Translations under genes and position numbers: made by a program | The notes under the pieces: generated by a model | Database searches by the model: none | What the model saw: only the letters and a program-made list of their open reading frames with translations | What the model was told of the DNA's origin: nothing | Source of the DNA: Bacteroidaceae bacterium | GTDB taxonomy: Bacteria; Bacteroidota; Bacteroidia; Bacteroidales; Bacteroidaceae | Direction: 5' to 3' | Assembly (NCBI GenBank): GCA_024682395.1 | Contig: JAIKZH010000081.1 | Coordinates: 6,623 to 70,622, forward strand | Length of the DNA: 64,000 bases | Shown here: in pieces, positions 1 to 64,000 of the stretch | Layout: each line of letters opens with the position of its first letter | How positions within the stretch are numbered: position 1 is the first letter of the stretch

Positions 1-1176
1 CCAGGATATTACTATTGGAGTCGTGAACCTGGAATGAAGAGATGGTACACAAGAGAGTGGATGAATTATGATGCAGCTTCATATAAGAAAGATGATACTT
101 TCTCACAAGCAAGTGGTAGAATAAAAGAAGCTTTGACAACTGCAGTTAAGCATCAGCTTATGTCTGACGTCCCATATGGTGTGCTTCTTTCTGGAGGATT
201 AGATTCTTCAATCATATCAGCCATCGCAGAGAAGTTTAGCGAACACCGTATCGAGAATGATAGCAAGACCAAAGCTTATTGGCCTCGTCTTCATTCATTC
301 GCAGTAGGACTGAAAGATGCACCAGATTTGAAGAAAGCTCGACTTGTAGCTGAACATATCGGTACTGTGCATCATGAAATAAACTATACTATTCAGGAAG
401 GACTTGATGCTATACGTGATGTCATCTATTTTATTGAGACTTATGATGTCACAACAGTACGTGCATCTACACCAATGTATTTATTAGCACGTGTTATCAA
501 GTCTATGGGTATAAAGATGGTTCTCTCTGGTGAAGGAGCAGATGAAATCTTCGGAGGTTATCTCTATTTCCATAAGGCACCATCTGCACAAGCTTTCCAT
601 GAAGAGACTGTTCGCAAATTGTCAAAACTCTATTTATACGACTGCTTGCGTGCAAATAAGAGTCTTAGTGCATGGGGTGTTGAAGGACGTGTTCCTTTCC
701 TCGATAAAGAATTCTTGGATGTGGCAATGAGCATGAATCCTGAGTTCAAGATGTGTGGACAGGATAAAGAAGCAGGTGCTGATAAGTTTATTATAGAGAA
801 GAAAGTAGTTCGTGAGGCATTTTCTGATTTGTTGCCGGAAGAAATTGTTTGGAGACAAAAAGAACAGTTCTCTGATGGCGTAGGTTATTCATGGATTGAT
901 ACACTTAAACGTATAACTGAAGAGGCCGTTACAGACGAACAAATGGCTAAAGCTGCTGAACGTTTCCCAATAAATACTCCAAAAAATAAGGAAGAATACT
1001 ATTATCGTAGTATCTTTGCAGAACATTTCCCTTCTGACAGTGCTGCTCGTAGTGTTCCAAGTGAAGCAAGTGTAGCATGTTCAACAGCGATTGCGTTAGA
1101 ATGGGATGAAGCATTCAAGAATCTAAATGATCCAAGTGGGCGTGCAGTTAAGGGTGTACATGAACAAGCATACTAA
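1..1176 (+). CDS. asnB: Asparagine synthetase (glutamine-hydrolysing), synthetase domain; 5' end lies outside the window
   Basis: Frame 1 is open from nt 1 (PGYYYWSREPGMKRWY...), so the ATG at 34 is internal. PP-loop motif SGGLDSS, plus EGADEIFGGY and FSDGVGYSW, are typical of AsnB-type synthetase domains. Confidence 0.9.
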   Translation, partial: PGYYYWSREPGMKRWYTREWMNYDAASYKKDDTFSQASGRIKEALTTAVKHQLMSDVPYGVLLSGGLDSSIISAIAEKFSEHRIENDSKTKAYWPRLHSFAVGLKDAPDLKKARLVAEHIGTVHHEINYTIQEGLDAIRDVIYFIETYDVTTVRASTPMYLLARVIKSMGIKMVLSGEGADEIFGGYLYFHKAPSAQAFHEETVRKLSKLYLYDCLRANKSLSAWGVEGRVPFLDKEFLDVAMSMNPEFKMCGQDKEAGADKFIIEKKVVREAFSDLLPEEIVWRQKEQFSDGVGYSWIDTLKRITEEAVTDEQMAKAAERFPINTPKNKEEYYYRSIFAEHFPSDSAARSVPSEASVACSTAIALEWDEAFKNLNDPSGRAVKGVHEQAY

Positions 1177-1197
1177 AAAAATAGATAAAGATAATAG

Positions 1198-4080
1198 ATG
1201 GTAAAAATGGAAGCAATATTAGAATTAAGTGATGGTAGCAGATTTATAGGTAAATCTTTTGGATATGAGGCTCCTGTGTTTGGTGAGGTCGTCTTTAATA
1301 CAGCGATGACTGGTTATCCTGAGAGTTTGACAGACCCAAGTTATGCAGGACAGATTTTAACATTCACATATCCGCTTATTGGTAATTATGGAGTGCCTGA
1401 TACTGCATCGGGAGATGACAAATTACCTTTATTCATGGAGAGCGACCGTATTCATGCTAAAGCTATCGTCGTTTCTGATTATAGTGAGAATTATAGTCAT
1501 TGGAACGCAAAAGAATCATTGTCTGAATGGTTGAAACGTGAACATGTGCCTGGTATCACAGGTATTGACACTCGACGATTAACAATGTTGTTGCGCGAAC
1601 ATGGTGTAATGACTGGTAGAATAATAATTACTCCTTCTCAGCAGTCAATCCAGTTTGCAGCTGATAGTGCTAATAAAGAGGCCGACTCTTCTTTGAAAGA
1701 ATTTGTATATGATTCTGTAAACTGGGTAGAGATTGTTAGTTGTAAGGAAGTAATAACTTATAAGCCAAAAGACGCAAAATATCGTGTAGTTCTTGTGGAT
1801 TGTGGTGTCAAAGCTAATATAATCCGCTGTCTATACCGACGTGGTGTTGAGGTTGTTCGAGTGCCATGGAATTATGACTTCAATGATATGGAATTCGATG
1901 GCTTGTTCCTTGCAAATGGTCCTGGCGACCCAGAACTTTGTAGTGTAACAGTCGATAATATACGTAAGTTCTTGAATCGTAAGGATGTAAAACCATGTAT
2001 GGGTATCTGTTTGGGTAACCAATTATTGGCAAAGGCTGCTGGTGCAAAGACATATAAACTGAAATATGGTCATCGTAGTCACAATCAGCCTGTTAGACGT
2101 TTGGGTACAAACCAATGTTTTATAACATCTCAGAATCACGGATATGCCGTTGACGATAAAACATTGCCATCTGACTGGGAAGCATTGTTTGTTAATATGA
2201 ACGATGGCTCAAACGAAGGAATCCATCATAAAACTAATCCATGGATGTCGGCTCAGTTCCACCCTGAGGCATGTTCTGGTCCTGTAGATACAGAATTCCT
2301 TTTCGACGACTTAATCTCAATGTTGGAAGATGCTGCAGCTAATAAATTAGTTGGAGACAATCAGATAAAACCAATTAAAGAACAAACTGTAGAAAAGCCA
2401 AAGAAGGTGTTGCTCTTGGGTTCTGGTGCCTTGAAAATCGGTGAAGCCGGTGAGTTTGATTATAGTGGATCACAGGCTTTGAAGGCTTTGAAGGAAGAAG
2501 GTGTTGAGACTATACTTGTAAACCCTAATGTTGCAACAGTGCAGACATCAAAAGATGTGGCTGACCGTGTATATTTCCAACCAGTACAACCTGCATTCGT
2601 TGAACGCATCATAGAAAAAGAACGTCCAGATGGTATCTTATTGTCTTTCGGTGGACAGACTGCTTTGAACTGTGGTGTTGAACTATATAAGAGCGGTGTG
2701 TTGGAGAAATATGGTGTAAAAGTACTTGGAACTCCAGTTCAGGCCATTATCGACACTGAGGATCGCGACTTGTTTGTTAAGCGATTAGACGAGATTGGTG
2801 TTAAGACCATTAAGAGCGAGGCATGTAGCACTGTAGAAGAAGTTCGTCGTGCAGCAGAACATCTTGGTTTCCCTGTAATCCTTAGAGCAGCTTATGCTCT
2901 TGGAGGCTTGGGCTCAGGATTCTGTGATAACGAGGAAGAATTGCAACGTCAGGCTGAAGAAGCATTCTCATTCTCTCCACAGGTACTTGTTGAGAAGAGT
3001 CTTAAGGGTTGGAAAGAAATAGAATATGAGGTAGTTCGCGACCGCTTTGATAACTGTATCACTGTATGTAACATGGAGAACTTCGACCCTCTTGGAATCC
3101 ATACAGGTGAAAGTATCGTTGTGGCTCCATCTCAGACTTTGACTAACTCCGAATATCATAAGTTGCGTGCTCTTGCAATAAAGATAATCCGTCATATCGG
3201 TATCGTAGGCGAGTGTAACGTTCAGTATGCACTTGATCCTCAGTCTGAGGACTATAGAGTGATTGAGGTAAATGCTCGTCTTTCACGTTCTTCAGCATTG
3301 GCATCTAAGGCAACTGGTTATCCACTTGCATTTGTTGCAGCAAAATTAGGACTTGGATACGGATTGTTTGATCTTAAGAACTCTGTAACTAAGACAACAA
3401 GTGCCTTCTTTGAACCAGCTCTTGACTATGTGGTTTGTAAGATTCCACGTTGGGACTTAACTAAGTTCCAAGGAGTTAAACGTCAATTAGGCTCATCAAT
3501 GAAGAGTGTTGGTGAGGTAATGGCAATTGGACGTACATTTGAAGAGGCAATACAGAAGGGATTGCGTATGATTGGTCAGGGAATGCATGGATTTGTGGAT
3601 AATCATGAAATAAAGATTGCAGATATAGAGAAAGCTCTTCATGAACCAACCGATATGCGTATCTTCGTTGTGGCTAAGGCTTTGCAGAGAGGATATACTA
3701 TCGAACAGATTCATAATTTGACAAAGATTGACCTATGGTTCCTTCAAAAACTGAAGCATATCATGGATATTGATATGCATCTTAAACAATTTTCATATTT
3801 ATCAGAGTTGTCCGAGTCACTCGAATATACCGAGTTTATGGAATTCTTGGAAACTCCAGAATTCATAGAATTGTTGTATGATGCAAAAGTTTATGGTTTC
3901 TCTGATTTCCAAATTGCACGTGCATTAGGATTAGGTCCTGGAATGAACATGGAGAAAGCAGGTCTGCTTGTGCGTCAGTGGCGTAAGGAATTGGAAATAA
4001 TGCCAGTTGTCAACCAAATTGATACATTGGCAGCAGAATATCCAGCACAGACCAATTATCTTTATTTGACATACCATTAA
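1198..4080 (+). CDS. Carbamoyl-phosphate synthase fusion: CarA (glutaminase, class I amidotransferase) joined to the N-terminal half of CarB (carboxyphosphate ATP-grasp plus oligomerisation domain)
   Basis: N-terminal ~375 aa read as CarA (LELSDGSRFIGKSFG, GICLGNQLL catalytic Cys, FHPE). From aa ~402 (nt 2401) the sequence KKVLLLGSGALKIGEAGEFDYSGSQA starts a CarB ATP-grasp. The ORF ends ...DTLAAEYPAQTNYLYLTYH*, where E. coli CarB reads ...DTCAAEF...Y.YSTYE just before its second homologous half. No CarB-like coding follows in 4081-4272. Confidence 0.8.
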   Translation: MVKMEAILELSDGSRFIGKSFGYEAPVFGEVVFNTAMTGYPESLTDPSYAGQILTFTYPLIGNYGVPDTASGDDKLPLFMESDRIHAKAIVVSDYSENYSHWNAKESLSEWLKREHVPGITGIDTRRLTMLLREHGVMTGRIIITPSQQSIQFAADSANKEADSSLKEFVYDSVNWVEIVSCKEVITYKPKDAKYRVVLVDCGVKANIIRCLYRRGVEVVRVPWNYDFNDMEFDGLFLANGPGDPELCSVTVDNIRKFLNRKDVKPCMGICLGNQLLAKAAGAKTYKLKYGHRSHNQPVRRLGTNQCFITSQNHGYAVDDKTLPSDWEALFVNMNDGSNEGIHHKTNPWMSAQFHPEACSGPVDTEFLFDDLISMLEDAAANKLVGDNQIKPIKEQTVEKPKKVLLLGSGALKIGEAGEFDYSGSQALKALKEEGVETILVNPNVATVQTSKDVADRVYFQPVQPAFVERIIEKERPDGILLSFGGQTALNCGVELYKSGVLEKYGVKVLGTPVQAIIDTEDRDLFVKRLDEIGVKTIKSEACSTVEEVRRAAEHLGFPVILRAAYALGGLGSGFCDNEEELQRQAEEAFSFSPQVLVEKSLKGWKEIEYEVVRDRFDNCITVCNMENFDPLGIHTGESIVVAPSQTLTNSEYHKLRALAIKIIRHIGIVGECNVQYALDPQSEDYRVIEVNARLSRSSALASKATGYPLAFVAAKLGLGYGLFDLKNSVTKTTSAFFEPALDYVVCKIPRWDLTKFQGVKRQLGSSMKSVGEVMAIGRTFEEAIQKGLRMIGQGMHGFVDNHEIKIADIEKALHEPTDMRIFVVAKALQRGYTIEQIHNLTKIDLWFLQKLKHIMDIDMHLKQFSYLSELSESLEYTEFMEFLETPEFIELLYDAKVYGFSDFQIARALGLGPGMNMEKAGLLVRQWRKELEIMPVVNQIDTLAAEYPAQTNYLYLTYH

Positions 4081-4225
4081 TTATTGCGCATGTTATTATC
4101 AACTGATGCAACTTGATTACTATCATAAGTTAGCTATAAACAGTTTATCGTAGCATAAACCTAATAAAAACGTATTTTTTGCAGAATTAATAAATATTTT
4201 GGGTAAGTTTTTAAACAATTTTTTT

Positions 4226-4233
4226 TATTTTTG
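4226..4233 (+). promoter_or_regulatory. Bacteroides-type -7 promoter box (TATTTTTG) upstream of glmS
   Basis: Matches TAnnTTTG, 40 nt upstream of the glmS ATG. It lies inside the second copy of a 19-20 nt direct repeat (4173-4192 and 4226-4244). Confidence 0.45.
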
Positions 4234-4272
4234 CAGAATTAATACAGAATTATAAATTCATAACTAATATTT

Positions 4273-6120
4273 ATGTGTGGAATTGTAGGTTACATTGGAA
4301 AAACTCATGCTTATCCGATTCTAATCAAAGGACTTAAAAGATTGGAATATCGTGGTTATGATAGTGCGGGAGTTGCAATGATAAATGATAATGGCAATCT
4401 TAATGTGTATAAGGCTAAAGGAAAGGTTGCTGATCTTGAAGCCTTTTGCGAAGATAAAGACACTACAGGATGTGTAGGTATCGCTCATACACGATGGGCT
4501 ACGCACGGTGAACCTAACAGTGCGAATGCCCATCCTCATTATTCTGCTTCAGGAAGATTGGCACTAATCCACAATGGTATAATAGAAAACTATCTTACTG
4601 TTAAGGAAAATCTCGTAAACAGAGGTATTGCATTTAAGAGTGTTACCGACTCGGAAGTGTTGGTACAACTCATTGAATATATAATGCAGAGCAATAATCT
4701 AGAACTTCTTGAGGCTGTCCAAGTGGCATTGCATCAGGTCATTGGAGCTTATGCTATCGCAATATTAGACCGCCAACATCCTGATACGATAATCTGTGCA
4801 CGTCAAAGTTCCCCTTTAGTGGTTGGCTTAGGTGATGATGGGGCTTATTATATAGCCTCTGACGCCAGTCCAATCGCTGAATATACAGATAAAGTTGTAT
4901 ATCTAAATGATGGGGATATCGCAGTGTTAAAATTAGGTCAGAAGTTGCATGTTGTTAATATGGACAACGAGACTCAACATCCAAATGTAAAGCAGATTGA
5001 TGTGACTCTCGGTCAACTTGAAAAAGGTGGTTATCCTTATTTCATGTTGAAAGAAATATTCGAACAGCCTGCTTGTTTGCGTGACTGTATGCGTGGACGT
5101 ATCAGTGTTGAAGGTTACCATATAACTCTTTCTGCAGTTATTGATTATCGCGATAAATTAATAAATGCACGACGTATAATAATTGTAGCATGTGGAACAA
5201 GTTGGCATGCAGGACTTATCGGTAAACAATTATTCGAAAGTCTGTGTCGCACTCCAGTTGAAGTAGAATATGCTTCTGAGTTCCGTTACAGAGATCCTGT
5301 GATATATCCTGATGATGTGGTTGTTGCCATTTCCCAAAGTGGTGAGACTGCCGATACATTAGCTGCAATTGAATTGGCACGTAAGGCAGGAGCTTTCGTC
5401 TTTGGTATTTGTAATGCGATAGGTGCAAGCATCCCACGTTTAACTCAAACAGGTGTATATATACACGTAGGTCCTGAAATCGGTGTCGCTTCAACAAAAG
5501 CATTCACAGGTCAGGTTATAGTGCTTTCTATGCTTGCTCTTTGTATTGCAAACGAACGTCATACCATCAGCGAAGATAAGTATAAGGAGATGGTCGCAGA
5601 ATTAGTGCGAATACCAGAAAAGATGGAATTGGCATTGAAGACCAATGAACAGATAGAACGTCTTGCTCCAATATTTACATATGCAAAGAATTGTTTGTAT
5701 TTAGGACGTGGATATAATTATCCTGTTGCACTTGAAGGAGCACTCAAACTAAAAGAAATCTCATATATTCATGCTGAAGGATATCCTGCAGCCGAGATGA
5801 AACATGGTCCAATCGCACTTATCGATTCTGAAATGCCAGTGTTTGTTATCGCTACACGCGACAAACTCTATGAGAAGGTCATAAGTAATATCCAAGAGGT
5901 TCGTGCACGTGGAGGTCGTGTTACAGCCATTGTTACTGAGGGTGATGAACAAATACGTAAGTTTGCAGACCACGTAATAGAATTACCTGATACAATTGAG
6001 TGTTTCCAACCGCTCGTTGCATCTATTCCGCTGCAACTTTTGGCATATCATATTGCGGTATGTAAGGGTAAAGATGTCGATCGTCCGCGTAACCTCGCAA
6101 AGAGTGTGACTGTAGAATAA
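4273..6120 (+). CDS. glmS: Glutamine--fructose-6-phosphate aminotransferase (isomerising)
   Basis: N-terminal MCGIVGY (Ntn Cys2), two SIS domains (SQSGETADT), C-terminal ...DRPRNLAKSVTVE; 615 aa, the canonical length. Confidence 0.95.
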   Translation: MCGIVGYIGKTHAYPILIKGLKRLEYRGYDSAGVAMINDNGNLNVYKAKGKVADLEAFCEDKDTTGCVGIAHTRWATHGEPNSANAHPHYSASGRLALIHNGIIENYLTVKENLVNRGIAFKSVTDSEVLVQLIEYIMQSNNLELLEAVQVALHQVIGAYAIAILDRQHPDTIICARQSSPLVVGLGDDGAYYIASDASPIAEYTDKVVYLNDGDIAVLKLGQKLHVVNMDNETQHPNVKQIDVTLGQLEKGGYPYFMLKEIFEQPACLRDCMRGRISVEGYHITLSAVIDYRDKLINARRIIIVACGTSWHAGLIGKQLFESLCRTPVEVEYASEFRYRDPVIYPDDVVVAISQSGETADTLAAIELARKAGAFVFGICNAIGASIPRLTQTGVYIHVGPEIGVASTKAFTGQVIVLSMLALCIANERHTISEDKYKEMVAELVRIPEKMELALKTNEQIERLAPIFTYAKNCLYLGRGYNYPVALEGALKLKEISYIHAEGYPAAEMKHGPIALIDSEMPVFVIATRDKLYEKVISNIQEVRARGGRVTAIVTEGDEQIRKFADHVIELPDTIECFQPLVASIPLQLLAYHIAVCKGKDVDRPRNLAKSVTVE

Positions 6121-6189
6121 CCAATACTCATTTGTGAGTATATAGATTAGTAAATAGTTATCCGATTATAAGTGGATAATAACCTATAA

Positions 6190-6221
6190 AAAGGGGTATG
6201 TCGTAATTGGCATACCCCTTT
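6190..6221. terminator. Perfect 11-bp hairpin between convergent glmS and the LuxR-type gene (bidirectional terminator candidate)
   Basis: AAAGGGGTATG-tcgtaattgg-CATACCCCTTT sits between two convergent stop codons. Confidence 0.6.
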
Positions 6222-6278
6222 CATGTTTCTTATGATAATCCGGGCGTTCTTGATGAAAAGTCGCTAACGAGGATTATA

Positions 6279-7028
6279 CTATAAATCAATATCTTTTAGA
6301 TCCACAAGTTTATTAACTATACAATAGATAGTAATACCTGCAGGAGAGTGTATATTTAGTTTTTTTGCGATGTTTCTGCGGTGTGTAGTGATTGTGTGTA
6401 CGCTTAGGAATAGTTTTTCTGCGATTTCCTTATTTGACATACCTTTTGCAACACAGATAGCAATATCTTTTTCTCTGTCTGAGAGATTTACATCTGGTGA
6501 TGTTGGCTTTTCGTCGTATTTGTCACCATATTTTAATGCTCTTACAGCTGGTACGAAAAAATTGTCTTCAACCATACAGTGTATTGTAAGGTCTTCTTCA
6601 ACACTGCATAAGTCATTCAAAACATCTTTTATCTTCTCAGAGTTTTTTGAATTGGTAGAATAATGTTCAAAAAGATTCTTTAGTTCATGAAATTTATTCT
6701 CAATATCCTTATGGTGCCTACTGACAAGATTGTTTATTTGAGAATTATAAGGACGTTTTCCCTCTAAAAGATCATTTACATATCTAAATACATTCTCTTC
6801 CTCATATTTCATGTGATGTTCAACTTCCTTGACATACTTCTCGAAATATCTGAAAATAAGATATATAATATCGTTTTCTTCAGAATAATCAATAGTGGCT
6901 GCAAGTTTTTGTCGTAGAATAGGAAACTGGTAGTCAAGAAAATAATTGTGAGTTCGTTTTAGATAATTAAGTAACATCCTCACATTAAGAGCTTTTACAT
7001 CTGTTTCTTTATTAGAATTCACTTCCAT
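6279..7028 (-). CDS. LuxR/FixJ-type HTH transcriptional regulator with an N-terminal hemerythrin-like (HHE cation-binding) domain
   Basis: C-terminus LSDREKDIAICVAKGMSNKEIAEKLFLSVHTITTHRRNIAKKL is a classic LuxR HTH. The N-terminal ~170 aa carry spaced His/Glu motifs (LKRTHNYF, EVEHHMKYEEENVF, VSRHHKDIE, LTIHCMVEDNFFVP) resembling hemerythrin/RIC di-iron domains. Confidence 0.7.
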   Translation of the reverse strand: MEVNSNKETDVKALNVRMLLNYLKRTHNYFLDYQFPILRQKLAATIDYSEENDIIYLIFRYFEKYVKEVEHHMKYEEENVFRYVNDLLEGKRPYNSQINNLVSRHHKDIENKFHELKNLFEHYSTNSKNSEKIKDVLNDLCSVEEDLTIHCMVEDNFFVPAVRALKYGDKYDEKPTSPDVNLSDREKDIAICVAKGMSNKEIAEKLFLSVHTITTHRRNIAKKLNIHSPAGITIYCIVNKLVDLKDIDL

Positions 7029-7045
7029 ATTAAAAAGATTTTATA

Positions 7046-7053
7046 CAAAATTA
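7046..7053 (-). promoter_or_regulatory. -7 box (TAATTTTG on minus strand) for the LuxR-type regulator
   Basis: The plus strand reads CAAAATTA, 18 nt upstream of the ATG at 7028. Confidence 0.4.
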
Positions 7054-7188
7054 CATCGAAAAGGCTTAAGTTCCAAGAAATTAAAAAAATAAATATACAT
7101 ATTTATATCAATTTACTCACTTTTGAGTATTTTGCCGAGATTATATTAAAATACCCTAAAAAATTAACATCATCTTAAATAAATGTTG

Positions 7189-7196
7189 TACCTTTG
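7189..7196 (+). promoter_or_regulatory. -7 box (TACCTTTG) for the porin-feoAB operon
   Basis: Matches TAnnTTTG and would give a ~130-nt leader before the TTG start at 7334. Confidence 0.35.
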
Positions 7197-7333
7197 CCCA
7201 AGAAAATTTTGATTAAGATATTAAAATATAGGGTTTTATAAGGTTATCTCGGCTATTGTATTTTTAGGTATAGTTAATGATTTCTATTATTTCAGGTAGT
7301 CGGGGTTTATTCACAAAACAAAGGTAGATTATT

Positions 7334-8428
7334 TTGTTAAGAATTGTATTATTGGTAGTTGTAGCCCTAATATCCTCAAGTGTTAAAGCAGAGGAAAATT
7401 TTGAAAAGACAAGATTGCAGATTGGCGGATACGCCTCTTTTGCAATGTCAAGAAGTAGTAAAGGGCATGGAGCATATTATGTTCCGAAGGTTAGTTTAAA
7501 TCTTGACTACACCTTAAATAAAGGTTGGAAGTTAGGAACGGTTTTGGTCTTTGATCAAGGTAATACCGAGAGTTTTAAATTGATAGATGTCAAGGATAAG
7601 GACGGCATTGATTCAGGAGAAGGTAGTTTGGACTTTGAAGAAGCATGGATAGAAAAAGAATTTAATGAGAATCTGTCCATTAGAGCGGGAAAACTTGTTT
7701 TACCGGTAGGTGCGGTAAATATAGCTGATAATCATACTCAATTCTCTTTATTTGATGCAGAAGAAGAACAGTCTATCATGCCTGCTGCATGGAAGGTGTT
7801 TGGTGTAAGTCTTGAAGGTGGATTTCGTGATTGGGAATACCAACTGATGATGACACAGAGCCTTAATCCTACATTGTTTAATGGTCCAACATGGATAAGG
7901 GAGGGTATCTCAAATTCGTTGGGTAAAGCCGATAATTATGGCGGCGCGTTAAGAGTTGATTACAATGGAATCTCAGGTATGCGTTTAGGTGTAAGTGGTT
8001 ATATTGACAAGAATGTGTCATTAGGTTCTTTTGATATGGAATATGATGATAACAACTGGATTGTAAGAGGAAATATCGACTATGGACATTTGCACAACTC
8101 TTTGGGTATTTCAAGAACAATTGAAACTGAGGTAGGAAAGAATGCTTTGGCTTATGCTGTTGAAGCGGGTTATGATATTTTCTCTCAGTTTCAGAAATTA
8201 AAAGGCCAACAGAAGATGTATCTTTATGCACACTATGGTTATTATAACACGATGGAGAGTGTAAGTAAAGGCATTGAGGTGGATCCATTATCAAAAAAGA
8301 ATATTTTTAGTTGTGGAATAAACTATCGTCCTATTTCTGCTGTTACAGTTAGGGCTGAATATCTGAATCGTCATTGTGATGGTAATAATCAGCATGTAAC
8401 GACTTTGGGATTGAGTTATTCATTCTAA
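7334..8428 (+). CDS. Outer-membrane beta-barrel porin-like protein (TTG start)
   Basis: Signal peptide (LRIVLLVVVALISSSVKA-EE), alternating amphipathic strands, and a C-terminal ...LGLSYSF (terminal Phe, a beta-barrel signature). An in-frame stop at 7325-7327 and no nearby ATG force a TTG (or ATT) start. Confidence 0.65.
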   Translation: MLRIVLLVVVALISSSVKAEENFEKTRLQIGGYASFAMSRSSKGHGAYYVPKVSLNLDYTLNKGWKLGTVLVFDQGNTESFKLIDVKDKDGIDSGEGSLDFEEAWIEKEFNENLSIRAGKLVLPVGAVNIADNHTQFSLFDAEEEQSIMPAAWKVFGVSLEGGFRDWEYQLMMTQSLNPTLFNGPTWIREGISNSLGKADNYGGALRVDYNGISGMRLGVSGYIDKNVSLGSFDMEYDDNNWIVRGNIDYGHLHNSLGISRTIETEVGKNALAYAVEAGYDIFSQFQKLKGQQKMYLYAHYGYYNTMESVSKGIEVDPLSKKNIFSCGINYRPISAVTVRAEYLNRHCDGNNQHVTTLGLSYSF

Positions 8429-8461
8429 TTTTTGTGTATTCGCAATAGATAAATATAAAGC

Positions 8462-10846
8462 ATGAAACTATCAGAATTAAAAACAGGTGAAAGTGGTGTA
8501 ATCGTAAAGGTTTATGGTCATGGTGGGTTCAGAAAACGTATTGTTGAGATGGGATTCATCAAAGGAACATTAGTTGAGGTTGTTCTTAATGCTCCACTCC
8601 ACGACCCTGTAAAATATAAATTAATGGATTATGAGGTCAGTCTGCGTCGTGCGGAGGCTGAACTCGTAGAGGTTGTAAGTAAGGAAGAAGCAGAACAATG
8701 GCAACGTAATCAGCATTCTCTTCCATCTATTCCAACTGAGGATTGTGTTTTTATGCGCCATGTTGCGGAAGAGAAAGACAAAGAAATCAATGTGGTGTTT
8801 GTAGGTAATCCAAATAGCGGAAAAACCTCTATCTTTAATATTGCTGGCAATACACACGAACGTGTTGGTAATTATTCTGGTGTTACAGTCGAGGCTAAGA
8901 ATGGTGAACTTCAGTTTGGAGATTATCACATTAATATCATTGACTTGCCTGGTACTTACTCATTATCTGCATATACTCCAGAGGAACTATATGTGAGAAA
9001 ATACATCATAGAACAAACTCCAGATATTATAATCAATGTTGTCGATGCAAGTAATCTTGAGCGTAACTTGTATCTGACTACACAATTGATTGACATGGAT
9101 GTTCCGTTGGTCATGGCTTTGAATATGTATGATGAACTGACAAAGAGTGGCAACAAACTGGATATCAATCAACTCGGAGTATTATTAGGAGCCCCTATTG
9201 TTCCGACTATTGGTAGAACTGGTAAAGGAGTGAAGGAACTGTTCCAGACTGTTATTGATATTTATGAAGGTAAGCAACAAGTTTTTCGTCATATTCATGT
9301 GAATCATGGAAAGATTCTCGAGGAGATGATCGAAAAAATAGAAATACCAATTCGTGAGAATCCTGAACCTCATCAGAATTATTCAGGACGTTTCCTCGCT
9401 ATCAAATTACTTGAGAACGATAGTCAGGTAGAGGGTATAATCAGAAAACTTCCAAATTCAGAACAAATATTCAAGACTGCCAATGAGTGTAAGGATGTTA
9501 TATTTAATGAATTAGGCGATACAAGTGAGAATGCAATAACAGATGCAAAGTATGGTTTTGTTCAAGGTGCATTAAGAGAATGCTTTGAGAAGAAAGCCGT
9601 TTACAAACGTTTGATAACAAAACGAATAGATGCAATTGTAACTCATCATATATGGGGATTCCCTATTTTCTTCCTCTTGATGTATATTATGTTCTATTGT
9701 ACATTTACTCTAGGACAATATCCTATGGACTGGATTGATGCATTTATGGGATGGTTAGGAGAAACCGTATCTGCAAATATGAGTGACGGAATGTTGAAAG
9801 ACATGATTGTTGACGGAATAATAGCTGGTATTGGAGGCGTTATTGTGTTCCTTCCTAATATATTGATACTCTATGCTTTTATCTCATGGATGGAAGATTC
9901 TGGATATATGGCAAGAGCTGCATTTATAATGGATAAGATTATGCACAAGATGGGGCTTCATGGAAAATCATTTATTCCTATGATAATGGGATTTGGATGT
10001 AATATTCCTGCAATTATGGCAACCCGAACTATTGAAGACCGAAAGTCACGACTGATTACAATGTTGATTGTTCCATTAATGTCATGTTCGGCTCGTCTTC
10101 CTGTTTATATAATTATAATAGGAGCATTCTTCCCTAAGAACCAGTCTTTGATTCTATTCAGTCTGTATATTATTGGCATTATCATGAGTGTCTTGATGGC
10201 ACATCTCTTCAGCCGCACAGTGGTGAAAGGGGATTCAAGTCCTTTTGTCATGGAATTGCCTCCATATAGATTCCCTTTGGCTAAATCTGTATGCCGTCAC
10301 ACGTTTGAGAAAGGAAAGCAATATCTTAAGAAGATGGGTACTACAATACTTGTTGCCAGTGTTATAATCTGGGCTTTAAGTTATTTCCCAATCAACAATC
10401 ACTTGAGTGATGAGGATCGTATGGAACAAAGTTATATCGGTAAGATAGGTAAGACAATAGAACCGGTTATACGACCTTGTGGATTCCAATGGAAAGAAGG
10501 TGTGGCCATTATCACAGGTGTTGGAGCAAAGGAAATCGTTGCCTCAACAATGGGTGTACTTTATAATCCTAATTCAAGCGATGCAGAGGAAGTTGAAGAA
10601 GAGGACGAGGAGGCTGAAAGCGCACGCTTGTCGCAAGTAATAGCTAACAGCGGAATGACGCCGCTAATTGCATTCTCTTTCCTTGTTTTTGTTCTTTTGT
10701 ATATGCCATGTATTCCTGCATGTATTGCAATAAAGAACGAATCAGGTAAATGGAAATGGGCATTGTTCACTATATGCTATACAACTGCTCTTGCGTGGAT
10801 TTGTTCTACATTGATATTCCAGATAGGAAGTCTTATTATGAAATAG
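8462..10846 (+). CDS. feoB: Ferrous iron transporter, fused FeoA-FeoB
   Basis: N-terminal FeoA-like SH3 (MKLSELKTGESGVIVKV), G-domain motifs GNPNSGKTS and DLPGTYSL, and a polytopic C-terminal permease. It starts 33 nt after the porin gene. Confidence 0.9.
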   Translation: MKLSELKTGESGVIVKVYGHGGFRKRIVEMGFIKGTLVEVVLNAPLHDPVKYKLMDYEVSLRRAEAELVEVVSKEEAEQWQRNQHSLPSIPTEDCVFMRHVAEEKDKEINVVFVGNPNSGKTSIFNIAGNTHERVGNYSGVTVEAKNGELQFGDYHINIIDLPGTYSLSAYTPEELYVRKYIIEQTPDIIINVVDASNLERNLYLTTQLIDMDVPLVMALNMYDELTKSGNKLDINQLGVLLGAPIVPTIGRTGKGVKELFQTVIDIYEGKQQVFRHIHVNHGKILEEMIEKIEIPIRENPEPHQNYSGRFLAIKLLENDSQVEGIIRKLPNSEQIFKTANECKDVIFNELGDTSENAITDAKYGFVQGALRECFEKKAVYKRLITKRIDAIVTHHIWGFPIFFLLMYIMFYCTFTLGQYPMDWIDAFMGWLGETVSANMSDGMLKDMIVDGIIAGIGGVIVFLPNILILYAFISWMEDSGYMARAAFIMDKIMHKMGLHGKSFIPMIMGFGCNIPAIMATRTIEDRKSRLITMLIVPLMSCSARLPVYIIIIGAFFPKNQSLILFSLYIIGIIMSVLMAHLFSRTVVKGDSSPFVMELPPYRFPLAKSVCRHTFEKGKQYLKKMGTTILVASVIIWALSYFPINNHLSDEDRMEQSYIGKIGKTIEPVIRPCGFQWKEGVAIITGVGAKEIVASTMGVLYNPNSSDAEEVEEEDEEAESARLSQVIANSGMTPLIAFSFLVFVLLYMPCIPACIAIKNESGKWKWALFTICYTTALAWICSTLIFQIGSLIMK

Positions 10847-10849
10847 ACA

Positions 10850-10999
10850 ATGGAAGAGATTATTGTATATACAATATTAGGTTTAGCAATAACTTATGTC
10901 GTTTTTAGGCTTTATCGTAGGATAAGGCCTAAAAAACGTTCATGTGATAGTAAATGTGAGAATTGTCCGCTGGTGAATAAATGTGAATGTGAGAAATAG
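10850..10999 (+). CDS. FeoB-associated Cys-rich small membrane protein (49 aa; below the ORF-track cutoff)
   Basis: My own translation: MEEIIVYTILGLAITYVVFRLYRRIRPKKRSCDSKCENCPLVNKCECEK*. It has one TM helix, a basic stretch and a Cys-rich tail, and starts 3 nt after the feoB stop. This matches the architecture of the FeoB-associated Cys-rich family. Confidence 0.7.
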   Translation: MEEIIVYTILGLAITYVVFRLYRRIRPKKRSCDSKCENCPLVNKCECEK

Positions 11000-11041
11000 G
11001 GTTAATTATAACCTAAATAGAGCATTATATATTGATTCACC

Positions 11042-11986
11042 TTATTTCTTTATTTTATTCCATTCAGAATGTTGTGATGCATTCAGATTTGAGAGAATAG
11101 TATATACCTTAGTTTTTTCGTCGGCTTCACCATGACCTTTATATATATTAACTATCTCATCACGTTTAAAGTCTGTGAATATTTGTGGAAGCATTGACAA
11201 TGACTTGTTTGCATGTGCTGCATTCAAGAGTTCTATAGATTCTGTTATTGTCTTTCGTGCGGCTTCAGTATCCTCTGACATCATATCAAGTCCAAGACGA
11301 TGATATTTATACATAAAATCGCGCAAAGGCTCCATAGAGTTCTCCATATAGTCGTTTATTATAGCATTGCGGTTTCGATCGTTGCCAAATGCTTTCCAGC
11401 CACCATCGCCTAAACTTTGTGCGTTATCCACTATATTTATTGCTTTTTGTAGAAACTCAGTTCCTCCCAAAGGCGAAAAAGTATCCATATCAAGTCCGAT
11501 AAACAGATATGCGTAGAATGCAAGCATTGCTGTGAGATTGTCATTCATTGATGTCTCGTTGAATTCTAATGGATCATATTCCTTGTAATTGAAGTTAAAT
11601 GACTCATCTCTCATTGAGAATACAGTTGTGGAGTATGTAGAGTTGTAAACAGGTCGTATTAGTTGGAATAAAAGATCACCTACAAATCTGTTTTCGGCTT
11701 CACTGTATTGTTTTACAGTGATATTCATATTACATTCAATCTTTTCGTTCTGTGAATAATTCGTATTTGTCCATGCACGATTATTCATAAATTCGTTAAT
11801 AGCATTCTCCAATGTTTCAAACACACTTGTATTTGTTCCCTGAACTTGTGTGTGAGAGATCTTGACCTTGCAATTAAGTTCTTGTGCATTGAGCTTGATT
11901 GTCGGACATATGATTACCATAAGCATTACAAGTGATTTTATCTTGATAATGCTATTCATTAGAATACTATCTTTCAGAATCTTCAT
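11042..11986 (-). CDS. DUF4835 family protein (annotated in some resources as T9SS PorD-like)
   Basis: Signal peptide then AQELNCKVKISHTQVQGTNTSVFETLENAINEFMNNRAWTN..., which I recognise as the conserved DUF4835 N-terminus. The listed start at 12019 is TTG and overlaps a -7 box, so I prefer the ATG at 11986 (MKILKD...) or at 11959 (MNSII...). Confidence 0.65.
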   Translation of the reverse strand: MKILKDSILMNSIIKIKSLVMLMVIICPTIKLNAQELNCKVKISHTQVQGTNTSVFETLENAINEFMNNRAWTNTNYSQNEKIECNMNITVKQYSEAENRFVGDLLFQLIRPVYNSTYSTTVFSMRDESFNFNYKEYDPLEFNETSMNDNLTAMLAFYAYLFIGLDMDTFSPLGGTEFLQKAINIVDNAQSLGDGGWKAFGNDRNRNAIINDYMENSMEPLRDFMYKYHRLGLDMMSEDTEAARKTITESIELLNAAHANKSLSMLPQIFTDFKRDEIVNIYKGHGEADEKTKVYTILSNLNASQHSEWNKIKK

Positions 11987-12016
11987 TTTTCTTATTTCTA
12001 ATAATTGATTGCGATG

Positions 12017-12024
12017 CAAATATA
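12017..12024 (-). promoter_or_regulatory. -7 box (TATATTTG on minus strand) for the DUF4835 gene
   Basis: The plus strand reads CAAATATA, 30 nt upstream of the ATG at 11986. Confidence 0.45.
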
Positions 12025-12173
12025 AAGATTATTTTTTGAACAAAAAAATAAAAGAGATAACTACACTCTCGTGCGATTACCTCTAAAATAATAAACACTT
12101 ATTTACTACTTACTCATTTGATAGTAAAAATCCGTTAAGGTTTAATCTTGTTATGTATTATAATAAAAAAAAA

Positions 12174-12206
12174 TTCCACAACACCAGTTTAACCTGAATT
12201 GTGGAA
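12174..12206 (-). terminator. Rho-independent terminator after the M16 peptidase gene
   Basis: 8-bp stem TTCCACAA/TTGTGGAA. On the minus strand it is followed by a run of 9 T (plus-strand A-run 12165-12173). Confidence 0.7.
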
Positions 12207-12276
12207 GTTTTTTAAGGAGTAAAATCCTCTTTATTGTGAGATTATCTGAACATCGAAATACTTTCGTAAATAACGA

Positions 12277-15090
12277 TTATTCTTTAGGTGCAGTCATTCC
12301 GATTGTCAGATGGTTGCCACTGCGGAAGATCTTACGTGCTGTTTCTTGTATATCTTCCTTGGTAATGGCATTAACGGTCTCGGTATAACCATTAACGACA
12401 TCTTTACCTTCCATTACTTTACTTACAATGGCATTTAGCCAATAATTATTGGTTTTTATGTTCTCATCATAACTACGAAGAACATATTCCCTAACTTTCT
12501 GAAGAATCTCCTCACTTGGTCCTTCTTCCACAATCTTGTCAATCTCTTTGTGGATTATCTCAGTCATCTTCTCACGCTTGTCTGGTGCTGTAGGCAGTTG
12601 AATCTCAATAAAACCATTTTTCTCAGGATAATCATTAAGCATTCCTTGAACATGTATGCTGTATGCACCTCCTTCATCCTCACGGACAGTTTCTGTGAGA
12701 ATAATTTGTAGGATCTGTTTTAGAAAGTCCACCTTTAGTGAGTTTGTTAATGAATAATCCATTGGAGAATGATACAAGTCGATAACTATAGCCATCGGAT
12801 TCTCCTGCTTCTTCTCGAAGATATTCTTTATATCTCCTTTTGTCATTGCAAGATCTATCTTCTTGCTGTTTTCCTCTCCTTTCAGTGTAGGTAGGCTTCC
12901 GATATATTTTTCTATGAATGGTAGGGCTGTCTCTACGTCTATATCACCGATAAAGAAGAATTTGAAGTCGTTTCCGTCGGCAAATCGTTCTTTATAAATT
13001 TGTATCAGTTTATCGTAGTCTAACTTGTCTATATCTTCAGCCTTTGTTCTGATGGCTCTTACGTTGTTTTTGTAAATTACACTTGCAATACTGTCAACCA
13101 ATGCGGTTGTAGGCTCTAAATCTCTGTTGGCAAGTGCCGCCTTTGTGCGTTGCATGGTTGACTTATACACCTCATCGTCTTTTCGTGGCGATGTGAATGC
13201 GAGATATGCCAGTTGCAACATAGATTCAAAGTCTTTCTTTACACATTCGCCCGAGATAGTTTCAAAACGGCTTGAAATCTCAGGTTTTATTTTTACATTT
13301 TTCCCAGCCAGTTTCTTACTAAGATCGATTGCCGACAGATTGCCCCATCCGCCTAAGGTGATGCATGAGGCATTGCTTACATTGAGAAATTCTTCGTTGT
13401 CATAAAGAGAACTTCCTCCATGACTGCGTGCAATCATGGCGATGTTGTTAGGTGTGAAGTCGGTTTTCTTGACAAACACCTGAATACTATTTTTCAGAGT
13501 ATATTTTGTGAAGTCATAATAACTGTTCTCGGTTTTCTTGGTTTTTGAACCTTTCAGTTTTGTGATATCCAACAATGGACCTTCTGAGATAGAGTCGGTG
13601 TAAGCCTCAATATCTTCTCCCTCAACTTCTTTCAATATATTTAGGAGTTCATTCTTGTCAGGATATATGATACCTTCTTTTTCAGGGAAGAATGCAACTA
13701 CGACTGGTGCACATTTCTCTTCTTGCATTACAGTTGAGTTGATAGCCTGTAGTGGTGTCTGCTCACATATAGGAATTAAATTGGTATGTTCCCATTCTAT
13801 TCCAGGGGCAGGAATATTATCCAGGAACAAACGGACATACTCGTTCACATATGTGGTATTTGGTGTTTTATCACGCTTCTCGTAAAGGTTTTCAATATTT
13901 GCTTTGAATTTTTCCTTATATCTTTCGTATTCCGATTCTGTAAATCCGAAACGCTTTATACGTAATATCTCCCTGTAAAGTGCAGCCAAGGCTTCTTTGT
14001 GGCCGTTATCCTTGAATGACGCCCCACCTATACATGCGTCTTTTGTCTTTGAAACGAGATAGTCGTCGTTATAAGAGAAACCTGCGCTAAGGAATGGCGG
14101 ATTCTCCTTCTGTAATAATTCACTCAGACGAGTGCCCATCATTGAGTTGATGGCATCAATGATATAGTCATACTGGTAATACAATACAGAATTTCTGATT
14201 TCTCTTGGCATGGCTTCATGCTTCCACAGGATGTTTATCGCAGAGAGGGTCTGTTCCTTGTCTTTTTGAATACTGATGATTGGGCCAGTATTGTCAGGAA
14301 CTGGGAAATATTCTCTTACAGCAGCATTTTCAACTTTCTTGATGTCGCCGAAAACCTGTTTTATCTTGTTCTCAATTGCATCCACATCGACATCACCTAC
14401 CACGATGATTGCCTGAAGATCCGGACGATACCATTTCTTGTAATATTGTCTTAGGTCATCATATGGAAAGTTCATGACGATGTCCATCGTTCCAATAGGC
14501 ATTCTGTATGCGTATTTACTTCCCTCGCATAGTTCAGGTAACGCTTTCTCATACATACGTTGATCTGCAGAACTGCGTAATCTCCATTCTTCGTTGATAA
14601 CTCCGCGTTCTTTATCTATTTCTTTACCTTCGAGAAGCAGGTCGTTGCTCCAGTCGTGTAGGATAAGTAGGCATGAGTCTATTGATTGCGGATTACTAAT
14701 CACCGGCACATTGTTGATGTTATATACAGTTTCATCAAATCCGGTGTATGCATTGAGATTCTCGCCGAATTTTACTCCTATCCTCTCCAGATATGTTTTG
14801 AGAGAATTGCCAGGGAAGTGAGTGGTTCCGTTAAAACACATGTGCTCAAGGAAATGGGCAAGTCCTCTCTGGTTATCTTCTTCGTTTATAGAACCCACCT
14901 TCTGTGCAATGTAGAAGTCGGCTCTTTGTTCTGGCCATTCGTTATGACGGATATAATATGTCAGTCCGTTCTCTAATTTTCCAGTACGCACATTAGGGTC
15001 TAATGGCAGTTGTGGAAGTGGTTGTGTCAGGTTTTGTGCGTTTGTTATTAATGATATAGCAAATGCTACAAATAATGAGACTCTTTTCAT
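12277..15090 (-). CDS. M16 family (pitrilysin/insulinase-like) zinc metallopeptidase, secreted
   Basis: Signal peptide, inverted zinc motif HFLEHMCFNGT (HxxEH), two-lobed ~940-aa architecture. Confidence 0.85.
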   Translation of the reverse strand: MKRVSLFVAFAISLITNAQNLTQPLPQLPLDPNVRTGKLENGLTYYIRHNEWPEQRADFYIAQKVGSINEEDNQRGLAHFLEHMCFNGTTHFPGNSLKTYLERIGVKFGENLNAYTGFDETVYNINNVPVISNPQSIDSCLLILHDWSNDLLLEGKEIDKERGVINEEWRLRSSADQRMYEKALPELCEGSKYAYRMPIGTMDIVMNFPYDDLRQYYKKWYRPDLQAIIVVGDVDVDAIENKIKQVFGDIKKVENAAVREYFPVPDNTGPIISIQKDKEQTLSAINILWKHEAMPREIRNSVLYYQYDYIIDAINSMMGTRLSELLQKENPPFLSAGFSYNDDYLVSKTKDACIGGASFKDNGHKEALAALYREILRIKRFGFTESEYERYKEKFKANIENLYEKRDKTPNTTYVNEYVRLFLDNIPAPGIEWEHTNLIPICEQTPLQAINSTVMQEEKCAPVVVAFFPEKEGIIYPDKNELLNILKEVEGEDIEAYTDSISEGPLLDITKLKGSKTKKTENSYYDFTKYTLKNSIQVFVKKTDFTPNNIAMIARSHGGSSLYDNEEFLNVSNASCITLGGWGNLSAIDLSKKLAGKNVKIKPEISSRFETISGECVKKDFESMLQLAYLAFTSPRKDDEVYKSTMQRTKAALANRDLEPTTALVDSIASVIYKNNVRAIRTKAEDIDKLDYDKLIQIYKERFADGNDFKFFFIGDIDVETALPFIEKYIGSLPTLKGEENSKKIDLAMTKGDIKNIFEKKQENPMAIVIDLYHSPMDYSLTNSLKVDFLKQILQIILTETVREDEGGAYSIHVQGMLNDYPEKNGFIEIQLPTAPDKREKMTEIIHKEIDKIVEEGPSEEILQKVREYVLRSYDENIKTNNYWLNAIVSKVMEGKDVVNGYTETVNAITKEDIQETARKIFRSGNHLTIGMTAPKE

Positions 15091-15135
15091 ATATAGATTC
15101 TTTAAAATTATGCTACTTATATCTGATATCTTTTA

Positions 15136-15143
15136 CAAATGTA
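15136..15143 (-). promoter_or_regulatory. -7 box (TACATTTG on minus strand) for the M16 peptidase gene
   Basis: The plus strand reads CAAATGTA, 46 nt upstream of the ATG at 15090. Confidence 0.4.
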
Positions 15144-15181
15144 CTGATTTTTCTATTATTATTTGTCGTTTTTATAAAAAA

Positions 15182-15218
15182 TCATCCGTAATGTGTTTAA
15201 ATTCAACATTACGGATGA
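15182..15218 (-). terminator. Rho-independent terminator after the small OMP gene
   Basis: 13-bp perfect stem TCATCCGTAATGT/ACATTACGGATGA, followed on the minus strand by a T-run (plus-strand A-run 15176-15181). Confidence 0.75.
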
Positions 15219-15247
15219 CTAAGTTGTTCAAATAAAGAGGTTGGGAC

Positions 15248-15859
15248 TTATTTTGTTTTATTGTACTTTCTGTTGCCCCACTTATATCCTACGGATATTC
15301 CGATTAATGATTCCGATGTGAAGTCATTGTCGTTTGGACCGCATTCCTTTATTTTTTGCAGATTCCAGTCAAGTGATAATTGGAGTGAACCGTGTTTGAG
15401 TGCGATGTCTATACCTGCACCAACTGCTGCATTAAGTCCGAATTCATCGATAATATCCTTTACGTATTTGTCTTCTTTCCATAGAGAGAAATCTTTGCAA
15501 AGGCAAAAAGTATAACCTGTCTGACCATAAATGAATGGAGATACTTTCTTGGATGGTTGGAAGTAATACTTTGCATTAACGCTAAGTGGGAGAATCAACT
15601 CTTTTTGAAATCTCAAGTTGTCATGATTACGAAATAGGTCATCTTGGAATTTTGACATCTCAAAACCAATAGTCGGTCCTACACTGAAATAATCATTTAA
15701 TTCAATGTTTCCATCAAAAACTATACCGTTGATAATCCCCGGATCTGTTACTGATCGACTTCCTGTAACCTTTAAGGTAGGACTGAAACTCTGAGCTTGT
15801 GCTGTTTGAACACTTACAGCACATAAGACTGAAAATAAATAATAAAAACCTTTTTTCAT
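15248..15859 (-). CDS. Small outer-membrane beta-barrel protein (OmpW/opacity-like fold)
   Basis: Signal peptide (SVQTAQA-QS) and ~8 amphipathic strands rich in G/Y/F; 203 aa. Confidence 0.55.
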   Translation of the reverse strand: MKKGFYYLFSVLCAVSVQTAQAQSFSPTLKVTGSRSVTDPGIINGIVFDGNIELNDYFSVGPTIGFEMSKFQDDLFRNHDNLRFQKELILPLSVNAKYYFQPSKKVSPFIYGQTGYTFCLCKDFSLWKEDKYVKDIIDEFGLNAAVGAGIDIALKHGSLQLSLDWNLQKIKECGPNDNDFTSESLIGISVGYKWGNRKYNKTK

Positions 15860-15884
15860 AAAATATAAGATATAAAAAGACTAC

Positions 15885-15901
15885 CCCACATCTGATGTGG
15901 G
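15885..15901 (-). terminator. Short hairpin terminator after nadB
   Basis: CCCACA-tctga-TGTGGG, followed on the minus strand by tagTCTTTTT. Confidence 0.45.
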
Positions 15902-15940
15902 AATTATAATAGTTAAAAATTAAATAAAAATTCTTTTAAA

Positions 15941-17533
15941 TTAATTCTTCTTGTCTAAGGCATGCTTCTCGTAGTCAACTGTGAAGTGGAGTCCGCGACT
16001 CTCTTTGCGTTCAAGTGCTTGACGTGTGATAAGATATCCCACATTAATCATGTTACGTAATTCACAGATGTCTTTTGTCGGTTTTACTCGTTTAAACAGA
16101 TGTTCTGTCTCTTCATATAATAAGTCGAGTCGTTCCCATGCTCTGTGCAGACGTAGATCTGAACGCACGATTCCAACGTATGTACTCATTATCTGTCCCA
16201 CTTCTTTTATGTCTTGGGCAATAAGAACTTTTTCCTCGTTGGTCATTGTTCCTTCGTCATTCCATTCTGGAATCTTATCGTTGAATTCGTATTGATCGAT
16301 TACCTCAATAGAGTGTTTTGCAGCCGCATCGGCATAAACAACAGCTTCTATTAGTGAGTTACTTGCCAAACGGTTTCCTCCGTGCAATCCTGTGCAAGAA
16401 CATTCACCTAAAGCATACAATCTTTTTATACTTGATTGTCCATCGAGGTCAACCTGAATACCTCCACACATATAGTGGGCAGAAGGGCAAACCTTGATGT
16501 ATTCTTTGGTGATATCAATTCCTATTGATAAGCATTTTGCATATATGTTAGGGAAATGATGTTTTGTTTCTTCTGGGTCTTTGTGAGTCACGTCCAGACA
16601 AACATGATCGAGTCCGTGGATTTTCATTTCTTTATCGATTGCACGTGCAACAATGTCGCGTGGTGCCAAACTCAATCGTTCATCATATTTCTGCATGAAT
16701 TCTTCTCCGTTAGGAAGTCGAAGTATTCCGCCATATCCTCGCATTGCTTCTGTGATGAGATATGCAGGATGTGTTTCTTGTGGATTGTAAAGAACAGTTG
16801 GGTGGAATTGTACAAATTCCATATCTTTTACTTTTCCTTTAGCTCTGTACACCATTGCAATACCATCACCTGTTGCAATATTCGGATTTGATGTAGTGGC
16901 ATAAATAGCCCCAGTTCCTCCTGTTGCCATTATGGTAACTCTTGAAAGGAATGTATCGATTTTTCCTGTTTTCGGATTTAGGATATAAGCTCCATAGCAT
17001 TCGATATCTGGAGTGCGTCGTGTAACACGTATTCCCATATGGTGCTGTGTGATAATTTCAACAGCAAAATGATTTTCGAATATCTCGATGTTAGGATTAT
17101 TACGTATTGCTTGCATCAACCCACGTTGAATCTCTGCTCCTGTATCATCGGCATGATGGAGTATTCTAAATTCACTATGACCTCCTTCTTTATGAAGATC
17201 AAAGTCTCCTTTTTCATTCTTATCGAAATTAACTCCCCATTGCACCAACTCATTTATCGCGGCAGGTGCATTTCTCACTACTTGTTCTACAGCTTCACGG
17301 TTGTTGATGAAGTCACCGGCAATCATGGTGTCTTCGATATGTTTGTCGAAGTTGTCAACAAGCAAGTTTGTTACGGCGGCAATACCTCCTTGTGCTTTTG
17401 TTGTGTTGGCTTCTTCGAGGGTAGTCTTGCAGATAATAGCTATCTTGCCTTTTTTAGCTCTAGCTACCTTGAGAGCATAACTCATACCGGCAACTCCGCT
17501 ACCGATGATGAGAAAGTCGAATTTCTTTGTCAT
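15941..17533 (-). CDS. nadB: L-aspartate oxidase
   Basis: FAD dinucleotide fold FDFLIIGSGVAGMS, fumarate-reductase/succinate-dehydrogenase flavoprotein-like core, RESRGLHF near the C-terminus; 530 aa. Confidence 0.9.
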   Translation of the reverse strand: MTKKFDFLIIGSGVAGMSYALKVARAKKGKIAIICKTTLEEANTTKAQGGIAAVTNLLVDNFDKHIEDTMIAGDFINNREAVEQVVRNAPAAINELVQWGVNFDKNEKGDFDLHKEGGHSEFRILHHADDTGAEIQRGLMQAIRNNPNIEIFENHFAVEIITQHHMGIRVTRRTPDIECYGAYILNPKTGKIDTFLSRVTIMATGGTGAIYATTSNPNIATGDGIAMVYRAKGKVKDMEFVQFHPTVLYNPQETHPAYLITEAMRGYGGILRLPNGEEFMQKYDERLSLAPRDIVARAIDKEMKIHGLDHVCLDVTHKDPEETKHHFPNIYAKCLSIGIDITKEYIKVCPSAHYMCGGIQVDLDGQSSIKRLYALGECSCTGLHGGNRLASNSLIEAVVYADAAAKHSIEVIDQYEFNDKIPEWNDEGTMTNEEKVLIAQDIKEVGQIMSTYVGIVRSDLRLHRAWERLDLLYEETEHLFKRVKPTKDICELRNMINVGYLITRQALERKESRGLHFTVDYEKHALDKKN

Positions 17534-17574
17534 GACTCACAGGAATTTTTTATCCTAAAGATGAATTGCGAGTG

Positions 17575-17582
17575 CAAAGGTA
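17575..17582 (-). promoter_or_regulatory. -7 box (TACCTTTG on minus strand) for nadB
   Basis: The plus strand reads CAAAGGTA, 42 nt upstream of the ATG at 17533. Confidence 0.45.
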
Positions 17583-17638
17583 ATGATATTTTGGTATTTG
17601 ACAATATACAAAATGTATTTTTATTATTAAAAGAATCA

Positions 17639-19426
17639 TCAAAACGTGATTGCTGCACCCAAAAGTATGTTTGTTCCCGATGCTTTGTATCCATAGAACT
17701 GATCATATTTCTTGTTCATGAGATTGTTGCCTTTGGCATATATTGACAATCCCATAGGGAAGGTGTATGATAGTGAAGCTCCGAGGTCGCAAGTGTTAGG
17801 TTGCTTATATGAATATTGGGCTGATTCAAAACTTTGATAGATAAAATCTACTCCGACCTTGAAGTTTTTGATTATCTGAGCTGTTGCGCTCCAATTCATG
17901 TTGAAAACAGGACGCCATATGAGGTCGTAATCTTTTTTGTTTGACCATTTGTTATATTGATTAAACAGATTAACAGTGAGAATGTCTTTCCATTGATATT
18001 TTATATCTGCATTGGCATAGAAATGTCTTCCGTCAACAAACGTTATTGGGTTATAACATGTTGGAAGATATTCGGTGAGCCAATTCATCAGTTCTGCACG
18101 ATTTTCTTGAACATCGTATCCTGCATTTATGTCGGCGAACAGGTTCTTCATTGGTGAGAATCTAACTCCTGCTTTGAGTCGGAGTTGATCAAACTCGTTT
18201 TCCACTTCAATCTCATTACCTCCGTTGTTCAAAAATACCCAATATGGCGACATCTTATTAAATGTGGTGAAGTTTTGACAAACCTCTCCTCCTTTTGCTT
18301 CTGCGTAGATGTCAAGATTATTTGCCATATGATAGTTTACTGTCATATCTGGAGCAATCTGACTATTGCTGTTTGCATAAACTCCTAATGTAACATTAAG
18401 GTTCTTGTTTTTCCAATAAACATGTGGTATGACAGCAAAGGTGCTGTATCCCTTGACTTCGTCCATGCCATAGTTGGCATTATCAAATACGAGTTGCATG
18501 TCAAACTTTAGGTTTTCGTCTATTTTGAACTCTGGGCATAGTTTTATATCGAATAAGGTCTCCTTATATTTCTTACTTAGATTAGTGTGATATTTCTGAT
18601 TTGATAACTCAAAGTTTACATCTCCGCTAATACTAAAATTACCAAAAGAATATGGCGTTAATTCGGTATAGAAACCATATTTGGTATTGTGTTGCTTGTC
18701 AGTCTCGCCATTGATTGGCACAAGATAAGTGCCTCCACCAATAAATTCAGGAAGTGTATAAACATTATATTTTGCTAATATGTCGTTATGAAAACTCGCC
18801 GGATATCTAAGGTAGCTGAGTGGATAACCAGTTCCGTTATCTGGATTAGCATAATTAAAATAGACAAAATCCAGACCTGTGCCAGCCTGATAATTAAATA
18901 CATCAGTTCCAAGATTCATACCGAAAATCAGTGATGAATTCTTCTTTAACTTCTGATTGAAGTTGATATTAACAGAGTTTGAGTAAAACCTGCTGTTCCA
19001 TTTGTTTTCACTTTTGTAGAATCTATCTATGTCGCCTTGATGTCCTCTGATTGTATAATCGATCTCTCCTGACAGACTCTTTGTTATATCTGTATGCAGA
19101 GCAACCCTACCAAGAATATTACCTTCTGTTCCATAGCCAAACGATGCAAAATGTTTTTTCTCATTTCCAATCATTTTATTATTTTGGGCTGGGGTTATAG
19201 GTTGGAAGGTGTAAGCGTCTGTAGTCTGAGGTGTTGTTGAGTACTGCACATCATAATGGTTGGGTTTGCTCTCCTCAACTTCAGGTAGTTTGTTTATCTT
19301 GCTTGCATCCTTAACGGTTGGACGATAGTTGTTCTCTACCTCAACAACATTGTCCATCTGGGCATATATCGGACTTATTCCCAATAATACTAATATACAG
19401 AATGATATTTGTTTGTTGTACTTCAT
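17639..19426 (-). CDS. Large outer-membrane beta-barrel protein of unknown function
   Basis: Signal peptide (SPIYA-QMD), Y/N/G-rich alternating strands throughout, C-terminal ...LLGAAITF. It starts 39 nt downstream of the TPR gene. Confidence 0.55.
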   Translation of the reverse strand: MKYNKQISFCILVLLGISPIYAQMDNVVEVENNYRPTVKDASKINKLPEVEESKPNHYDVQYSTTPQTTDAYTFQPITPAQNNKMIGNEKKHFASFGYGTEGNILGRVALHTDITKSLSGEIDYTIRGHQGDIDRFYKSENKWNSRFYSNSVNINFNQKLKKNSSLIFGMNLGTDVFNYQAGTGLDFVYFNYANPDNGTGYPLSYLRYPASFHNDILAKYNVYTLPEFIGGGTYLVPINGETDKQHNTKYGFYTELTPYSFGNFSISGDVNFELSNQKYHTNLSKKYKETLFDIKLCPEFKIDENLKFDMQLVFDNANYGMDEVKGYSTFAVIPHVYWKNKNLNVTLGVYANSNSQIAPDMTVNYHMANNLDIYAEAKGGEVCQNFTTFNKMSPYWVFLNNGGNEIEVENEFDQLRLKAGVRFSPMKNLFADINAGYDVQENRAELMNWLTEYLPTCYNPITFVDGRHFYANADIKYQWKDILTVNLFNQYNKWSNKKDYDLIWRPVFNMNWSATAQIIKNFKVGVDFIYQSFESAQYSYKQPNTCDLGASLSYTFPMGLSIYAKGNNLMNKKYDQFYGYKASGTNILLGAAITF

Positions 19427-19465
19427 AATCAGTCAATAATAAAATTATAATAAATCTAAAAAGTC

Positions 19466-22300
19466 TTATTTAAGTCGCTCTTCAATCATCTTGTTGATTT
19501 CTTCGTTTTCGTTATAGTTACTCTTTAATGAGAGCAGATATTCTTGAGCCTCAATCTTACGATCGGTCTTGTTATATACGTCGGCAAGAAGAATGAATCC
19601 ACGTGCAAGCCAATACTGATGTGTTGAGCCTGAGTCAATGAATTGAGTGAGAATTTGTTCAGCTGCTGTGTATTGGTTGGTGTCGTAGGCATATTGAGCT
19701 AAACGGATTGTTGCTTGTGCTCCATATATAGTTTTCTTATCTGTTGACAGTGCTTGCAGGTCCTTAACTCCTTCTGATGCGTTGTTGAGTGCCAAATATG
19801 ATTCTGCACGATATAACAGGGCTTCTCCCTTGATGCTTTGGTCAGCTTGATTATTTTGGATAATCTGAGATGCTGTAGCCACTGTGGCATTGTAATCTTT
19901 TGCCAAGAAAGCACTGCGTAGCTTACCCTCTAAAGCAATTGCCGCCATGTCGTCGGATTGGGTCTGCTGTATCAATTGATCATAATATTTATATGCAAGA
20001 GAATAATCTTCTTTGTTCATAGAATTGATTGCAGCCTCGTTGATCATCTGATCAAGTTCGTCTGCACCAAGACTCTTGCCTGCTTTGCTTGCCAATTCTG
20101 AATATTCATTGATACGTCCTTGTTGTGTGAATATAGTTTTCAAATTGGCTAAGGCTGTGTGGGCCTCAGTTGTGTTTGGATATTGGTTGATTACGGTTTT
20201 GTACATGTTTTCAGCAGCCTCAGTATTGCCGCTTTCAAATAAAAGCATTCCCAATTCATTGTAAGCCTTACGACTTTGCTGACTTTGAGGGTATCGTTGA
20301 ATCAATTGTGTGAACACCTCAGCCGCCTTTTGTCTTGCTCCTGTCTGTATTAATGCTCTTCCTTGTTCATATAAAGCATCGGCAATAACAGTTTGTTGGT
20401 TGGCGTCTGTCGCACTTTTGTTATCGGTTAACTGATTCAATAACGATACTTTCTTGTCGTAATTGCCTCTTAATCCGTCAATGTAAGCCTGCTGGTAAAT
20501 TGCATAATTACCCGAAGCTTTGTCGCAGTCTATTGCTTGCTGGTAGGTTGCGTATGCTTTGTCGTATTGACGTTCAGTGTATAAACAGTCGGCGAGGCGG
20601 TTTAGTGCATCGGCTTTCTGAATATTGTCTATGTTATTATAGCTCAAGTCAATAAATTGACTGAAGCAGTTTTTTGCTTGAGAATATTTCTTCTGTTTAA
20701 AATAGCTATATCCGAGTGAGTATAAGGCTTGTGCGTGGTTTTTACCATTTTTCTTGTTTACATATTTCTGTAAGTCGTTGATTGCCTGACTATACTTGCC
20801 CTGACGATACGATGATTCACCATGGATATACAATGCTTCGGACGAATTAAGCTGTATAGCCTGAGAAGTGTAGATGTCGGATTGCTTATAGTTGTTCTTT
20901 ATAAATTCTTGAGCACCAAGATTATATAGAACTGTTTGCTTTGCTTTGATAATGTCGTTGTCGGGATTTTTTATCTTGTTTATTGATGCCAATGCAGCCT
21001 GATAATTCTTAGTTGTGAAATACACTTCGGTGAGATGCTTGCTCACACTTGGCGCATATTGGCTGTTGGGAAACGTGTTGAGATATTTCTCGAAGACTGT
21101 GACAGATTCTCCAAATCCCATTGTGTTTCCTTCGTGAAGACACAAGGCGTAATTATATAATGCTTCTTCCTGAATCGGTTTGCTTTGACTCATTTCTGAA
21201 GCTTGTTGGAAGGCTATCTGTGCTGATTTCTTGTTGTTTGTCCTTAAATAGCTGATACCGGCATTGAGCCATGCGCTTTGTGCCATAATGTCGTTGGCTG
21301 TAGAGGCACTCTGACTTAACACTGGTGCTGCATTTTTGTAATCTTTTGTCTGATACAAACTCATTCCAAGTTTGTACAATGCAACTCTTTTTGGCGATTC
21401 TGTCCCTTTGCAATACTGTTGAAGAGGCTGTATGGCAGACTGGAAGTTGTTTTTATCGAAGTATGACTCACCATAAATTCGTTTTACTTCATTGTCGATA
21501 TCATTGTAATCGAACATGAATCTACCGTCAGTTGAGTTCTGTCCTTCTTGTTCTAATGGCTTGTAACCAAACAATGATGCTAAGGCCATATCAGGATTGC
21601 CTAATCGAAGATAGCAGTCGGCGAGATACATAGGCACCACTTTGCCATATACATCATGTGACTGCAGTATTGAGAAACCATTTAATGCTTCCTGATAATC
21701 CTCTTTCACGTATTTTAGATATGTGGTGTAGAATATCACGTCGGTTGAGTGGGTTTGACAGCCTTGTAATGCTTGTAGAATTGCTTCGGCATTGTTGTAG
21801 TCGCCAGTCTTCATATCTGCAATGGCATTACATAACAGAGCTTCCTCATATTCTCTTTTGTTGAGATTGTCAAGGTCGGTATTTCTGTAAATATCTATTG
21901 CTTCCTCATATTTTCCGTTACGTACTAACAGATTGGCATTAAGTACTTTTAGGCGATCTGCCATTAAAGAATACTGATTGTAAACGGCTAACTCATCAAG
22001 CCATTCCTGTATCGCAGCATCCGTATTTGGCACACCAAGGAAATAGTCACACACCAATGATAAAGCTTCTGCTTCGTAGATTCTGCTGTCTCCGCTTGTT
22101 GTGCCACCATTTGTCTCATTTTCCTTTATGAACTTCTTGAGTGAGCGTGCTGCAGCATAGAAATGTCCGTCGTCGGCTAATCTGACAGCTTCTTCATATG
22201 CTTGATTAGTATGCCCTTCAGCACGATAGTGTTGAGAATATATATTTTGAGAAGTTCCAACTGTAAGAAATAATGCTAAGTAAAATATCTTATTCTTCAT
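19466..22300 (-). CDS. Secreted multi-TPR repeat protein (~944 aa)
   Basis: Signal peptide MKNKIFYLALFLTVGTSQNIYS-Q, then many A/Y/L-patterned 34-aa TPR-like repeats. The listed start at 22336 is TTG and overlaps a -7 box, so I prefer the ATG at 22300. Confidence 0.7.
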   Translation of the reverse strand: MKNKIFYLALFLTVGTSQNIYSQHYRAEGHTNQAYEEAVRLADDGHFYAAARSLKKFIKENETNGGTTSGDSRIYEAEALSLVCDYFLGVPNTDAAIQEWLDELAVYNQYSLMADRLKVLNANLLVRNGKYEEAIDIYRNTDLDNLNKREYEEALLCNAIADMKTGDYNNAEAILQALQGCQTHSTDVIFYTTYLKYVKEDYQEALNGFSILQSHDVYGKVVPMYLADCYLRLGNPDMALASLFGYKPLEQEGQNSTDGRFMFDYNDIDNEVKRIYGESYFDKNNFQSAIQPLQQYCKGTESPKRVALYKLGMSLYQTKDYKNAAPVLSQSASTANDIMAQSAWLNAGISYLRTNNKKSAQIAFQQASEMSQSKPIQEEALYNYALCLHEGNTMGFGESVTVFEKYLNTFPNSQYAPSVSKHLTEVYFTTKNYQAALASINKIKNPDNDIIKAKQTVLYNLGAQEFIKNNYKQSDIYTSQAIQLNSSEALYIHGESSYRQGKYSQAINDLQKYVNKKNGKNHAQALYSLGYSYFKQKKYSQAKNCFSQFIDLSYNNIDNIQKADALNRLADCLYTERQYDKAYATYQQAIDCDKASGNYAIYQQAYIDGLRGNYDKKVSLLNQLTDNKSATDANQQTVIADALYEQGRALIQTGARQKAAEVFTQLIQRYPQSQQSRKAYNELGMLLFESGNTEAAENMYKTVINQYPNTTEAHTALANLKTIFTQQGRINEYSELASKAGKSLGADELDQMINEAAINSMNKEDYSLAYKYYDQLIQQTQSDDMAAIALEGKLRSAFLAKDYNATVATASQIIQNNQADQSIKGEALLYRAESYLALNNASEGVKDLQALSTDKKTIYGAQATIRLAQYAYDTNQYTAAEQILTQFIDSGSTHQYWLARGFILLADVYNKTDRKIEAQEYLLSLKSNYNENEEINKMIEERLK

Positions 22301-22333
22301 ATTTTCTTTAATTGTATTAGTTGTTATTGATTG

Positions 22334-22341
22334 CAAAAATA
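22334..22341 (-). promoter_or_regulatory. -7 box (TATTTTTG on minus strand) for the TPR/beta-barrel operon
   Basis: The plus strand reads CAAAAATA, 33 nt upstream of the ATG at 22300. Confidence 0.45.
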
Positions 22342-22520
22342 GTTATTAATTATGAAAAGAAGTCTTATTCTGTGAATTTCTTAAATTTTATTAAGAAACA
22401 ACATGGGTTTAATAACGTTTTTTGTATTTGTGAGACCACAAAAATGTCAATTTTAGACCTTTAACAATCTTTAATAGTCGTTTTATGGAAAATTTGAAGT
22501 TGAATATCAGTAAAAAATCG

Positions 22521-22528
22521 TATCTTTG
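22521..22528 (+). promoter_or_regulatory. -7 box (TATCTTTG) for miaB
   Basis: Matches TAnnTTTG, 26 nt upstream of the ATG at 22555. Confidence 0.5.
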
Positions 22529-22554
22529 CACCAAATTTGGATTAATAGGCACGA

Positions 22555-23886
22555 ATGAAAAAACTATATATAGAAACCTACGGTTGTCAGATGAATACTG
22601 CGGACAGTGAGGTCATTGCATCAATTATGAAAATGGCCGATTACGAAACTGTCGATAGTATAGACGGAGCTGATGCAATATTGTTGAATACTTGTTCTAT
22701 TCGTGATAACGCTGAACAGAAAATATTTAACAGACTCGATGTTCTTAATTCACAAATCAAGCATGGTCATAAAATGATTGTGGGCGTTGTGGGTTGTATG
22801 GCAGAAAGAGTGAAAAACGATTTGATAGAGAAACATCACGTTGATATAGTTGCAGGTCCGGATGCTTATCTTTCTTTACCTGAATTATTTGCAATTGCAG
22901 AGTCGGGAGAGAAAGCCATAAATGTGGAATTGTCAACAACTGAGACTTACCGCGATGTTATTCCTGAGAGAATCTGTAGCGGTAGAATTTCTGGTTTTGT
23001 TAGCATCATGAGAGGATGCAATAATTTCTGTCATTATTGCATTGTGCCTTATACAAGAGGTCGCGAGCGTAGCCGTGATATAGAAAGTATACTCAACGAA
23101 GTTCGTGATTTGCATAATCGTGGATTTAAGGAAGTTACACTCTTGGGACAGAATGTCAATTCATATAGCTGGAGCAGAGATGATGAAGGTGAAACTGAGG
23201 TTATAGGTTTCCCTAAATTACTCGAGATTGTTGCAAAAGCTGTTCCAGATATGAGAATACGTTTCACTACTTCACATCCAAAAGATATGAGTGATGAAAC
23301 ACTTCATGTTATTGCAAACAATAAGAATATATGTAATCATATTCATTTACCGGTTCAAAGTGGAAGTAACAGAATACTAAAACTGATGAACAGAAAATAT
23401 ACTCGTGAATGGTATCTTGATCGTGTCAAGGCTATCCGTAAGATTATTCCAGATTGTGGACTTACTACAGATATCTTCTGTGGTTATCATTCTGAAACAG
23501 AGGAGGATCATCAAATGTCACTTTCATTAATGAGAGAATGTGGCTATGATTCAGCATTTATGTTTAAATATTCTGAACGTCCTGGAACATATGCTTCTAA
23601 GCACTTGCCTGATGATATCCCTGAAGATGTGAAAGTGCGTAGATTAAATGAATTGATTGCTCTTCAAAACCAATTATCTGCCGAGAGCTACAAGAACGAT
23701 ATCGGTAAGACTTTCGAAGTATTGGTTGAAGGTGTAAGTAAACGTTCACGCGATCAGTTGTTTGGTCGTACTCAACAATATAAAGTTGTTGTATTCGACC
23801 GTGCCAATCATAAAGTAGGTGATTTTGTCAATGTCCGCATCACTGAAGCAACATCGGCAACACTTAAAGGTGTTTTGGTTGAGTAA
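22555..23886 (+). CDS. miaB: tRNA-2-methylthio-N6-dimethylallyladenosine synthase
   Basis: N-terminal YIETYGCQMNTADSE, radical-SAM cluster CNNFCHYCIVPYTRG, C-terminal TRAM domain. Confidence 0.9.
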   Translation: MKKLYIETYGCQMNTADSEVIASIMKMADYETVDSIDGADAILLNTCSIRDNAEQKIFNRLDVLNSQIKHGHKMIVGVVGCMAERVKNDLIEKHHVDIVAGPDAYLSLPELFAIAESGEKAINVELSTTETYRDVIPERICSGRISGFVSIMRGCNNFCHYCIVPYTRGRERSRDIESILNEVRDLHNRGFKEVTLLGQNVNSYSWSRDDEGETEVIGFPKLLEIVAKAVPDMRIRFTTSHPKDMSDETLHVIANNKNICNHIHLPVQSGSNRILKLMNRKYTREWYLDRVKAIRKIIPDCGLTTDIFCGYHSETEEDHQMSLSLMRECGYDSAFMFKYSERPGTYASKHLPDDIPEDVKVRRLNELIALQNQLSAESYKNDIGKTFEVLVEGVSKRSRDQLFGRTQQYKVVVFDRANHKVGDFVNVRITEATSATLKGVLVE

Positions 23887-23973
23887 TAACAACACAGAAC
23901 ATGAAACAGATTTTGAATGTAAATATTCTTGATTTAGGTAAGAATCAGAAATAATAAAGTAAAACAAAATACT

Positions 23974-24849
23974 ATGTCATCAAGTCATAAAACCCCAGTA
24001 ATATTAAGTACACAATTCTTAACATCACTGATTAGTACAAGTCTTGTTTTGATATTGTTGGGAACCATTGTTCTTTTTGTATTATGTGCTAAAAACCTAT
24101 CTGCATATGTGCGTGAGAATATTAATATAACAGTTCTTCTGAATGATGATATTAATGGCGAACAGATTAAATCCATACATAAAACTCTAAGTGAACAGGC
24201 TTTTGTCAAATCGCTTAAATACATAAGTAAAGAACAAGCACTTAAGGAACAATGCAAAGACATGGGAACTGATCCTACTGAGTTCTTAGGATATAATCCG
24301 TTTACAGCTTCTTTCGAGATTAAGGTCAAGGCAGAATATGCCAACACTTCTAATGTAAACAAGATTATTAGTCGTCTTAAGAAATCAAATAAGGTAATGG
24401 ATGTGGTCTATCAAAAAGAACTGATGGATTCCGTAAATAATAATATACGTAAGTTCAGTGTGGTTCTATTGGTAATTGCTGTACTTTTCACGTATATCTC
24501 TTTTGCACTGATTAATAATACAGTAAGTCTTACAATATTCTCAAAACGATTCACCATCAACACAATGAAACTTGTTGGTGCTCGATGGGGATTTATACGT
24601 AGGCCTTTCTTGAACAATGCTTTTCTCTTAGGTGTTCTTTCTGCTTTGATAGCAGATGGAGTAATAATAGGCGGAATTTATTGGTTGATGGATTATGATC
24701 CAGAGATTAAGTCTATTATTGACCTGCAAGTGATAATTATAACAAGTGCAGCTGTATTGCTCTTCGGTTTGATAATCACTTATTTATGTACATACTTCTC
24801 TCTCTCACGTTATTTGCGAATGAGTAGTAATGAACTTTATCATATTTAA
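23974..24849 (+). CDS. ftsX: Cell division protein FtsX-like permease
   Basis: N-terminal TM, ~100-aa periplasmic loop, three C-terminal TMs; sits in the Bacteroidota-typical FtsX-DUF3098-UppP order. Confidence 0.75.
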   Translation: MSSSHKTPVILSTQFLTSLISTSLVLILLGTIVLFVLCAKNLSAYVRENINITVLLNDDINGEQIKSIHKTLSEQAFVKSLKYISKEQALKEQCKDMGTDPTEFLGYNPFTASFEIKVKAEYANTSNVNKIISRLKKSNKVMDVVYQKELMDSVNNNIRKFSVVLLVIAVLFTYISFALINNTVSLTIFSKRFTINTMKLVGARWGFIRRPFLNNAFLLGVLSALIADGVIIGGIYWLMDYDPEIKSIIDLQVIIITSAAVLLFGLIITYLCTYFSLSRYLRMSSNELYHI

Positions 24850-24876
24850 AAAAAGGAAAATAAATATAAATTAGAA

Positions 24877-25134
24877 ATGAAAAATAATTTTGCTTTTGGT
24901 AAGATCAATTACCTTATTCTATTGTTAGGAATAGTTATTGTTGTTATCGGTTTTATACTTATGTCTGGTGACGGTACAACAGAACAGGCCTTTAACCCTG
25001 AAATCTTTAGTGACACAAGAATCAAAGTCGCTCCTGTAGTATGTCTGGTAGGTTTTCTTACTGTGATTGCTGCAGTGTTGGTTAAGCCTCGTAATAACGA
25101 TAATAATAGTGATAATAAAAGTATTGAGGAATAA
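24877..25134 (+). CDS. DUF3098-like small membrane protein
   Basis: 85 aa with two TM helices, in the conserved position after ftsX. Confidence 0.6.
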   Translation: MKNNFAFGKINYLILLLGIVIVVIGFILMSGDGTTEQAFNPEIFSDTRIKVAPVVCLVGFLTVIAAVLVKPRNNDNNSDNKSIEE

Positions 25135-25194
25135 ATAAGAGATCTTCTTCTTTTATAATAATCTCTTGTTATTAGTATATAATTTTTATATAGT

Positions 25195-26040
25195 ATGGAT
25201 TGGTTACAAGCCCTTCTTATGGGCATATTTCAGGGATTAACCGAATATCTCCCTGTTAGTAGTAGCGGTCACCTTGCCATTGCTGGTGAACTATTGGGAG
25301 TTGACGACCCTGATCAGATTATGCCATTTACAATAGCTGTGCATGTGGCTACAGTATTAAGTACATTGGTTATTTTATGGAAAGAAATAGTTTGGCTCTT
25401 GACTGGCCTTTTCAAACGTGGAAACGACTTCAAGCCAAGCACACATGGTATTAGCAAACTTAATGACGAACAGAATTATCTGTTATGTATCATTATTTCG
25501 ATGATTCCAGTCGGTATAGTCGGACTTTCTCCATTGAAGGATATTGTTGAAGAGGCATTTAATAGTTTGATGGTTGTGGGTATATGTCTTTTAGTGACAT
25601 CTCTGTTATTATCTTTTTCTTTCTTCGCTAAACCACGCGAGAAAAAACATATCGGATTGTTAGATGCTTTTGTGATCGGTATAGCTCAGGCTATAGCCGT
25701 TTTGCCTGGTCTCTCACGTTCGGGCAGTACAATCGGTACAGGACTAATCCTTGGAAATAAAAAAGAGAAACTGGCTCAGTTCTCTTTCTTGATGGTAATA
25801 CCGCCTATTCTTGGACAAGCATTGCTTAGCGTAAAAGATATGCTTGAAGAAGGCGTATCTGTCGCTATGTCAGGAATATCTCCATTTGCTTTGATTGTTG
25901 GTTTTGTTGCAGCCTTTGTGACAGGATGTATTGCATGTAAATGGATGATTAGTCTTGTCAAGAAGGGCAAGATGATTTATTTCGCAATCTATTGTGCGAT
26001 TGTCGGACTATCTGTGATAATATGGCAGCTATTTGTGTGA
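25195..26040 (+). CDS. uppP: Undecaprenyl-diphosphate phosphatase
   Basis: [18 protein letters not shown] and [10 protein letters not shown] motifs; polytopic. Confidence 0.9.
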
Positions 26041-26099
26041 GAAGATATTTGTTTAGTAAACATCTTTAATCACACAATAACAAAGAAAACAATATATTT

Positions 26100-26834
26100 A
26101 TGTTTCAACCGCAGCAAGGAGAAATTCTTACATTTAACAAACCTTATAAATGGACTTCCTTTGATGTAGTCTCTAAGGTTAGGGCTAAGGTAAGAAATAG
26201 AATTAAGGTGAAAAAACTGAAAGTGGGTCACGCAGGGACCTTAGACCCATTGGCTACGGGTGTATTGATTATTTGTTTGGGAAAGGCAACAAAAAGAATT
26301 GAGGAATTGCAGAAACACACCAAAGAATATGTTGCTACCGTGCGTCTTGGTGCTACCACGCCCTCTTTCGATTTGGAGACAGAAGAAGATGCAACCTTCC
26401 CTACAGAGCATATAACAGAAGAACTTATTCGTAAGGTTTTGCTTCAGTTTACAGGTGATATATTGCAAACTCCTCCGATATTCTCGGCTGTTAAGGTTCA
26501 AGGTAAACGAGCATATGAATTGGCACGTACAGGACAAGAGGTAGAGTTGAAATCAAAACATGTTTTCATCGATGAAATCGAACTAATGCAATGTGATTTA
26601 GAAAATAAACAGATTGTCATTAGGGTGGTTTGCAGTAAAGGAACATATATCCGTTCATTGGCACGTGATATCGGAATAGCATTAAACTCAGGAGCATATC
26701 TTACCGACTTATGCCGAACACGTATAGGAGAATATAAATTAGCCGATTGTCTTGATATCGAAACATTCGATACATGGCTCGACGGACAAGATATAAGAAT
26801 TATGAATGAACAATCAGCAACAACTGATAAATAA
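26100..26834 (+). CDS. truB: tRNA pseudouridine(55) synthase
   Basis: Catalytic motif KVGHAGTLDPLATGVL. Confidence 0.9.
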   Translation: MFQPQQGEILTFNKPYKWTSFDVVSKVRAKVRNRIKVKKLKVGHAGTLDPLATGVLIICLGKATKRIEELQKHTKEYVATVRLGATTPSFDLETEEDATFPTEHITEELIRKVLLQFTGDILQTPPIFSAVKVQGKRAYELARTGQEVELKSKHVFIDEIELMQCDLENKQIVIRVVCSKGTYIRSLARDIGIALNSGAYLTDLCRTRIGEYKLADCLDIETFDTWLDGQDIRIMNEQSATTDK

Positions 26835-26861
26835 AATGAAAACTTTGAAAATAACAAAGAT

Positions 26862-27917
26862 ATGAAGCTTTCACAATTTAAATTTAAACTACCAAACGAG
26901 AAGATTGCGCTACACCCTCCATATCATAGAGATGAAGCGCGATTAATGGTGCTTAATCGTAAAACTGGTGAAATTGAACACAGACAGTTCAAGGACATTA
27001 TTGATTACTTCGACGATGGAGACGCATTTATCTTCAACGACTCGAAGGTCTTTCCGGCTCGCCTTTATGGTAATAAAGAAAAGACCGGTGCTAAAATCGA
27101 AGTTTTTCTTTTGAGAGAACTCAACGAAAGTATGAGACTATGGGATGTTTTGGTTGATCCTGCTCGTAAGATTCGTATCGGTAATAAACTTTATTTTGGC
27201 GAAGACAATTCTATGGTAGCCGAGGTGATTGACAACACTACATCAAGAGGACGTACTCTTCGTTTCCTTTATGATGGCCCTCATGAAGAGTTCAAACAAT
27301 CTCTTTATGCCTTAGGAGAGGCTCCTATTGCTGATGAAGTGCGTAATTTGAGACCTGCAGTTCCTGAAGATATGGAAGATTTCCAAACAATATATGCTAA
27401 GCATGAAGGAGCTGTTACAGCACCTTCTACAGGACTTCATTTCTCTCGTGAATTAATGAAACGTATGGAGATTAAGGGTATTCAGCAGGCATTTGTTACA
27501 ATGCACGTGGGACTTGGTAATTTCCGCTCAATAGATGTCGAAGATCTTACAAAACATAAGACTGACAGCGAACAGATATTTGTACCAAAAGAAGCATGTG
27601 ATATTGTTAACACAGCTAAGACCAATGGTCATCGTGTGTGCGCAGTAGGTAATACATCTATGCGTACTGTTGAAACAGCCGTCGGACCTGGAGGTGTACT
27701 TAAAGAATTTGAGGGATGGACTAATAAGTTTATATTCCCACCATACGACTTTACAGTGGCTGATGCCTTCGTTTCAAACTTCCAGTTGCCTCTTTCTGTA
27801 ATGTTGATGATGCAATGTGCATTTGGTGGATATGAATACGTAAAACGTGCATATGAAACAGCTTTAGAAGAGGATTATCACTTCGGCTGCTATGGCGATG
27901 CACTACTTATCCTATAG
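26862..27917 (+). CDS. queA: S-adenosylmethionine:tRNA ribosyltransferase-isomerase
   Basis: N-terminal [19 protein letters not shown] and [12 protein letters not shown]; 351 aa. Confidence 0.9.
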
Positions 27918-27941
27918 AACTTATTTAGTAACATAACAGGT

Positions 27942-28361
27942 ATGCATATAGTATTTTTGGCTTTAGGTTCTAATTTAGGTGATAAAATCGCTAATTTGCT
28001 GAATGCATATAACTTGATACAGAATCGGATTGGACAGATTACTGCCCAATCCGATTTTATCATATCTAAACCATGGGGATTTCAAAGCGATAACAACTTT
28101 GTTAACTCTGTTGTGAAGGTTACAACCCAACTTGAGCCGTTCGAGTTATTACATACAACTCAGCAAATAGAACGCGATTTAGGCCGCGCTTCTAAATCTT
28201 CTAACGGTATATATCATGATCGTGTAATCGATATTGATATCTTGATATATGATTCGATATCAATAAATACACCGGAACTGATAATTCCACATCCGCATAT
28301 GCAGTCACGTTCTTTCGTCACCTATCCATTAAGTCAGATTGATGATTCTTATGTTGATTGA
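27942..28361 (+). CDS. folK: 2-amino-4-hydroxy-6-hydroxymethyldihydropteridine diphosphokinase
   Basis: FLALGSNLGD, DIDILIY and IPHPHMQSRSFV motifs. Confidence 0.85.
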   Translation: MHIVFLALGSNLGDKIANLLNAYNLIQNRIGQITAQSDFIISKPWGFQSDNNFVNSVVKVTTQLEPFELLHTTQQIERDLGRASKSSNGIYHDRVIDIDILIYDSISINTPELIIPHPHMQSRSFVTYPLSQIDDSYVD

Positions 28362-28414
28362 ATGATAAGTGGCATAAGCAGATGATACATAATGAATACC
28401 TTCATGCTATGCTA

Positions 28415-29119
28415 TTACTTTTGAAATAAATCGTTACCTTTTAGTAAGATTATGGCTCTTTCATAGATGTCTTTCTTGATTTCATCTACAGAAACTCCCA
28501 AACACTCAGATGCTTTCTCATAAACCTCCTCGATAGTAGAAGAGGAATCATCGGTCTCCAACCACATTTTTCTTTCTTGCCACGCAACCTGCATGGATGC
28601 TTCGTTGAATCTTGGACCAAAGGATAGTTGTATCCCATTTTGTATTAGTTGTTTGGCTTGTTCATTCTTGTTTCTGTATCCATGTAGAATCCATGGTTGT
28701 TTTGCTCCGGTTGACTTATGTATCTCAATCAAATCGTTGAATGCCTTTACACAATGGATTATTAATGGTCTGTAAGTCGATTCCGAGAGATGAATCTGTT
28801 TTATGAACAGTTTGCGTTGCAAACTGATATCTGCGCCTCTAAGGATGTCCAATCCCGATTCACCAATAAAAACAATGCGTTGACATGTTAGCTTTTCTTT
28901 TATAGTGAAGATGCATCTGTTGATGAACTGCTCGTCGTTTACTATGTTTATTGAGTTCCAAGGATGCACTCCTATTGAATAAAAAAGATTATGATTATCG
29001 TTGATTTCATCGGAAAAATCCTTGTTGATAATGCGTATATGTGTACCAGAGTTAACTTCATCTCCGCATTCTGATGATGGTATTTTGTGGGTGTGTATAT
29101 CGATGAAGGGAATTGTCAT
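28415..29119 (-). CDS. TatD-family metal-dependent hydrolase
   Basis: N-terminal IDIHTHK, internal IGESGLD and IIHCV motifs of the TatD/amidohydrolase fold. Confidence 0.7.
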   Translation of the reverse strand: MTIPFIDIHTHKIPSSECGDEVNSGTHIRIINKDFSDEINDNHNLFYSIGVHPWNSINIVNDEQFINRCIFTIKEKLTCQRIVFIGESGLDILRGADISLQRKLFIKQIHLSESTYRPLIIHCVKAFNDLIEIHKSTGAKQPWILHGYRNKNEQAKQLIQNGIQLSFGPRFNEASMQVAWQERKMWLETDDSSSTIEEVYEKASECLGVSVDEIKKDIYERAIILLKGNDLFQK

Positions 29120-29173
29120 GTGTATTATGGCTTGCTAACTATTTTGTTTATGAGAGAATTTGTGTAGATGCTG

Positions 29174-29416
29174 TTATGGTACTGGGTCGTATCCTGAACC
29201 TCCCCATGGGTGACATCTTAGGATGCGGCGTATTGCCAAATATAATCCTTTAATCGGACCATGTTTTTTTAGTGCTTCAACGGCATATTGTGAGCATGTT
29301 GGTGTGAAACGGCACATTGGTGGAAACATCGGCGATATTGCCTTCTGATAAAAGAAGATAGGTAACAATAATGTCCATGTAAGGCATTTTCTTATTATGA
29401 TGATTATCTGTTTCAT
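29174..29416 (-). CDS. yidD: Membrane protein insertion efficiency factor YidD
   Basis: [19 protein letters not shown]...[17 protein letters not shown]. Confidence 0.9.
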
Positions 29417-29506
29417 ATCTTCAGTTTGGATGCTTACGTGGATTGAAAATACTGTTATAGATATTAATTAAACAACATGCGTGCTTGTATCGTTTTATAT
29501 GATGTG

Positions 29507-29923
29507 TTATTTGTTTTCGTCTTTATTCGACTGTATATCGTGTTCTATACGACAAATAGCTTTCTTAACACATTTTTCTATAACATTTGACTTATAGTGT
29601 TGTGAAGCAATACTGATGAAAGCAATTGCGATACTTTTATCACTGTCCTCCATGGCTTTCCATAAGATATACTTTTGTTTCCTATATGCTTCGCGTACCT
29701 GACGTTTTATATGATTTCTGTCAACAGCATGGTGAAAACGTCGTTTGGGTACACTGATAAGTATTGATGTGGGAGCATCTCCTTTAGGAATAGTCATATA
29801 TACAATCCTAAAAGGAAATGCAACGAATGATGCACTTCCTCCTTCGAACAAGCGGTTAATAATCAGCTTGCTCTTGATTCGTTCCGCTTTAGTAAATGTT
29901 TGTGGATATGAGCCCACTATCAA
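29507..29923 (-). CDS. rnpA: Ribonuclease P protein component
   Basis: Basic ~138-aa protein with KAERIKSKLIINRLFEGG... and NHIKRQVREAYR (RNR-like motif), upstream of yidD. Confidence 0.8.
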   Translation of the reverse strand: MIVGSYPQTFTKAERIKSKLIINRLFEGGSASFVAFPFRIVYMTIPKGDAPTSILISVPKRRFHHAVDRNHIKRQVREAYRKQKYILWKAMEDSDKSIAIAFISIASQHYKSNVIEKCVKKAICRIEHDIQSNKDENK

Positions 29924-29979
29924 TTGTTTATATTATAAGTGGCATTGATTTCAATGCCACTTTACTATTTTGTTTATGT

Positions 29980-30717
29980 TTATTTATGTTTTTTGATATA
30001 ATCTTCGATGATTGCAGGTACAGAACGTAGTTCTGGAGTTGGTTGCATATCTACTCTTAGATTGTATTTCTCAGCTTCCTTTATTGTTTTGTCTCCAAGA
30101 CATGCTATTGCGATATCCCCTTGTTGGAAGTTAGGGAAGTTCTTAAGCAATGAATGGATTCCTTCAGGACTGAAGAATACCAACATATCGTAATCGAATG
30201 GCTCGTCTGGTCCAAAGTCGTTACTTACTGTATAATACATTACAGCCTCTGTGTGATTGAGCTTTGCAGCATCAAACATATTCTTTAATTCATCGTCGTG
30301 TACAGATGACTGAGGAACAAAGTATTTTTCTGTCTTGTGTTTAACCATAATTGGTACCAGATCAGACATTTTTCCACTTGTAGGATAGAATACTTTACGT
30401 TTGCGGTATTGTACGTACTTCTGAATGTAAAGTGAAACAAGTTCTGATTTACAGAAATACTTCATGTCTTCAGGAATAGTGATGCGTAATTCCTTGCAAA
30501 GATTGAAAAAATGATCTATACCATGTCGTGATGTAAATACAATAGCAGTATGATCAAGAATGGAAACTTTTTGTTGACGGAAATCACGCGCAGGCATGCT
30601 GTCGACCCTTATGAAAGGTCTAAACACCATTTCGACTCCACATCTTTCTGCGACATCGAAATAAGGTGACTTTTCTGTTTGTGGTTTTGGTTGAGATACC
30701 AGAATTTTTTTTGTCAT
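29980..30717 (-). CDS. Uroporphyrinogen-III synthase family (HemD-like) protein
   Basis: ~245-aa two-lobed flavodoxin-like pattern (VSILDHTAIVFTSRHGIDHFF, MLVFFSPEGIHSLL), in the conserved position next to the DUF4271 gene. Confidence 0.6.
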   Translation of the reverse strand: MTKKILVSQPKPQTEKSPYFDVAERCGVEMVFRPFIRVDSMPARDFRQQKVSILDHTAIVFTSRHGIDHFFNLCKELRITIPEDMKYFCKSELVSLYIQKYVQYRKRKVFYPTSGKMSDLVPIMVKHKTEKYFVPQSSVHDDELKNMFDAAKLNHTEAVMYYTVSNDFGPDEPFDYDMLVFFSPEGIHSLLKNFPNFQQGDIAIACLGDKTIKEAEKYNLRVDMQPTPELRSVPAIIEDYIKKHK

Positions 30718-30766
30718 GTATTCTTGTAAATTGATTCTTAATTAGTTTGTGATAAAGTTTTATGCT

Positions 30767-31459
30767 TTAACTGATTACTTCCATCTGTCTAAGTACATGT
30801 AAGGTAATTAGGGTAGGCATAATTTCAACGCTGCAAAAGTACAAAAAAAACAGTATTTGACCATATCTTTTGGGCTTAAAGTTTGCATATAGCTTACAAA
30901 ACAGTATGATTTTCTGTAAAATAAGAATAATTATCAGGCATAATGATATGTTGGGTGAGCAATCAAATGTTGAAAATGTTTGAATGATTGCAAGTGGTAA
31001 TATTATGACTGACGCAGCCGCTAAAAGGTATATATATGACGAAATCCAGTGTTTGTTGACTTCAGCTGGGAAGAATATCCAGTTTACAAACATATAGATA
31101 CAGATCTGTGCTCCAACTGTTAGAGTAAGTGTGAGCATGACCAAAAATAAAGTGGAATAATTGCCATGCTCATTAACTGTTACTAAATCCTGTGAGTTTA
31201 TATATAGCGTTAGGCTAAGCGAAAACAATCCAATAAGGATGAGTAGTAATATATCCACTTGTTCACGGTTGTTTGTGGATATCTCATCGGTTGCGTATAT
31301 CTGACGTGAAGAGAAATAAGTTCGTATTTTATACAGTAGAATCTCTCTACAGCGGCATATAACAAATGTGAAAAGGAAGAACACTAAAAGTAATCCGACA
31401 ATTATTATATTGTCGTTGCTTACATGGTAGGCTCTTAAAGTGCTTACTATCCCTTCCAT
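30767..31459 (-). CDS. DUF4271-like polytopic membrane protein
   Basis: ~6 TM helices, 230 aa. The conserved Bacteroidota neighbourhood (DUF4271 then HemD-like) is recalled from memory. Confidence 0.5.
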   Translation of the reverse strand: MEGIVSTLRAYHVSNDNIIIVGLLLVFFLFTFVICRCREILLYKIRTYFSSRQIYATDEISTNNREQVDILLLILIGLFSLSLTLYINSQDLVTVNEHGNYSTLFLVMLTLTLTVGAQICIYMFVNWIFFPAEVNKHWISSYIYLLAAASVIILPLAIIQTFSTFDCSPNISLCLIIILILQKIILFCKLYANFKPKRYGQILFFLYFCSVEIMPTLITLHVLRQMEVIS

Positions 31460-31471
31460 TTGGATTGGTTA

Positions 31472-32737
31472 TTATAAACTGAATCTTTTCTTGATATTGT
31501 CTATTTCATCGAGCTTTTCCCATGTGAAAAGTTCAACTTCAAGACTGACTTCGCCTCCTGAGATATATGGACTATAGAAATGTTTTGTTACAGTTTCTGG
31601 CTTTCTGCCCATGTGTCCATATGCTGCAGTTTCTGCATAAATAGGGTTGCGTAACTTTAGTTTTCTCTCAATAGCAATCGGACGCAAGTCGAACATCTCC
31701 TTGATGACTGATGCAATTTCACCGTCAGACATATTTACGTTGGAATGGCCATATGTGTTAACATATATGCTGACTGGTTGAGCCACACCAATAGCATAAC
31801 TCAATTGTACAAGCATCTCGTCGGCAACTCCTGCTGCTACCATGTTTTTAGCGATATAGCGTGCTGCATAAGCTGCTGAACGGTCAACCTTTGATGGGTC
31901 TTTTCCTGAAAACGCACCACCACCATGGGCTCCTTTTCCTCCGTATGTGTCAACAATGATTTTTCGTCCTGTAAGTCCAGTGTCTCCATGAGGACCTCCA
32001 ATAACGAACTTACCTGTAGGATTTACGAAATATTTGATGTCATCGGTGAATAAAGCACGTATTTTCTCGTCTTTTATCTCACTTATGACTCTTGGTATAA
32101 GTATTTCCTTTACATCTTTCTTGATCTGCTCAAGCATTTTTTCATCGTCGCTGTCAAACTCATCGTGCTGAGTTGATACAACGATTGTGTCTATTCTTAC
32201 AGGCTTGTCGTTGTTGTCGTATTCAATTGTGACCTGACTTTTTGAATCAGGACGCAGATATGTCATTACTTTTCCTTCGTGGCGTATGCTTGCCAATGTG
32301 CGTAGGATGTGATGACTTAAATCAAGTGTGAGAGGAATATAGTTCTCGCTCTCGTTTGTTGCATAGCCAAACATCATTCCTTGGTCGCCAGCACCTTGAT
32401 CCTCAGGGTTTTCTCTGTCAACACCTCTGTTGATATCTTCACTCTGCTCATGAATTGAAGATACAAGTCCACAACTTTCAGCCTCGAATTTATATTCTGC
32501 TTTATTATAACCGATTTTATTTATTGTGCGTCGAGTAATTTCTTGTAAATCTGCATATGCTTTTGATTTTACTTCACCAGCAACAACAACTAATCCTGTA
32601 GTAACAAGTGTTTCGCAGGCTACTTTTGACTGTGGGTCAAAAGCTAATAGTTGATCCAATACTGCATCGCTAATTTGGTCTGCGACTTTATCAGGGTGTC
32701 CCTCACTAACTGATTCTGATGTAAAAAGATATCCCAT
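31472..32737 (-). CDS. metK: S-adenosylmethionine synthetase
   Basis: [49 protein letters not shown]. Confidence 0.95.
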
Positions 32738-32818
32738 ATTATAATCCTTTTTTTATTTATTATTCATCAATTTACCTATCTTCTTAAAACTTATAACTCT
32801 TTAGAACTTAAGAGAGTG

Positions 32819-32826
32819 CAAAGTTA
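32819..32826 (-). promoter_or_regulatory. -7 box (TAACTTTG on minus strand) for metK
   Basis: The plus strand reads CAAAGTTA and would give an ~75-nt AT-rich leader. Confidence 0.4.
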
Positions 32827-33115
32827 TGAAATTATTGCCGAATTATAAAATTAATTACAATAAAAAGATGGTTCAACCCACTTGAGTTGTGCTTTTTACC
32901 TAATGTTAAGTAAACCGGTGTCTGATTATATATATTTATGGTTAACCAAAATATGTGATATGAAAACTCATGTAGCTCTGTCTGTCTTTTCTTTTTAAAC
33001 GATAAATAATGGTTTTTATCTGCTTGAAAATTGAAGTTATTTGTTTATTCTGCCCATTTTTACTAAACTATATACATATTTCTAATATAACCAGTATCAT
33101 TTCTTTATTTTTTTA

Positions 33116-33123
33116 TAACTTTG
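33116..33123 (+). promoter_or_regulatory. -7 box (TAACTTTG) immediately upstream of the GT4 gene
   Basis: Matches TAnnTTTG but lies only 8 nt before the ATG at 33132, implying a near-leaderless transcript. Low confidence. Confidence 0.3.
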
Positions 33124-33131
33124 CATTCAGA

Positions 33132-34400
33132 ATGAGAGTACTGATAGTTAATACTTCTGAACGTACAGGTGGTGCGGCAATTGCTGCTAACCGTTTGATG
33201 ATGGCTTTGAAGAGTAGTGGAATCAAAGCCCGCATGTTGGTGCGCGATAAGCAGACTGACCAGTTGACTGTTGTTTCGATTCCAACTTCATGGAAGTTGA
33301 CCGCAAAATTTATTTGGGAACGTTTAGTTATTTTGTTTGCAAATAGATTAAGCTATAAGAATATTTTCCAAGTTGATATAGCCAACACGGGAACGGATAT
33401 TAGTCAGATGTTTGAATTCAAGCAAGCTGACGTTATCCATTTGCACTGGGTTAATCAAGGTTTTCTTTCAATGAAAAACTTGAACGCAATCATGCAATCA
33501 GGTAAGCCTATTGTTATAACAATGCACGACATGTGGTACTTCACAGGTATTTGTCATTATTCGGGCGATTGTAAGAAATACACAACTAAGTGTGAGAAAT
33601 GCCCAATCCTTTATGGTGGAGTTGTGGGCGATTTGGCACAGGATGTGTTTAATAAGAAACGGAAGATGTTCATGACAAACAATGTGGTTTTTGTTGGTTG
33701 TAGCCAGTGGATCTCTGATTTGTGTCGCAGAAGCCGTTTGGCTAAAGGACACACAATATTGAGTATACCTAATGCCATCAATACCGATTTGTTTGCTCCA
33801 ATGGATAAACATATTGCTCGTGAAGAAACTAAATTACCTTCCGACAAATTCCTTATTTTGTTTGGCTCACAGCGTATCACTGATAAGCGAAAAGGATTTA
33901 ATTATCTTGCTGAGGCTTGTGATATTATAAAGTCAAAATATCCCGAACTCATCGATAAAATCGGTGTTGTCGTGTTAGGCGAGAATAGCGATAAAGTGAA
34001 AAGCATGTTGCCTTTCGATGTATATCCAGTGAGTTATGTGAGTAGTCAAACAGAATTGGTCCGTTTGTATAATGCAGTCGATTTATATGTAACTCCATCA
34101 CTTCAGGATAATCTTCCTAATACTATTGTTGAAGCAATGTCATGTGGCATTCCATGTGTAGGATTTAACGTGGGCGGAATTCCTGAGATGATAAACCATA
34201 TGCAGAATGGTTATGTGGCTAAATATCAAGATGCAGAAGATTTTGCAAATGGAATATACTGGTGCATGCAGTCTGATAATTATATGGCTTTATGCAGCAA
34301 TGCACGTAATAAAGCTGTTCAAACATATAGTCAAGATCGTATAGCTCATAGTTATAGTGAGGTTTATGATATGGCAATACAAATGAATAAAAAACGATGA
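33132..34400 (+). CDS. Glycosyltransferase family 4 (GT-B)
   Basis: MRVLIVNTSERTGGAAIAANRL start and an E-x7-E-like region (NTIVEAMSCGIPCVGFNVGGIPEMI). The 41 codons upstream in the listed ORF (from 33009) are hydrophobic junk spanning the promoter region. Confidence 0.8.
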   Translation: MRVLIVNTSERTGGAAIAANRLMMALKSSGIKARMLVRDKQTDQLTVVSIPTSWKLTAKFIWERLVILFANRLSYKNIFQVDIANTGTDISQMFEFKQADVIHLHWVNQGFLSMKNLNAIMQSGKPIVITMHDMWYFTGICHYSGDCKKYTTKCEKCPILYGGVVGDLAQDVFNKKRKMFMTNNVVFVGCSQWISDLCRRSRLAKGHTILSIPNAINTDLFAPMDKHIAREETKLPSDKFLILFGSQRITDKRKGFNYLAEACDIIKSKYPELIDKIGVVVLGENSDKVKSMLPFDVYPVSYVSSQTELVRLYNAVDLYVTPSLQDNLPNTIVEAMSCGIPCVGFNVGGIPEMINHMQNGYVAKYQDAEDFANGIYWCMQSDNYMALCSNARNKAVQTYSQDRIAHSYSEVYDMAIQMNKKR

Positions 34401-35164
34401 AGGAACTATCTATAATAACTGTAACCTACAATGCAAAGGCTTTGATTGAACGTACTTTGCGTAGTGTGGAACAGCAGACTGCATATCAGAAGATTGAACA
34501 TGTGATTATTGATGGTGCTTCTTCTGATGGAACAACAGAATTATTAGAGGATTATTACCAGAGAAATAAGGACCGTTATCCAATAATCTTTACGAGCGAA
34601 CCCGATAAAGGTCTTTATGATGCAATGAACAAAGGACTTTCTGCTGCTACGGGGCAATTCATCGTGTATCTTAATTCAGGCGATATGTTGCATGAACCGA
34701 CGACTATAGAACAGGTTTTCAGTCATGATGTATCAAACGTTGGTGTGATATATGGTGATACAAATATCGTGGATGATAAAGGTAATTTTCTTTTCCGCCG
34801 TGAACTTACCCCACCAAAACATTTGACATGGAAATCATTCAAGAACGGTATGCTTGTATGTCATCAGTCGTTTTATGCAAGAAGATCATTATGTCCGTCA
34901 TACGATTTAAGTTATCGTTTTTCCTCCGATGTCGATTGGTGTATAAAGGTTATGAAAGCCGGAAAGATTGCTAAGATGGAGAATCTTAACACCAAAATCA
35001 TATTGACGGATTATCTTAATGAAGGACTTTCAACAAAGAACCATAAGGCTTCGTTGATGGAACGTTTTAATGTGATGAAACATCATTATGGACTTCTTAC
35101 AACATCACTTTACCATATAAAGTTTTTATTCAGGGATCTGATAAGGAAGATAAAGAAACTATGA
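34397..35164 (+). CDS. Glycosyltransferase family 2
   Basis: LSIITVTYNA, IIDGASSDGT and YLNSGD (DxD-like). Its ATGA start overlaps the GT4 stop. Confidence 0.8.
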   Translation: MKELSIITVTYNAKALIERTLRSVEQQTAYQKIEHVIIDGASSDGTTELLEDYYQRNKDRYPIIFTSEPDKGLYDAMNKGLSAATGQFIVYLNSGDMLHEPTTIEQVFSHDVSNVGVIYGDTNIVDDKGNFLFRRELTPPKHLTWKSFKNGMLVCHQSFYARRSLCPSYDLSYRFSSDVDWCIKVMKAGKIAKMENLNTKIILTDYLNEGLSTKNHKASLMERFNVMKHHYGLLTTSLYHIKFLFRDLIRKIKKL

Positions 35165-35652
35165 TAGGACAACAAGTTGTATATGACCGACTTAAGGAAC
35201 TGAATATTCCTTTTGTTTATACCGAACATCCAGCCGCACCAACAATCGAGATTGGACGTGCATACTGGGCAGATTTGCCAGGAACACATTGTAAGAACCT
35301 TTTCTTTCGTAACCATAAAGGAAACAGACATTATCTGGTGATTTTTCAATGTGATCAAAATCTTGCCATACACGATCTGGAACATCTTCTTCATCAAGGA
35401 AAACTCAGTTTTGCTTCTGAACAGCGAATGGAGAAGTATTTGGGATTGCGCCCAGGTTCAGTTTCACCTTTTGGCTTATTAAATGATGAAGAACATCATG
35501 TTTATGTTTTTCTCGATGAAAACTTGCGCAATTATTCACATTTATCATTCCATCCCAACGATAATCATGCTTCGTTGAATATAACTATCGATGATTTCAT
35601 CAGATATATGGATAGTACAGGCAATCAGTATGAATGGATAAAACTATACTGA
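35161..35652 (+). CDS. YbaK/ProX-type aminoacyl-tRNA trans-editing domain protein
   Basis: HCKNLFFRNHKGNRHYLV and GSVSPFGL motifs of the YbaK/ProRS-associated domain. Its ATGA start overlaps the GT2 stop. Confidence 0.65.
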   Translation: MIGQQVVYDRLKELNIPFVYTEHPAAPTIEIGRAYWADLPGTHCKNLFFRNHKGNRHYLVIFQCDQNLAIHDLEHLLHQGKLSFASEQRMEKYLGLRPGSVSPFGLLNDEEHHVYVFLDENLRNYSHLSFHPNDNHASLNITIDDFIRYMDSTGNQYEWIKLY

Positions 35653-35692
35653 CTGGTAAATATCCTACAATCTGTGATTTACAAAAATAATA

Positions 35693-35723
35693 ATGGAAGG
35701 ATAAAAACAACTTATCCTTCCAT
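35693..35723. terminator. 12-bp perfect hairpin between the convergent ybaK-like and fprA-like genes
   Basis: ATGGAAGGATAA-aaacaac-TTATCCTTCCAT. Confidence 0.6.
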
Positions 35724-35748
35724 CTTCATTTACAATTGCGTCCAACTT

Positions 35749-36903
35749 TTATTTTAATATCTCGTCGGCAAGAAGTTGTAATGCATCATTGTCTGAAGGT
35801 TTCACCTTACCTCGAATAGTGACAACAGGGTCAATGATGGTGATATCTTTCATGCCTTCAAGCATTTTCTTCATTGTTCGTGCTGCTGTTGGTGCCCATG
35901 AACCGTTTTCTATGATACCAACAGTCTTCTTTTGCCATGATTTCAATGCCAGATGATGTAGGAAGTCGTGCATTGGAGGAAACACGTCGGAATCGTAACT
36001 TGATGCAGCTACAATGATCTTTCCGTATCTGAATGCATCTTCTATGGCTTCTGCCATGTCCTCTCGGCATAAATCACTGATTGCTACCTTTGGACAGCCT
36101 TTTTGTCGTAGGATGTCTGCCAGTTGTTCTGCTGCTTGGGCTGTGTTTCCATGAATGCTGGCATGGGCAATGAACACTCCTTCTGTTTCAACAGAATAAC
36201 TGCTCCATATGTCATATAAGCGTATAGCTTCGGCAAGTGCTTCGTTTTCAAGTACAGGACCATGCAACGGATATATTTTAGATATGTTCAGGTTGGCTGC
36301 TTTCTTAAGTAATGTTTGAGTAGGTGAACCATACTTACCGCATATGTTGAAATAATAACGGCGTGCTTCACATGCCCAGTCGTCCTTATCGGCATCCATA
36401 GTTCCGAATTTGCCAAAGGCATCGGCAGAGAAAAGTATTCCTTCTGTTGCATCATAAGTCATCATTACTTCAGGCCAGTGTATCATTGGAGCCATGATGA
36501 ATGTAAGATTGTGTTTTCCAAGCGAAAGTGTGTCGCCTTCTGCAACAACCTTAAATCTTTTTTCGATGAATTCGTTGTTTGTTATGTATTGTGGAGCCAT
36601 CTGTTTTGCTCTGGCAGTACAAATCACAGTAAGTTCAGGATATAGATTCATCACCTCTTCTATACCTGATGCATGATCCGGTTCCAGATGATGTATTATA
36701 AGATAATCTGGTTTTTTGTCTTGCAATGCCTCGCTCAGATTAGCCTTCCATTGTTCCATTGTTCTGGCATCCGAAGTGTCTGTGATAGCGATTTTTTCAT
36801 CAAGAATAACCCATGAGTTATAACACATACCAGCAGGTGTTACATATTGGCTCTCAAAAAGACGAAGTGAAGGATCGTCAACTCCTATACATTTTATATC
36901 CAT
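35749..36903 (-). CDS. Flavodiiron protein (FprA-type: metallo-beta-lactamase fold plus flavodoxin domain)
   Basis: Di-iron motif HHLEPDHASG and a C-terminal flavodoxin-like segment (FIAHASIHGNTAQAA). Confidence 0.8.
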   Translation of the reverse strand: MDIKCIGVDDPSLRLFESQYVTPAGMCYNSWVILDEKIAITDTSDARTMEQWKANLSEALQDKKPDYLIIHHLEPDHASGIEEVMNLYPELTVICTARAKQMAPQYITNNEFIEKRFKVVAEGDTLSLGKHNLTFIMAPMIHWPEVMMTYDATEGILFSADAFGKFGTMDADKDDWACEARRYYFNICGKYGSPTQTLLKKAANLNISKIYPLHGPVLENEALAEAIRLYDIWSSYSVETEGVFIAHASIHGNTAQAAEQLADILRQKGCPKVAISDLCREDMAEAIEDAFRYGKIIVAASSYDSDVFPPMHDFLHHLALKSWQKKTVGIIENGSWAPTAARTMKKMLEGMKDITIIDPVVTIRGKVKPSDNDALQLLADEILK

Positions 36904-36942
36904 ACGTAGTTTGTCTTTTTTTATTAATAAATGTGATTAATA

Positions 36943-36950
36943 CAAATGTA
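36943..36950 (-). promoter_or_regulatory. -7 box (TACATTTG on minus strand) for the fprA-like gene
   Basis: The plus strand reads CAAATGTA, 40 nt upstream of the ATG at 36903. Confidence 0.45.
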
Positions 36951-37337
36951 TATGTAAACTGTCTTGTTTTATTATTGAATGCAAAGATAATGATTATTTA
37001 ATATTTTTCAAACAACTTTTGTGCTTTTTATCTGTAACCAGAACCATTGGTAATAGGAATCTGTATAAACGAAGATTTTTTTACATTCTTCCGTTATAAA
37101 ATTCGGTGATTAATAATCTTTTTTTACCTTTGCCTGCGATTTGCCATAGCATAATCGGATCAGTCTTTATGGTGCAGAATTTATTTCTATCCTAAAAGTC
37201 TTTTTGTAGCTTAATCGTGTCTTTCATTATAGTAGAAACTCATGAAAAAGTGCAATACCAATGATTAGTTATTTAGTAATATATCCTAATATAAGAATGA
37301 TAAATTATTTATTAATTAAAAACCTCAGTAAATTTTT

Positions 37338-37871
37338 ATGAATATCCAAAACTTTATTAAAATTTGTTTTGTAGTAATTCTTCTTATTTCATGTAGTAAA
37401 GAAGATGAATACATCCCAATGGAAGCTTCTGCCCAACAACGTATAGTCGAATTGTCGTGCGTGGACAAAGACGGTAATGATCTTTTGGCTGACGAGAACT
37501 TTGTTAATCAAATAAATATTTATGGCTGTTTGTCCAAAAATATAATAAATTTTAGAGTAGAGGAGATAAAGAATGACGGAATATCTCTGAAATATCTGCG
37601 TTTTGCTGCAGATTTTCCAAATACTAAGGATATGCAGTTTGAAGATGAGCACTTGGCGTATGGCAAGTCACAATTTATTATGTTTATAAACAAACAGAAG
37701 TTGAAATTCTCATGTTTATTTAAGTACGAGTCTTCAGGTATTCCTTTCTTAATCGGAGGTAATGGTATTGCAATACAAAGCATCGAATATAAAAATCAAA
37801 TAATAAATCTTAATGAGCACCAATCACCTCTTTGTCTCGAAATAGATAAGGATGCCATTAAATTGAGATAG
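37338..37871 (+). CDS. Hypothetical lipoprotein
   Basis: Lipobox VILLISC-SKEDE. I recognise no motif in the mature part. Confidence 0.55.
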   Translation: MNIQNFIKICFVVILLISCSKEDEYIPMEASAQQRIVELSCVDKDGNDLLADENFVNQINIYGCLSKNIINFRVEEIKNDGISLKYLRFAADFPNTKDMQFEDEHLAYGKSQFIMFINKQKLKFSCLFKYESSGIPFLIGGNGIAIQSIEYKNQIINLNEHQSPLCLEIDKDAIKLR

Positions 37872-37893
37872 AGTAGATTATTAATAAAAGGGG

Positions 37894-37932
37894 TGCGTCT
37901 TTGAAATGAATATTAAAGACGCATCTTTTTTT
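37894..37932 (+). terminator. Rho-independent terminator after the lipoprotein gene
   Basis: 9-bp stem TGCGTCTTT/AAAGACGCA followed by TCTTTTTTT. Confidence 0.8.
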
Positions 37933-37965
37933 GTATGATATTATTTCAGTAAAATAGCGCACTTG

Positions 37966-38364
37966 TTAACAATTCAATATATTTCTAATAATCCACCATG
38001 AGAAATATAGGATTATATAGGTTATAAGTACGTATCTGTTACAGATAAATTTGTTTAGACCATCAAAGATATGATTGAAATTGTACCATGATGCTATGAT
38101 GACAATAAAGGCAAAGGGTATTGATATTGTCAGAAAGAGGTTATATTGAATGGCTTTCTGAAACTCTCCGTGAAGTACGCAATGTATAGCTCTTTGTATT
38201 CCACATGACGGACAGTTGTAACCTGTAATGAATTTCATTGGACATTTAGGAAAAAACGAGTTGGATGCAGTTGGATCCATATTATAATATATTATTCCCA
38301 ACACCACAAGGATGATTGGGAATAATATCGCCATTTTATGTTTTTTCAAATCTTCTTTTGTCAT
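37966..38364 (-). CDS. DUF2752-like membrane protein
   Basis: CPMKFITGYNCPSCGIQRA Cys motif after a first TM, then further TMs; 132 aa. Confidence 0.6.
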   Translation of the reverse strand: MTKEDLKKHKMAILFPIILVVLGIIYYNMDPTASNSFFPKCPMKFITGYNCPSCGIQRAIHCVLHGEFQKAIQYNLFLTISIPFAFIVIIASWYNFNHIFDGLNKFICNRYVLITYIILYFSWWIIRNILNC

Positions 38365-38430
38365 AGAAAAACATTACATGATAGGATCTCTTTATGAAAT
38401 CCACTTATACAGATGATTACTGATTAAGAG

Positions 38431-38733
38431 TTAATATTGATGATAAGATATTAAAAAGAGAATAACATAGAATATAATAATTAGAATACTCGCAATTACG
38501 CCCCCAATAGCTCCCCACATTGCCCATTTCTTTGCTTTTGCGGCTTCGGCAATGGCTTGATCATATGCTCCCATTGCCCATAATGAATCAACTCGTGTTG
38601 CACTTACGATTGATACAATACCAAATGGTAAACAGCATAACACAGTGCATAAGATACCCCATACTAAGTTGTTTTCTGGCTTCTCAGCATAACTTCTGGT
38701 TCTTTCTTGAGTGTTGTATTCTTGATTTTCCAT
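38431..38733 (-). CDS. CD225/dispanin (IFITM-like) family small membrane protein
   Basis: NLVWGILCTVLCCLPFGIVSIVSATRV...AIAEAAKAKKWAMWGAIGGVIASILIIIF: two hydrophobic segments around a conserved amphipathic linker, typical of CD225. Confidence 0.65.
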   Translation of the reverse strand: MENQEYNTQERTRSYAEKPENNLVWGILCTVLCCLPFGIVSIVSATRVDSLWAMGAYDQAIAEAAKAKKWAMWGAIGGVIASILIIIFYVILFLISYHQY

Positions 38734-38754
38734 AACTTTGTGGTTTTTAAGTGG

Positions 38755-40842
38755 TTAATGGTTTATAGATAGTTCATTTATAAGTCGTTTGGCTTTACCA
38801 TAGTCTTCAATCACACTGAGGACATATCTTATATCCACACCGATACATCGTTGTAGATTTCTGTCAAATTTAAAGTCGCTACTCATTGCTTCCCAGTTAC
38901 CGTCGAATGCTAATCCAATGAGTTGCCCCTTTCCGTTAAATATTCCGCTTCCGCTGTTACCGCCTGTGATATCATTATTTGTAATGAAACACAATGGAAG
39001 GTTATGTGTGTCGTCAAGATATTGTTCTCCAAAATCATTATCATTAAGCCATTTTTCAACCTCTGGTATGAGTTTATATTCTGGATTATCAACTTGATTC
39101 TTTGATTTGTCGATAAGTGATTGAGGGTATGTTGTGTAGTTGTTATTTAATGGTTTGATTGTTCCGTATGAGAGTCTTAGAGTGAAATTGGCATCAGGAT
39201 ATAATTCTTTGTCTTTATTCATTTCTCTTAATGCTTCTTCAAATACCCTTTCGTTTTGTTCTATCTCAGTGCGGTTTGGATAATTCTCGCTTAAACAAGC
39301 TCGTATGCTTATGGCTATATCAAAGAATGGATCGGAGATTATATCATCTACATTTTTGATCTTTGTATATCGTGATTTGTCTCCGAGTTTCGATTTTGCA
39401 TAAAGTGCATCAGTGAAGGCATCTATGTCGCCTCCGTAACAACTATCGATTTCATCGAAGAAATCAGGTCTGTTTTGTGGATTTATGCTCATCTGCAGAT
39501 AGTTCTTTGCCATAGCTGCAAATACTTTCTTATCCAACTCTATATCTATTCCGTCGTAGAACTCTTTGAGATTCTTTCTGAATGCTTTGTTTTTGGTGAT
39601 GTTATGTCTCATTACTTTGTTGATGATATAATTTAATATATCACTGCCAGAAGTAAACGATTCTACTAATAGTATATAAGTGTATTGTTTTTCAAAATTG
39701 TTTTCGTATTGCTTCTTTAAACTATCTAATACACCAAGATATTTGGACTCATTATTATTAATAATCCATTCGTTAACTTCCTTTTCCAACTCTTTCTTTT
39801 CGTCTGCTACTTTCAGGTTTTTTAATGCTTCGTTTTGTCCATAAGCATATTTCATGTGGTTAGAACTGGAGAAATATCTTGAGGCATATTTGATGTCTAT
39901 TTCTTCATCTGCTTTCATGGCTTTGTTAAGAATGCCAAGTTTAAGGTCGCGGACTTTATAGATGATATCGTTAATGGTTGTCATGTTACTTTCTATACCA
40001 TAACTGCTTAGATATCTTTCAGTACTTCCTGGAAATCCTAAAGTCATGCAAAATGCCCCAGGCTGATAGCCTTTGACTGATATCTGGGCGTATCTCTTGG
40101 GATGGAACGGTTGGTTGTTCTTGTTATAATCTGCAGGTTGATTGTTTTTGTCTGCATATATTCTGAAAACACTGAAATCGCATGTCTGTCGTGGCCATTC
40201 CCAGTTGTCAGTGTCGCCTCCGAACTGTCCGAGACTTCTTGGTGGGGCAAAAACCAGTCTTACATCATTATATCTTTGATAGATACTCAAATAAAACTTA
40301 TTATCACGATTATAAGACTTTACTACTCCATATATGAAATTTGGGTTATCTGTAACCTCTTCCTCAATAGAGTACATAGCCTCTTTTATAGTTTTTAATC
40401 GTTGCTTTACATCCATTGAGTCGTTAACCTGCGACAAAACTCTGTCTGTTACATCAATGGTTTTGAGATGAAATAACACATATAATCCGTCGTTAGGTAA
40501 CTCTTCCTTATAGTTGTTAGCTATGAATCCGTTTTTTAGGTAATTGTGTTTTACTGTCGTGTGTTCGTTGATTGCATCGAATCCACAATGGTGATTTGTG
40601 AAAACCAATCCATCGTTGCTGACAACTACTCCCGAACAGAACCCACCGAAAATAACTACGGCATCGTTCAACGAAGGCTGTTCGGTGCTGTAAAGTTCGT
40701 CTTGACTTAATTCCAATCCCATTGAGTGTAAAATACTATCAGTGCGTGATGATAGGTTGCTTATCATCCACATTCCCTCATCGGCTTTAGTGTGATGAAA
40801 AACTATGAGTAGAAGTAATGTCAATAGGATTTTAGCTTTCAT
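38755..40842 (-). CDS. S46 family dipeptidyl-peptidase (DPP7/DPP11-like)
   Basis: Signal peptide then ADEGMWM, catalytic His region FTNHHCG, and Ser region ITGGNSGSGIFN. Confidence 0.85.
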   Translation of the reverse strand: MKAKILLTLLLLIVFHHTKADEGMWMISNLSSRTDSILHSMGLELSQDELYSTEQPSLNDAVVIFGGFCSGVVVSNDGLVFTNHHCGFDAINEHTTVKHNYLKNGFIANNYKEELPNDGLYVLFHLKTIDVTDRVLSQVNDSMDVKQRLKTIKEAMYSIEEEVTDNPNFIYGVVKSYNRDNKFYLSIYQRYNDVRLVFAPPRSLGQFGGDTDNWEWPRQTCDFSVFRIYADKNNQPADYNKNNQPFHPKRYAQISVKGYQPGAFCMTLGFPGSTERYLSSYGIESNMTTINDIIYKVRDLKLGILNKAMKADEEIDIKYASRYFSSSNHMKYAYGQNEALKNLKVADEKKELEKEVNEWIINNNESKYLGVLDSLKKQYENNFEKQYTYILLVESFTSGSDILNYIINKVMRHNITKNKAFRKNLKEFYDGIDIELDKKVFAAMAKNYLQMSINPQNRPDFFDEIDSCYGGDIDAFTDALYAKSKLGDKSRYTKIKNVDDIISDPFFDIAISIRACLSENYPNRTEIEQNERVFEEALREMNKDKELYPDANFTLRLSYGTIKPLNNNYTTYPQSLIDKSKNQVDNPEYKLIPEVEKWLNDNDFGEQYLDDTHNLPLCFITNNDITGGNSGSGIFNGKGQLIGLAFDGNWEAMSSDFKFDRNLQRCIGVDIRYVLSVIEDYGKAKRLINELSINH

Positions 40843-40848
40843 ATATTA

Positions 40849-42315
40849 TTATTGTTTTTTGTTAAATAACTTGCTAAGAACCGGAATGCGTTTTACTGGA
40901 AGATCGTGGTAAATTATATGTCCAGCAAATGCCAATATAAGGATTGTGTTGATTACTAACCTCCATGTTGTTGATTCAACATAATCAGGCAATAGATACA
41001 TAACTGTAAACAATACGGCTGTAAGCAATGTATATATCGTGATAGACTTCAAATCATATTTTATAGGGTTCTTCTTTTGTCCGATGATATATGAGAGAAT
41101 CATTGCGATACCATATCCTACTACACCTCCCCAAGCACAAGCCATGTATCCGTATTCAGGAACAAAAATGATATTTACGGCTATCAAGGCAGAACATCCT
41201 GCTAATGCGAACCAAGCTCCCCATATGGTTTTGTCAATAAGTTTGTACCAGAAAGACAAGTTAAAGTATATTCCCATCATGATTTCAGCAACCATTACTA
41301 TAGGAACTGATTTAAGACCTTCGTGGTATTTAGACTCGATGATATTTTTCAAAATGTCGATATATCCCATTACGCATAGGAATGCGAAAAGAGTGAATAT
41401 TATGAAATATTTCATTGCTGATGCATAATATTCTTTTGAGTCTTTGTTTTTACTTTCAGCAAACACGATTGGTTCATAGGCGTATCTAAATGCTTGTGTA
41501 ATCATTGCCATAATCATTGCAATCTTAACACATGCCCCATATATTCCTAACTGAATGTTGGCCTCAGTTTGAGTATATCCACCTAAACGTGTATAGATTA
41601 TAGGGAATGTCTGTTTGTCGAATGTCTGGTTTAATATTCCAGCTATTCCTAATAGAAGAATAGGCCATGAATACTTAAACATTCGTCTTAGAAGAGCAAA
41701 GTCGAATTTCCATTTAATGTGGAGGAATTCAGGGATAAAGAAGAATGTTATAAGACCTGTACATATGAGATTGAGAACAAATACATACAAGATGTCTCGA
41801 CCTTCTAACTCCACGAAATACAAGAGATTAAGACCGATGTTCAGACCGATGAACAACATCTTTAGACATGCAAATTTTATAGGTCTTTTCTGGTATCTCA
41901 ATAAAGAGAACGGAATGGCCTGAATGGCATCTAATCCCACTACAACTGCCATTATCAGGATATATTCTTTATTATAACCCATGACATTGCTTATCGGGGT
42001 AATAAATATGAATACACATGCTAAAAACAATGCAGTAAGGGATGAAATTAGCCCAAACGACGTAGAGAATACAGTGTCGGGATTCTCTTCTTCTTTGTTG
42101 GCGAAACGGAAAAAGGTGGTTTCCATTCCGAATGTGAGTATTACCAGAAAGAAAGCAGCATAGGCATATGCGTTGGTGATAATACCATATCCTCCGCTTT
42201 CTGCTTTAATAATGTTTGTATAAAGTGGAACGAGCAGATAGTTGAGAAATCTTCCTATAATACTACTCAGCCCGTATATTGCTGTATCTTTTGCGAGTCC
42301 TTTTAAATTTGGCAT
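40849..42315 (-). CDS. MOP-superfamily polysaccharide/oligosaccharide flippase (Wzx/MurJ-like)
   Basis: ~14 TM helices, 488 aa, N-terminal AKDTAIYGLSSIIGRFLNYLLVPLYT typical of polysaccharide biosynthesis transporters. Confidence 0.7.
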   Translation of the reverse strand: MPNLKGLAKDTAIYGLSSIIGRFLNYLLVPLYTNIIKAESGGYGIITNAYAYAAFFLVILTFGMETTFFRFANKEEENPDTVFSTSFGLISSLTALFLACVFIFITPISNVMGYNKEYILIMAVVVGLDAIQAIPFSLLRYQKRPIKFACLKMLFIGLNIGLNLLYFVELEGRDILYVFVLNLICTGLITFFFIPEFLHIKWKFDFALLRRMFKYSWPILLLGIAGILNQTFDKQTFPIIYTRLGGYTQTEANIQLGIYGACVKIAMIMAMITQAFRYAYEPIVFAESKNKDSKEYYASAMKYFIIFTLFAFLCVMGYIDILKNIIESKYHEGLKSVPIVMVAEIMMGIYFNLSFWYKLIDKTIWGAWFALAGCSALIAVNIIFVPEYGYMACAWGGVVGYGIAMILSYIIGQKKNPIKYDLKSITIYTLLTAVLFTVMYLLPDYVESTTWRLVINTILILAFAGHIIYHDLPVKRIPVLSKLFNKKQ

Positions 42316-42359
42316 ATTTGAGTGTAAGACTTATGATTATATTGTTTGTTTTTGTTTAT

Positions 42360-43400
42360 TTAATCAAATAAACTGTTCATACCGCTATCTTTGCTTATTG
42401 GACGTTTTCTTCCAAGGTGCTTGTATGCTAAATCTGTCGCTTCACGACCTCTTGGGGTGCGCTTAAGGAATCCTTCCATTATAAGGAATGGTTCATATAC
42501 TTCTTCGACAGTTCCAGAGTCTTCTCCAACAGCAGTTGCAATAGTGCTGATTCCAACAGGTCCTCCGTTGAATTTATCGATAATGGTAGTGAGTATCTTA
42601 TTATCCACTTCGTCGAGACCATACTTGTCTATGTTGAGCGATTCAAGTGCCATTTGTGCGATATGCATGTTGATGGTTCCATTGCCCTTAACCTGAGCAA
42701 AATCGCGTACGCGGCGGAGGAGGGCATTAGCTATTCGTGGCGTACCACGACTTCTACTTGCTATCTCAATTGCAGAATCGGTGTCGCATGGGATATTTAA
42801 CAGACGTGCTGAACGAAGAACAATCTTTGATAGTATATCTGTGTCGTAATATTCCAAATGTAGGTTTATTCCGAATCGTGCTCGAAGTGGGGCTGTAAGC
42901 AAACCGCTTCGTGTAGTTGCGCCTACGAGTGTGAATGGATTAAGGTCGATTTGAATACTTCGTGCAGATGGACCTTTGTCGAGCATTATGTCGATTCTGT
43001 AGTCTTCCATCGCGGAATAAAGATATTCCTCGACAACAGGACTCAAACGATGGATTTCATCGATGAAAAGGACATCATTCTCTTCTAAAGAGGTGAGTAT
43101 TCCTGCCAAATCACCTGGCTTGTCAAGGACTGGACCTGATGTGATTTTAAATCCAACTCCCAATTCGTTAGCGATGATTTGAGACAATGTAGTTTTACCC
43201 AATCCTGGAGGACCGTGTAAAAGTGTATGGTCAAGAGGTTCGGAACGATATTTTGCGGCTTCAACGAAGATTCTGAGGTTTTCTACTATCTTTTGTTGCC
43301 CGCTAAAATCATTAAAAGTCAGCGGACGTAGTGCATTCTCAAAATCTTTCTCCTTTGCTTGAACGTATTGTTCCTCGTGAATGTCAAAGTTTTTGTCCAT
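42360..43400 (-). CDS. ruvB: Holliday junction branch migration DNA helicase RuvB
   Basis: Walker [10 protein letters not shown], Walker [10 protein letters not shown], sensor GATTRSG. Confidence 0.95.
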
Positions 43401-43891
43401 TAATTAACTCGATTAAAGTCGCGTGCAACCAAAAGGAATTCTATAGGAAGAGTGAATTTGCATTTTACTAATTCTACAGTGCCGTCAGAATGGACTTCTT
43501 TGTATGGCTCCCATTTAGGCATTGCGCTAATCAGTCTTATTGCTTCTGCGTCACATTCTTCATTCAATGATTTGAGAATTTTTATATCGCTTAGGCTGCC
43601 ATCTGTATTTACATAGAAAGACACGATAACACGTCCTTCCACTCTGTCTGCTTTTGACTTAGCAGGATAACGAAGACTGTCACTCAAGTATTTGCTGCAT
43701 GCAATGTTACCGCCAGGGAATTGAGGCATAACCTTGGTTACATTTCCTGAACCAGAAGTGACAACCTGTGTGTTGGCACTCTGCTGTTTTAATAAAGCTT
43801 CTTTAGCTGCTTCTATTTCTGCTTGAGACTGTGCCATTATGCTACTTGTAACAAAAAGCATCATGCTGAAAAACATTATAATCTTTTTCAT
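43400..43891 (-). CDS. TonB C-terminal domain (energy transducer TonB family) protein
   Basis: Signal/anchor segment, then PQFPGG...[33 protein letters not shown], a TonB-C motif. Its stop overlaps the ruvB start (TAATG). Confidence 0.65.
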
Positions 43892-44004
43892 AATTCTTAT
43901 TGTTTTTTGGTTGTTTATAATCGTAATAAAACTGTTATGATATCATATTTTGATGATAAATTCAATCAATCGTGATTTGGGTGAAATCAAAACTAATTAT
44001 TCTG

Positions 44005-44012
44005 CAAAGATA
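44005..44012 (-). promoter_or_regulatory. -7 box (TATCTTTG on minus strand) upstream of the tonB-like/ruvB operon
   Basis: The plus strand reads CAAAGATA, 114 nt upstream of the ATG at 43891. Confidence 0.35.
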
Positions 44013-44158
44013 CAATAAATTTCATATAACCTCAAAAAAACTAAAAATTCTTTTATGTCGAATCCCTTTTTTGCCTTTACAGTTTTTGAATTCAATAAAT
44101 CTTTTCATTTGTATCTTTTCTTTTTGTTGAAAAAAACTGAAATGTCAAAAAAACTCAT

Positions 44159-44166
44159 TATATTTG
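44159..44166 (+). promoter_or_regulatory. -7 box (TATATTTG) for porW
   Basis: Matches TAnnTTTG, ~100 nt upstream of the ATG at 44268. Confidence 0.4.
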
Positions 44167-44267
44167 CAAGTAGTTTGCGATATTATGTAATAAAGTTTTG
44201 TTATCAACGTTATTAATATTATCGTAATGTTGTGAAATGTGTTTATTTACATGTAGATAATAGCGGT

Positions 44268-47144
44268 ATGAAACGATTTGCGGATATTCTTTTTGCAATA
44301 TTTATAGTTTTCTTTGTTGTTTCGTGTTCTACACAAAAGAATACGAGTGGCACTCGTTTCGTACATTCATTTAAGGCTAAGTACAATACATACTACAACG
44401 GAGCCTTGGCATATAATGAGGCTTATGAGGCTCAACGTACTGGTAATAAGGATAATTATCTTGAACTGCTTCCTTTTTATATAACAGGTAATAGAGGAAC
44501 CTTGGGTATCGGTAAGTCTGGATATGAACGTGCGATAGAAAAATCTCAGAAAACAATAAAACTGCATTCTATCACAAAAAAACCTGATATGAGTGCCTCC
44601 AAACGCCGTTCTCCTAAAGGTAAGGCATATTTATCGCAAAAAGAATACAATCCTTTCCTTTATAAAGCATGGTTCTTGATGGGAAAGGCTCAGATGCAGA
44701 AAGGCGATTATATCGAAGCAATATCTACATTTGCTTATATCCAGCGTCTGTATCCTAATAAACCTAATATTGTGGCATTGGCAAAATTACTTGAGGCTCG
44801 ATGTAATGCCGAGATGCAATGGTATTTTGCAGCTGAGAATATAATAAATGAAACACGTCGTGATAGTTTCCCTACTAAATACAATTCTTTGCGTGCTGGA
44901 ATATTAGCCGATTGTCAGTTGCAACAGAAACAATATACTGAAGCTATCCCAAATCTTATTCAAGCTATTAAACGTCAGAAAGGTACAATTGAAAAAGCAC
45001 GTCTGTATTACTTGCTTGGACAACTATATCATAAAACTGACCAACCTCAGTTGGCATACAAAGCATTTAAGAAGGTGTATGCTAATAACCCTCCTTACGA
45101 GTTGGAATTCAATGCAAGGATTCAACAAACTGAGGTGCTTTCAAAAGGACAAGCTAAGCAGATGATAGGTAAACTTAACCGTATGGCTAAGAATCCTAAG
45201 AACAAGAGTTATCTTGATCAGGTGTATTATGCTATGGGTAATATCTATCTTGCAAAAGGCGACACACTGAATGCGATATATGCATATAACGATGGAGTGG
45301 AGAAAAGTACACGAAGTGGTATTGAGAAAGGAATTGTCTGGTTGCATTTAGGTCAGTTATACTGGGAAAGAGAAGAATTTGTGAAGGCTCAGAAATGTTA
45401 TGCAGGTGTTGTGACTTTGTTGGATAAAGAACGCGATGACTATTTAGATATATCTGAGAGATCAAGAATCCTTGATGAACTCCTTCCTTATGCCTCTGCT
45501 GTCGAATTGCAAGATAGTCTTCAAACTCTTGCAAAGATGGATTCTTTAGAAAGAATGGCTGTTATCGAAAAAATCATCGAAAATCTAAAGAAAGAAGAGA
45601 AAAAAGATGCCAGAAAAATGGCTGAAGACCAGCAGGCTCAACAAGCTCAACAGGCAAATGAGTTGCGAAAGCAAAATAATAACGCAACAAACAATCAACG
45701 TTTGTCAAACAAACAGCAGGCTGCTCTTTGGTATTTCTATAATCCTTCTGTAGTGGCTTCGGGTAAAGCTGAATTCCAAAGGAAATGGGGCGAGATAGAG
45801 TTGGCTGACCAATGGAGACTAAATAGAAGAAATTTACGCGGAGATTCACGTAGATTCGATAATCCAAATGCTGCTAACGATGATTCAGGTGGACAAAGTG
45901 AAGAAGATCAGCAGTTTGAACAGGAGATGAGAAAAAAACAAGAATATGAAGCTGATCCTCATCATGTTGAATACTACCTAAAAGATATTCCGTTGACGGA
46001 AGAACAGATGGCGCAATCAAACGAAATGTTGGTGGATGGTCTGTTCAACTCTGCAATTATATATAAAGACCAAATGGAAAACTTTCCATTGGCAGAAAAA
46101 ACATTCTTGCGTATATGTAACGACTTCCCTAAATATGCTAATATGGATGAGGTTTACTATAACCTGTTCCAGTTGTATTCACGCTTTATGCATCCTTCCG
46201 AGGCAAGCACGTATAAACAACTGTTAATAAGGAAATATCCTAATAATGCTCATTCAATCTTACTCAAGGACCCTAAGTTCGAATATAAAGGCCGATATGG
46301 CAAACAAATTGAGGATTCGCTCTATCAAGATGCTTATCAGGCATATGTGTCGGATGATTATAATCGTGTGATTCGCAATGCTGATGAGGCAATAAAAGAG
46401 TATCCTGAAGGTGCAAACAGACCACGATTTATGTTCTTGAAGTCAATGAGCCAGTTAAACTTAGGACAACGTGACCAGTTTATGTCTTCTATGCGCAGTA
46501 TCGTCGAGAATTACCCTAAGAGTACTGTAAGCGATCTTGCAAATCAATATCTTACAGGTTTGAAGGATGGACGTATTCTCGCTAACGGAAAGATGGATAA
46601 TGGTTCTATCTGGGAAAGAAAAACTGGTGTTAGTGATGACGAGACTTTAGCCACAGATACAGTGTTTACAGATGACAAGATATGTAATTGGTCGTTTGTG
46701 ATCGCTTATGAACATGATAGTATCGATGTTAACCAATTATTATATGAGGTGGCAAGATACAATTTCTCTAATTTTTCAGTTCGTAGTTTCGATATCGAGA
46801 TTCAGCCAGGCGATGGAATAGATTTATTAAAAGTGTCTTCTTTCTTGAATTACGATGAGGCATATATCTATATCCATAAGATCATGAATGATAAACAAAT
46901 GGCATATAAATTAGAAGGTCTCAAGATGTTTATTATATCAGACGACAACCTGAAGAAAATCATGAAGGGACTCAGCTTCGCTGATTATTTCGACTTCTAT
47001 GAGAAACGATTCGATCGAATCGGACATCTCAAACTTGATGATAGTATTCTTGATGAACCAACAAATATTCCAGATCCAGAGGATATGGTTGAGGATGAAG
47101 AATATTTTGATGATTTTGAAGAGGAAGAAAACTATATTTTCTGA
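44268..47144 (+). CDS. porW: T9SS periplasmic TPR lipoprotein PorW/SprE
   Basis: Lipobox FFVVSC-STQKNTSGTRFVHSFKAKYNTYYNG (the conserved SprE/PorW N-terminus as I recall it), TPR repeats, a Q-rich low-complexity tract and an acidic C-terminus. ATG 44268 (MKRFADILF...) is preferred over the listed GTG at 44232. Confidence 0.75.
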   Translation: MKRFADILFAIFIVFFVVSCSTQKNTSGTRFVHSFKAKYNTYYNGALAYNEAYEAQRTGNKDNYLELLPFYITGNRGTLGIGKSGYERAIEKSQKTIKLHSITKKPDMSASKRRSPKGKAYLSQKEYNPFLYKAWFLMGKAQMQKGDYIEAISTFAYIQRLYPNKPNIVALAKLLEARCNAEMQWYFAAENIINETRRDSFPTKYNSLRAGILADCQLQQKQYTEAIPNLIQAIKRQKGTIEKARLYYLLGQLYHKTDQPQLAYKAFKKVYANNPPYELEFNARIQQTEVLSKGQAKQMIGKLNRMAKNPKNKSYLDQVYYAMGNIYLAKGDTLNAIYAYNDGVEKSTRSGIEKGIVWLHLGQLYWEREEFVKAQKCYAGVVTLLDKERDDYLDISERSRILDELLPYASAVELQDSLQTLAKMDSLERMAVIEKIIENLKKEEKKDARKMAEDQQAQQAQQANELRKQNNNATNNQRLSNKQQAALWYFYNPSVVASGKAEFQRKWGEIELADQWRLNRRNLRGDSRRFDNPNAANDDSGGQSEEDQQFEQEMRKKQEYEADPHHVEYYLKDIPLTEEQMAQSNEMLVDGLFNSAIIYKDQMENFPLAEKTFLRICNDFPKYANMDEVYYNLFQLYSRFMHPSEASTYKQLLIRKYPNNAHSILLKDPKFEYKGRYGKQIEDSLYQDAYQAYVSDDYNRVIRNADEAIKEYPEGANRPRFMFLKSMSQLNLGQRDQFMSSMRSIVENYPKSTVSDLANQYLTGLKDGRILANGKMDNGSIWERKTGVSDDETLATDTVFTDDKICNWSFVIAYEHDSIDVNQLLYEVARYNFSNFSVRSFDIEIQPGDGIDLLKVSSFLNYDEAYIYIHKIMNDKQMAYKLEGLKMFIISDDNLKKIMKGLSFADYFDFYEKRFDRIGHLKLDDSILDEPTNIPDPEDMVEDEEYFDDFEEEENYIF

Positions 47145-47174
47145 TTAATGTTGTAAGAATTAATTCGCAAAACA

Positions 47175-48740
47175 ATGAATACTGATAATTACAATGCAAC
47201 CTTATTATGGGTTGATGACGAAATAGAGTTGCTTAAAGCTTATATCATTTTCCTTGAGAAAAAAGGATATAAGGTGGTAACTGCTACAAATGGACGCGAT
47301 GCTGTGGATATGTGCAGCGAGCAAACATTTGATATCATATTCTTGGATGAAAATATGCCAGGTATCAGTGGATTGGAAACTCTTTCACTTATAAAAGAGA
47401 TTAATTCAACTATACCTATTGTGATGGTTACAAAGAGCGAAGAGGAGAATATTATGAATCAGGCAATAGGACAGAAAATTGCTGATTATCTCATAAAACC
47501 CGTGAATCCATCGCAAATTCTGCTAACTTTGAAGAAACATCTTCATAAACGTGAGATAGAGAGTGAGGTTACTGATACCTCATACCGTCAGAACTTCCAG
47601 AAGATAGCCTTACAGATAAATGATTCATATACACTTGATGACTGGAAGGATGTGTATAGGAAACTTGTGTTTTGGGAATTGGAACTCAGTACAACCAATA
47701 GTGAGATGAGTGAGATGCTCAAAATGCAGAAAGCTGAGGCTAATCAAGAATTTGCTAAGTTTATTCGTAAAAACTATATGAAATGGATGGACGAACCTGA
47801 TAATCGTCCGTTAATGAGTCCTGATATATTTAAAAATAAGGTTTTCCCTCTTCTTAACAAAGGCGAAAAGGTCTTTGTGATTGTATTTGATAATTTCAGA
47901 TATGATCAATGGAGAGTGTTAAGTCAGGATCTTGCCGATGACTTCGTCTTTGAGGAAGATTTATATTTGAGCATCTTACCAACTGCCACTCAATATGCGC
48001 GTAATGCTATATTCGCAGGATTGATGCCAACTCAGATTGCTCAATATTTTCCTGAATTATGGGTAGATGAGAACGAGGAGGAAGGTAAAAACTTAAACGA
48101 GGCTCCACTTATACAAACCCATTTGGAACGATTCCGCCGACATGAGAAATTCTCATATAATAAGGTTAATCATGCAAGTGATAGCGAAAAACTATTGAGC
48201 CAGTTTAATTCTTTATTACATAACGAACTAAATGTTATTGTGATAAACTTTATCGATATGCTCTCGCACGCAAGAACCGAGTCGAAGATGGTGCGTGAAT
48301 TGGCTTCCGATGAAACTGCATATCGAAGTATCACACAGTCGTGGTTCCGTCATTCTCCTATCCGAGAACTCTTCGATTTGCTCGCACAAACCGATGCACA
48401 TATTATAATAACTACAGATCATGGTTCGATAAAAGTAAATAACCCTATAAAGGTTATAGGCGACAAAAATACCAATACAAACCTAAGATATAAATTGGGT
48501 AAGAACCTTGGATATAATCCAAAAGAAATATTTGAGATACGTGATCCTAAACGTGCTTCACTTCCTTCTCCTAATATCAGTACAACCTATATTTTTGCGC
48601 AGAAGGACGATTTCTTCGCTTATCCCAACAACTACAACTATTATGCAAATTATTATAAGAATACATTTCAACATGGCGGAGTAAGTATGGAAGAAATGCT
48701 GATACCGCTTGTTTCACTTCAAAGTAAAAAAAGAAAATGA
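47175..48740 (+). CDS. porX: T9SS response regulator PorX (receiver domain plus PglZ/alkaline-phosphatase-like domain)
   Basis: Receiver [11 protein letters not shown]...[11 protein letters not shown]...VTKSEE. The ~350-aa C-terminal part is PglZ-like ([15 protein letters not shown]). It sits directly after porW. Confidence 0.8.
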
Positions 48741-49150
48741 TAATACAGATTGATTCAGTAGAATACATTCATGAAGCCGCCAAACAATTTATTAATGAAA
48801 TGGGGGCTAATAAATTGTTTGCTTTCTATGGTAAAATGGGGGTAGGTAAAACAACCTTCATCAAAGCAATATGTGAGGAACTTGGAGTAACCGATGTTAT
48901 TAATTCCCCTACATTTGCTATTGTTAATGAATACCTCGATAAGGATAAACAACAAATATACCATTTCGACTTCTATAGAATAAAGAAGCCAGAAGAGGTT
49001 CTGGATATCGGTTTCGAAGACTATATCTATAGTGACTGCCTTTGTTTTATGGAATGGCCTGAATTGATAGGCGATTATCTTCCTGACGAGACTGTCCGTG
49101 TGTATATAGAGGAATTAGATAACGGAACACGTGTTGTCAGAACAGAGTAA
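48737..49150 (+). CDS. tsaE: tRNA threonylcarbamoyladenosine biosynthesis ATPase TsaE
   Basis: Walker [29 protein letters not shown]. Its ATGA start overlaps the porX stop. Confidence 0.85.
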
Positions 49151-49184
49151 ACCGAAGTCATATATAATAATATAGTATATGGTG

Positions 49185-49204
49185 CGGGGGTATTCCCCGA
49201 TTTT
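49185..49204 (+). terminator. Weak hairpin terminator candidate after tsaE
   Basis: CGGGG-gtatt-CCCCG followed by ATTTT. Confidence 0.35.
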
Positions 49205-49237
49205 AGTGTCTTAAACTTTATCAATTTTTATTTAGGT

Positions 49238-52200
49238 ATGGAAGATTTCGTACATTTACATGTACATACACAATATTCAATTCTCGATGGTCAGGCCAGT
49301 ATATCTCGCTTGGTAGATAAAGCAATTGCTGACGGTCAAAAAGGACTTGCTGTCACCGACCACGGAAATATGTTTGGAATCAAAGAATTCTTTAATTATG
49401 TAAAGAAGGTAAAGGGAAAGAATCCCGATGTTGATTTTAAACCTATTTTCGGTTGCGAGGTGTATTGTGCGCGAAGAGGATTGACTATTAAGGATGAAAA
49501 GATTGATAGAAGTGGATGGCACCTTATTCTGCTTGCGAAAAACTCTGTTGGATATCATAATCTTGTAAAAATTGTTAGTAAAGCATGGACTGACGGTTTT
49601 TATTTGCGTCCACGTACAGATCACGAAGAACTGAAGAAACATAGTGAGGGAATAATATGTTGTTCTGCTTGTATTGCAGGTGAAGTCCCTGCTTATGTGC
49701 TCGACAATCAGATAGATAAGGCTGAGGAGTCTATCGAGTGGTTCAAAGAAGTTTATGGCGATGATTATTATCTTGAGTTACAACGTCATGAAGTTAAAGA
49801 TCCCAACCAGATAGCAAATCGTGAAACATTCCCTTTGCAGCAACGTGCTAATCGTGTGTTGATAGAATTGGCAAATAAACATAAAGTGAAATTAGTATGT
49901 ACTAACGATGTGCATTTCGTGGATGAAGAAAATGCCGAAGCGCACGACAGATTGCTTTGTGTTAGTACTGGAGCTGATTTGGATAGTACTCAACGTATGC
50001 TTTATTCAAAGCAAGAATGGATGAAGACTAAGGCTGAGATGAATGAAATATTCAGTGATGTCCCTGAGGCTCTTGCTAATACTGTTGAGGTGTTGAATAA
50101 GGTTGAGGTTTACGATATCGACCACGCTCCTATCATGCCTAATTATGACATACCTAAGGAATTCGGTACTGAGGAAGAATACCGAAGCCGAATTACTGAA
50201 CAGGAACTCTTTGACGAGTTTACCCGTGATGAAAATGGTAATGTGATAATGACAGAGGAGGAGGGCAAAAAGAAGATTGCCAAGATGGGAGGATATGAGA
50301 AACTCTACCGAATAAAGTTTGAGGCCGATTATCTTGCTAAAATCACATACGAAGGTGCTAAGAAATATTATGGCGATCCTATACCTGAAAATGTGCTGCA
50401 ACAAATAAACTTTGAGTTGCACGTGATGAAGACAATGGGTTTCCCTGGCTACTTCCTTATTGTTCAAGACTATATACGCGCTGCAAGAAACGAACTTGGC
50501 GTGTGGGTCGGTCCTGGACGTGGTAGTGCGGCAGGAAGTGTTGTTGCCTATTGCTTGGAAATCACTAAGGTCGATCCTATCAAATACGACTTGCTGTTTG
50601 AACGATTCCTTAACCCAGACCGTATCAGTTTGCCTGATATCGATGTCGATTTCGATGATGATGGTCGAGGTAAGGTGCTGCAGTGGGTTACAAACAAATA
50701 CGGAGCAGAAAAAGTTGCACATATTATAACCTATGGTTCTATGGCAACGAAGTCTGCTATCAAAGACGTTGCTCGAGTGCAGAAAGTACCTCTTTCTGTG
50801 GTTAATGCGTGGTGTAAGGCAATCCCCGATAAGTTGCCCGATGGCAAGAAAATGAATCTGAAGAATGTGGTTGAATGCGTCCCTGAAATTAAAGATGCTG
50901 CCACATCTCCCGATAAAAGCTTTAGGGATACTATAAAATATGCCCAAATGCTCGAAAACAACGTAAGAAATACGGGTGTTCATGCTTGTGGTACCATTAT
51001 TTGTCGAGACGATATTACCGATTGGGTACCTGTAAGTACTGCCGTTGATAAGGACGGACAGATGGTGAACTGTACTCAGTACGATGGTCATGTCATTGAG
51101 GAAACTGGATTGATCAAGATGGACTTCCTCGGACTTAAGACCTTGTCGCAATTGAAGGAGGCTGTTGATATTATCAGGGAAAGTATGGGCGTTGAGGTCG
51201 ATGTGGATTACTTAGATATCGAAGACCCAGTTTCTTATCAACTTTATTGCGACGGACGTACAGTCGGTACGTTCCAGTTTGAATCGGCAGGAATGCAGAA
51301 ATATTTGCGTGAGTTACAACCTCATGTATTTGAAGACTTGATTGCGATGAATGCTCTGTATCGTCCAGGACCTATGGATTATATCCCTGATTTCATCGAT
51401 AGAAAATTGGGCAGAAAGCCGATCGAGTATGATATTCCAGTGATGGAGAAATATCTGAAGGAAACCTATGGTATCACAGTCTATCAAGAACAGGTGATGC
51501 TCTTGTCGCGTCTTCTTGCTGATTTTACACGTGGTGAGAGTGATACCTTACGTAAGGCCATGGGTAAGAAGCAGAAAGATAAACTGGATATGCTTCATCC
51601 GAAATTTATAGAGGGCGGACAGAAGAATGGACATGATAAAGATATTCTCGAGAAAATATGGGCAGACTGGGAGAAATTTGCATCTTATGCTTTCAATAAG
51701 AGTCATGCCACATGTTATTCGTGGGTAGCCTATCAAACTGCCTACATGAAGGCAAACTATCCTTCACAATGGATGGCAGCTGTCATGAGTCGAAGTTTGG
51801 CTGATATCAGTGAAATTTCCAAACTGATGGATGAATGTAAGTCGATAGGAATAAAGACGTTGGTTCCGGATGTGAATGAAAGTAATCTTAAATTCACAGT
51901 TAATACAAATGGTGATATCCGATTTGCTTTGGCTGCAATAAAAGGTGTGGGTGAGAACGCTGTTATGTCTATTATAAATGAGCGTAAGAAAGATGGACCA
52001 TATACCGATGTGTTTAATCTTGTGGAACGTGTGAATCTTTCTTTATGTAACCGTAAGACTCTCGAAAGTTTAGCCTTGGCTGGTGCTTTCGACTCGTTCG
52101 GTTTGCCACGCGAAACATATGTGACTAAGGTGAATTCGAACGATACATTCCTTGATGTGCTTGTGCGTTACGGAAACAGATATCAGGCCGATCAGTCGGA

Positions 52201-52930
52201 AGCTAAAGGTGGATTGTTCGGCGAAATAGTCATCGAGACTGTTCATCCTGAAATACCAAAAGATGTTGAACTTTGGAGCACCATGGATCGCCTTGAGAAA
52301 GAACGTGAGTTGGTAGGAATATACCTCTCAGCTCATCCTCTTGATGATTATGCTGTGATTTTAAAGTATGTGTGCAACACACGCATGTCTGAATTGGCAG
52401 ACCTGACTAAGGTCTGTGACAGAGCTGAAGTCATTTGTGGCGGTTTGGTCACTGAAGTAAAATCGGGAATGACAAAGAAAGGTACTCCATGTGGTTTCGT
52501 AACCATTCAGGATTTCTCTGGTAGTTACCGATGGGCATTGTTTGGCAAAGATTGGTTAGATCAGAAGAGTAGATTCGAGGAAGGAATCGGAGTGTTTATA
52601 AAAGCTAAGGTTCAACCTCGTAAGTACGACAAAAACACACTGGAAATTGTTATTTTATCGGTAGATTTATTGTCTGAGATGAAAGATACTGCTGTTTCTG
52701 AAGTTTCAGTGGCGGTGAACCTGAATAAAATAAACGAACAGAAAATAGCCGACTTGCTTGAATTGATTTATCAGCATCCTGGACAATCCGAACTTATTGT
52801 AAGATTCAAGGATATAAATGGTCGTCTTCTTTCGATGAAATCGAAGACACACAAGATCTCTGTACATCAAGATTTGTTGAATTTTGCAGAAGAAAATTCC
52901 GAAATGATAAGACTGACGATTAATCAGTAA
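49238..52930 (+). CDS. dnaE: DNA polymerase III alpha subunit
   Basis: PHP domain FVHLHVHTQYSILDG, palm/fingers LPDIDVDF and GLIKMDFLGLKTL, C-terminal OB fold; 1230 aa. Confidence 0.95.
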   Translation: MEDFVHLHVHTQYSILDGQASISRLVDKAIADGQKGLAVTDHGNMFGIKEFFNYVKKVKGKNPDVDFKPIFGCEVYCARRGLTIKDEKIDRSGWHLILLAKNSVGYHNLVKIVSKAWTDGFYLRPRTDHEELKKHSEGIICCSACIAGEVPAYVLDNQIDKAEESIEWFKEVYGDDYYLELQRHEVKDPNQIANRETFPLQQRANRVLIELANKHKVKLVCTNDVHFVDEENAEAHDRLLCVSTGADLDSTQRMLYSKQEWMKTKAEMNEIFSDVPEALANTVEVLNKVEVYDIDHAPIMPNYDIPKEFGTEEEYRSRITEQELFDEFTRDENGNVIMTEEEGKKKIAKMGGYEKLYRIKFEADYLAKITYEGAKKYYGDPIPENVLQQINFELHVMKTMGFPGYFLIVQDYIRAARNELGVWVGPGRGSAAGSVVAYCLEITKVDPIKYDLLFERFLNPDRISLPDIDVDFDDDGRGKVLQWVTNKYGAEKVAHIITYGSMATKSAIKDVARVQKVPLSVVNAWCKAIPDKLPDGKKMNLKNVVECVPEIKDAATSPDKSFRDTIKYAQMLENNVRNTGVHACGTIICRDDITDWVPVSTAVDKDGQMVNCTQYDGHVIEETGLIKMDFLGLKTLSQLKEAVDIIRESMGVEVDVDYLDIEDPVSYQLYCDGRTVGTFQFESAGMQKYLRELQPHVFEDLIAMNALYRPGPMDYIPDFIDRKLGRKPIEYDIPVMEKYLKETYGITVYQEQVMLLSRLLADFTRGESDTLRKAMGKKQKDKLDMLHPKFIEGGQKNGHDKDILEKIWADWEKFASYAFNKSHATCYSWVAYQTAYMKANYPSQWMAAVMSRSLADISEISKLMDECKSIGIKTLVPDVNESNLKFTVNTNGDIRFALAAIKGVGENAVMSIINERKKDGPYTDVFNLVERVNLSLCNRKTLESLALAGAFDSFGLPRETYVTKVNSNDTFLDVLVRYGNRYQADQSEAKGGLFGEIVIETVHPEIPKDVELWSTMDRLEKERELVGIYLSAHPLDDYAVILKYVCNTRMSELADLTKVCDRAEVICGGLVTEVKSGMTKKGTPCGFVTIQDFSGSYRWALFGKDWLDQKSRFEEGIGVFIKAKVQPRKYDKNTLEIVILSVDLLSEMKDTAVSEVSVAVNLNKINEQKIADLLELIYQHPGQSELIVRFKDINGRLLSMKSKTHKISVHQDLLNFAEENSEMIRLTINQ

Positions 52931-53053
52931 CGACGAATCTACTTAATATACGCTTGTTATTTGATTTGTTGCTGATAGTTAATGCTATAAGCGCAAATCA
53001 AGTATAATTAACGTTAATTTCACGCGTGCGTGCGCAAAAAGAAAGTGAATCCT

Positions 53054-53084
53054 TTTGCGATTACCCCATATTTGTATATCTTTG
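53054..53084 (+). promoter_or_regulatory. Bacteroides-type promoter (-33 TTTG at 53054-53057; -7 TATCTTTG at 53077-53084) for the five-gene cluster
   Basis: Both consensus elements are present with 19-nt spacing. The ATG at 53104 follows 19 nt after the -7 box. Confidence 0.5.
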
Positions 53085-53103
53085 CATCGTAAATTGCGTT
53101 ATT

Positions 53104-54657
53104 ATGCTCAAATTGGTATTTAGTAAAATAGTAGAAAATATTTTCGGACACAACACAGCATTGTGTTTGCTTTTATGCATAGTGGCATTAAGTTTTACAG
53201 ATTGTCGCAATAGTCGTCAGCGTGATTTTGACCGTCTGTTGGTTTCTGTAGCAGCAGAAGATGGTGTCGTCGATTATAATGACTGGCAGAAGATTGTTGA
53301 GTATATCTCATCCAATGCAGCGCATTTCAGTCAGTTCATGAAGGACGATGAGATTGATGCAGAATTGGTAAAACAATATATCAGCGATATGTTTGCTAAT
53401 CGTCGTCCGTCTAAAGACATTCTTTTTGACGGGGCAGGAACAGGAAAGGAGTTCTTGACGGTGAAATTATATCTTGAACGTAGTGGAAGTATGATTCCAT
53501 ATGATTCCTCAAAAGGACGAGGCGAATTCAAGAATTCTATAGTGTCAATCTTAAATAGTCTTCCAGGTAATCCTGAAGATAACAGCATCTTCATCGTAAA
53601 CGACGGAGTATTTAAGTATCCAAAGACTTTTCGTGATTTTATTACTGACAAGAATATCTTTGAAACCACAAAAGGTATAGGAAATGCCAGTTATACAGAT
53701 TTCGGATGTATTCTCGACTCTGTGCTTAACAGAAACGGAGCCGATGACATCAGTATTCTTGTTAGTGATATGATATATTCCACTGCCGATGTTGGAGTGG
53801 TTAATACTGATAAAATATTCAGTGAGGCAAAATCTACTACTCAAGCCATCATGAAGAATATGGCATCAAATAAATCAATATTGTTTGTAAAACTCAATTC
53901 TTCATTCATCGGAACATATTATCCATACAACCAACCTCATGGTGTGCAGTATAATGGTATGCGTCCGTATTACATCATGATTGTAGGTGATAATGCCAAT
54001 ATAAAACGACTTGCAAGTAGTGATAAATACAAACGATTCAGTCAGTTAACAGAACTCAAAGGATTTGAACATATGACCTTATTCACTCATGACAAGTGTT
54101 ATAGCCCATATTATTCAGTTCTTTTGTCTGATAACGATATGATAGGTCGAATGAGAGCAGATCATAAGAAAAATGATGGTGATGCTATTCATGCCTTAAC
54201 CAGTGTAACTCCAGACAACGACTCAGGCGTTTTACAAATTGTATTATCTGTGAACTTCAACGATATGTTTGTTGAGGAAAGTTATCTCACAGATATCAAT
54301 AATTATGTTATAGAATCGGATGACCCAGTTGAGATTACATCAATAAAAGCTATCGAGAAGTCTGATATCACACAGAACAACCGCGAAGCGATGGAAAAGG
54401 CAACACATCGAGTTGTACTTAAATTGAAGAAATTCAGTCATGACCAGAAAGTAACTATCCGACTTAAGAATAAATTCCAACAATGGATTGTTGATTCAAA
54501 CAGTGATGATGACTCGCATCCTGATGCATCTGACAGACATTTTGCATCTACGACCTTCTCTTTACAACCTCTTATGGAGGGTATATACGATAGTTATGCA
54601 GCATTATCTAACGAAAGCCTTGATTATTTCGTGATAGATCTGTTTTTAGATAAATAA
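53104..54657 (+). CDS. Signal-anchored (possibly lipidated) vWA-like domain protein, cluster gene 1
   Basis: Hydrophobic N-terminus ALCLLLCIVALSFTDC. MIDAS-like series at vWA-typical spacing: LYLERSGSM (nt 53476-53493; E replaces the usual D), then ~70 aa to GNASYTDFG, then ~25 aa to ISILVSDMIY. The ~280-aa C-terminal region is unassigned. The listed start at 53026 spans the promoter, so I prefer ATG 53104. Confidence 0.55.
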   Translation: MLKLVFSKIVENIFGHNTALCLLLCIVALSFTDCRNSRQRDFDRLLVSVAAEDGVVDYNDWQKIVEYISSNAAHFSQFMKDDEIDAELVKQYISDMFANRRPSKDILFDGAGTGKEFLTVKLYLERSGSMIPYDSSKGRGEFKNSIVSILNSLPGNPEDNSIFIVNDGVFKYPKTFRDFITDKNIFETTKGIGNASYTDFGCILDSVLNRNGADDISILVSDMIYSTADVGVVNTDKIFSEAKSTTQAIMKNMASNKSILFVKLNSSFIGTYYPYNQPHGVQYNGMRPYYIMIVGDNANIKRLASSDKYKRFSQLTELKGFEHMTLFTHDKCYSPYYSVLLSDNDMIGRMRADHKKNDGDAIHALTSVTPDNDSGVLQIVLSVNFNDMFVEESYLTDINNYVIESDDPVEITSIKAIEKSDITQNNREAMEKATHRVVLKLKKFSHDQKVTIRLKNKFQQWIVDSNSDDDSHPDASDRHFASTTFSLQPLMEGIYDSYAALSNESLDYFVIDLFLDK

Positions 54658-54703
54658 ATACATTTGTTCAAACAAAAAATAACAATTTATATATAAAAGT
54701 TAA

Positions 54704-55150
54704 ATGATTAAAAATTTTATTTTTCTTGCATTAGGAATTATCATAACAGTACTTTATGTTATATTTTCTACTGAGATATACGAGGCAATGAATCTTGATC
54801 CTGCATTTATGGACGAGATGTATAATGCTCATTTATATTCCACAATTGCTTCTACAATTGCTATAACAGTATGGATTGTTGCAGCCGTTTATTACTATCT
54901 TATCAATTCTGTAAGATTCAGCAGATGGTATCACTGGCTTATTATGCTTCTGTTGGCAATATTGGTGGCACCAAGTATCTCGATATATTTCCCTTTCTCA
55001 GAGTTTAGCGAGGAAGGCAAAGACTATCTTATGCAATTGATACAATTCAATTTGATAAATATTGGAATAACTATATTATTGTTTATTATCGTTTCGTTCT
55101 CAGTGAGATGGTGGAGCACAAACTGCCGACACACTCCTATTCCGGAATAG
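54704..55150 (+). CDS. Four-TM integral membrane protein, cluster gene 2
   Basis: Four hydrophobic helices (FIFLALGIIITVLYVIF; STIASTIAITVWIVAAVYYYLI; WLIMLLLAILVAPSISIYF; LINIGITILLFIIVSFSV). No motif recognised. Confidence 0.6.
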   Translation: MIKNFIFLALGIIITVLYVIFSTEIYEAMNLDPAFMDEMYNAHLYSTIASTIAITVWIVAAVYYYLINSVRFSRWYHWLIMLLLAILVAPSISIYFPFSEFSEEGKDYLMQLIQFNLINIGITILLFIIVSFSVRWWSTNCRHTPIPE

Positions 55151-55260
55151 AGACATAATATGGTTTTGATACTTAAGAATTGAAGAGAGAATAAAGAAAA
55201 TGATATGCGTACTAGAATCGATTTTGGTTTCTGGATGTTAATAAAAATATAATACAGGAG

Positions 55261-56787
55261 ATGAATCTATTTTTGTTTTTAGTTGGAGGTACTGGAGCAC
55301 GAGTTCTCAAACCGCTGGTAATGCAGTTAGCAGCAGGAGTACGTCCATGTGATGAGAATACAGGCGCACCTATCGCAGATTTACAGATTATTCCTATAAT
55401 AATGGATCCACATCGAGCAAATGAGGATCTCAAACGTACTGAAGATCTGTTGCGATGGTATAAAGAGATACGTCGAAGTCTATATGGTGAACGTACAGAT
55501 GTAGATCATGGATTTTTTAATGTGAAGATATCCACATTGGCAGATCTTATTCCTCAAAAAGGATTGAACAATTCATTTGTATTCAATTTGGGTAGTATTG
55601 CCGAGAAAGAATTCAAGGATTATATAGCATACGACACTCTTAATGATGCAAATCAGGCTCTTTGCAGTATGCTCTTCAGTAAGGATCAACTGAATACAAA
55701 GATGGATATCGGTTTTGTGGGCAGTCCTAACATCGGCGCAGTGGCCTTGAATCAGTTCAAAGATTCTGTGGAATTCCGTGAATTTGCTAATATATACAAA
55801 CGTGAAGACCGTATCTTTGTGGTAAGTTCAATTTTTGGTGGTACAGGCGCAGCGGGATTCCCTATCATTGTAAAGAACATACGTGATGCTGCAAGTAATC
55901 CGATGCTTACAAACAGAGGCGATTTGAGAGATGCAAAGATTGGCGCTCTTACAGTATTGCCATATTTTAATGTGGCAAGTGATGAAAATAGCCCTATTAC
56001 ACGTGCCGACTTTGTGATAAAGACGAAGTCTGCATTATATTACTATCAAGAGAATCTTACAGGTCCAAAGAGTTTGGCACTTAACGCATGTTATTATTTG
56101 GGCGATGAAGAGGCTTCTGTTCCTTATCCAAACGATCCAGGTGGTGACGGACAGCGCAATGATGCCCATTTCATCGAATATGTTGGTGCTTTGTCTATAT
56201 TGGATTTTATCTCTATACCAAACGATAAATTGATGACTATTGACGGTAAAGCACAAAATCCGCTGTTCCGTGAATATGGATTGAAATACGATGAGAAGAA
56301 CCTTACTTTAATGACATTTGGACAGAAAACACGTAATCTTGTCAATCAGTCATTAGTGAAGTTTCATCTGCTTTATATGTATCTGACAAATCAGTTTATG
56401 AAGGATATCGGACGAGGCTATACTTTGGATGCACCTGAGTTACGCTCTTCGTTTACATCTACCTCATTCTATCGTACATTGATAAATGAATTCTTCCATT
56501 CTTACTATGATTGGTTGATGGAGATGCAAAGTAACAATCGTTCGTTTGCTCCATTCAATATATTGACACTGAAACTGGAGAACTGTATAGTTGGTATTCC
56601 ACCTAAGAAAGGTCTTTTCAAAGGAGTTATTGATTACAAAACAGTTCTTTCTGCAATGAATGCAGAGTCAAAGAAAGCTACAACACAGTCGCGTTATTCG
56701 TCAAATCAACTTCCATTTAAACTGATGGATCTTTTCGATAGTGTTGCAGAGAAGATAATTGCAAAAAAGTTTAATTCAATCAAGTAA
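55261..56787 (+). CDS. Tubulin/FtsZ-superfamily-like GTPase (divergent; lacks a recognisable FtsZ C-terminal domain), cluster gene 3
   Basis: T1-like LFLVGGTGARV (G9-G12; nt 55285-55296). T3-like GFVGSPNIGAV (aa 151-161). T4 signature-like DRIFVVSSIFGGTGAAGFPII (GGTGAAG = aa 193-199, nt 55837-55857), then KIGALTVLPYF (aa 226-236), which mirrors E. coli FtsZ [31 protein letters not shown]. No signal peptide. Confidence 0.6.
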   Translation: MNLFLFLVGGTGARVLKPLVMQLAAGVRPCDENTGAPIADLQIIPIIMDPHRANEDLKRTEDLLRWYKEIRRSLYGERTDVDHGFFNVKISTLADLIPQKGLNNSFVFNLGSIAEKEFKDYIAYDTLNDANQALCSMLFSKDQLNTKMDIGFVGSPNIGAVALNQFKDSVEFREFANIYKREDRIFVVSSIFGGTGAAGFPIIVKNIRDAASNPMLTNRGDLRDAKIGALTVLPYFNVASDENSPITRADFVIKTKSALYYYQENLTGPKSLALNACYYLGDEEASVPYPNDPGGDGQRNDAHFIEYVGALSILDFISIPNDKLMTIDGKAQNPLFREYGLKYDEKNLTLMTFGQKTRNLVNQSLVKFHLLYMYLTNQFMKDIGRGYTLDAPELRSSFTSTSFYRTLINEFFHSYYDWLMEMQSNNRSFAPFNILTLKLENCIVGIPPKKGLFKGVIDYKTVLSAMNAESKKATTQSRYSSNQLPFKLMDLFDSVAEKIIAKKFNSIK

Positions 56788-56814
56788 ATCAAGACATTTG
56801 TTTCTAAATATAAA

Positions 56815-59800
56815 ATGAGTAAGGTACTATCATACAATAATAAAAGTAACGGTGAAGATTGGTTTGATATCACCCGCCAATATAGTAGGGATGAAATCGA
56901 TTCAATCACAGATTCTTCAGCTGGACTTACAGATAATCCACGTACAGCTATTCCAAGCCCGTTTGCACAGATGGATCTTGTGAAGAATGCTTTTCTTCGT
57001 CTTTCTTATAATGTGAATTTAAGAGGAAACCAACAGGATGAGAAACTTGTGTCGCAGGCTTTAGATATAGCACAGTTGTTCTTTAATATCAATGAATTGC
57101 GTGATAAAGTCAGGATTATAGAGTGGAATCGTTCTGTGAATCTTGAACAACTCAAGACTTCTCCAGAACATCGATTGTTAGGAGAAACACTGGATATGTA
57201 TCTTCGACAGGACAGCGAGGCTTATAACTTCAACCTAATGAATAAACTCTCGTTTATAGCATATAATAATCATGTATTAGGATGTACTTCACCAGCTTCG
57301 TTGTTTATGGCCTCACCAGATGCCACAGCAGGTGTATTTGATATTCCGATTGAACAAGGAATCAACTTGTTTGATCAATGGCGTCCTCTTTATAAACGTG
57401 AGCCTAAATTCGTTAAGTATATATATGCTCTTTTTACAGCATTCCCAATATTGAAACAACGTCTCGAAGCGGTAAATAAATATCTTATCACAAACTTCCT
57501 TATACTTAATCTCGATTTGCAGCGTGAGATTCTGCAAGAGATAGGTAATCCTCAGAGTATCAATGAGGATGAGACAGAAAAAGCTCGTAATTATCTTGAT
57601 ACCAATTACGAGACAACTGAGGAAGGTATGGAGGTTCTCGGTGTGCCTTTGTTCCAGAGCCGTACAGAAGATGTGATGGCAAATATAGCTAAGAGCGATT
57701 TTGTAATCAACCCAACACATAAGTTCGATGAGAATGAAAAACTGCCGTTAGTTCTTCAGAATAATCTAAATGCGCCAGTTACAGATCCGTTCAAATATAT
57801 CACTTATGATTGGGACGATTCAATAAAAATACGTCCAGAAGATTATGCCGTAAGTCCTGATAAACGTGTACTTCCTGCTACCACACATCAGTATCCATGG
57901 CTTACCGATGACGACTTTCTGCAACCATCACTTATCCGTCTTGATTTCCCTATCGATAAGGATTGTTTCTTCGACGGAAATCTGAAGATAAGTAATGGAG
58001 ATAATGACATTAAACATTATCTTTTGCCGTTGAAACCGCTGTTTTTCAAATATTTTGATACACGTGATTTATGGGGTACAATTGCAGGAAAACAACGTAT
58101 GGAGATACAAACATCACGTATCGGACAAAGTCGTATCGTGAAAGTAATCTTGAGAATTCCTGTTCAGAAACACGGAAAATATATAACATTGTCGCGTACA
58201 TATGTTGAATCAAAAGACGGACAACTCTTGTTCGCACCTGAAACAGGACAAGGTTCATTCGTCACCCTTTCATTTGCAATAGCAATATTCCCATTTGTCC
58301 GTACTGAAGGATACAACCAATACAAAGTACAGGTTGTTGACCGTGCGTTAGGACAATTTGAGAACTACAAGATAAAACTCGAATTCTATAAAGACGGATT
58401 TAATAAGCGTATTGACGATTCACAACTACAGAAATGTCGTGAGAGAAGTCTTAAGTCTCAGAAGATGGTAGGATCAAATTATTATAGTGTCAACACTGAT
58501 TTTGATTATACTAAGGTAGTTGTTGAGAATGAGGTCGGTGCTAAGTTTGGTGAAGGAATCATTTGTCCAAAATGGGAAAATGAAGTTCAAGGTGCCGATG
58601 CTTATACTTTTGCTGTTGACTTCGGTACAACAAATACTCATATTGAGGTTATGAAAGGTGACGGATCACCAGAGCCGTTGAAAATCGATCCTCAGCAACG
58701 TAGCCGATTGGTTGCAACTCTGTATAATGGTGAGAACTTGCTTTATGATGTTATCATCAAACAAGAGTTTGCGCCAAAAGTCATTGCTACTGATTATGGA
58801 TTCCCACAACGAACAGTATTGTCTGAATGTGAACGTGTTGATGCCGCAAATGTCGATGAAATCATAGCTTTGGGTGATGCAAATATACCGTTTATTTACG
58901 AGAAGGAATCTATTGGATATGGAAATAGAATAATTCCAAACTTGAAATGGTCGTCTGATATCTCCAATAGTAAACGCATCAGTTGTTATCTCACTGAGAT
59001 TGCTTTACTCATGCGCTCAAAAGTATTGTTGGAACAAGGCAATCTGAAAGAAACAAGACTGGTGTGGTTCTATCCTCTTAGTATGGAAACCGGTAAAATC
59101 AGTCAGTTGCGACAGATATGGGCTAAGACCTTCCAAAATGTATTCGGAATTCCTGTACGTGAAGGTATCAACCTGATTGAGATGCCTGAGTCGGTGGCAC
59201 CATATTATTATTATAAGAACTCATCACAGTTTAAAGGTGCGGCTTCTACCGTTGCCTCTATTGACATAGGTGGTGGCTCAAGTGATATTGTAGTATATCA
59301 ACGCGAAAATGAGTCTAAGATACCAAATGTGGTTACATCATTCCGTTTTGCAGCTAACACCCTCTTCGGAGATGCTTTCTCAGAGGTACCTCAAGGTAAT
59401 CATAATCCGATGCTTATAAAATATGTGGATTATTTCCGTATGTTGTTTAATAATGATGAGGATTTATATGGTGAGTTATTAGGTATATTGGATGATATAG
59501 TCGATAAAAAGAAATCAGAGGATATCAATGCCTTCTTGTTCTCTATAGAGTCCAACAAGGCTACAAAGGGTAACGATGTGTTCTCATATAATTTACGATT
59601 GAATCAGGATTCAATGCGTAAGATTATATTTGTGTATTTCTACGTCACATTGGTTTATTATGTAGCAAACCTTATGAAGTTCAAGGGACTTGACATGCCA
59701 CGTTGTATCATGTTCAGTGGTACTGGTTCGAAAGTTCTTAAGATTGTAGGAAGCAACCGCGAACTGAATAACCTTACACAGATTGTTATTGAACGTATTT

Positions 59801-60318
59801 ATGGTCAGGAGTACACTGGCGATGGCTTTTCTATCGTAATTGAAGAGAATGAGCCAAAACAGATTACTTGTCGTGGTGCATTGCTTCAAGTGAAATCGGA
59901 AATGGGCTGTAAGGCAATCAATGATATCAACAGTAAGATGGACGATTTCAAGGAACCATTGAAATCGAATTATTCGATGATTTCGAAACCAGTTCTTCAA
60001 TACAAAGATGTTACAGATGCAAATGTGGTGAACGAGATTATCCAGAAAGTTCGCGAATATAACAAATTCTTCATTCAGTTATGTGAAGACATACATGTTT
60101 CAGACAGATTCCTCGTAAGCGGAGAAGCATGGAGCATGTTTAAAGAGAATGTAAATAAAGATCTTGAACACCATTTCATACAAGGATGGAACTTCGTGAA
60201 TAAGAATCAGACAGTGGTAAACGAAACTGATCCAGTTCCTGATGCTTTGTTCTTCTATCCTATTATTGGCTCAATCAGAAATAACTTAATAGATAACATA
60301 AAAGAAAAAGACTTATGA
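56815..60318 (+). CDS. Large two-part protein: unassigned ~590-aa N-terminal region plus C-terminal Hsp70/actin-like (ASKHA) ATPase domain, cluster gene 4
   Basis: Phosphate-1 motif FAVDFGTTNTHIEV (D602; nt 58618-58638). Phosphate-2 motif VASIDIGGGSSDIVVY (D817; nt 59263-59286). Adenosine motif IMFSGTGSKVLKIVG (aa 965-979; nt 59707). Spacings of ~215 and ~150 aa resemble the DnaK NBD (~190 and ~140). No signal peptide or TM. Confidence 0.65.
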   Translation: MSKVLSYNNKSNGEDWFDITRQYSRDEIDSITDSSAGLTDNPRTAIPSPFAQMDLVKNAFLRLSYNVNLRGNQQDEKLVSQALDIAQLFFNINELRDKVRIIEWNRSVNLEQLKTSPEHRLLGETLDMYLRQDSEAYNFNLMNKLSFIAYNNHVLGCTSPASLFMASPDATAGVFDIPIEQGINLFDQWRPLYKREPKFVKYIYALFTAFPILKQRLEAVNKYLITNFLILNLDLQREILQEIGNPQSINEDETEKARNYLDTNYETTEEGMEVLGVPLFQSRTEDVMANIAKSDFVINPTHKFDENEKLPLVLQNNLNAPVTDPFKYITYDWDDSIKIRPEDYAVSPDKRVLPATTHQYPWLTDDDFLQPSLIRLDFPIDKDCFFDGNLKISNGDNDIKHYLLPLKPLFFKYFDTRDLWGTIAGKQRMEIQTSRIGQSRIVKVILRIPVQKHGKYITLSRTYVESKDGQLLFAPETGQGSFVTLSFAIAIFPFVRTEGYNQYKVQVVDRALGQFENYKIKLEFYKDGFNKRIDDSQLQKCRERSLKSQKMVGSNYYSVNTDFDYTKVVVENEVGAKFGEGIICPKWENEVQGADAYTFAVDFGTTNTHIEVMKGDGSPEPLKIDPQQRSRLVATLYNGENLLYDVIIKQEFAPKVIATDYGFPQRTVLSECERVDAANVDEIIALGDANIPFIYEKESIGYGNRIIPNLKWSSDISNSKRISCYLTEIALLMRSKVLLEQGNLKETRLVWFYPLSMETGKISQLRQIWAKTFQNVFGIPVREGINLIEMPESVAPYYYYKNSSQFKGAASTVASIDIGGGSSDIVVYQRENESKIPNVVTSFRFAANTLFGDAFSEVPQGNHNPMLIKYVDYFRMLFNNDEDLYGELLGILDDIVDKKKSEDINAFLFSIESNKATKGNDVFSYNLRLNQDSMRKIIFVYFYVTLVYYVANLMKFKGLDMPRCIMFSGTGSKVLKIVGSNRELNNLTQIVIERIYGQEYTGDGFSIVIEENEPKQITCRGALLQVKSEMGCKAINDINSKMDDFKEPLKSNYSMISKPVLQYKDVTDANVVNEIIQKVREYNKFFIQLCEDIHVSDRFLVSGEAWSMFKENVNKDLEHHFIQGWNFVNKNQTVVNETDPVPDALFFYPIIGSIRNNLIDNIKEKDL

Positions 60319-61586
60319 AAAAATTATTATTTTTAGCCATAGGCATGTGGTTTTTTGCCATTGGCTGCGTAAGTGCTCAGTCATTGGAACAAAAGAGAAT
60401 CTGTGCTCTCAAATGGACGCTTCAGCAAACCTTTTATAACAAAGCCGAAGGACAGCAATTGGCTAAGATGGATGTTACAGAGTTCAAATCTTTCGATGAA
60501 TTCAAGAAAAATGAACTTGTTAGCAAATTGATGAAAAAAGTCAGTGATAAAACTGATTTGAAACGTGTAAACTCAATCTTGAATGCTAAAAACGACGACG
60601 AATTGTCTTCAAGTGTTCCTTCTGGAGGAAAAAAAGAATATCAAGCCGATGTTGAGAAAATGAAGTCTCAAGCACCTGCTGCTCAAGAAGAAACTGAAGA
60701 AGAAACTCCTGCCGTTGAGGAGGTCGTGGAAGATACAGCTACTACAGCTTCTGTGACTCCTATTAAAGATGAAGAGAATAATAACGAGGAAGCAGAGAAC
60801 GATGCAACTGCAGAAGAAGATGAAGAAGCAACGGCAACTGAAGGTATTGGCCTTTGGGGTGTTGTTCTTATCTCGTCTCTTGTTTATGTTATACTCACAA
60901 TTTGTTTGCTTCTCTTCAAACGTTCACGTTCTGTAGGAAGATCTGGCGGTGACGACCAAGGCGTAAGTCTTGAACAATATCGTTCAGAACGTCTTCGTCT
61001 TATCGAAAGAATCAAGGCAATTGAAATTGAACTTGAAAGCAAGAAAGACAATAACAGCAAGCCTGTTAAGGAACAACCACAGCCTGCTGTTCAACAACCT
61101 GTTGCTAAGGAAAAAGAAGTTGTTGCTCCAGTTCCAACTCCAAAGAAAGAACCTGCAAAAGTAAATGTAGAGCAAACTCTTTTCTCTTCACCAACTAAGG
61201 ATGAAGCACCTTCTGCAGAGGTCACTCCAATCATAACTCCAACAGAAACTCCTTCTTCAATCAAACCACGTCACACCACATCTATCATGTTCTTCCCAGT
61301 ACCAGTAGATGGTGTGTTCTCAAACGGAACAGAAGAAATAGAGGTTGGTAAGTCTTTGTATATGTTGAAAACAACTGATGGTCAGAATGCAACATTTACA
61401 ATCCTCAACACACCAGAGGCTATTGCTACAGCACTCATATCTCTTTCACAGATGGTAAAACCTGTATGTAAAATTATCAATACAGTTACCAATCCATTAG
61501 AAATCGTGACAGAGGGTCCTGGTACAGCTGTACGTGAGGGTGATACATGGAAAATGGTGACAAAATCTGTTGTACGTCTGATTTAA
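60315..61586 (+). CDS. Bitopic membrane protein (signal peptide, periplasmic domain, acidic tract, TM, coiled coil, Pro-rich linker, small C-terminal domain), cluster gene 5
   Basis: Signal peptide MKKLLFLAIGMWFFAIGCVSA-QS, an E/D/T-rich tract (aa ~125-175), a TM IGLWGVVLISSLVYVILTICLLLF followed by KRSRSVGRSGG (positive-inside), heptad-like LEQYRSERLRLIERIKAIEIELE, and a P/K/E/V-rich linker. Its ATGA start overlaps the gene 4 stop. Confidence 0.6.
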   Translation: MKKLLFLAIGMWFFAIGCVSAQSLEQKRICALKWTLQQTFYNKAEGQQLAKMDVTEFKSFDEFKKNELVSKLMKKVSDKTDLKRVNSILNAKNDDELSSSVPSGGKKEYQADVEKMKSQAPAAQEETEEETPAVEEVVEDTATTASVTPIKDEENNNEEAENDATAEEDEEATATEGIGLWGVVLISSLVYVILTICLLLFKRSRSVGRSGGDDQGVSLEQYRSERLRLIERIKAIEIELESKKDNNSKPVKEQPQPAVQQPVAKEKEVVAPVPTPKKEPAKVNVEQTLFSSPTKDEAPSAEVTPIITPTETPSSIKPRHTTSIMFFPVPVDGVFSNGTEEIEVGKSLYMLKTTDGQNATFTILNTPEAIATALISLSQMVKPVCKIINTVTNPLEIVTEGPGTAVREGDTWKMVTKSVVRLI

Positions 61587-61591
61587 AACAA

Positions 61592-61619
61592 AAAGCCAAA
61601 GGGTTTAACCTCTGGCTTT
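61592..61619. terminator. Hairpin shared by the end of the five-gene cluster (+) and the 3' end of tRNA-Arg (-)
   Basis: AAAGCCAAAGG-gtttaa-CCTCTGGCTTT (one mismatch). On the minus strand it is followed by TTTTGTTTTAAAT. Confidence 0.6.
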
Positions 61620-61626
61620 CTGATCG

Positions 61627-61698
61627 TACCTCCACTGAGAATCGAACTCAGATCTAATCTTTAGGAGAGATTTGTTCTATCCATTGAACTATGAAGGC
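61627..61698 (-). tRNA. tRNA-Arg (anticodon CCT)
   Basis: Hand-folded cloverleaf from the reverse complement: GCCTTCA-TA-GTTC-AATGGATA-GAAC-A-AATCT-CTCCTAA-AGATT-AGAT-CTGAG-TTCGATT-CTCAG-TGGAGGT-A. The acceptor stem has 7 bp (two G-U), the T-loop is TTCGATT, and the anticodon loop is CT-CCT-AA. CCA is not encoded. Confidence 0.85.
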
Positions 61699-61709
61699 AT
61701 TTTCGAATG

Positions 61710-61717
61710 CAAAGATA
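61710..61717 (-). promoter_or_regulatory. -7 box (TATCTTTG on minus strand) for tRNA-Arg
   Basis: The plus strand reads CAAAGATA, 12 nt upstream of the mature tRNA 5' end. Confidence 0.5.
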
Positions 61718-61768
61718 CAAATAAATGAAGAATTAATATAATACGATTAAATAAATATTTCATAAATT

Positions 61769-62374
61769 ATGACATTTACAGAATTGTGTAACCAGATATT
61801 TGTCAAAGTAGTTAATGATTATCATTTACGTGATGACGTGAATCAGGATATGTTGAATCCATATGATAGAGGAACCATAGAATATGATTTATATGTGAAG
61901 ACATGGATTGACGCTGTACAATGGCATCTTGAGGATATTATCAGAAATCCTCATATCAATCCTATTGAAGCATTGGAAATCAAACGTCGCATCGATAAAA
62001 GTAATCAAGACCGTACAGACTTAGTTGAGAAGATTGACTCATATTTCCTTGAATATTATCATAATGTACATCCATTAGCAAATGCAACTATTAATACTGA
62101 GAGTCCTGCATGGGCAATCGACAGATTAAGTATTCTTGCTCTTAAGATATATCATATGCAGGAGCAGGTTGAGCGTGAGGATGCAACACCTGAACATCGT
62201 AAACGTTGTCAGGATAAATTGGATATTCTTCTTGAACAACGAGTTGACCTTTCTACAGCTATAGATCAACTACTTGATGATATCAAGAATGGTCGTAAGT
62301 ATATGAAGGTCTATCGTCAGATGAAGATGTACAACGATCCAAGTACAAATCCAATTCTCTATAAAAAACAATAA
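61769..62374 (+). CDS. DUF4254-like protein
   Basis: 201-aa soluble helical protein directly upstream of a GT9 gene. I recall this pairing as typical of DUF4254 in Bacteroidota; no catalytic motif recognised. Confidence 0.5.
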   Translation: MTFTELCNQIFVKVVNDYHLRDDVNQDMLNPYDRGTIEYDLYVKTWIDAVQWHLEDIIRNPHINPIEALEIKRRIDKSNQDRTDLVEKIDSYFLEYYHNVHPLANATINTESPAWAIDRLSILALKIYHMQEQVEREDATPEHRKRCQDKLDILLEQRVDLSTAIDQLLDDIKNGRKYMKVYRQMKMYNDPSTNPILYKKQ

Positions 62375-62496
62375 CGTATAAGAGTATTAAATAATATTCT
62401 TCCTGAATTAGTGAATTGAGGACGTTATGTATTATCCCATAGCACCTCAGTTCACTAATATATTAATAATAAACCATAATAACTCCATTAAATATA

Positions 62497-63501
62497 ATGA
62501 ATTTACTTGTAATGCGCTTTTCGGCAATGGGGGATGTTGCAATGACTGTTCCTGTTATTCATTCGCTTGCGCAAGCTCATCCTGAGGTGAAAATAACGGT
62601 TCTAACACGCGATTTCTTGGTGCCCTTCTATCAGTGGATGCCTAAGAATGTAACATGTATTGGTGTTAATCTAAAGGAATATAAAGGAGTTATTGGATTG
62701 GAACGTCTATATCGTCAACTCAAATCATATAATTTTGATGCTGTTGCCGATTTACACGATGTGTTGCGTACAAAATACTTGCGTACGCGTTTTTCTCTCA
62801 AACGAACTAAACTGGTTGTCATAGATAAAGGACGTCGGGAAAAACATGCATTGATTGGACATGGAATAGAATATGATTATCTTAAATCCATGTTTGAACG
62901 TTATCAAGAAACATTTATCGGATTGGGCTTGTTCTTCCCTTTGGCTTTTCAGGACTATAAAATAAAAGCTATGTTCTTGAAACCAAATCTGCCAATATCA
63001 ATATCCTCAAAACCATGTATTGGCGTAGCTCCTTTTGCTGCCCACGAGTGTAAGGTCTATCCTTTGGATAAGATGAAGGAAGTGGTGGATGGCTTGGCTG
63101 ATAATGGCTATCATGTATATCTTTTCGGGGCAGGTAAAGCCGAGAAAGAGATTCTTTCATCGTGGGAACGTGAGGATGTTGAATCGGTTGCAGGTAAGTT
63201 GGGCGGATTGACAAATGAGTTATTACTGATGAGCCGTCTGAAACTGATGATATCAATGGACTCAAGTAACATGCACATGGCAGCGATGATGGGTACACCA
63301 ACTTTGTCTATATGGGGAGCTACTCATCCGAAAGCAGGATTTCTGGCATGGCACCAGTCGTTGGACTCTGTGTTAAGTCTGGAATTACCATGTAAACCAT
63401 GCTCAATATATGGTAATAAACCATGTCAATATGGAGATTGTCGTTGTCTTGCTAATATCACACCACAGACTATAATTGATAAGTGTAATAAAATGATATA
63501 A
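62497..63501 (+). CDS. Glycosyltransferase family 9 (LPS heptosyltransferase-like)
   Basis: MNLLVMRFSAMGDVAMTVPV start, and DSSNMHMAAMMGTPTLSIWGATHP near the C-terminus, typical of GT9. Confidence 0.8.
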   Translation: MNLLVMRFSAMGDVAMTVPVIHSLAQAHPEVKITVLTRDFLVPFYQWMPKNVTCIGVNLKEYKGVIGLERLYRQLKSYNFDAVADLHDVLRTKYLRTRFSLKRTKLVVIDKGRREKHALIGHGIEYDYLKSMFERYQETFIGLGLFFPLAFQDYKIKAMFLKPNLPISISSKPCIGVAPFAAHECKVYPLDKMKEVVDGLADNGYHVYLFGAGKAEKEILSSWEREDVESVAGKLGGLTNELLLMSRLKLMISMDSSNMHMAAMMGTPTLSIWGATHPKAGFLAWHQSLDSVLSLELPCKPCSIYGNKPCQYGDCRCLANITPQTIIDKCNKMI

Positions 63502-63502
63502 A

Positions 63503-64000
63503 ATGAAAACCTGTATCTATTACATATTATATTCATTATTGTATCTTATATCGCTGTTGCCGTTAAGGATATTATATGTCGTGTCGGATCTGATGTATCC
63601 GTTTATAAGACAATATCGTAATAAAATCGTGCGACAGAATATGTCAGAGGCTTTCCCCGATTGCAGCAAGGAAGAACTCAGAAAGATGGAGTCGCAATTC
63701 TATCATCAGTTGGCTGATTATATTGTTGAGACCATAAAACTCTTTTCAATATCTAAGTCGCAATTGATGAAACGAATGATATTTAGTGGATTCGAGGAGA
63801 TGAACCATGGATTTGATGACCTCAAAATCGATGCTCTTTTCGCATATTTAGGTCATTATGGCAACTGGGAATGGATTGCATCATTACAATATTGGGCAGG
63901 CGACGTTCATTGTTGCCAGATTTATCATCCACTACGAAATCATGTGTTCGACCGCATGTTTTTGAAAATACGTCAGCAATATGGCGGTGAATGTATTCCG
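63503..64000 (+). CDS. Lipid A biosynthesis (Kdo)2-lipid IVA acyltransferase family (LpxL/HtrB-like), 3' end outside the window
   Basis: My own translation from ATG 63503: MKTCIYYILYSLLYLISLLPLRILYVVSDLMYPFIRQYRNKIVRQNM... with LGHYGNWEW (HX4-type acyltransferase motif region). It is open to the window end and so is not in the ORF track. Confidence 0.7.
   Translation, partial: MKTCIYYILYSLLYLISLLPLRILYVVSDLMYPFIRQYRNKIVRQNMSEAFPDCSKEELRKMESQFYHQLADYIVETIKLFSISKSQLMKRMIFSGFEEMNHGFDDLKIDALFAYLGHYGNWEWIASLQYWAGDVHCCQIYHPLRNHVFDRMFLKIRQQYGGECIP

Follow-up and report, generated by a model that had tools for sequence, protein, structure and literature searches.

Five same-strand open reading frames at 53104–61586 of the window (the whole 64-kb stretch of DNA that was analyzed), from a rumen Prevotella-like bacterium, encode a lipoprotein, two membrane proteins and two predicted cytoplasmic NTPases, one of the tubulin/FtsZ superfamily and one of the Hsp70/actin (ASKHA) fold. 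The genes, designated g1 to g5, keep the order g1-g2-g3-g4(-g5) in at least 160 related loci. We tentatively read them as one operon for an envelope-spanning complex. The cluster is an undescribed variant of a computationally predicted machine, not a wholly new kind.

Organization and conservation of the cluster

The features of the locus are as follows.

53054–53084, + strand: predicted Bacteroidetes-type promoter motif, TTTG (−33), 19 nt, TAtcTTTG (−7), letters read directly
53104–54657, + strand: g1, 517 aa, ATG start
54704–55150, + strand: g2, 148 aa
55261–56787, + strand: g3, 508 aa
56815–60318, + strand: g4, 1167 aa
60315–61586, + strand: g5, 423 aa, its start overlapping the g4 stop in ATGA
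61589–61622, no single strand: hairpin between g5 and the convergent tRNA gene, dG −14.6 kcal/mol, z = −3.7
61626–61698, convergent to the cluster: tRNA-Arg(CCT)

The successive gaps from g1/g2 to g4/g5 reproduce exactly the 46, 110, 27 and −4 nt given in the preliminary description. The promoter motif that it had placed before g1 is present, 20 nt 5′ of the g1 ATG and inside the 173-nt dnaE-g1 gap. A listed GTG start of g1 at 53026 lies upstream of the motif, and the ATG at 53104 was used. TTTG-N19-21-TAnnTTTG has three matches on both strands of the 64 kb (chance expectation 1.44), and 16 of 100 shuffles also reach three; since this count is near chance, the g1 promoter is backed by its position and not by the count. 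A sigma-70-style scan of the window returned 45 sites versus 47.5 expected and carries no information. The hairpin had been taken as the operon end. A stable fold exists there, yet the minus-strand terminator call consists of 14 pairs followed by TTTTTGTTTT, whereas only TTTCTG follows the hairpin 3′ on the + strand. Because the strong T-run lies on the minus strand, the hairpin primarily terminates the convergent tRNA-Arg(CCT) gene, and it probably works in both directions. The flanking genes (PorX-like regulator, TsaE, DnaE, tRNA-Arg, DUF4254 and heptosyltransferase) are housekeeping, as had been described. The GC content of the cluster is 37.3% versus 37.2% for the window, and no mobile-element marks were seen around the locus.

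The related loci comprise 80 genome loci (the best 80 matches, with g3 identities of 47–99%) and 80 distant metagenome loci, and the synteny reaches down to about 35% identity. They span Prevotellaceae, Muribaculaceae and Flavobacteriia/Chitinophagia-like metagenome contigs. The order is the same in every locus with a long enough contig, and cluster genes are absent only at contig ends. This co-conservation is far above chance, and the check named beforehand, co-occurrence and order across Bacteroidota, upholds the treatment of the five genes as one unit. In two loci g3 and g4 are fused in one reading frame (L110, 1594 aa; L159, 1565 aa), which both profiles match near end-to-end. Cyanobacterial plasmids, of which one is mobilizable, also carry the core genes; there PGAP names the g3 homologue 'tubulin-like doman-containing protein' and no g1 homologue is detectable. 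Two different, paralogous architectures exist within the one genus Prevotella/Segatella. Bacteroides and Phocaeicola do not appear among the best 80 genome matches listed.

Extra downstream genes vary by lineage. Most of the distant relatives carry a protease and a proton-channel stator resembling ZorA/ZorB, and the Prevotellaceae and Muribaculaceae loci carry a zinc-ribbon membrane protein. The larger stator protein (about 531 aa), which has a coiled-coil region, matches Pfam MotA_ExbB in 8 of 14 cases (best 1.4e-6), and several match ZorA models (best 6e-13). All 14 of the smaller proteins (about 217 aa) match ZorB1 (best 2e-17), 7 match OmpA and 10 MotB_plug, and the aspartate of FWxSYSDLMT is invariant; the pair may be closer to ZorAB than to generic MotAB/ExbBD. 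A Trypsin_2 or retropepsin-like protease lies 3′ of the stator pair. The window cluster has neither stator and protease genes nor the zinc-ribbon gene, and by gene content its five genes are a reduced form compared with most relatives.

The five proteins

The predicted GTPase g3 contains a T1 motif GGTGAR, a T4 motif FGGTGAAG and a candidate T7-like motif N300-D-A-H-x-x-E306, kept in 140–162 of 162 homologues. In Pfam it matches Tubulin (E 0.0017) and Tubulin_2 (E 0.0067; 16.2 against a threshold of 27 bits), both under the gathering score, and PDB sequences of FtsZ are matched at E 0.003–0.03. The AF2 model (pLDDT 81, pTM 0.85) finds almost exclusively FtsZ, CetZ, tubulin or TubZ among the top 50 PDB entries of Foldseek, at weak values (E from 0.013, probability up to 0.99, TM 0.24–0.40). 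Among diverse relatives of g3, 42 of 43 match Tubulin_2 (best 8e-8) and Tubulin (best 1.4e-5). Neither a coiled coil nor a long helical C-terminal domain is found. These matches agree with the GTP-binding motifs recognized earlier, and g3 is a divergent predicted GTPase of the tubulin/FtsZ superfamily.

The ATPase assignment of g4 also held. The protein has a conserved N-terminal peptide AIPSPFAQMDL (residues ~45–55) and an alpha-plus-beta N-terminal half without a recognized fold, followed by the ASKHA domain (~590–1030) and a helical C-terminus. Pfam, NCBIfam and PDB sequence searches gave no match. The AF2 model (pLDDT 75.5) has 272 Foldseek PDB matches at E ≤ 1e-3, the best being Hsp70 nucleotide-binding domains (Hsc70 6b1m at 4.9e-7, BiP and DnaK); the matches include the BeeR actin-like filament and Arp3 too. 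All 140 homologues have the phosphate-1 motif DFGTT, and 139 of the 140 have the phosphate-2 motif DIGGGS; the near-invariance of the g3 and g4 nucleotide motifs includes one cyanobacterial homologue. With intact phosphate motifs, g4 is predicted to be an ATPase of Hsp70/actin fold.

Always the first gene of the operon, g1 encodes a lipoprotein with a lipobox (..SCG, ..ACG) in nearly all homologues and, by hydropathy, an N-terminal signal and no further transmembrane (TM) segment. The homologue alignment contains an invariant MIDAS-like motif (E125-R-S-G-S-M...YD, T198-D-F, D222-x-I-Y-S). Two BatA/BatB-like proteins whose vWA assignment Pfam confirms served as seeds of a small alignment, and hhalign weakly matched ExSGSM and SD to its DxSxS and TDG motifs (E-values of 0.0016 and 0.012, probabilities of 16% and 4%). 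Pfam and PDB sequence searches found no match. The N-terminal signal of the signal-anchored vWA-like protein described earlier stands, while the vWA-like fold is suspected but unproven.

Hydropathy also agrees with the topologies proposed for the two membrane proteins. Four hydrophobic segments of g2 correspond to four TM helices. It is 48% identical to its Prevotella homologue, and its extreme C-terminal peptide RWWS(T/S)NCRHTPIPE is nearly invariant in Bacteroidales, with a looser tail (K-W/F-x-S...P-F) in distant loci; the N-terminal lysines suggest that the tail is cytoplasmic. The bitopic g5 has a signal peptide, an acidic periplasmic segment, one TM segment (183–201), a cytoplasmic coiled coil, a Pro/Lys-rich linker and a C-terminal domain (~320–423). 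Conservation is limited to the C-terminal ~100 aa, the only part matched by a 185-aa Prevotella protein (43% identity, 1e-32), and the N-terminal part differs among lineages.

Relation to known systems

No characterized system of the same composition was found in PADLOC, NCBIfam, Pfam and literature searches, as the preliminary description had stated, and its caveat about FtsZl1 kinship proved apt. The 'membrane remodelling' operons of FtsZl1 (Pfam Tubulin_2, PF13809) are a prediction of Makarova and Koonin 2010 (PMC2875224). Like the cluster, they are known from computation only. In both, a divergent GTPase of tubulin/FtsZ fold that lacks the C-terminal domain of FtsZ or tubulin is encoded beside several membrane proteins and a vWA-type protein, secreted or membrane-bound (suspected for g1). 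The Anabaena neighborhood is vWA, tubulin-like, a 524-aa membrane protein (family B7) and MotB (PMC2875224); such cyanobacterial MotB/OmpA-like partners and the ~524-aa protein mirror the ZorA/ZorB-like pair of the extended Bacteroidota loci. In M. magneticum, amb2957-2961 form an FtsZl1-vWA-giant 'DnaK' neighborhood (PMC2875224 supplement 5). However, FtsZl1 proteins have about 900–1200 aa versus 508 aa of g3, the neighbors of Bacteroides caccae FtsZl1 (913 aa, PMC2875224) differ from those of g3, the obligatory 1167-aa Hsp70/actin-fold partner, sometimes fused to g3, sets the cluster apart, and the fixed five-gene Bacteroidota architecture is absent from PMC2875224. The cluster is related to the predicted FtsZl1/Tubulin_2-vWA-MotB systems as a short form, without being a typical member.

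Thematically, the cluster is also kin to the DO-GTPase/GAP1-N2 'GTPase-centric' conflict systems of Kaur, Burroughs, Iyer and Aravind 2020 (PMC7159879), which likewise have tubulin-superfamily, extracytoplasmic vWA and TM components, with HSP70 in some versions, and for which NTP-dependent multimeric assembly close to the membrane is predicted. Their defining pair, a TRAFAC DO-GTPase and GAP1, is missing from the cluster; g1–g5 lack a P-loop, and Pfam finds no FNIII-repeat protein among them. Those systems are described from Firmicutes, Actinobacteria, Planctomycetes and Chloroflexi with non-overlapping tubulin and HSP70 themes (PMC7159879), whereas the cluster always has its tubulin-like and Hsp70-like proteins together, in unicellular Bacteroidota.

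Zorya is an anti-phage system in which a ZorA5B2 proton-driven motor works with soluble effectors (Hu et al. 2024/2025, PMC11946911). The stator-bearing relatives share a comparable logic, in which a stator anchored in peptidoglycan is coupled to partners in the cytoplasm: directly downstream on the same strand lie a MotA/ExbB-type protein with a long coiled coil and a MotB-type protein that keeps the conserved channel aspartate and carries an OmpA-like domain; the best profile matches are ZorA and ZorB models. Unlike ZorA, the ZorA-like protein has an extra predicted C-terminal TM segment. The Zorya partners are nucleases, the cluster partners a tubulin-like GTPase and an Hsp70-like ATPase; PADLOC finds no ZorC, D, E, F or G homologues among g1–g5, and, unlike Zorya, the window cluster has no stator genes.

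Fold and motifs link g3 with the tubulin/FtsZ group (FtsZ, TubZ, PhuZ) and g4 with actin/Hsp70, and a membrane-tethered pair of this kind recalls FtsZ-FtsA. Identities to the cytomotive NTPases (FtsZ/FtsA, TubZ, PhuZ, ParM, MreB, BeeR) and to Hsp70/DnaK are 9–15%, though, and FtsZ_C/Tubulin_C, an Hsp70 substrate-binding domain and a DNA-binding adaptor (TubR/ParR) are missing. The context is neither division nor plasmid partition, and g4 is three times the size of FtsA.

Possible functions of the cluster

MotAB-family stators also drive housekeeping machines such as Tol-Pal, TonB and GldLM, and the relatives' stator is consistent with a constitutive machine of normal cell biology, in which g3, perhaps with actin-like g4, would form membrane-tethered filaments acting on inner membrane or envelope shape, vesicles, envelope growth or the positioning of envelope complexes. 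Remodelling is the role that Makarova and Koonin first proposed for FtsZl1 systems (PMC2875224). The strict five-gene content and order from Prevotellaceae to Flavobacteriia/Chitinophagia-type contigs, the housekeeping neighborhood with native GC, the conserved nucleotide motifs with the T7-like NDAHxxE (compatible with polymerization-coupled hydrolysis) and the BeeR and Arp3 matches of g4 also speak for it. We nevertheless regard it as somewhat unlikely, given the family-level distribution, patchy among the best 80 genome matches, the plasmid-borne cyanobacterial core, the lineage-dependent accessory genes, the paralogous architectures and the closer likeness of g4 to Hsp70 nucleotide-binding domains than to filament-forming actins. 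That likeness would instead suit a dedicated chaperone or assembly device, in which g4, regulated by g3, might fold, insert or export an envelope client such as g1. vWA/MIDAS proteins classically pair with chaperone-like ATPases (PMC7159879), MoxR-vWA pairs offer an analogy, and g1 always comes first. Such a device is improbable: Pfam and NCBIfam detect no substrate-binding domain, J-domain or GrpE partner, g1 and g4 sit on opposite sides of the membrane, in periplasm and cytoplasm, and the cluster encodes no translocase, the cyanobacterial versions do without a detectable g1, and the g3-g4 fusion suggests a joint NTPase engine, not a chaperone and its client.

A chance run of hypothetical genes, or fold calls that are artefacts of weak matches, might be suspected because all family-library matches of the five proteins themselves fall below curated thresholds and the g3 Foldseek values are weak. 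This is hardly credible in view of the invariant NTPase motifs, the tubulin matches of the g3 relatives and the abundant Foldseek matches of g4, and the synteny and the two natural fusions effectively rule out a non-functional chance cluster.

The reading that we favor, with reservation, is a conflict or stress response to envelope damage or invaders through envelope-triggered NTPase assembly. The accessory-type distribution (plasmids, two architectures, variable extra genes) was counted for it, as were the operon structure, the synteny, the g3-g4 fusion, the folds and conserved motifs, the downstream genes of the relatives and the FtsZl1 precedent. Against it were counted the weak structural matches of g3, the unproven vWA fold of g1, the housekeeping flanks, native GC and lack of mobile-element marks, the lack of a defence-type effector (nuclease, toxin or pore former) among the five genes and of any PADLOC match to g1–g5. 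Five genes kept so strictly in content and order across several taxonomic orders would fit a cell-biological machine better than a conflict system, which evolves fast, and the Zorya analogy is weakened for the window cluster since its stator is absent.

In the envelope-triggered assembly, the periplasmic lipoprotein g1 with its metal-site motif would lie on the side where a change in the periplasm or envelope is sensed, and the signal would be relayed across the membrane to g3 and g4, a physical pair of cytoplasmic NTPases that g2 and g5 may keep at the membrane as inner-membrane anchors. The relayed signal would lead to nucleotide-dependent assembly or remodelling of the pair. In most of the distant relatives the sensor side may include the peptidoglycan-anchored, proton-driven ZorA/ZorB-like stator, and the version in the window would have lost it together with the accessory protease or zinc-ribbon genes. 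The role of the cluster would most likely resemble, by analogy, those of Zorya and of the predicted tubulin/HSP70/vWA conflict systems.

Operon layout and conservation

The five genes of the cluster (g1–g5) form one conserved operon. Its products are a lipoprotein of the periplasm, two membrane proteins and two NTPases of the cytoplasm whose active-site motifs are intact; relatives contain g3–g4 fusions as well as stator and protease genes. All five ORFs lie on the plus strand and span 53104–61586. The gaps of 46, 110, 27 and −4 nt reported in the preliminary description agree exactly with the ORF calls.

Features of the operon and its boundaries
53054–53084, plus strand: promoter motif TTTG-N19-TAtcTTTG, 20 nt 5′ of the g1 start codon
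from ATG at 53104, plus strand: g1, lipoprotein, 517 aa
plus strand: g2, protein with four transmembrane (TM) helices, 148 aa
plus strand: g3, tubulin/FtsZ-like GTPase, 508 aa
56815–60318, plus strand: g4, Hsp70/actin-like ATPase, 1167 aa
ending at 61586, plus strand: g5, bitopic protein, 423 aa
61589–61622: hairpin, −14.6 kcal/mol, z = −3.7
61626–61698: tRNA-Arg(CCT), convergent to the operon

Over both strands of the 64-kb window the pattern TTTG-N19-21-TAnnTTTG is matched three times where 1.44 matches are expected, a count that alone is weak evidence; the motif before g1 is credible because it sits in the 173-nt gap that follows dnaE. The other two exact matches lie at 36982–37012 and 44005–44036, both on the minus strand. 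Within the 110-nt gap between g2 and g3 no second TAnnTTTG was found, only an AGGAG ribosome-binding site just 5′ of the ATG, and an internal promoter there was therefore ruled out. The hairpin has a long T-run on the minus strand and hence is first of all the terminator of tRNA-Arg(CCT), while it probably also ends transcription of the operon. For the region Rfam yields the tRNA alone and no other structured RNA.

The housekeeping nature of the flanks was borne out, with a PorX-like response regulator, TsaE and DnaE upstream and a DUF4254 protein and a heptosyltransferase downstream. The PorX-like regulator (receiver plus PglZ, 521 aa; region 47175–49150) runs 4 nt into the start of TsaE and is directly upstream of dnaE. 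Cluster and window have equal GC content, and the window is 99% identical to a MAG from water-buffalo rumen that is labelled Bacteroidaceae bacterium RGIG8301.

In a 50%-identity library g3 matches 1674 cluster representatives (E ≤ 1e-3), and at least 576 stretches in GTDB species-representative genomes match it as well. In the best 80 genome loci, from Prevotellaceae and Muribaculaceae with g3 identities of 47–99%, the order g1-g2-g3-g4 is invariable and the gene for the g5 C-domain usually comes next after g4. A metagenome scan, seeded with distant members including one from the flavobacterium Christiangramia portivictoriae, gave g1-g2-g3-g4(-g5) in 80 of 80 loci, with genes absent solely at contig ends. 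The order g1-g2-g3-g4(-g5) holds across Bacteroidota in both sets. Named organisms among the relatives are Hoylesella, Leyella, Prevotella koreensis, P. melaninogenica, Segatella copri and Chitinophaga caeni. Five clusters of the Prevotella/Muribaculaceae type (L030, L036, L046, L079 and L080) stand in GTDB genome records under contig titles naming Eggerthellaceae, Flexilinea, Paratractidigestivibacter, Agathobacter rectalis and Wujia chipingensis; all belong to one 'cleanbin' series, and these odd titles probably reflect mislabelled or contaminated bins, not horizontal transfer.

On two different metagenome contigs g3 and g4 are joined in frame, and both profiles are matched nearly end to end.

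Natural g3–g4 fusions
L110, 4847–9631, plus strand: 1594 aa
L159, 9992–14689, plus strand: 1565 aa

Single-ORF fusions of this kind are classic evidence that g3 and g4 work together physically. The core also occurs on cyanobacterial plasmids, where its order starts with a 4-TM protein, followed by the homologue of g3 (PGAP name 'tubulin-like doman-containing protein'), that of g4 (about 1100 aa) and coiled-coil lipoproteins of bitopic topology. In neither of the two plasmid loci was a homologue of g1 detected.

Plasmid cores
L164, 8505–16788: Gloeothece verrucosa plasmid Cy782204 (mobilizable)
L166, 7204–16208: Picosynechococcus sp. PCC 73109 plasmid

Two cytoplasmic NTPases and three envelope proteins

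Pfam, NCBIfam and PADLOC searches with g1–g5 gave nothing above threshold. In g3 the T1 loop reads VGGTGAR (residues 8–14) and is present in 147 of 162 homologues; the T4 loop, FGGTGAAG (residues 192–199), is present in all 162, in a variant form (GGTGAAG versus the signature GGGTG[ST]G). The AF2 model (pLDDT 81, pTM 0.85) retrieves nearly exclusively FtsZ, CetZ, tubulin or TubZ among the top 50 Foldseek matches in PDB, with probabilities up to 0.99 and weak scores (E ≥ 0.013, TM 0.24–0.40). The matches of g3 itself to Pfam Tubulin (PF00091; E 0.0017, 19.1 bits) and Tubulin_2 (PF13809; E 0.0067, 16.2 bits) fall under the gathering cut-offs of 33 and 27, respectively, and PDB sequence searches with the single sequence and with the family profile gave only weak matches to FtsZ chains, around the T4 loop. 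Among diverse g3 relatives, 42 of 43 match both Tubulin_2 (best 8.3e-8) and Tubulin (best 1.4e-5). The two loops, the Foldseek retrievals and the Pfam matches of the relatives together place g3 in the tubulin/FtsZ superfamily, as had been proposed from its GTP-binding motifs. A segment just before a helix, N300-D-A-H-x-x-E306, is kept in 140 of the 162 homologues and in Picosynechococcus, and is a candidate for a T7-like catalytic loop. After residue 355 the model has only short helices and no long coiled coil. The family ranges from 460 to 530 aa in length.

The Hsp70/actin (ASKHA) fold assigned earlier to g4 is upheld by structure comparison and by intact phosphate-1 and phosphate-2 motifs. 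Its AF2 model (pLDDT 75.5) gives 272 Foldseek matches in PDB at E ≤ 1e-3, headed by the nucleotide-binding domains of Hsc70, BiP and DnaK (4.9e-7, probability 1.00, TM 0.43–0.48 by target length), and BeeR, an actin-like filament, is also among the matches, as is Arp3. Sequence searches yielded no Pfam or NCBIfam match at E ≤ 1 and no PDB match, even with the family profile. The motifs D602-F-G-T-T (phosphate-1), D817-I-G-G-G-S (phosphate-2) and F967-S-G-T-G-S-K (adenosine) are invariant in the g4 alignment (A2); among 140 full-length homologues they occur in 140, 139 and, as the adenosine pattern, 99. Both g3 and g4 look catalytically competent. The N-terminal ~590 residues of g4 have no fold assigned to them.

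Two stretches of g4, residues 1–47 and 640–715, have pLDDT below 50 yet are strongly conserved in sequence, and may be interaction segments that fold upon binding. One of these conserved segments, PRTAIPSPFAQMDLVKNAF, lies near the N-terminus and has the cyanobacterial counterpart IPSPWARP; the second, NIPFIYEKESIGYGNRIIPNLKW, lies within the ASKHA domain. A g4 homologue of Segatella copri (MEE1345796.1, P0402, 1131 aa) is named 'cell division protein FtsA' by NCBI, a name that is probably over-specific and derived from the ASKHA fold.

On the envelope side, nearly all g1 homologues carry an N-terminal lipoprotein signal whose last residues are ..SCG, ..ACG or ..GCG. The family invariants are E-R-S-G-S-M...Y-D, then T-D-F about 73 residues on and S-D-x-I-Y-S about 24 further; this is the spacing of the vWA metal site (MIDAS), with Glu replacing the first Asp. 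No Pfam vWA match was obtained among 27 and then 35 diverse homologues, and a PDB search with the family profile was empty. By hhalign the motifs are weakly co-linear (E 0.0016 and 0.012; probability 16% and 4%) with a small vWA alignment of five flanking-gene sequences, two of them Pfam-confirmed (BatA/BatB-like), two weak and one unmatched. These searches did not confirm the vWA fold of the earlier assignment, and g1 is termed here a MIDAS-motif lipoprotein, possibly vWA. Small proteins of 227–239 aa with a canonical DxSGSM motif adjoin some Muribaculaceae-type loci; two have weak sub-threshold Pfam VWA_2 matches and the L047 copy has no Pfam match.

Small DxSGSM proteins beside related loci
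L047, 9572–10255, plus strand
L080, 5266–5970, minus strand
L083, 5251–5970, minus strand

The topologies predicted for the other two envelope proteins were recovered. Hydropathy gives four TM helices for g2, whose extreme C-terminal peptide, RWWS(T/S)NCRHTPIPE, is near-invariant in Bacteroidales and recognisable in distant loci, and may serve as a cytoplasmic docking peptide. The bitopic g5 consists of a signal peptide, an acidic periplasmic segment, a TM helix (183–201), a coiled coil and a C-terminal domain, and its conservation is confined to the last ~100 residues. In most Prevotella species the g5 counterpart is a cytoplasmic coiled-coil protein of about 185 aa without the periplasmic half.

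Accessory genes of related loci and described systems

Clustering of the flanking ORFs of all loci brought out additional genes that recur downstream in the same orientation. About 49 loci, distant ones plus some of Prevotella/Segatella, encode a membrane protein of ~531 aa and a protein of ~217 aa directly downstream. The former, with a coiled-coil region and an extra C-terminal TM, matches Pfam MotA_ExbB in 8 of 14 sampled (best 1.4e-6) and PADLOC ZorA models in several (best 6e-13). The latter, in 14 sampled, matches ZorB1 models in all (best 2e-17), OmpA in seven and MotB_plug in ten, and the FWxSYSDLMT aspartate, which corresponds to the proton-binding Asp of MotB, is present in 14 of 14. 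A Trypsin_2 or retropepsin-like protease usually comes next after this ZorA/ZorB-like pair. Loci of Prevotellaceae and Muribaculaceae encode instead at least one protein that has a zinc ribbon of the Zn_ribbon_4 type at its N-terminus, a linker of low complexity and a TM helix.

Examples of accessory genes
L138, 11630–13225 and 13222–13830: ZorA/ZorB-like pair
L100, 15685–17241 and 17245–17898: ZorA/ZorB-like pair
L085, 11474–13737: example locus for the ZorA/ZorB-like genes
L001, 15589–16395: zinc-ribbon protein
L021, 8170–9000: zinc-ribbon protein
L057, 16239–16721: zinc-ribbon protein

The window holds a reduced form: in it, as in L004 and L005, the two relatives closest to it, the cluster consists of g1–g5 alone. 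HMMs for the ZorA- and ZorB-like proteins, built from the related loci, match no ORF of the window, and the zinc-ribbon and protease genes are likewise absent from it.

The caveat that the cluster might belong to FtsZl1 or FtsZl2 was apt; the cluster is a short-form relative of the predicted FtsZl1/Tubulin_2-vWA(-MotB) systems. [quoted passage not shown] In Anabaena, Ava_1847–1850 encode vWA, FtsZl1, a 524-aa membrane protein 'B7' and a COG1360 MotB; in M. magneticum, amb2957–2961 encode vWA, FtsZl1, vWA, vWA and a 1626-aa 'DnaK' (PMC2875224 supplementary tables). The extended Bacteroidota loci share the logic of both neighbourhoods. The architecture differs: g3, at 508 aa, has no coiled coil and is sub-threshold for Tubulin_2, and the FtsZl1 of Bacteroides caccae, at 913 aa, is another protein and has neighbours of its own (PMC2875224). 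FtsZl1 systems often have MotB/OmpA-like partners, as the ~49 related loci do, whereas the window has no MotA- or MotB-like ORF. FtsZl2 proteins are proteobacterial, of ~720–735 aa and without conserved gene neighbours (PMC2875224); membership of g3 is ruled out by its 508 aa, its distribution in Bacteroidota and Cyanobacteria and its strictly conserved neighbours. Tubulin_2 proteins appeared as uncharacterised outliers in a 2023 survey of the superfamily (PMC9871819), and no experimental function of FtsZl1/Tubulin_2 systems was found in the searchable literature.

Neighbourhoods with tubulin/vWA and HSP70 have also been recast (Kaur et al. 2020, PMC7159879) as components of conflict systems of the DO-GTPase/GAP1 type, in which the DO-GTPase is a P-loop protein of the TRAFAC clade and GAP1 is joined by an FNIII-repeat or GASH component. 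None of g1–g5 has a Walker A motif, a match to a GTPase family at sequence level or a Pfam FNIII match, and the cluster is outside that class because it has no P-loop GTPase. The Hsp70-like context of CoCoNuT was ruled out as there is no McrBC. The characterised system most like the stator genes of the relatives is the ZorAB motor of Zorya (PMC11946911). The Zorya effectors ZorC/D, ZorE and ZorF/G have no PADLOC match at E ≤ 1 among g1–g5, and the downstream partners tested in relatives match ZorA or ZorB models only. Literature searches for tubulin with ZorA/ZorB, for tubulin-like proteins together with vWA and Hsp70-like proteins and for Tubulin_2 gave no account of this operon, in keeping with the earlier statement that no characterised system combines these parts.

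With regard to mobile elements, megablast of the cluster against plasmids gave no match, and g3 has none in 50,697 phage records. Protein matches on plasmids are to a 1.77-Mb Prevotella replicon and to the cyanobacterial plasmids. Eleven contigs that IMG/VR classes as viral (L167–L177) carry the full module, most with stator genes; their flanks have weak matches only, to unannotated faecal 'Bacteriophage sp.' fragments, and they are probably host DNA.

Possible role of the cluster

A mechanism can be proposed in which g3 and g4 would be held at the inner membrane by two anchors, the C-terminal peptide of g2 and the C-domain of g5. Sensing of a periplasmic event would fall to g1, joined in relatives by a peptidoglycan-bound proton-driven stator, and the event could then lead to nucleotide-dependent assembly or remodelling by the g3–g4 pair.

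We tentatively favour a role in conflict or in the response to envelope stress, at somewhat below an even chance, because relatives have a ZorAB-like partner, accessory genes are specific to lineages, cyanobacteria carry the core on plasmids and two architectures exist within Prevotella/Segatella. A constitutive machine for membrane remodelling or a cytoskeletal function, by itself rather unlikely, comes close behind, since the five genes are strictly conserved, the context of the window locus is housekeeping and no classic effector is present. That g4 acts as a chaperone or in assembly is less supported and improbable: no substrate-binding domain was detected in it, the cluster has a gene for neither DnaJ nor GrpE, and g4 is not a canonical Hsp70/DnaK chaperone.

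It is conceivable, albeit doubtful, that the window cluster is the reduced form of an undescribed machine, widespread in Bacteroidota and present on cyanobacterial plasmids, in which a ZorAB-like stator, anchored to peptidoglycan and driven by protons, and a MIDAS lipoprotein of the periplasm together control an engine in the cytoplasm, made up of a tubulin-fold GTPase and an Hsp70/actin-fold ATPase that are physically coupled and sometimes fused. If so, this would be a new cytomotive or immune class in which two classic filament and chaperone folds act as one unit.

The cluster is a compact, Bacteroidota-wide version of a class that was predicted computationally and is experimentally untouched, and is not categorically new. 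It gives the FtsZl1/Tubulin_2-type class its cleanest architecture; with five fixed genes, it may be the most compact and regular form of the divergent tubulin-like systems. The fusions provide direct genomic evidence for a partnership of tubulin and Hsp70 folds, and the Bacteroidota version also brings a conserved, putative membrane-anchor peptide. The ZorAB-like stators of the relatives offer a testable hypothesis for how an envelope signal could reach cytoplasmic NTPases. The cluster is abundant in Prevotella and Segatella, dominant bacteria of gut, mouth and rumen that are increasingly tractable genetically. Should it serve in defence or envelope stress, the assembly of cytoskeletal-type proteins would be a new effector logic; should it be housekeeping, a major phylum would have a cytoskeletal element that has so far gone unrecognised.

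Follow-up and report, generated by a model that had tools for sequence, protein, structure and literature searches.

A predicted actin/Hsp70-fold ATPase conserved across Bacteroidota beside a divergent tubulin-like gene and membrane proteins

What kind of ATPase is encoded by gene g7, whose product of 1167 aa is far larger than its nucleotide-binding motifs occupy, and in what machinery might it work? The gene begins at an ATG on the forward strand of a 64,000-nucleotide stretch of DNA from a Bacteroidota gut bacterium (hereafter the window; Table 1). A first-pass annotation made from the letters had proposed that it joins an Hsp70/actin-like ATPase to an N-terminal region of 590 residues without recognizable domains, in an operon shared with a tubulin-like GTPase and a bitopic membrane protein.

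Table 1. Positions in the window of g7, its predicted parts and motifs, and the accompanying genes
Feature	Position	Strand	Details
g4, predicted lipoprotein	53104..54657	+	~517 aa from ATG 53104; first module gene
g5, small membrane protein	54704..55150	+	148 aa; four hydrophobic segments
g6, divergent tubulin/FtsZ-like protein	55261..56787	+	508 aa; sub-threshold matches, loop motifs
g7, whole ORF	56815..60318	+	1167 aa
g7 disordered N-terminus (predicted)	56815..56952	+	aa 1-46; pLDDT <50
g7 N-terminal region	56953..58584	+	aa 47-590; confidently folded in AlphaFold2 model
g7 ASKHA ATPase core (predicted)	58600..59898	+	aa 596-1028; AlphaFold2 model, Foldseek
g7 phosphate-1 motif DFGTTNT	58618..58638	+	aa 602-608
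g7 connect-1 motif PESVAP	59185..59202	+	aa 791-796; E792 and P796 invariant (40 members)
g7 phosphate-2 motif DIGGGSSD	59263..59286	+	aa 817-824; aligns to MreB, Hsc70 and FtsA
g7 adenosine motif FSGTGS	59713..59730	+	aa 967-972
g7 C-terminal helical extension	59899..60315	+	aa 1029-1167; AlphaFold2 model
g8, membrane protein	60315..61586	+	423 aa; overlaps g7 by 4 nt
G+C-rich hairpin	61589..61622	.	14 pairs; directly 3' of g8

The three nucleotide-binding motifs annotated in g7 were found at exactly the residues given and, together with a connect-1 motif whose E792 aligns with the catalytic-site glutamate of the Hsp70 NEPTAA motif, follow the canonical ASKHA order of phosphate-1, connect-1, phosphate-2 and adenosine. 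Their spacing, 215 and 152 residues, comes closer to that of DnaK (approximately 186 and 147) than to that of MreB or actin, in agreement with the Hsp70-like spacing previously described. The annotation had made its reading depend on conservation of these motifs among orthologues, and across 40 relatives with 30-75% identity to the window protein the key residues were invariant (D602, G604, T605, D817, G819, G820, D824, S968 and G969) or nearly so (G971 and K973). Because this conservation extends over such divergent sequences and an ASKHA fold is predicted, the motifs are considered to lie beyond chance; being intact, they predict a catalytically competent ATPase.

The two-lobed fold on which the annotation likewise depended was recovered in the AlphaFold2 model (pLDDT 86.1, pTM 0.75), where both lobes are built as beta-beta-beta-alpha-beta-alpha-beta-alpha. 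By our own reading of the model, lobe I comprises aa 596-614 and 716-800 around an insert at 615-715, and lobe II comprises aa 813-843 and 957-1025 around a helical insert at 844-956. Foldseek returned 373 PDB matches at E<=1e-3, and the 50 best listed were all ASKHA proteins, with Hsp70 nucleotide-binding domains (NBDs), BeeR, ParM and MreB matched at E 4e-9 to 8e-8. The top match was the BeeR actin-like filament (E 3.9e-9, TMt 0.52), alongside Hsp70, DnaK and BiP NBDs (from E 4e-9), ParM (2.5e-8) and MreB (4e-8), whilst 24 of the best 25 matches in BFVD were Hsp70, Hsp70-like or unnamed entries. Assignment of the C-terminal half as an actin/Hsp70-fold (ASKHA) ATPase is supported by this model. 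With the Hsp70/actin branch (Hsp70 NBD, MreB, ParM, FtsA and BeeR) the protein shares the two-lobed duplicated core and the order of motifs, but it differs in that the core forms only the C-terminal half, preceded by 590 aa and followed by about 140 aa of helices, and in that the inserts in both lobes are family-specific.

One caveat applies to the Hsp70-like label: within the ASKHA fold, Hsp70 was not separable from actin, MreB, ParM or FtsA. These ranked equally in Foldseek, whilst the sub-threshold Pfam matches favoured FtsA. When the 40 family members were scanned individually, sub-threshold matches were most frequent to FtsA (29/40, best E 4.9e-5), with others to MreB (12/40, best E 0.0049) and SrfB (10/40, best E 0.0071), and those to FtsA and MreB fell around the phosphate-2 region only. 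Neither the whole of g7 nor either half matched any Pfam, NCBIfam or PADLOC family above threshold; the sub-threshold Pfam matches of g7 itself, at the DIGGG motif, were to FtsA (12.6 bits, cut-off 31.8) and SrfB (11.4 bits over 23 residues, cut-off 27.1). Listed matches from the PDB sequence profile were ASKHA proteins and one chance C2 domain, none of which reached threshold; MreB was best (E=0.0028; hhalign probability 80% over the phosphate-2 region), and Hsc70 scored approximately 0.02-0.03. Membership of the MreB_Mbl or FtsA families was rejected on these matches, confined as they were to the surroundings of phosphate-2. Membership of Hsp70/DnaK was also rejected, as the protein had no HSP70 model match, no substrate-binding domain (SBD) and no J-domain or GrpE partners.

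The N-terminal 590 aa are conserved to the same degree as the ATPase. Despite its predicted disorder, the first segment (aa 1-46) is conserved, with W16 invariant, and aa 44-51 contain T-A/S-I-P-S-P-F-A (IPSPFA at nt 56950-56967), the motif most strongly conserved across the family, which was used as a search pattern. In the model the region can be divided into a helical or mixed part (~50-265), an extended part (265-428) and a beta-rich part (429-590). The annotation had allowed that a well-known domain might account for this region, and none emerged from Pfam, NCBIfam, PADLOC, the PDB sequence profile or Foldseek; besides the ASKHA matches, the structure search gave only non-significant Ig/FnIII-like matches, which were not placed on the query. 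The annotation saw no transmembrane (TM) segment in this region, and no hydrophobic segment anywhere in g7 passes the TM threshold. The reported absence of an Hsp70 SBD also agrees with the model, in which only helices (aa 1029-1161) follow the ATPase, including a conserved F-F-Y-P at aa 1146-1149.

Within the g4 family, the lipobox cysteine is invariant, as is a MIDAS-like E-x-S-x-S motif together with D222, and neither a vWA domain nor any other family was detected in g4 by Pfam or the PDB profile. At the position of g5, related loci carry a gene of 124-160 aa. The tubulin-like character ascribed to g6 is putative. Its T1, T3 and T4 loop motifs are in register, and the motifs GGTG (aa 9-12), GSPNIG (~aa 154-159) and SSIFGGTGAAG (aa 189-199) are invariant in 13 orthologues, but every test remained sub-threshold: Pfam Tubulin (E=0.0017) and Tubulin_2 (E=0.0067; 16.2 bits versus 27), CetZ 3zid (E=0.094, at the signature motif), E. 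coli FtsZ (T3/T4 alignment not significant) and, by hhalign, Deinococcus deserti FtsZl1 (signature motif only). Close orthologues of g6 have no precomputed Pfam domain. Downstream, the g7 stop overlaps the g8 start within TTATGA, in keeping with the proposed translational coupling, and g8 is indeed bitopic, because it combines a signal peptide with a single TM segment. From its N-terminus, g8 runs through a signal peptide/lipobox and an acidic periplasmic region to the TM segment (~aa 177-200), beyond which a coiled coil and then a P/T-rich linker lead to a conserved C-terminal domain in the cytoplasm (aa 324-422). This domain occurs downstream of g7 in 11 sequences, the window included, and membrane anchoring is kept in most family members.

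Searches for relatives of g7 yielded 1527 clusters at 50% identity, nearly all of 1100-1200 aa, and all named relatives belonged to Bacteroidota; they form a large family without a name, for which g7 serves as founding example in this window. All 13 named genome loci were likewise from Bacteroidota and kept the order g4-g5-g6-g7 (with a g4 orthologue upstream in 11/13), a g6 orthologue lay directly upstream of g7 in every locus with DNA there, and gene order was kept across four Bacteroidota classes. The architecture and operon partnership with a tubulin-like gene that had been singled out as unusual are thus conserved across Bacteroidota, as a module of a lipoprotein, a 4-TM protein, a divergent tubulin/FtsZ-like protein, an ASKHA ATPase and a membrane-anchored protein. 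This constancy of tubulin-like and membrane partners points to an unstudied cell-envelope machine.

We favour, with moderate confidence, a reading in which g7 serves in the cytoplasm as the ATP-driven subunit of a conserved complex at the cell envelope and works with a tubulin-like partner. The complex would contain the periplasmic lipoprotein g4, the small polytopic g5 and the putative tubulin/FtsZ-like GTPase g6, with g8 as an adaptor anchored in the membrane; the C-terminal domain of g8, on the cytoplasmic side, would be made in step with g7. Within g7, the predicted ASKHA ATPase is permanently fused to the N-terminal region of about 590 aa and to the C-terminal helical extension. Binding and hydrolysis of ATP in the interlobe cleft may open and close the lobes, as in Hsp70, FtsA and MreB; this motion would shift the N-terminal module, which in turn may control the assembly of g6 or its attachment to the membrane via g8. 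Many Bacteroidota elsewhere may add to the complex a proton channel of ZorAB/MotAB-like type, anchored to peptidoglycan. Envelope or membrane remodelling, envelope surveillance and defence are possible end functions.

By analogy, g6 and g7 may represent a second FtsA/FtsZ-like pairing of an actin-fold with a tubulin-fold protein, tied to envelope proteins instead of the divisome. The analogy draws on gene adjacency and on weak FtsA matches at the phosphate-2 region only. Both pairs have adjacent tubulin-like and actin-fold genes and a membrane link (here via g8), but no orthology between them is detectable, g7 is without an amphipathic membrane helix of its own, and, in place of divisome genes, its neighbours encode a lipoprotein, a 4-TM and a bitopic protein. 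FtsZl1 (Pfam Tubulin_2) operons also place a divergent tubulin-like gene beside membrane or periplasmic genes, in some lineages MotA/ExbB and OmpA (Makarova & Koonin 2010, PMC2875224); the Deinococcus operon reads hyp-hyp-FtsZl1-MotA-OmpA, and a 'DnaK' of 1626 aa closes one of the Magnetospirillum operons (PMC2875224, Additional file 5). However, FtsZl1 has approximately 900-1200 aa compared with 508 aa for g6, which falls below the Tubulin_2 cut-off, neither a vWA domain nor a new GTPase could be detected in the window module, and the OmpA and MotA/ExbB partners, present in seven related loci, are absent from the window. The idea that the g7 N-terminal region is the missing C-terminal extension of FtsZl1 was rejected on comparison. 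SrfB (PF07520) resembles g7 in its size of about 1000 aa and in being encoded beside a bitopic membrane protein, SrfA, and its Pfam model reaches g7 relatives at the DIGGG motif. Identity with SrfB was nonetheless rejected from the score and the length of the Pfam model match given above, and SrfABC is proteobacterial and reported as a toxin complex, unlike the Bacteroidota g7 family.

The main rival to an envelope-associated complex is a role of the module in anti-phage defence or conflict, which we regard as possible, though the lesser prospect. Perturbation of the envelope might conceivably be detected by a ZorAB-like sensor, or by just the lipoprotein and membrane proteins in Prevotella; tentatively, sensing could then cause the tubulin-like and actin/Hsp70-fold proteins to assemble in an NTP-dependent manner and act as a responder or effector layer. 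Kaur et al. (2020, PMC7159879) proposed such a role for tubulin and HSP70 proteins in DO-GTPase systems, and the conflict systems described there do combine tubulin homologues with HSP70-family proteins. Those DO-GTPase/GAP1 systems are membrane-proximal and multi-gene, include the two protein families in separate neighbourhood themes and in some cases contain vWA proteins and peptidases, but they are described mainly from Firmicutes and Actinobacteria with a standard HSP70 and GrpE (PMC7159879), whereas the g7 family belongs to Bacteroidota. Since g4-g8 contain no Walker A motif (P-loop), with no GTPase family match and no GAP1, the module is not a DO-GTPase/GAP1 system. Closer to Zorya, seven related loci have MotA-like and MotB-like genes downstream that match ZorA and ZorB best (PADLOC ZorB1 E=8e-13, ZorA2 E=8.6e-9), a MotA-like and MotB/OmpA-like pair following the module in Flavobacteriia, Cytophagia, Sphingobacteriia and Rikenellaceae. 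Yet these proteins score ~15-28 bits against NCBIfam cut-offs of 250-500, and no ZorC, ZorD, ZorE, ZorF or ZorG was found in the window or related loci. The pair is absent from the window, Prevotella and Sodaliphilus loci, so proton-motive coupling cannot be general. The window module, having no PADLOC match for any of its proteins, no ZorAB-like pair and no other Zor gene, was rejected as Zorya. Signs of mobility and divergence speak for a conflict role: the family is very divergent even inside genera (Hymenobacter 45%, Prevotella 28%), and the whole module is present on eight IMG/VR contigs. On one of these, L030, a MobA/VirD2 relaxase, DUF3408 and three tyrosine integrases surround the module, which has a Trypsin_2 peptidase at its end. 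Some copies are thus carried on integrative mobilizable elements; this carriage and the within-genus divergence suit an accessory or conflict role no less than they suit a housekeeping one. On the other side, no match to the module occurred among 50,697 phage records, no nuclease or usual effector was found save the trypsin-like peptidase in some loci, and housekeeping genes surround the module in the window and in its Prevotella-like relatives, where downstream synteny is conserved (73% identity).

The remaining alternatives concern g7 itself. It could be cytomotive, an actin-like protein that resembles ParM, MreB or BeeR and polymerizes into filaments when it binds ATP; this would be compatible with an envelope complex and is suggested by the BeeR match, by ParM and MreB scoring level with Hsp70 and by MreB as best PDB sequence match. 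We nevertheless think it unlikely, as a fold match cannot separate polymerizing from non-polymerizing ASKHA proteins and a fixed 590-aa N-terminal module and 140-aa C-terminal extension are not known from actin-like filament formers. An Hsp70-type chaperone or remodeller, with the N-terminal region replacing the C-terminal SBD, appears less likely again. The motif wording (DxGTTN, DxGGGxxD and the NEPTAA-like PESVAP) and spacing are closest to Hsp70, and Hsp70 NBDs are many of the best Foldseek matches, but Pfam HSP70 matched neither the window protein nor either of its halves and is missing from the families reported when the 40 members were scanned. An Hsp70-type interdomain linker is lacking along with the SBD, no J-domain or GrpE gene occurs in the window operon or the related loci examined, and full-length DnaK aligns no better than its NBD alone (TMt 0.32 versus 0.45). 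Sub-threshold Pfam matches to Ppx-GppA (17/40), EutA (15/40) and Hydantoinase_A (7/40) would fit a metabolic ASKHA enzyme, such as a kinase, Ppx/GppA-type phosphatase, hydantoinase-like enzyme or EutA-like reactivase, with unrelated neighbours. This we judge highly improbable: the 50 best Foldseek matches all belong to the Hsp70/actin/MreB/ParM branch rather than to sugar kinases or Ppx, no conserved metabolic genes lie nearby, and the gene order with tubulin-like and membrane proteins is the one kept across classes.

At the edges of the module, the longest g4 ORF begins at GTG 53026, and the hairpin beyond g8, scored as a minus-strand terminator by the scan, probably marks the operon end.

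The 1167-aa product of g7 belongs to a new, large and unannotated family of the ASKHA (actin/Hsp70/sugar-kinase) fold superfamily that has a new architecture and is encoded in a conserved module of tubulin-like and envelope genes. The finding reported in the first-pass annotation is real and its interpretation is supported: the open reading frame was recovered on the forward strand from an ATG start, and the motifs DFGTTNT (aa 602-608), DIGGGSSD (aa 817-824) and FSGTGS (aa 967-972) lie exactly where they had been placed, with a fourth ASKHA landmark, PESVAP (aa 791-796), between them. The phosphate-1, phosphate-2 and adenosine motifs are separated by 215 and 152 residues, and in wording and spacing they are nearest to those of DnaK. 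No transmembrane segment was detected in g7 (0 windows of 19 residues above the hydrophobicity threshold), the whole protein matched no family in Pfam, NCBIfam or PADLOC, and a phmmer search of the PDB gave one chance match only. The two halves, scanned separately (E <= 10), matched nothing but SrfB (E = 0.075) and FtsA (E = 0.18), in both cases over the 17-23 residues around DIGGG. SrfB is likewise a large protein (~1000 aa) that adjoins a bitopic membrane protein and whose Pfam model touches the DIGGG motif, but membership of g7 in that family fails.

Structure prediction yielded the two-lobed ASKHA fold expected from the motifs. An AF2 model based on 22 close homologues (pLDDT 63.5) gave nothing significant in Foldseek, just Ig/FnIII-like matches (E about 0.01-0.03), and was replaced by a model based on 40 diverse members (pLDDT 86.1, pTM 0.75), in which confidence fell below 50 only at aa 1-46. 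From aa 596 onwards this model comprises two strands around the phosphate-1 loop, an insert, a helix, a strand, a helix, a strand and the connect-1 helix, then, in the second lobe, three strands beginning at the phosphate-2 motif, a helical insert, the adenosine-motif strand, two helices, a strand and a helix, an order of elements that is the duplicated ASKHA core. Foldseek returned 373 PDB matches at E <= 1e-3, and all 50 of those listed were ASKHA proteins; scores were E 3.9e-9 (TM 0.52 by target) for the actin-like filament BeeR, E from 4.1e-9 (TM 0.43-0.49) for the nucleotide-binding domains of Hsp70, Hsc70, DnaK and BiP, E 2.5e-8 for ParM and E 4.2e-8 (TM 0.50) for MreB. Against BFVD, 24 of the 25 best matches were Hsp70, Hsp70-like or unnamed entries. 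Below threshold, the family profile touched PDB sequences of MreB (E = 0.0028), Hsc70 nucleotide-binding domains (about 0.02-0.03), actin, FtsA and BiP, with profile positions 758-877 aligned to Hsc70 145-276 and ES-AP opposite NEPTAA. Individual members likewise gave sub-threshold matches to FtsA (29/40), Ppx-GppA (17/40), EutA (15/40), MreB (12/40), SrfB (10/40), Hydantoinase_A (7/40) and MutL (6/40), most of which presumably belong to Pfam's actin-like ATPase clan. The hhalign comparisons of family profiles with single DnaK, MreB and FtsZ sequences, which are weak tests, produced local motif alignments only. Because structure matches and sub-threshold sequence profiles agree, assignment of the predicted C-terminal half to the ASKHA fold is secure; Foldseek and the profiles do not separate 'Hsp70-like' from 'actin-like'.

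The N-terminal 590 aa, confidently folded in the model, may constitute a new domain. They divide into disordered, helical, extended and beta-rich parts (see table), and, consistent with the first-pass annotation, no known domain was found there: family scans gave none, and among the matches listed by Foldseek for the whole-protein models those outside ASKHA were non-significant. These were tandem Ig/FnIII-like proteins (EpoR and Fab) for the poorer model and, as the first such BFVD matches for the better one, Ig-like herpesvirus glycoproteins (E above 0.01); the query span was not reported in either case, and the beta-rich part is their likely source. Mean column conservation over the first 200 residues (~0.5) is the same as in the ATPase core, and no stretch of the family is more conserved than T-[AS]-I-P-S-P-F-A (aa 44-51).

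A word-indexed search with g7 retrieved 1355 proteins, of which the 120 listed were all full length (57-100% identity), carried no precomputed Pfam domain (0/120) and, where named, were Prevotella, Hoylesella or Bacteroidaceae 'hypothetical protein'. Profile searching of 1.84 billion representatives at 50% identity identified 1527 clusters at E <= 1e-3 (880 at E <= 1e-30); cluster look-ups gave taxonomy no finer than 'Bacteroidia bacterium'. Nearly all of the 150 clusters listed were 1100-1220 aa and matched the profile end to end, indicating that the architecture is fixed and no chance fusion. Within an alignment of 40 members (30-75% identity to the window protein), D602, G604, T605, E792, P796, D817, G819, G820, D824, S968 and G969 were invariant and G971 and K973 nearly so, and the motifs are thus conserved among orthologues. 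Judged from these sequences, g7 combines an intact ASKHA nucleotide site with a fixed three-part architecture. The family is large and occurs widely across Bacteroidota, with abundant Prevotella of humans and the rumen among its carriers; it is still without a Pfam or NCBIfam model and is annotated only as 'hypothetical protein', and literature searches on the gene combination turned up no publication that treats it.

In the window, five same-strand genes with short gaps (g4 to g8) follow dnaE, and the translational overlap claimed for g7 and g8 was recovered, with the g7 stop overlapping the g8 ATG by 4 nt (TTATGA). The longest g4 reading frame begins at a GTG, and the downstream ATG gives a typical lipoprotein signal peptide with a lipobox Cys; since that Cys is invariant in orthologues, the ATG is probably the true start. 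Also invariant in the g4 family is an ExSxS...D pattern that recalls a MIDAS site. Beyond this motif, identification of g4 as a vWA protein was not supported, and no vWA match was found. The tubulin/FtsZ landmarks of g6, GGTG (T1), GSPNIG (T3) and SSIFGGTGAAG (T4), show no variation among 13 orthologues and line up in register with those of E. coli FtsZ, but every statistical test was sub-threshold. A g6-family profile search returned close orthologues only, with no annotated FtsZl1 among them. Within g8, aa 100-175 (window 60615-60840), predicted to be periplasmic, are strongly acidic and of low complexity (32% D+E), and aa 245-325 (window 61050-61290) form a P/T/K/E-rich linker on the predicted cytoplasmic side; a weak Rifin Pfam match at aa 22-200 is probably a composition artefact. 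A hairpin, probably a two-way terminator, and a convergent tRNA-Arg(CCT) end the unit. Upstream, window 47175-52930 contains, in this order, the housekeeping genes for the T9SS response regulator PorX (830 bits in NCBIfam; it includes a PglZ domain), for TsaE, which shares a 4-nt overlap with PorX, and for DnaE; these place the window on a Bacteroidota chromosome.

Features of the g7 module in the window, with parts of the predicted g7 N-terminal region
Feature	Position	Strand	Description
g4	53026/53104-54657	+	lipoprotein if start is ATG 53104 (GTG at 53026)
g5	54704-55150	+	four hydrophobic segments
g6	55261-56787	+	tubulin-like
g7	56815-60318	+	ATG start, 1167 aa
g8	60315-61586	+	membrane protein
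Hairpin	61589-61622		14-bp, G+C-rich, strong, directly 3' of g8
tRNA-Arg(CCT)	61626-61698	-	convergent with module
g7 N-terminal part	aa 1-46		disordered in model yet conserved
g7 N-terminal part	aa ~50-265		helical with small sheet (model)
g7 N-terminal part	aa 265-428		extended segment, confidently placed (model)
g7 N-terminal part	aa 429-590		about eleven strands (model)

Consistent with the claim that g7 is co-operonic with a tubulin-like gene and a membrane protein, gene order is kept in related loci. A g6 orthologue (32-61% identity) precedes the g7 orthologue in 13 named loci wherever the contig reaches, and in 11 of the 13 a g4 orthologue lies before g6 with a 124-160 aa reading frame in the g5 position. 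All loci derive from Bacteroidota (Prevotella, Sodaliphilus, Rikenellaceae, Flavobacterium psychrophilum, Gillisia, Sphingobacterium, Spirosoma, Rudanella, Solirubrum and Hymenobacter), and g7, overlapping g8, occupies a conserved operon with tubulin-like and envelope proteins. Three families occur downstream of g7. The g8 family (11 sequences including the window) shares a C-terminal domain (g8 aa 324-422) that is nearly always membrane-anchored, in a long form with signal peptide, periplasmic part, TM and cytoplasmic domain or a short form with an N-terminal anchor. MotA-like (436-560 aa) and MotB/OmpA-like (198-242 aa) proteins occur in the same seven loci (L007, L009-L013 and L015); their best matches, far under curated cut-offs, are ZorA/ZorB (PADLOC ZorB1, E = 8e-13; ZorA2, E = 8.6e-9), with ZorA matched in L007, L012 and L013 and ZorB in L010, L012 and L013. 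Neither gene accompanies the Prevotella, Sodaliphilus or window copies, and the rest of the window lacks them too. These proteins may form a stator family of their own that serves this module alone. In two Prevotella loci (L001 14043-14852 and L004 12146-13051), a short g8 homologue precedes a conserved protein that combines a zinc ribbon with a single TM; this protein lies outside the window module and has a weak relative in the window at about 44286-44489.

Makarova & Koonin 2010 (PMC2875224) defined FtsZl1, now Pfam Tubulin_2, and proposed systems for membrane remodelling in which vWA proteins, a new GTPase and OmpA-family proteins take part. Additional file 5 of that paper lists Deinococcus operons of the order hyp-hyp-FtsZl1-MotA/ExbB-OmpA, together with Magnetospirillum magneticum amb2957-amb2961 (vWA-FtsZl1-vWA-vWA), whose last gene encodes a 1626-aa 'COG0443 DnaK' (HSP70). 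That table therefore already connects a large Hsp70-like protein with an FtsZl1 gene; the searched portions of the main text make no mention of this. The Magnetospirillum protein may be an independent instance in which a giant protein of the Hsp70 fold is associated with a tubulin-like gene. Unlike these systems, the window module has a g6 of half the FtsZl1 length, and the g7 N-terminal region and g4 are without similarity to the Deinococcus proteins (g4 gave no match to the Deinococcus upstream gene). The idea that the g7 N-terminal region corresponds to a C-terminal extension split off from long FtsZl1 proteins was rejected, hhalign against D. deserti FtsZl1 having given no match.

Functionally, g7 would bind and hydrolyse ATP, and opening and closing of its lobes would reposition the N-terminal module. 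Through the g8 cytoplasmic domain, and perhaps its own disordered but conserved N-terminal peptide, g7 may control assembly or membrane attachment of a g6 polymer, acting on g6 much as FtsA acts on FtsZ. We propose that g4, g5 and the periplasmic part of g8 link the complex to the envelope, and that the ZorAB-like stator, where present, adds proton-driven or envelope-sensing input. Self-polymerisation of g7, which has BeeR, ParM and MreB among its structural matches, appears less likely, as do a metabolic role and a chaperone role; DnaK-like motif spacing sits here beside a protein with no HSP70 Pfam match and no Hsp70 substrate-binding domain, and no J-protein or GrpE gene lies near g7. The chief alternative makes the whole module an immune or conflict system, a reading with which the Zor-like genes would fit. 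Kaur et al. 2020 (PMC7159879) recast systems of this sort as regulated conflict systems with DO-GTPases and GAP1 at their core, and some of these include tubulin and HSP70 components; DO-GTPase systems need a P-loop protein, however, and the window module has none. We advance as a tentative and rather unlikely proposal that Bacteroidota, including dominant gut Prevotella, possess, outside the divisome, a second pairing of a tubulin-fold with an actin-fold NTPase as the cytoplasmic engine of an undescribed trans-envelope machine (lipoprotein, 4-TM protein, bitopic adaptor and, ancestrally, a ZorAB-like proton-driven stator), with the 590-aa region of g7 as a new domain class coupling the ATPase cycle to it. 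If true, the machine could serve housekeeping, as a new apparatus for envelope remodelling, or immunity, as a new Zorya-related class with cytoskeletal polymers as effectors. The module brings the two great cytoskeletal NTPase folds together with envelope proteins in a single conserved operon, which in many lineages also has a Zorya-like stator, offering a testable entry to what the FtsZl1-type systems predicted in 2010 do and to how MotAB/ZorAB-type stators couple to cytoplasmic machinery besides flagella.

Evidence on the core or accessory status of the module points in opposite directions. Favouring a stable chromosomal gene, the window copy is flanked by dnaE on one side and by tRNA, DUF4254 and heptosyltransferase genes on the other, and the DUF4254-GT9 heptosyltransferase pair (window 61769-63501) occupies the same downstream place in L017 (15087-16716), whose g7 is 73% identical and whose upstream flank differs (Na/H exchanger vs dnaE). 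Other Prevotella and Hoylesella copies sit among ordinary genes. Favouring an accessory or mobile gene, identity of g7 between most lineages is only 25-35%, and within genera it is 45% for two Hymenobacter copies and 28% for two Prevotella copies, which implies old paralogous lineages or transfer. The copy in L008 (1065-4472, uncultured Prevotella sp.) represents a second Prevotella lineage, 28% identical to the other Prevotella copies, and points to an old paralogue or within-genus transfer. Phage origin was rejected, as GenBank phage records gave no match, the single PLSDB match was a 1.77-Mb Prevotella replicon, and relaxase and integrase genes flank the copy in L030; the phage and PLSDB results also count towards a stable chromosomal gene. 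On the accessory or mobile side, the whole module was found on eight IMG/VR contigs, of which L030 (UViG_3300007650_000246) is the sole one whose flanks gave informative family matches. There the module includes one ZorA-like and two ZorB-like genes and ends with a Trypsin_2 peptidase; its flanks, at 2187-6397 and 17490-21701, carry DUF3408, a MobA/VirD2 relaxase and three tyrosine integrases. Although IMG/VR classes this contig as viral, its content fits cargo of an integrative mobilizable element with no evident phage, and the element was seen in four metagenomes.
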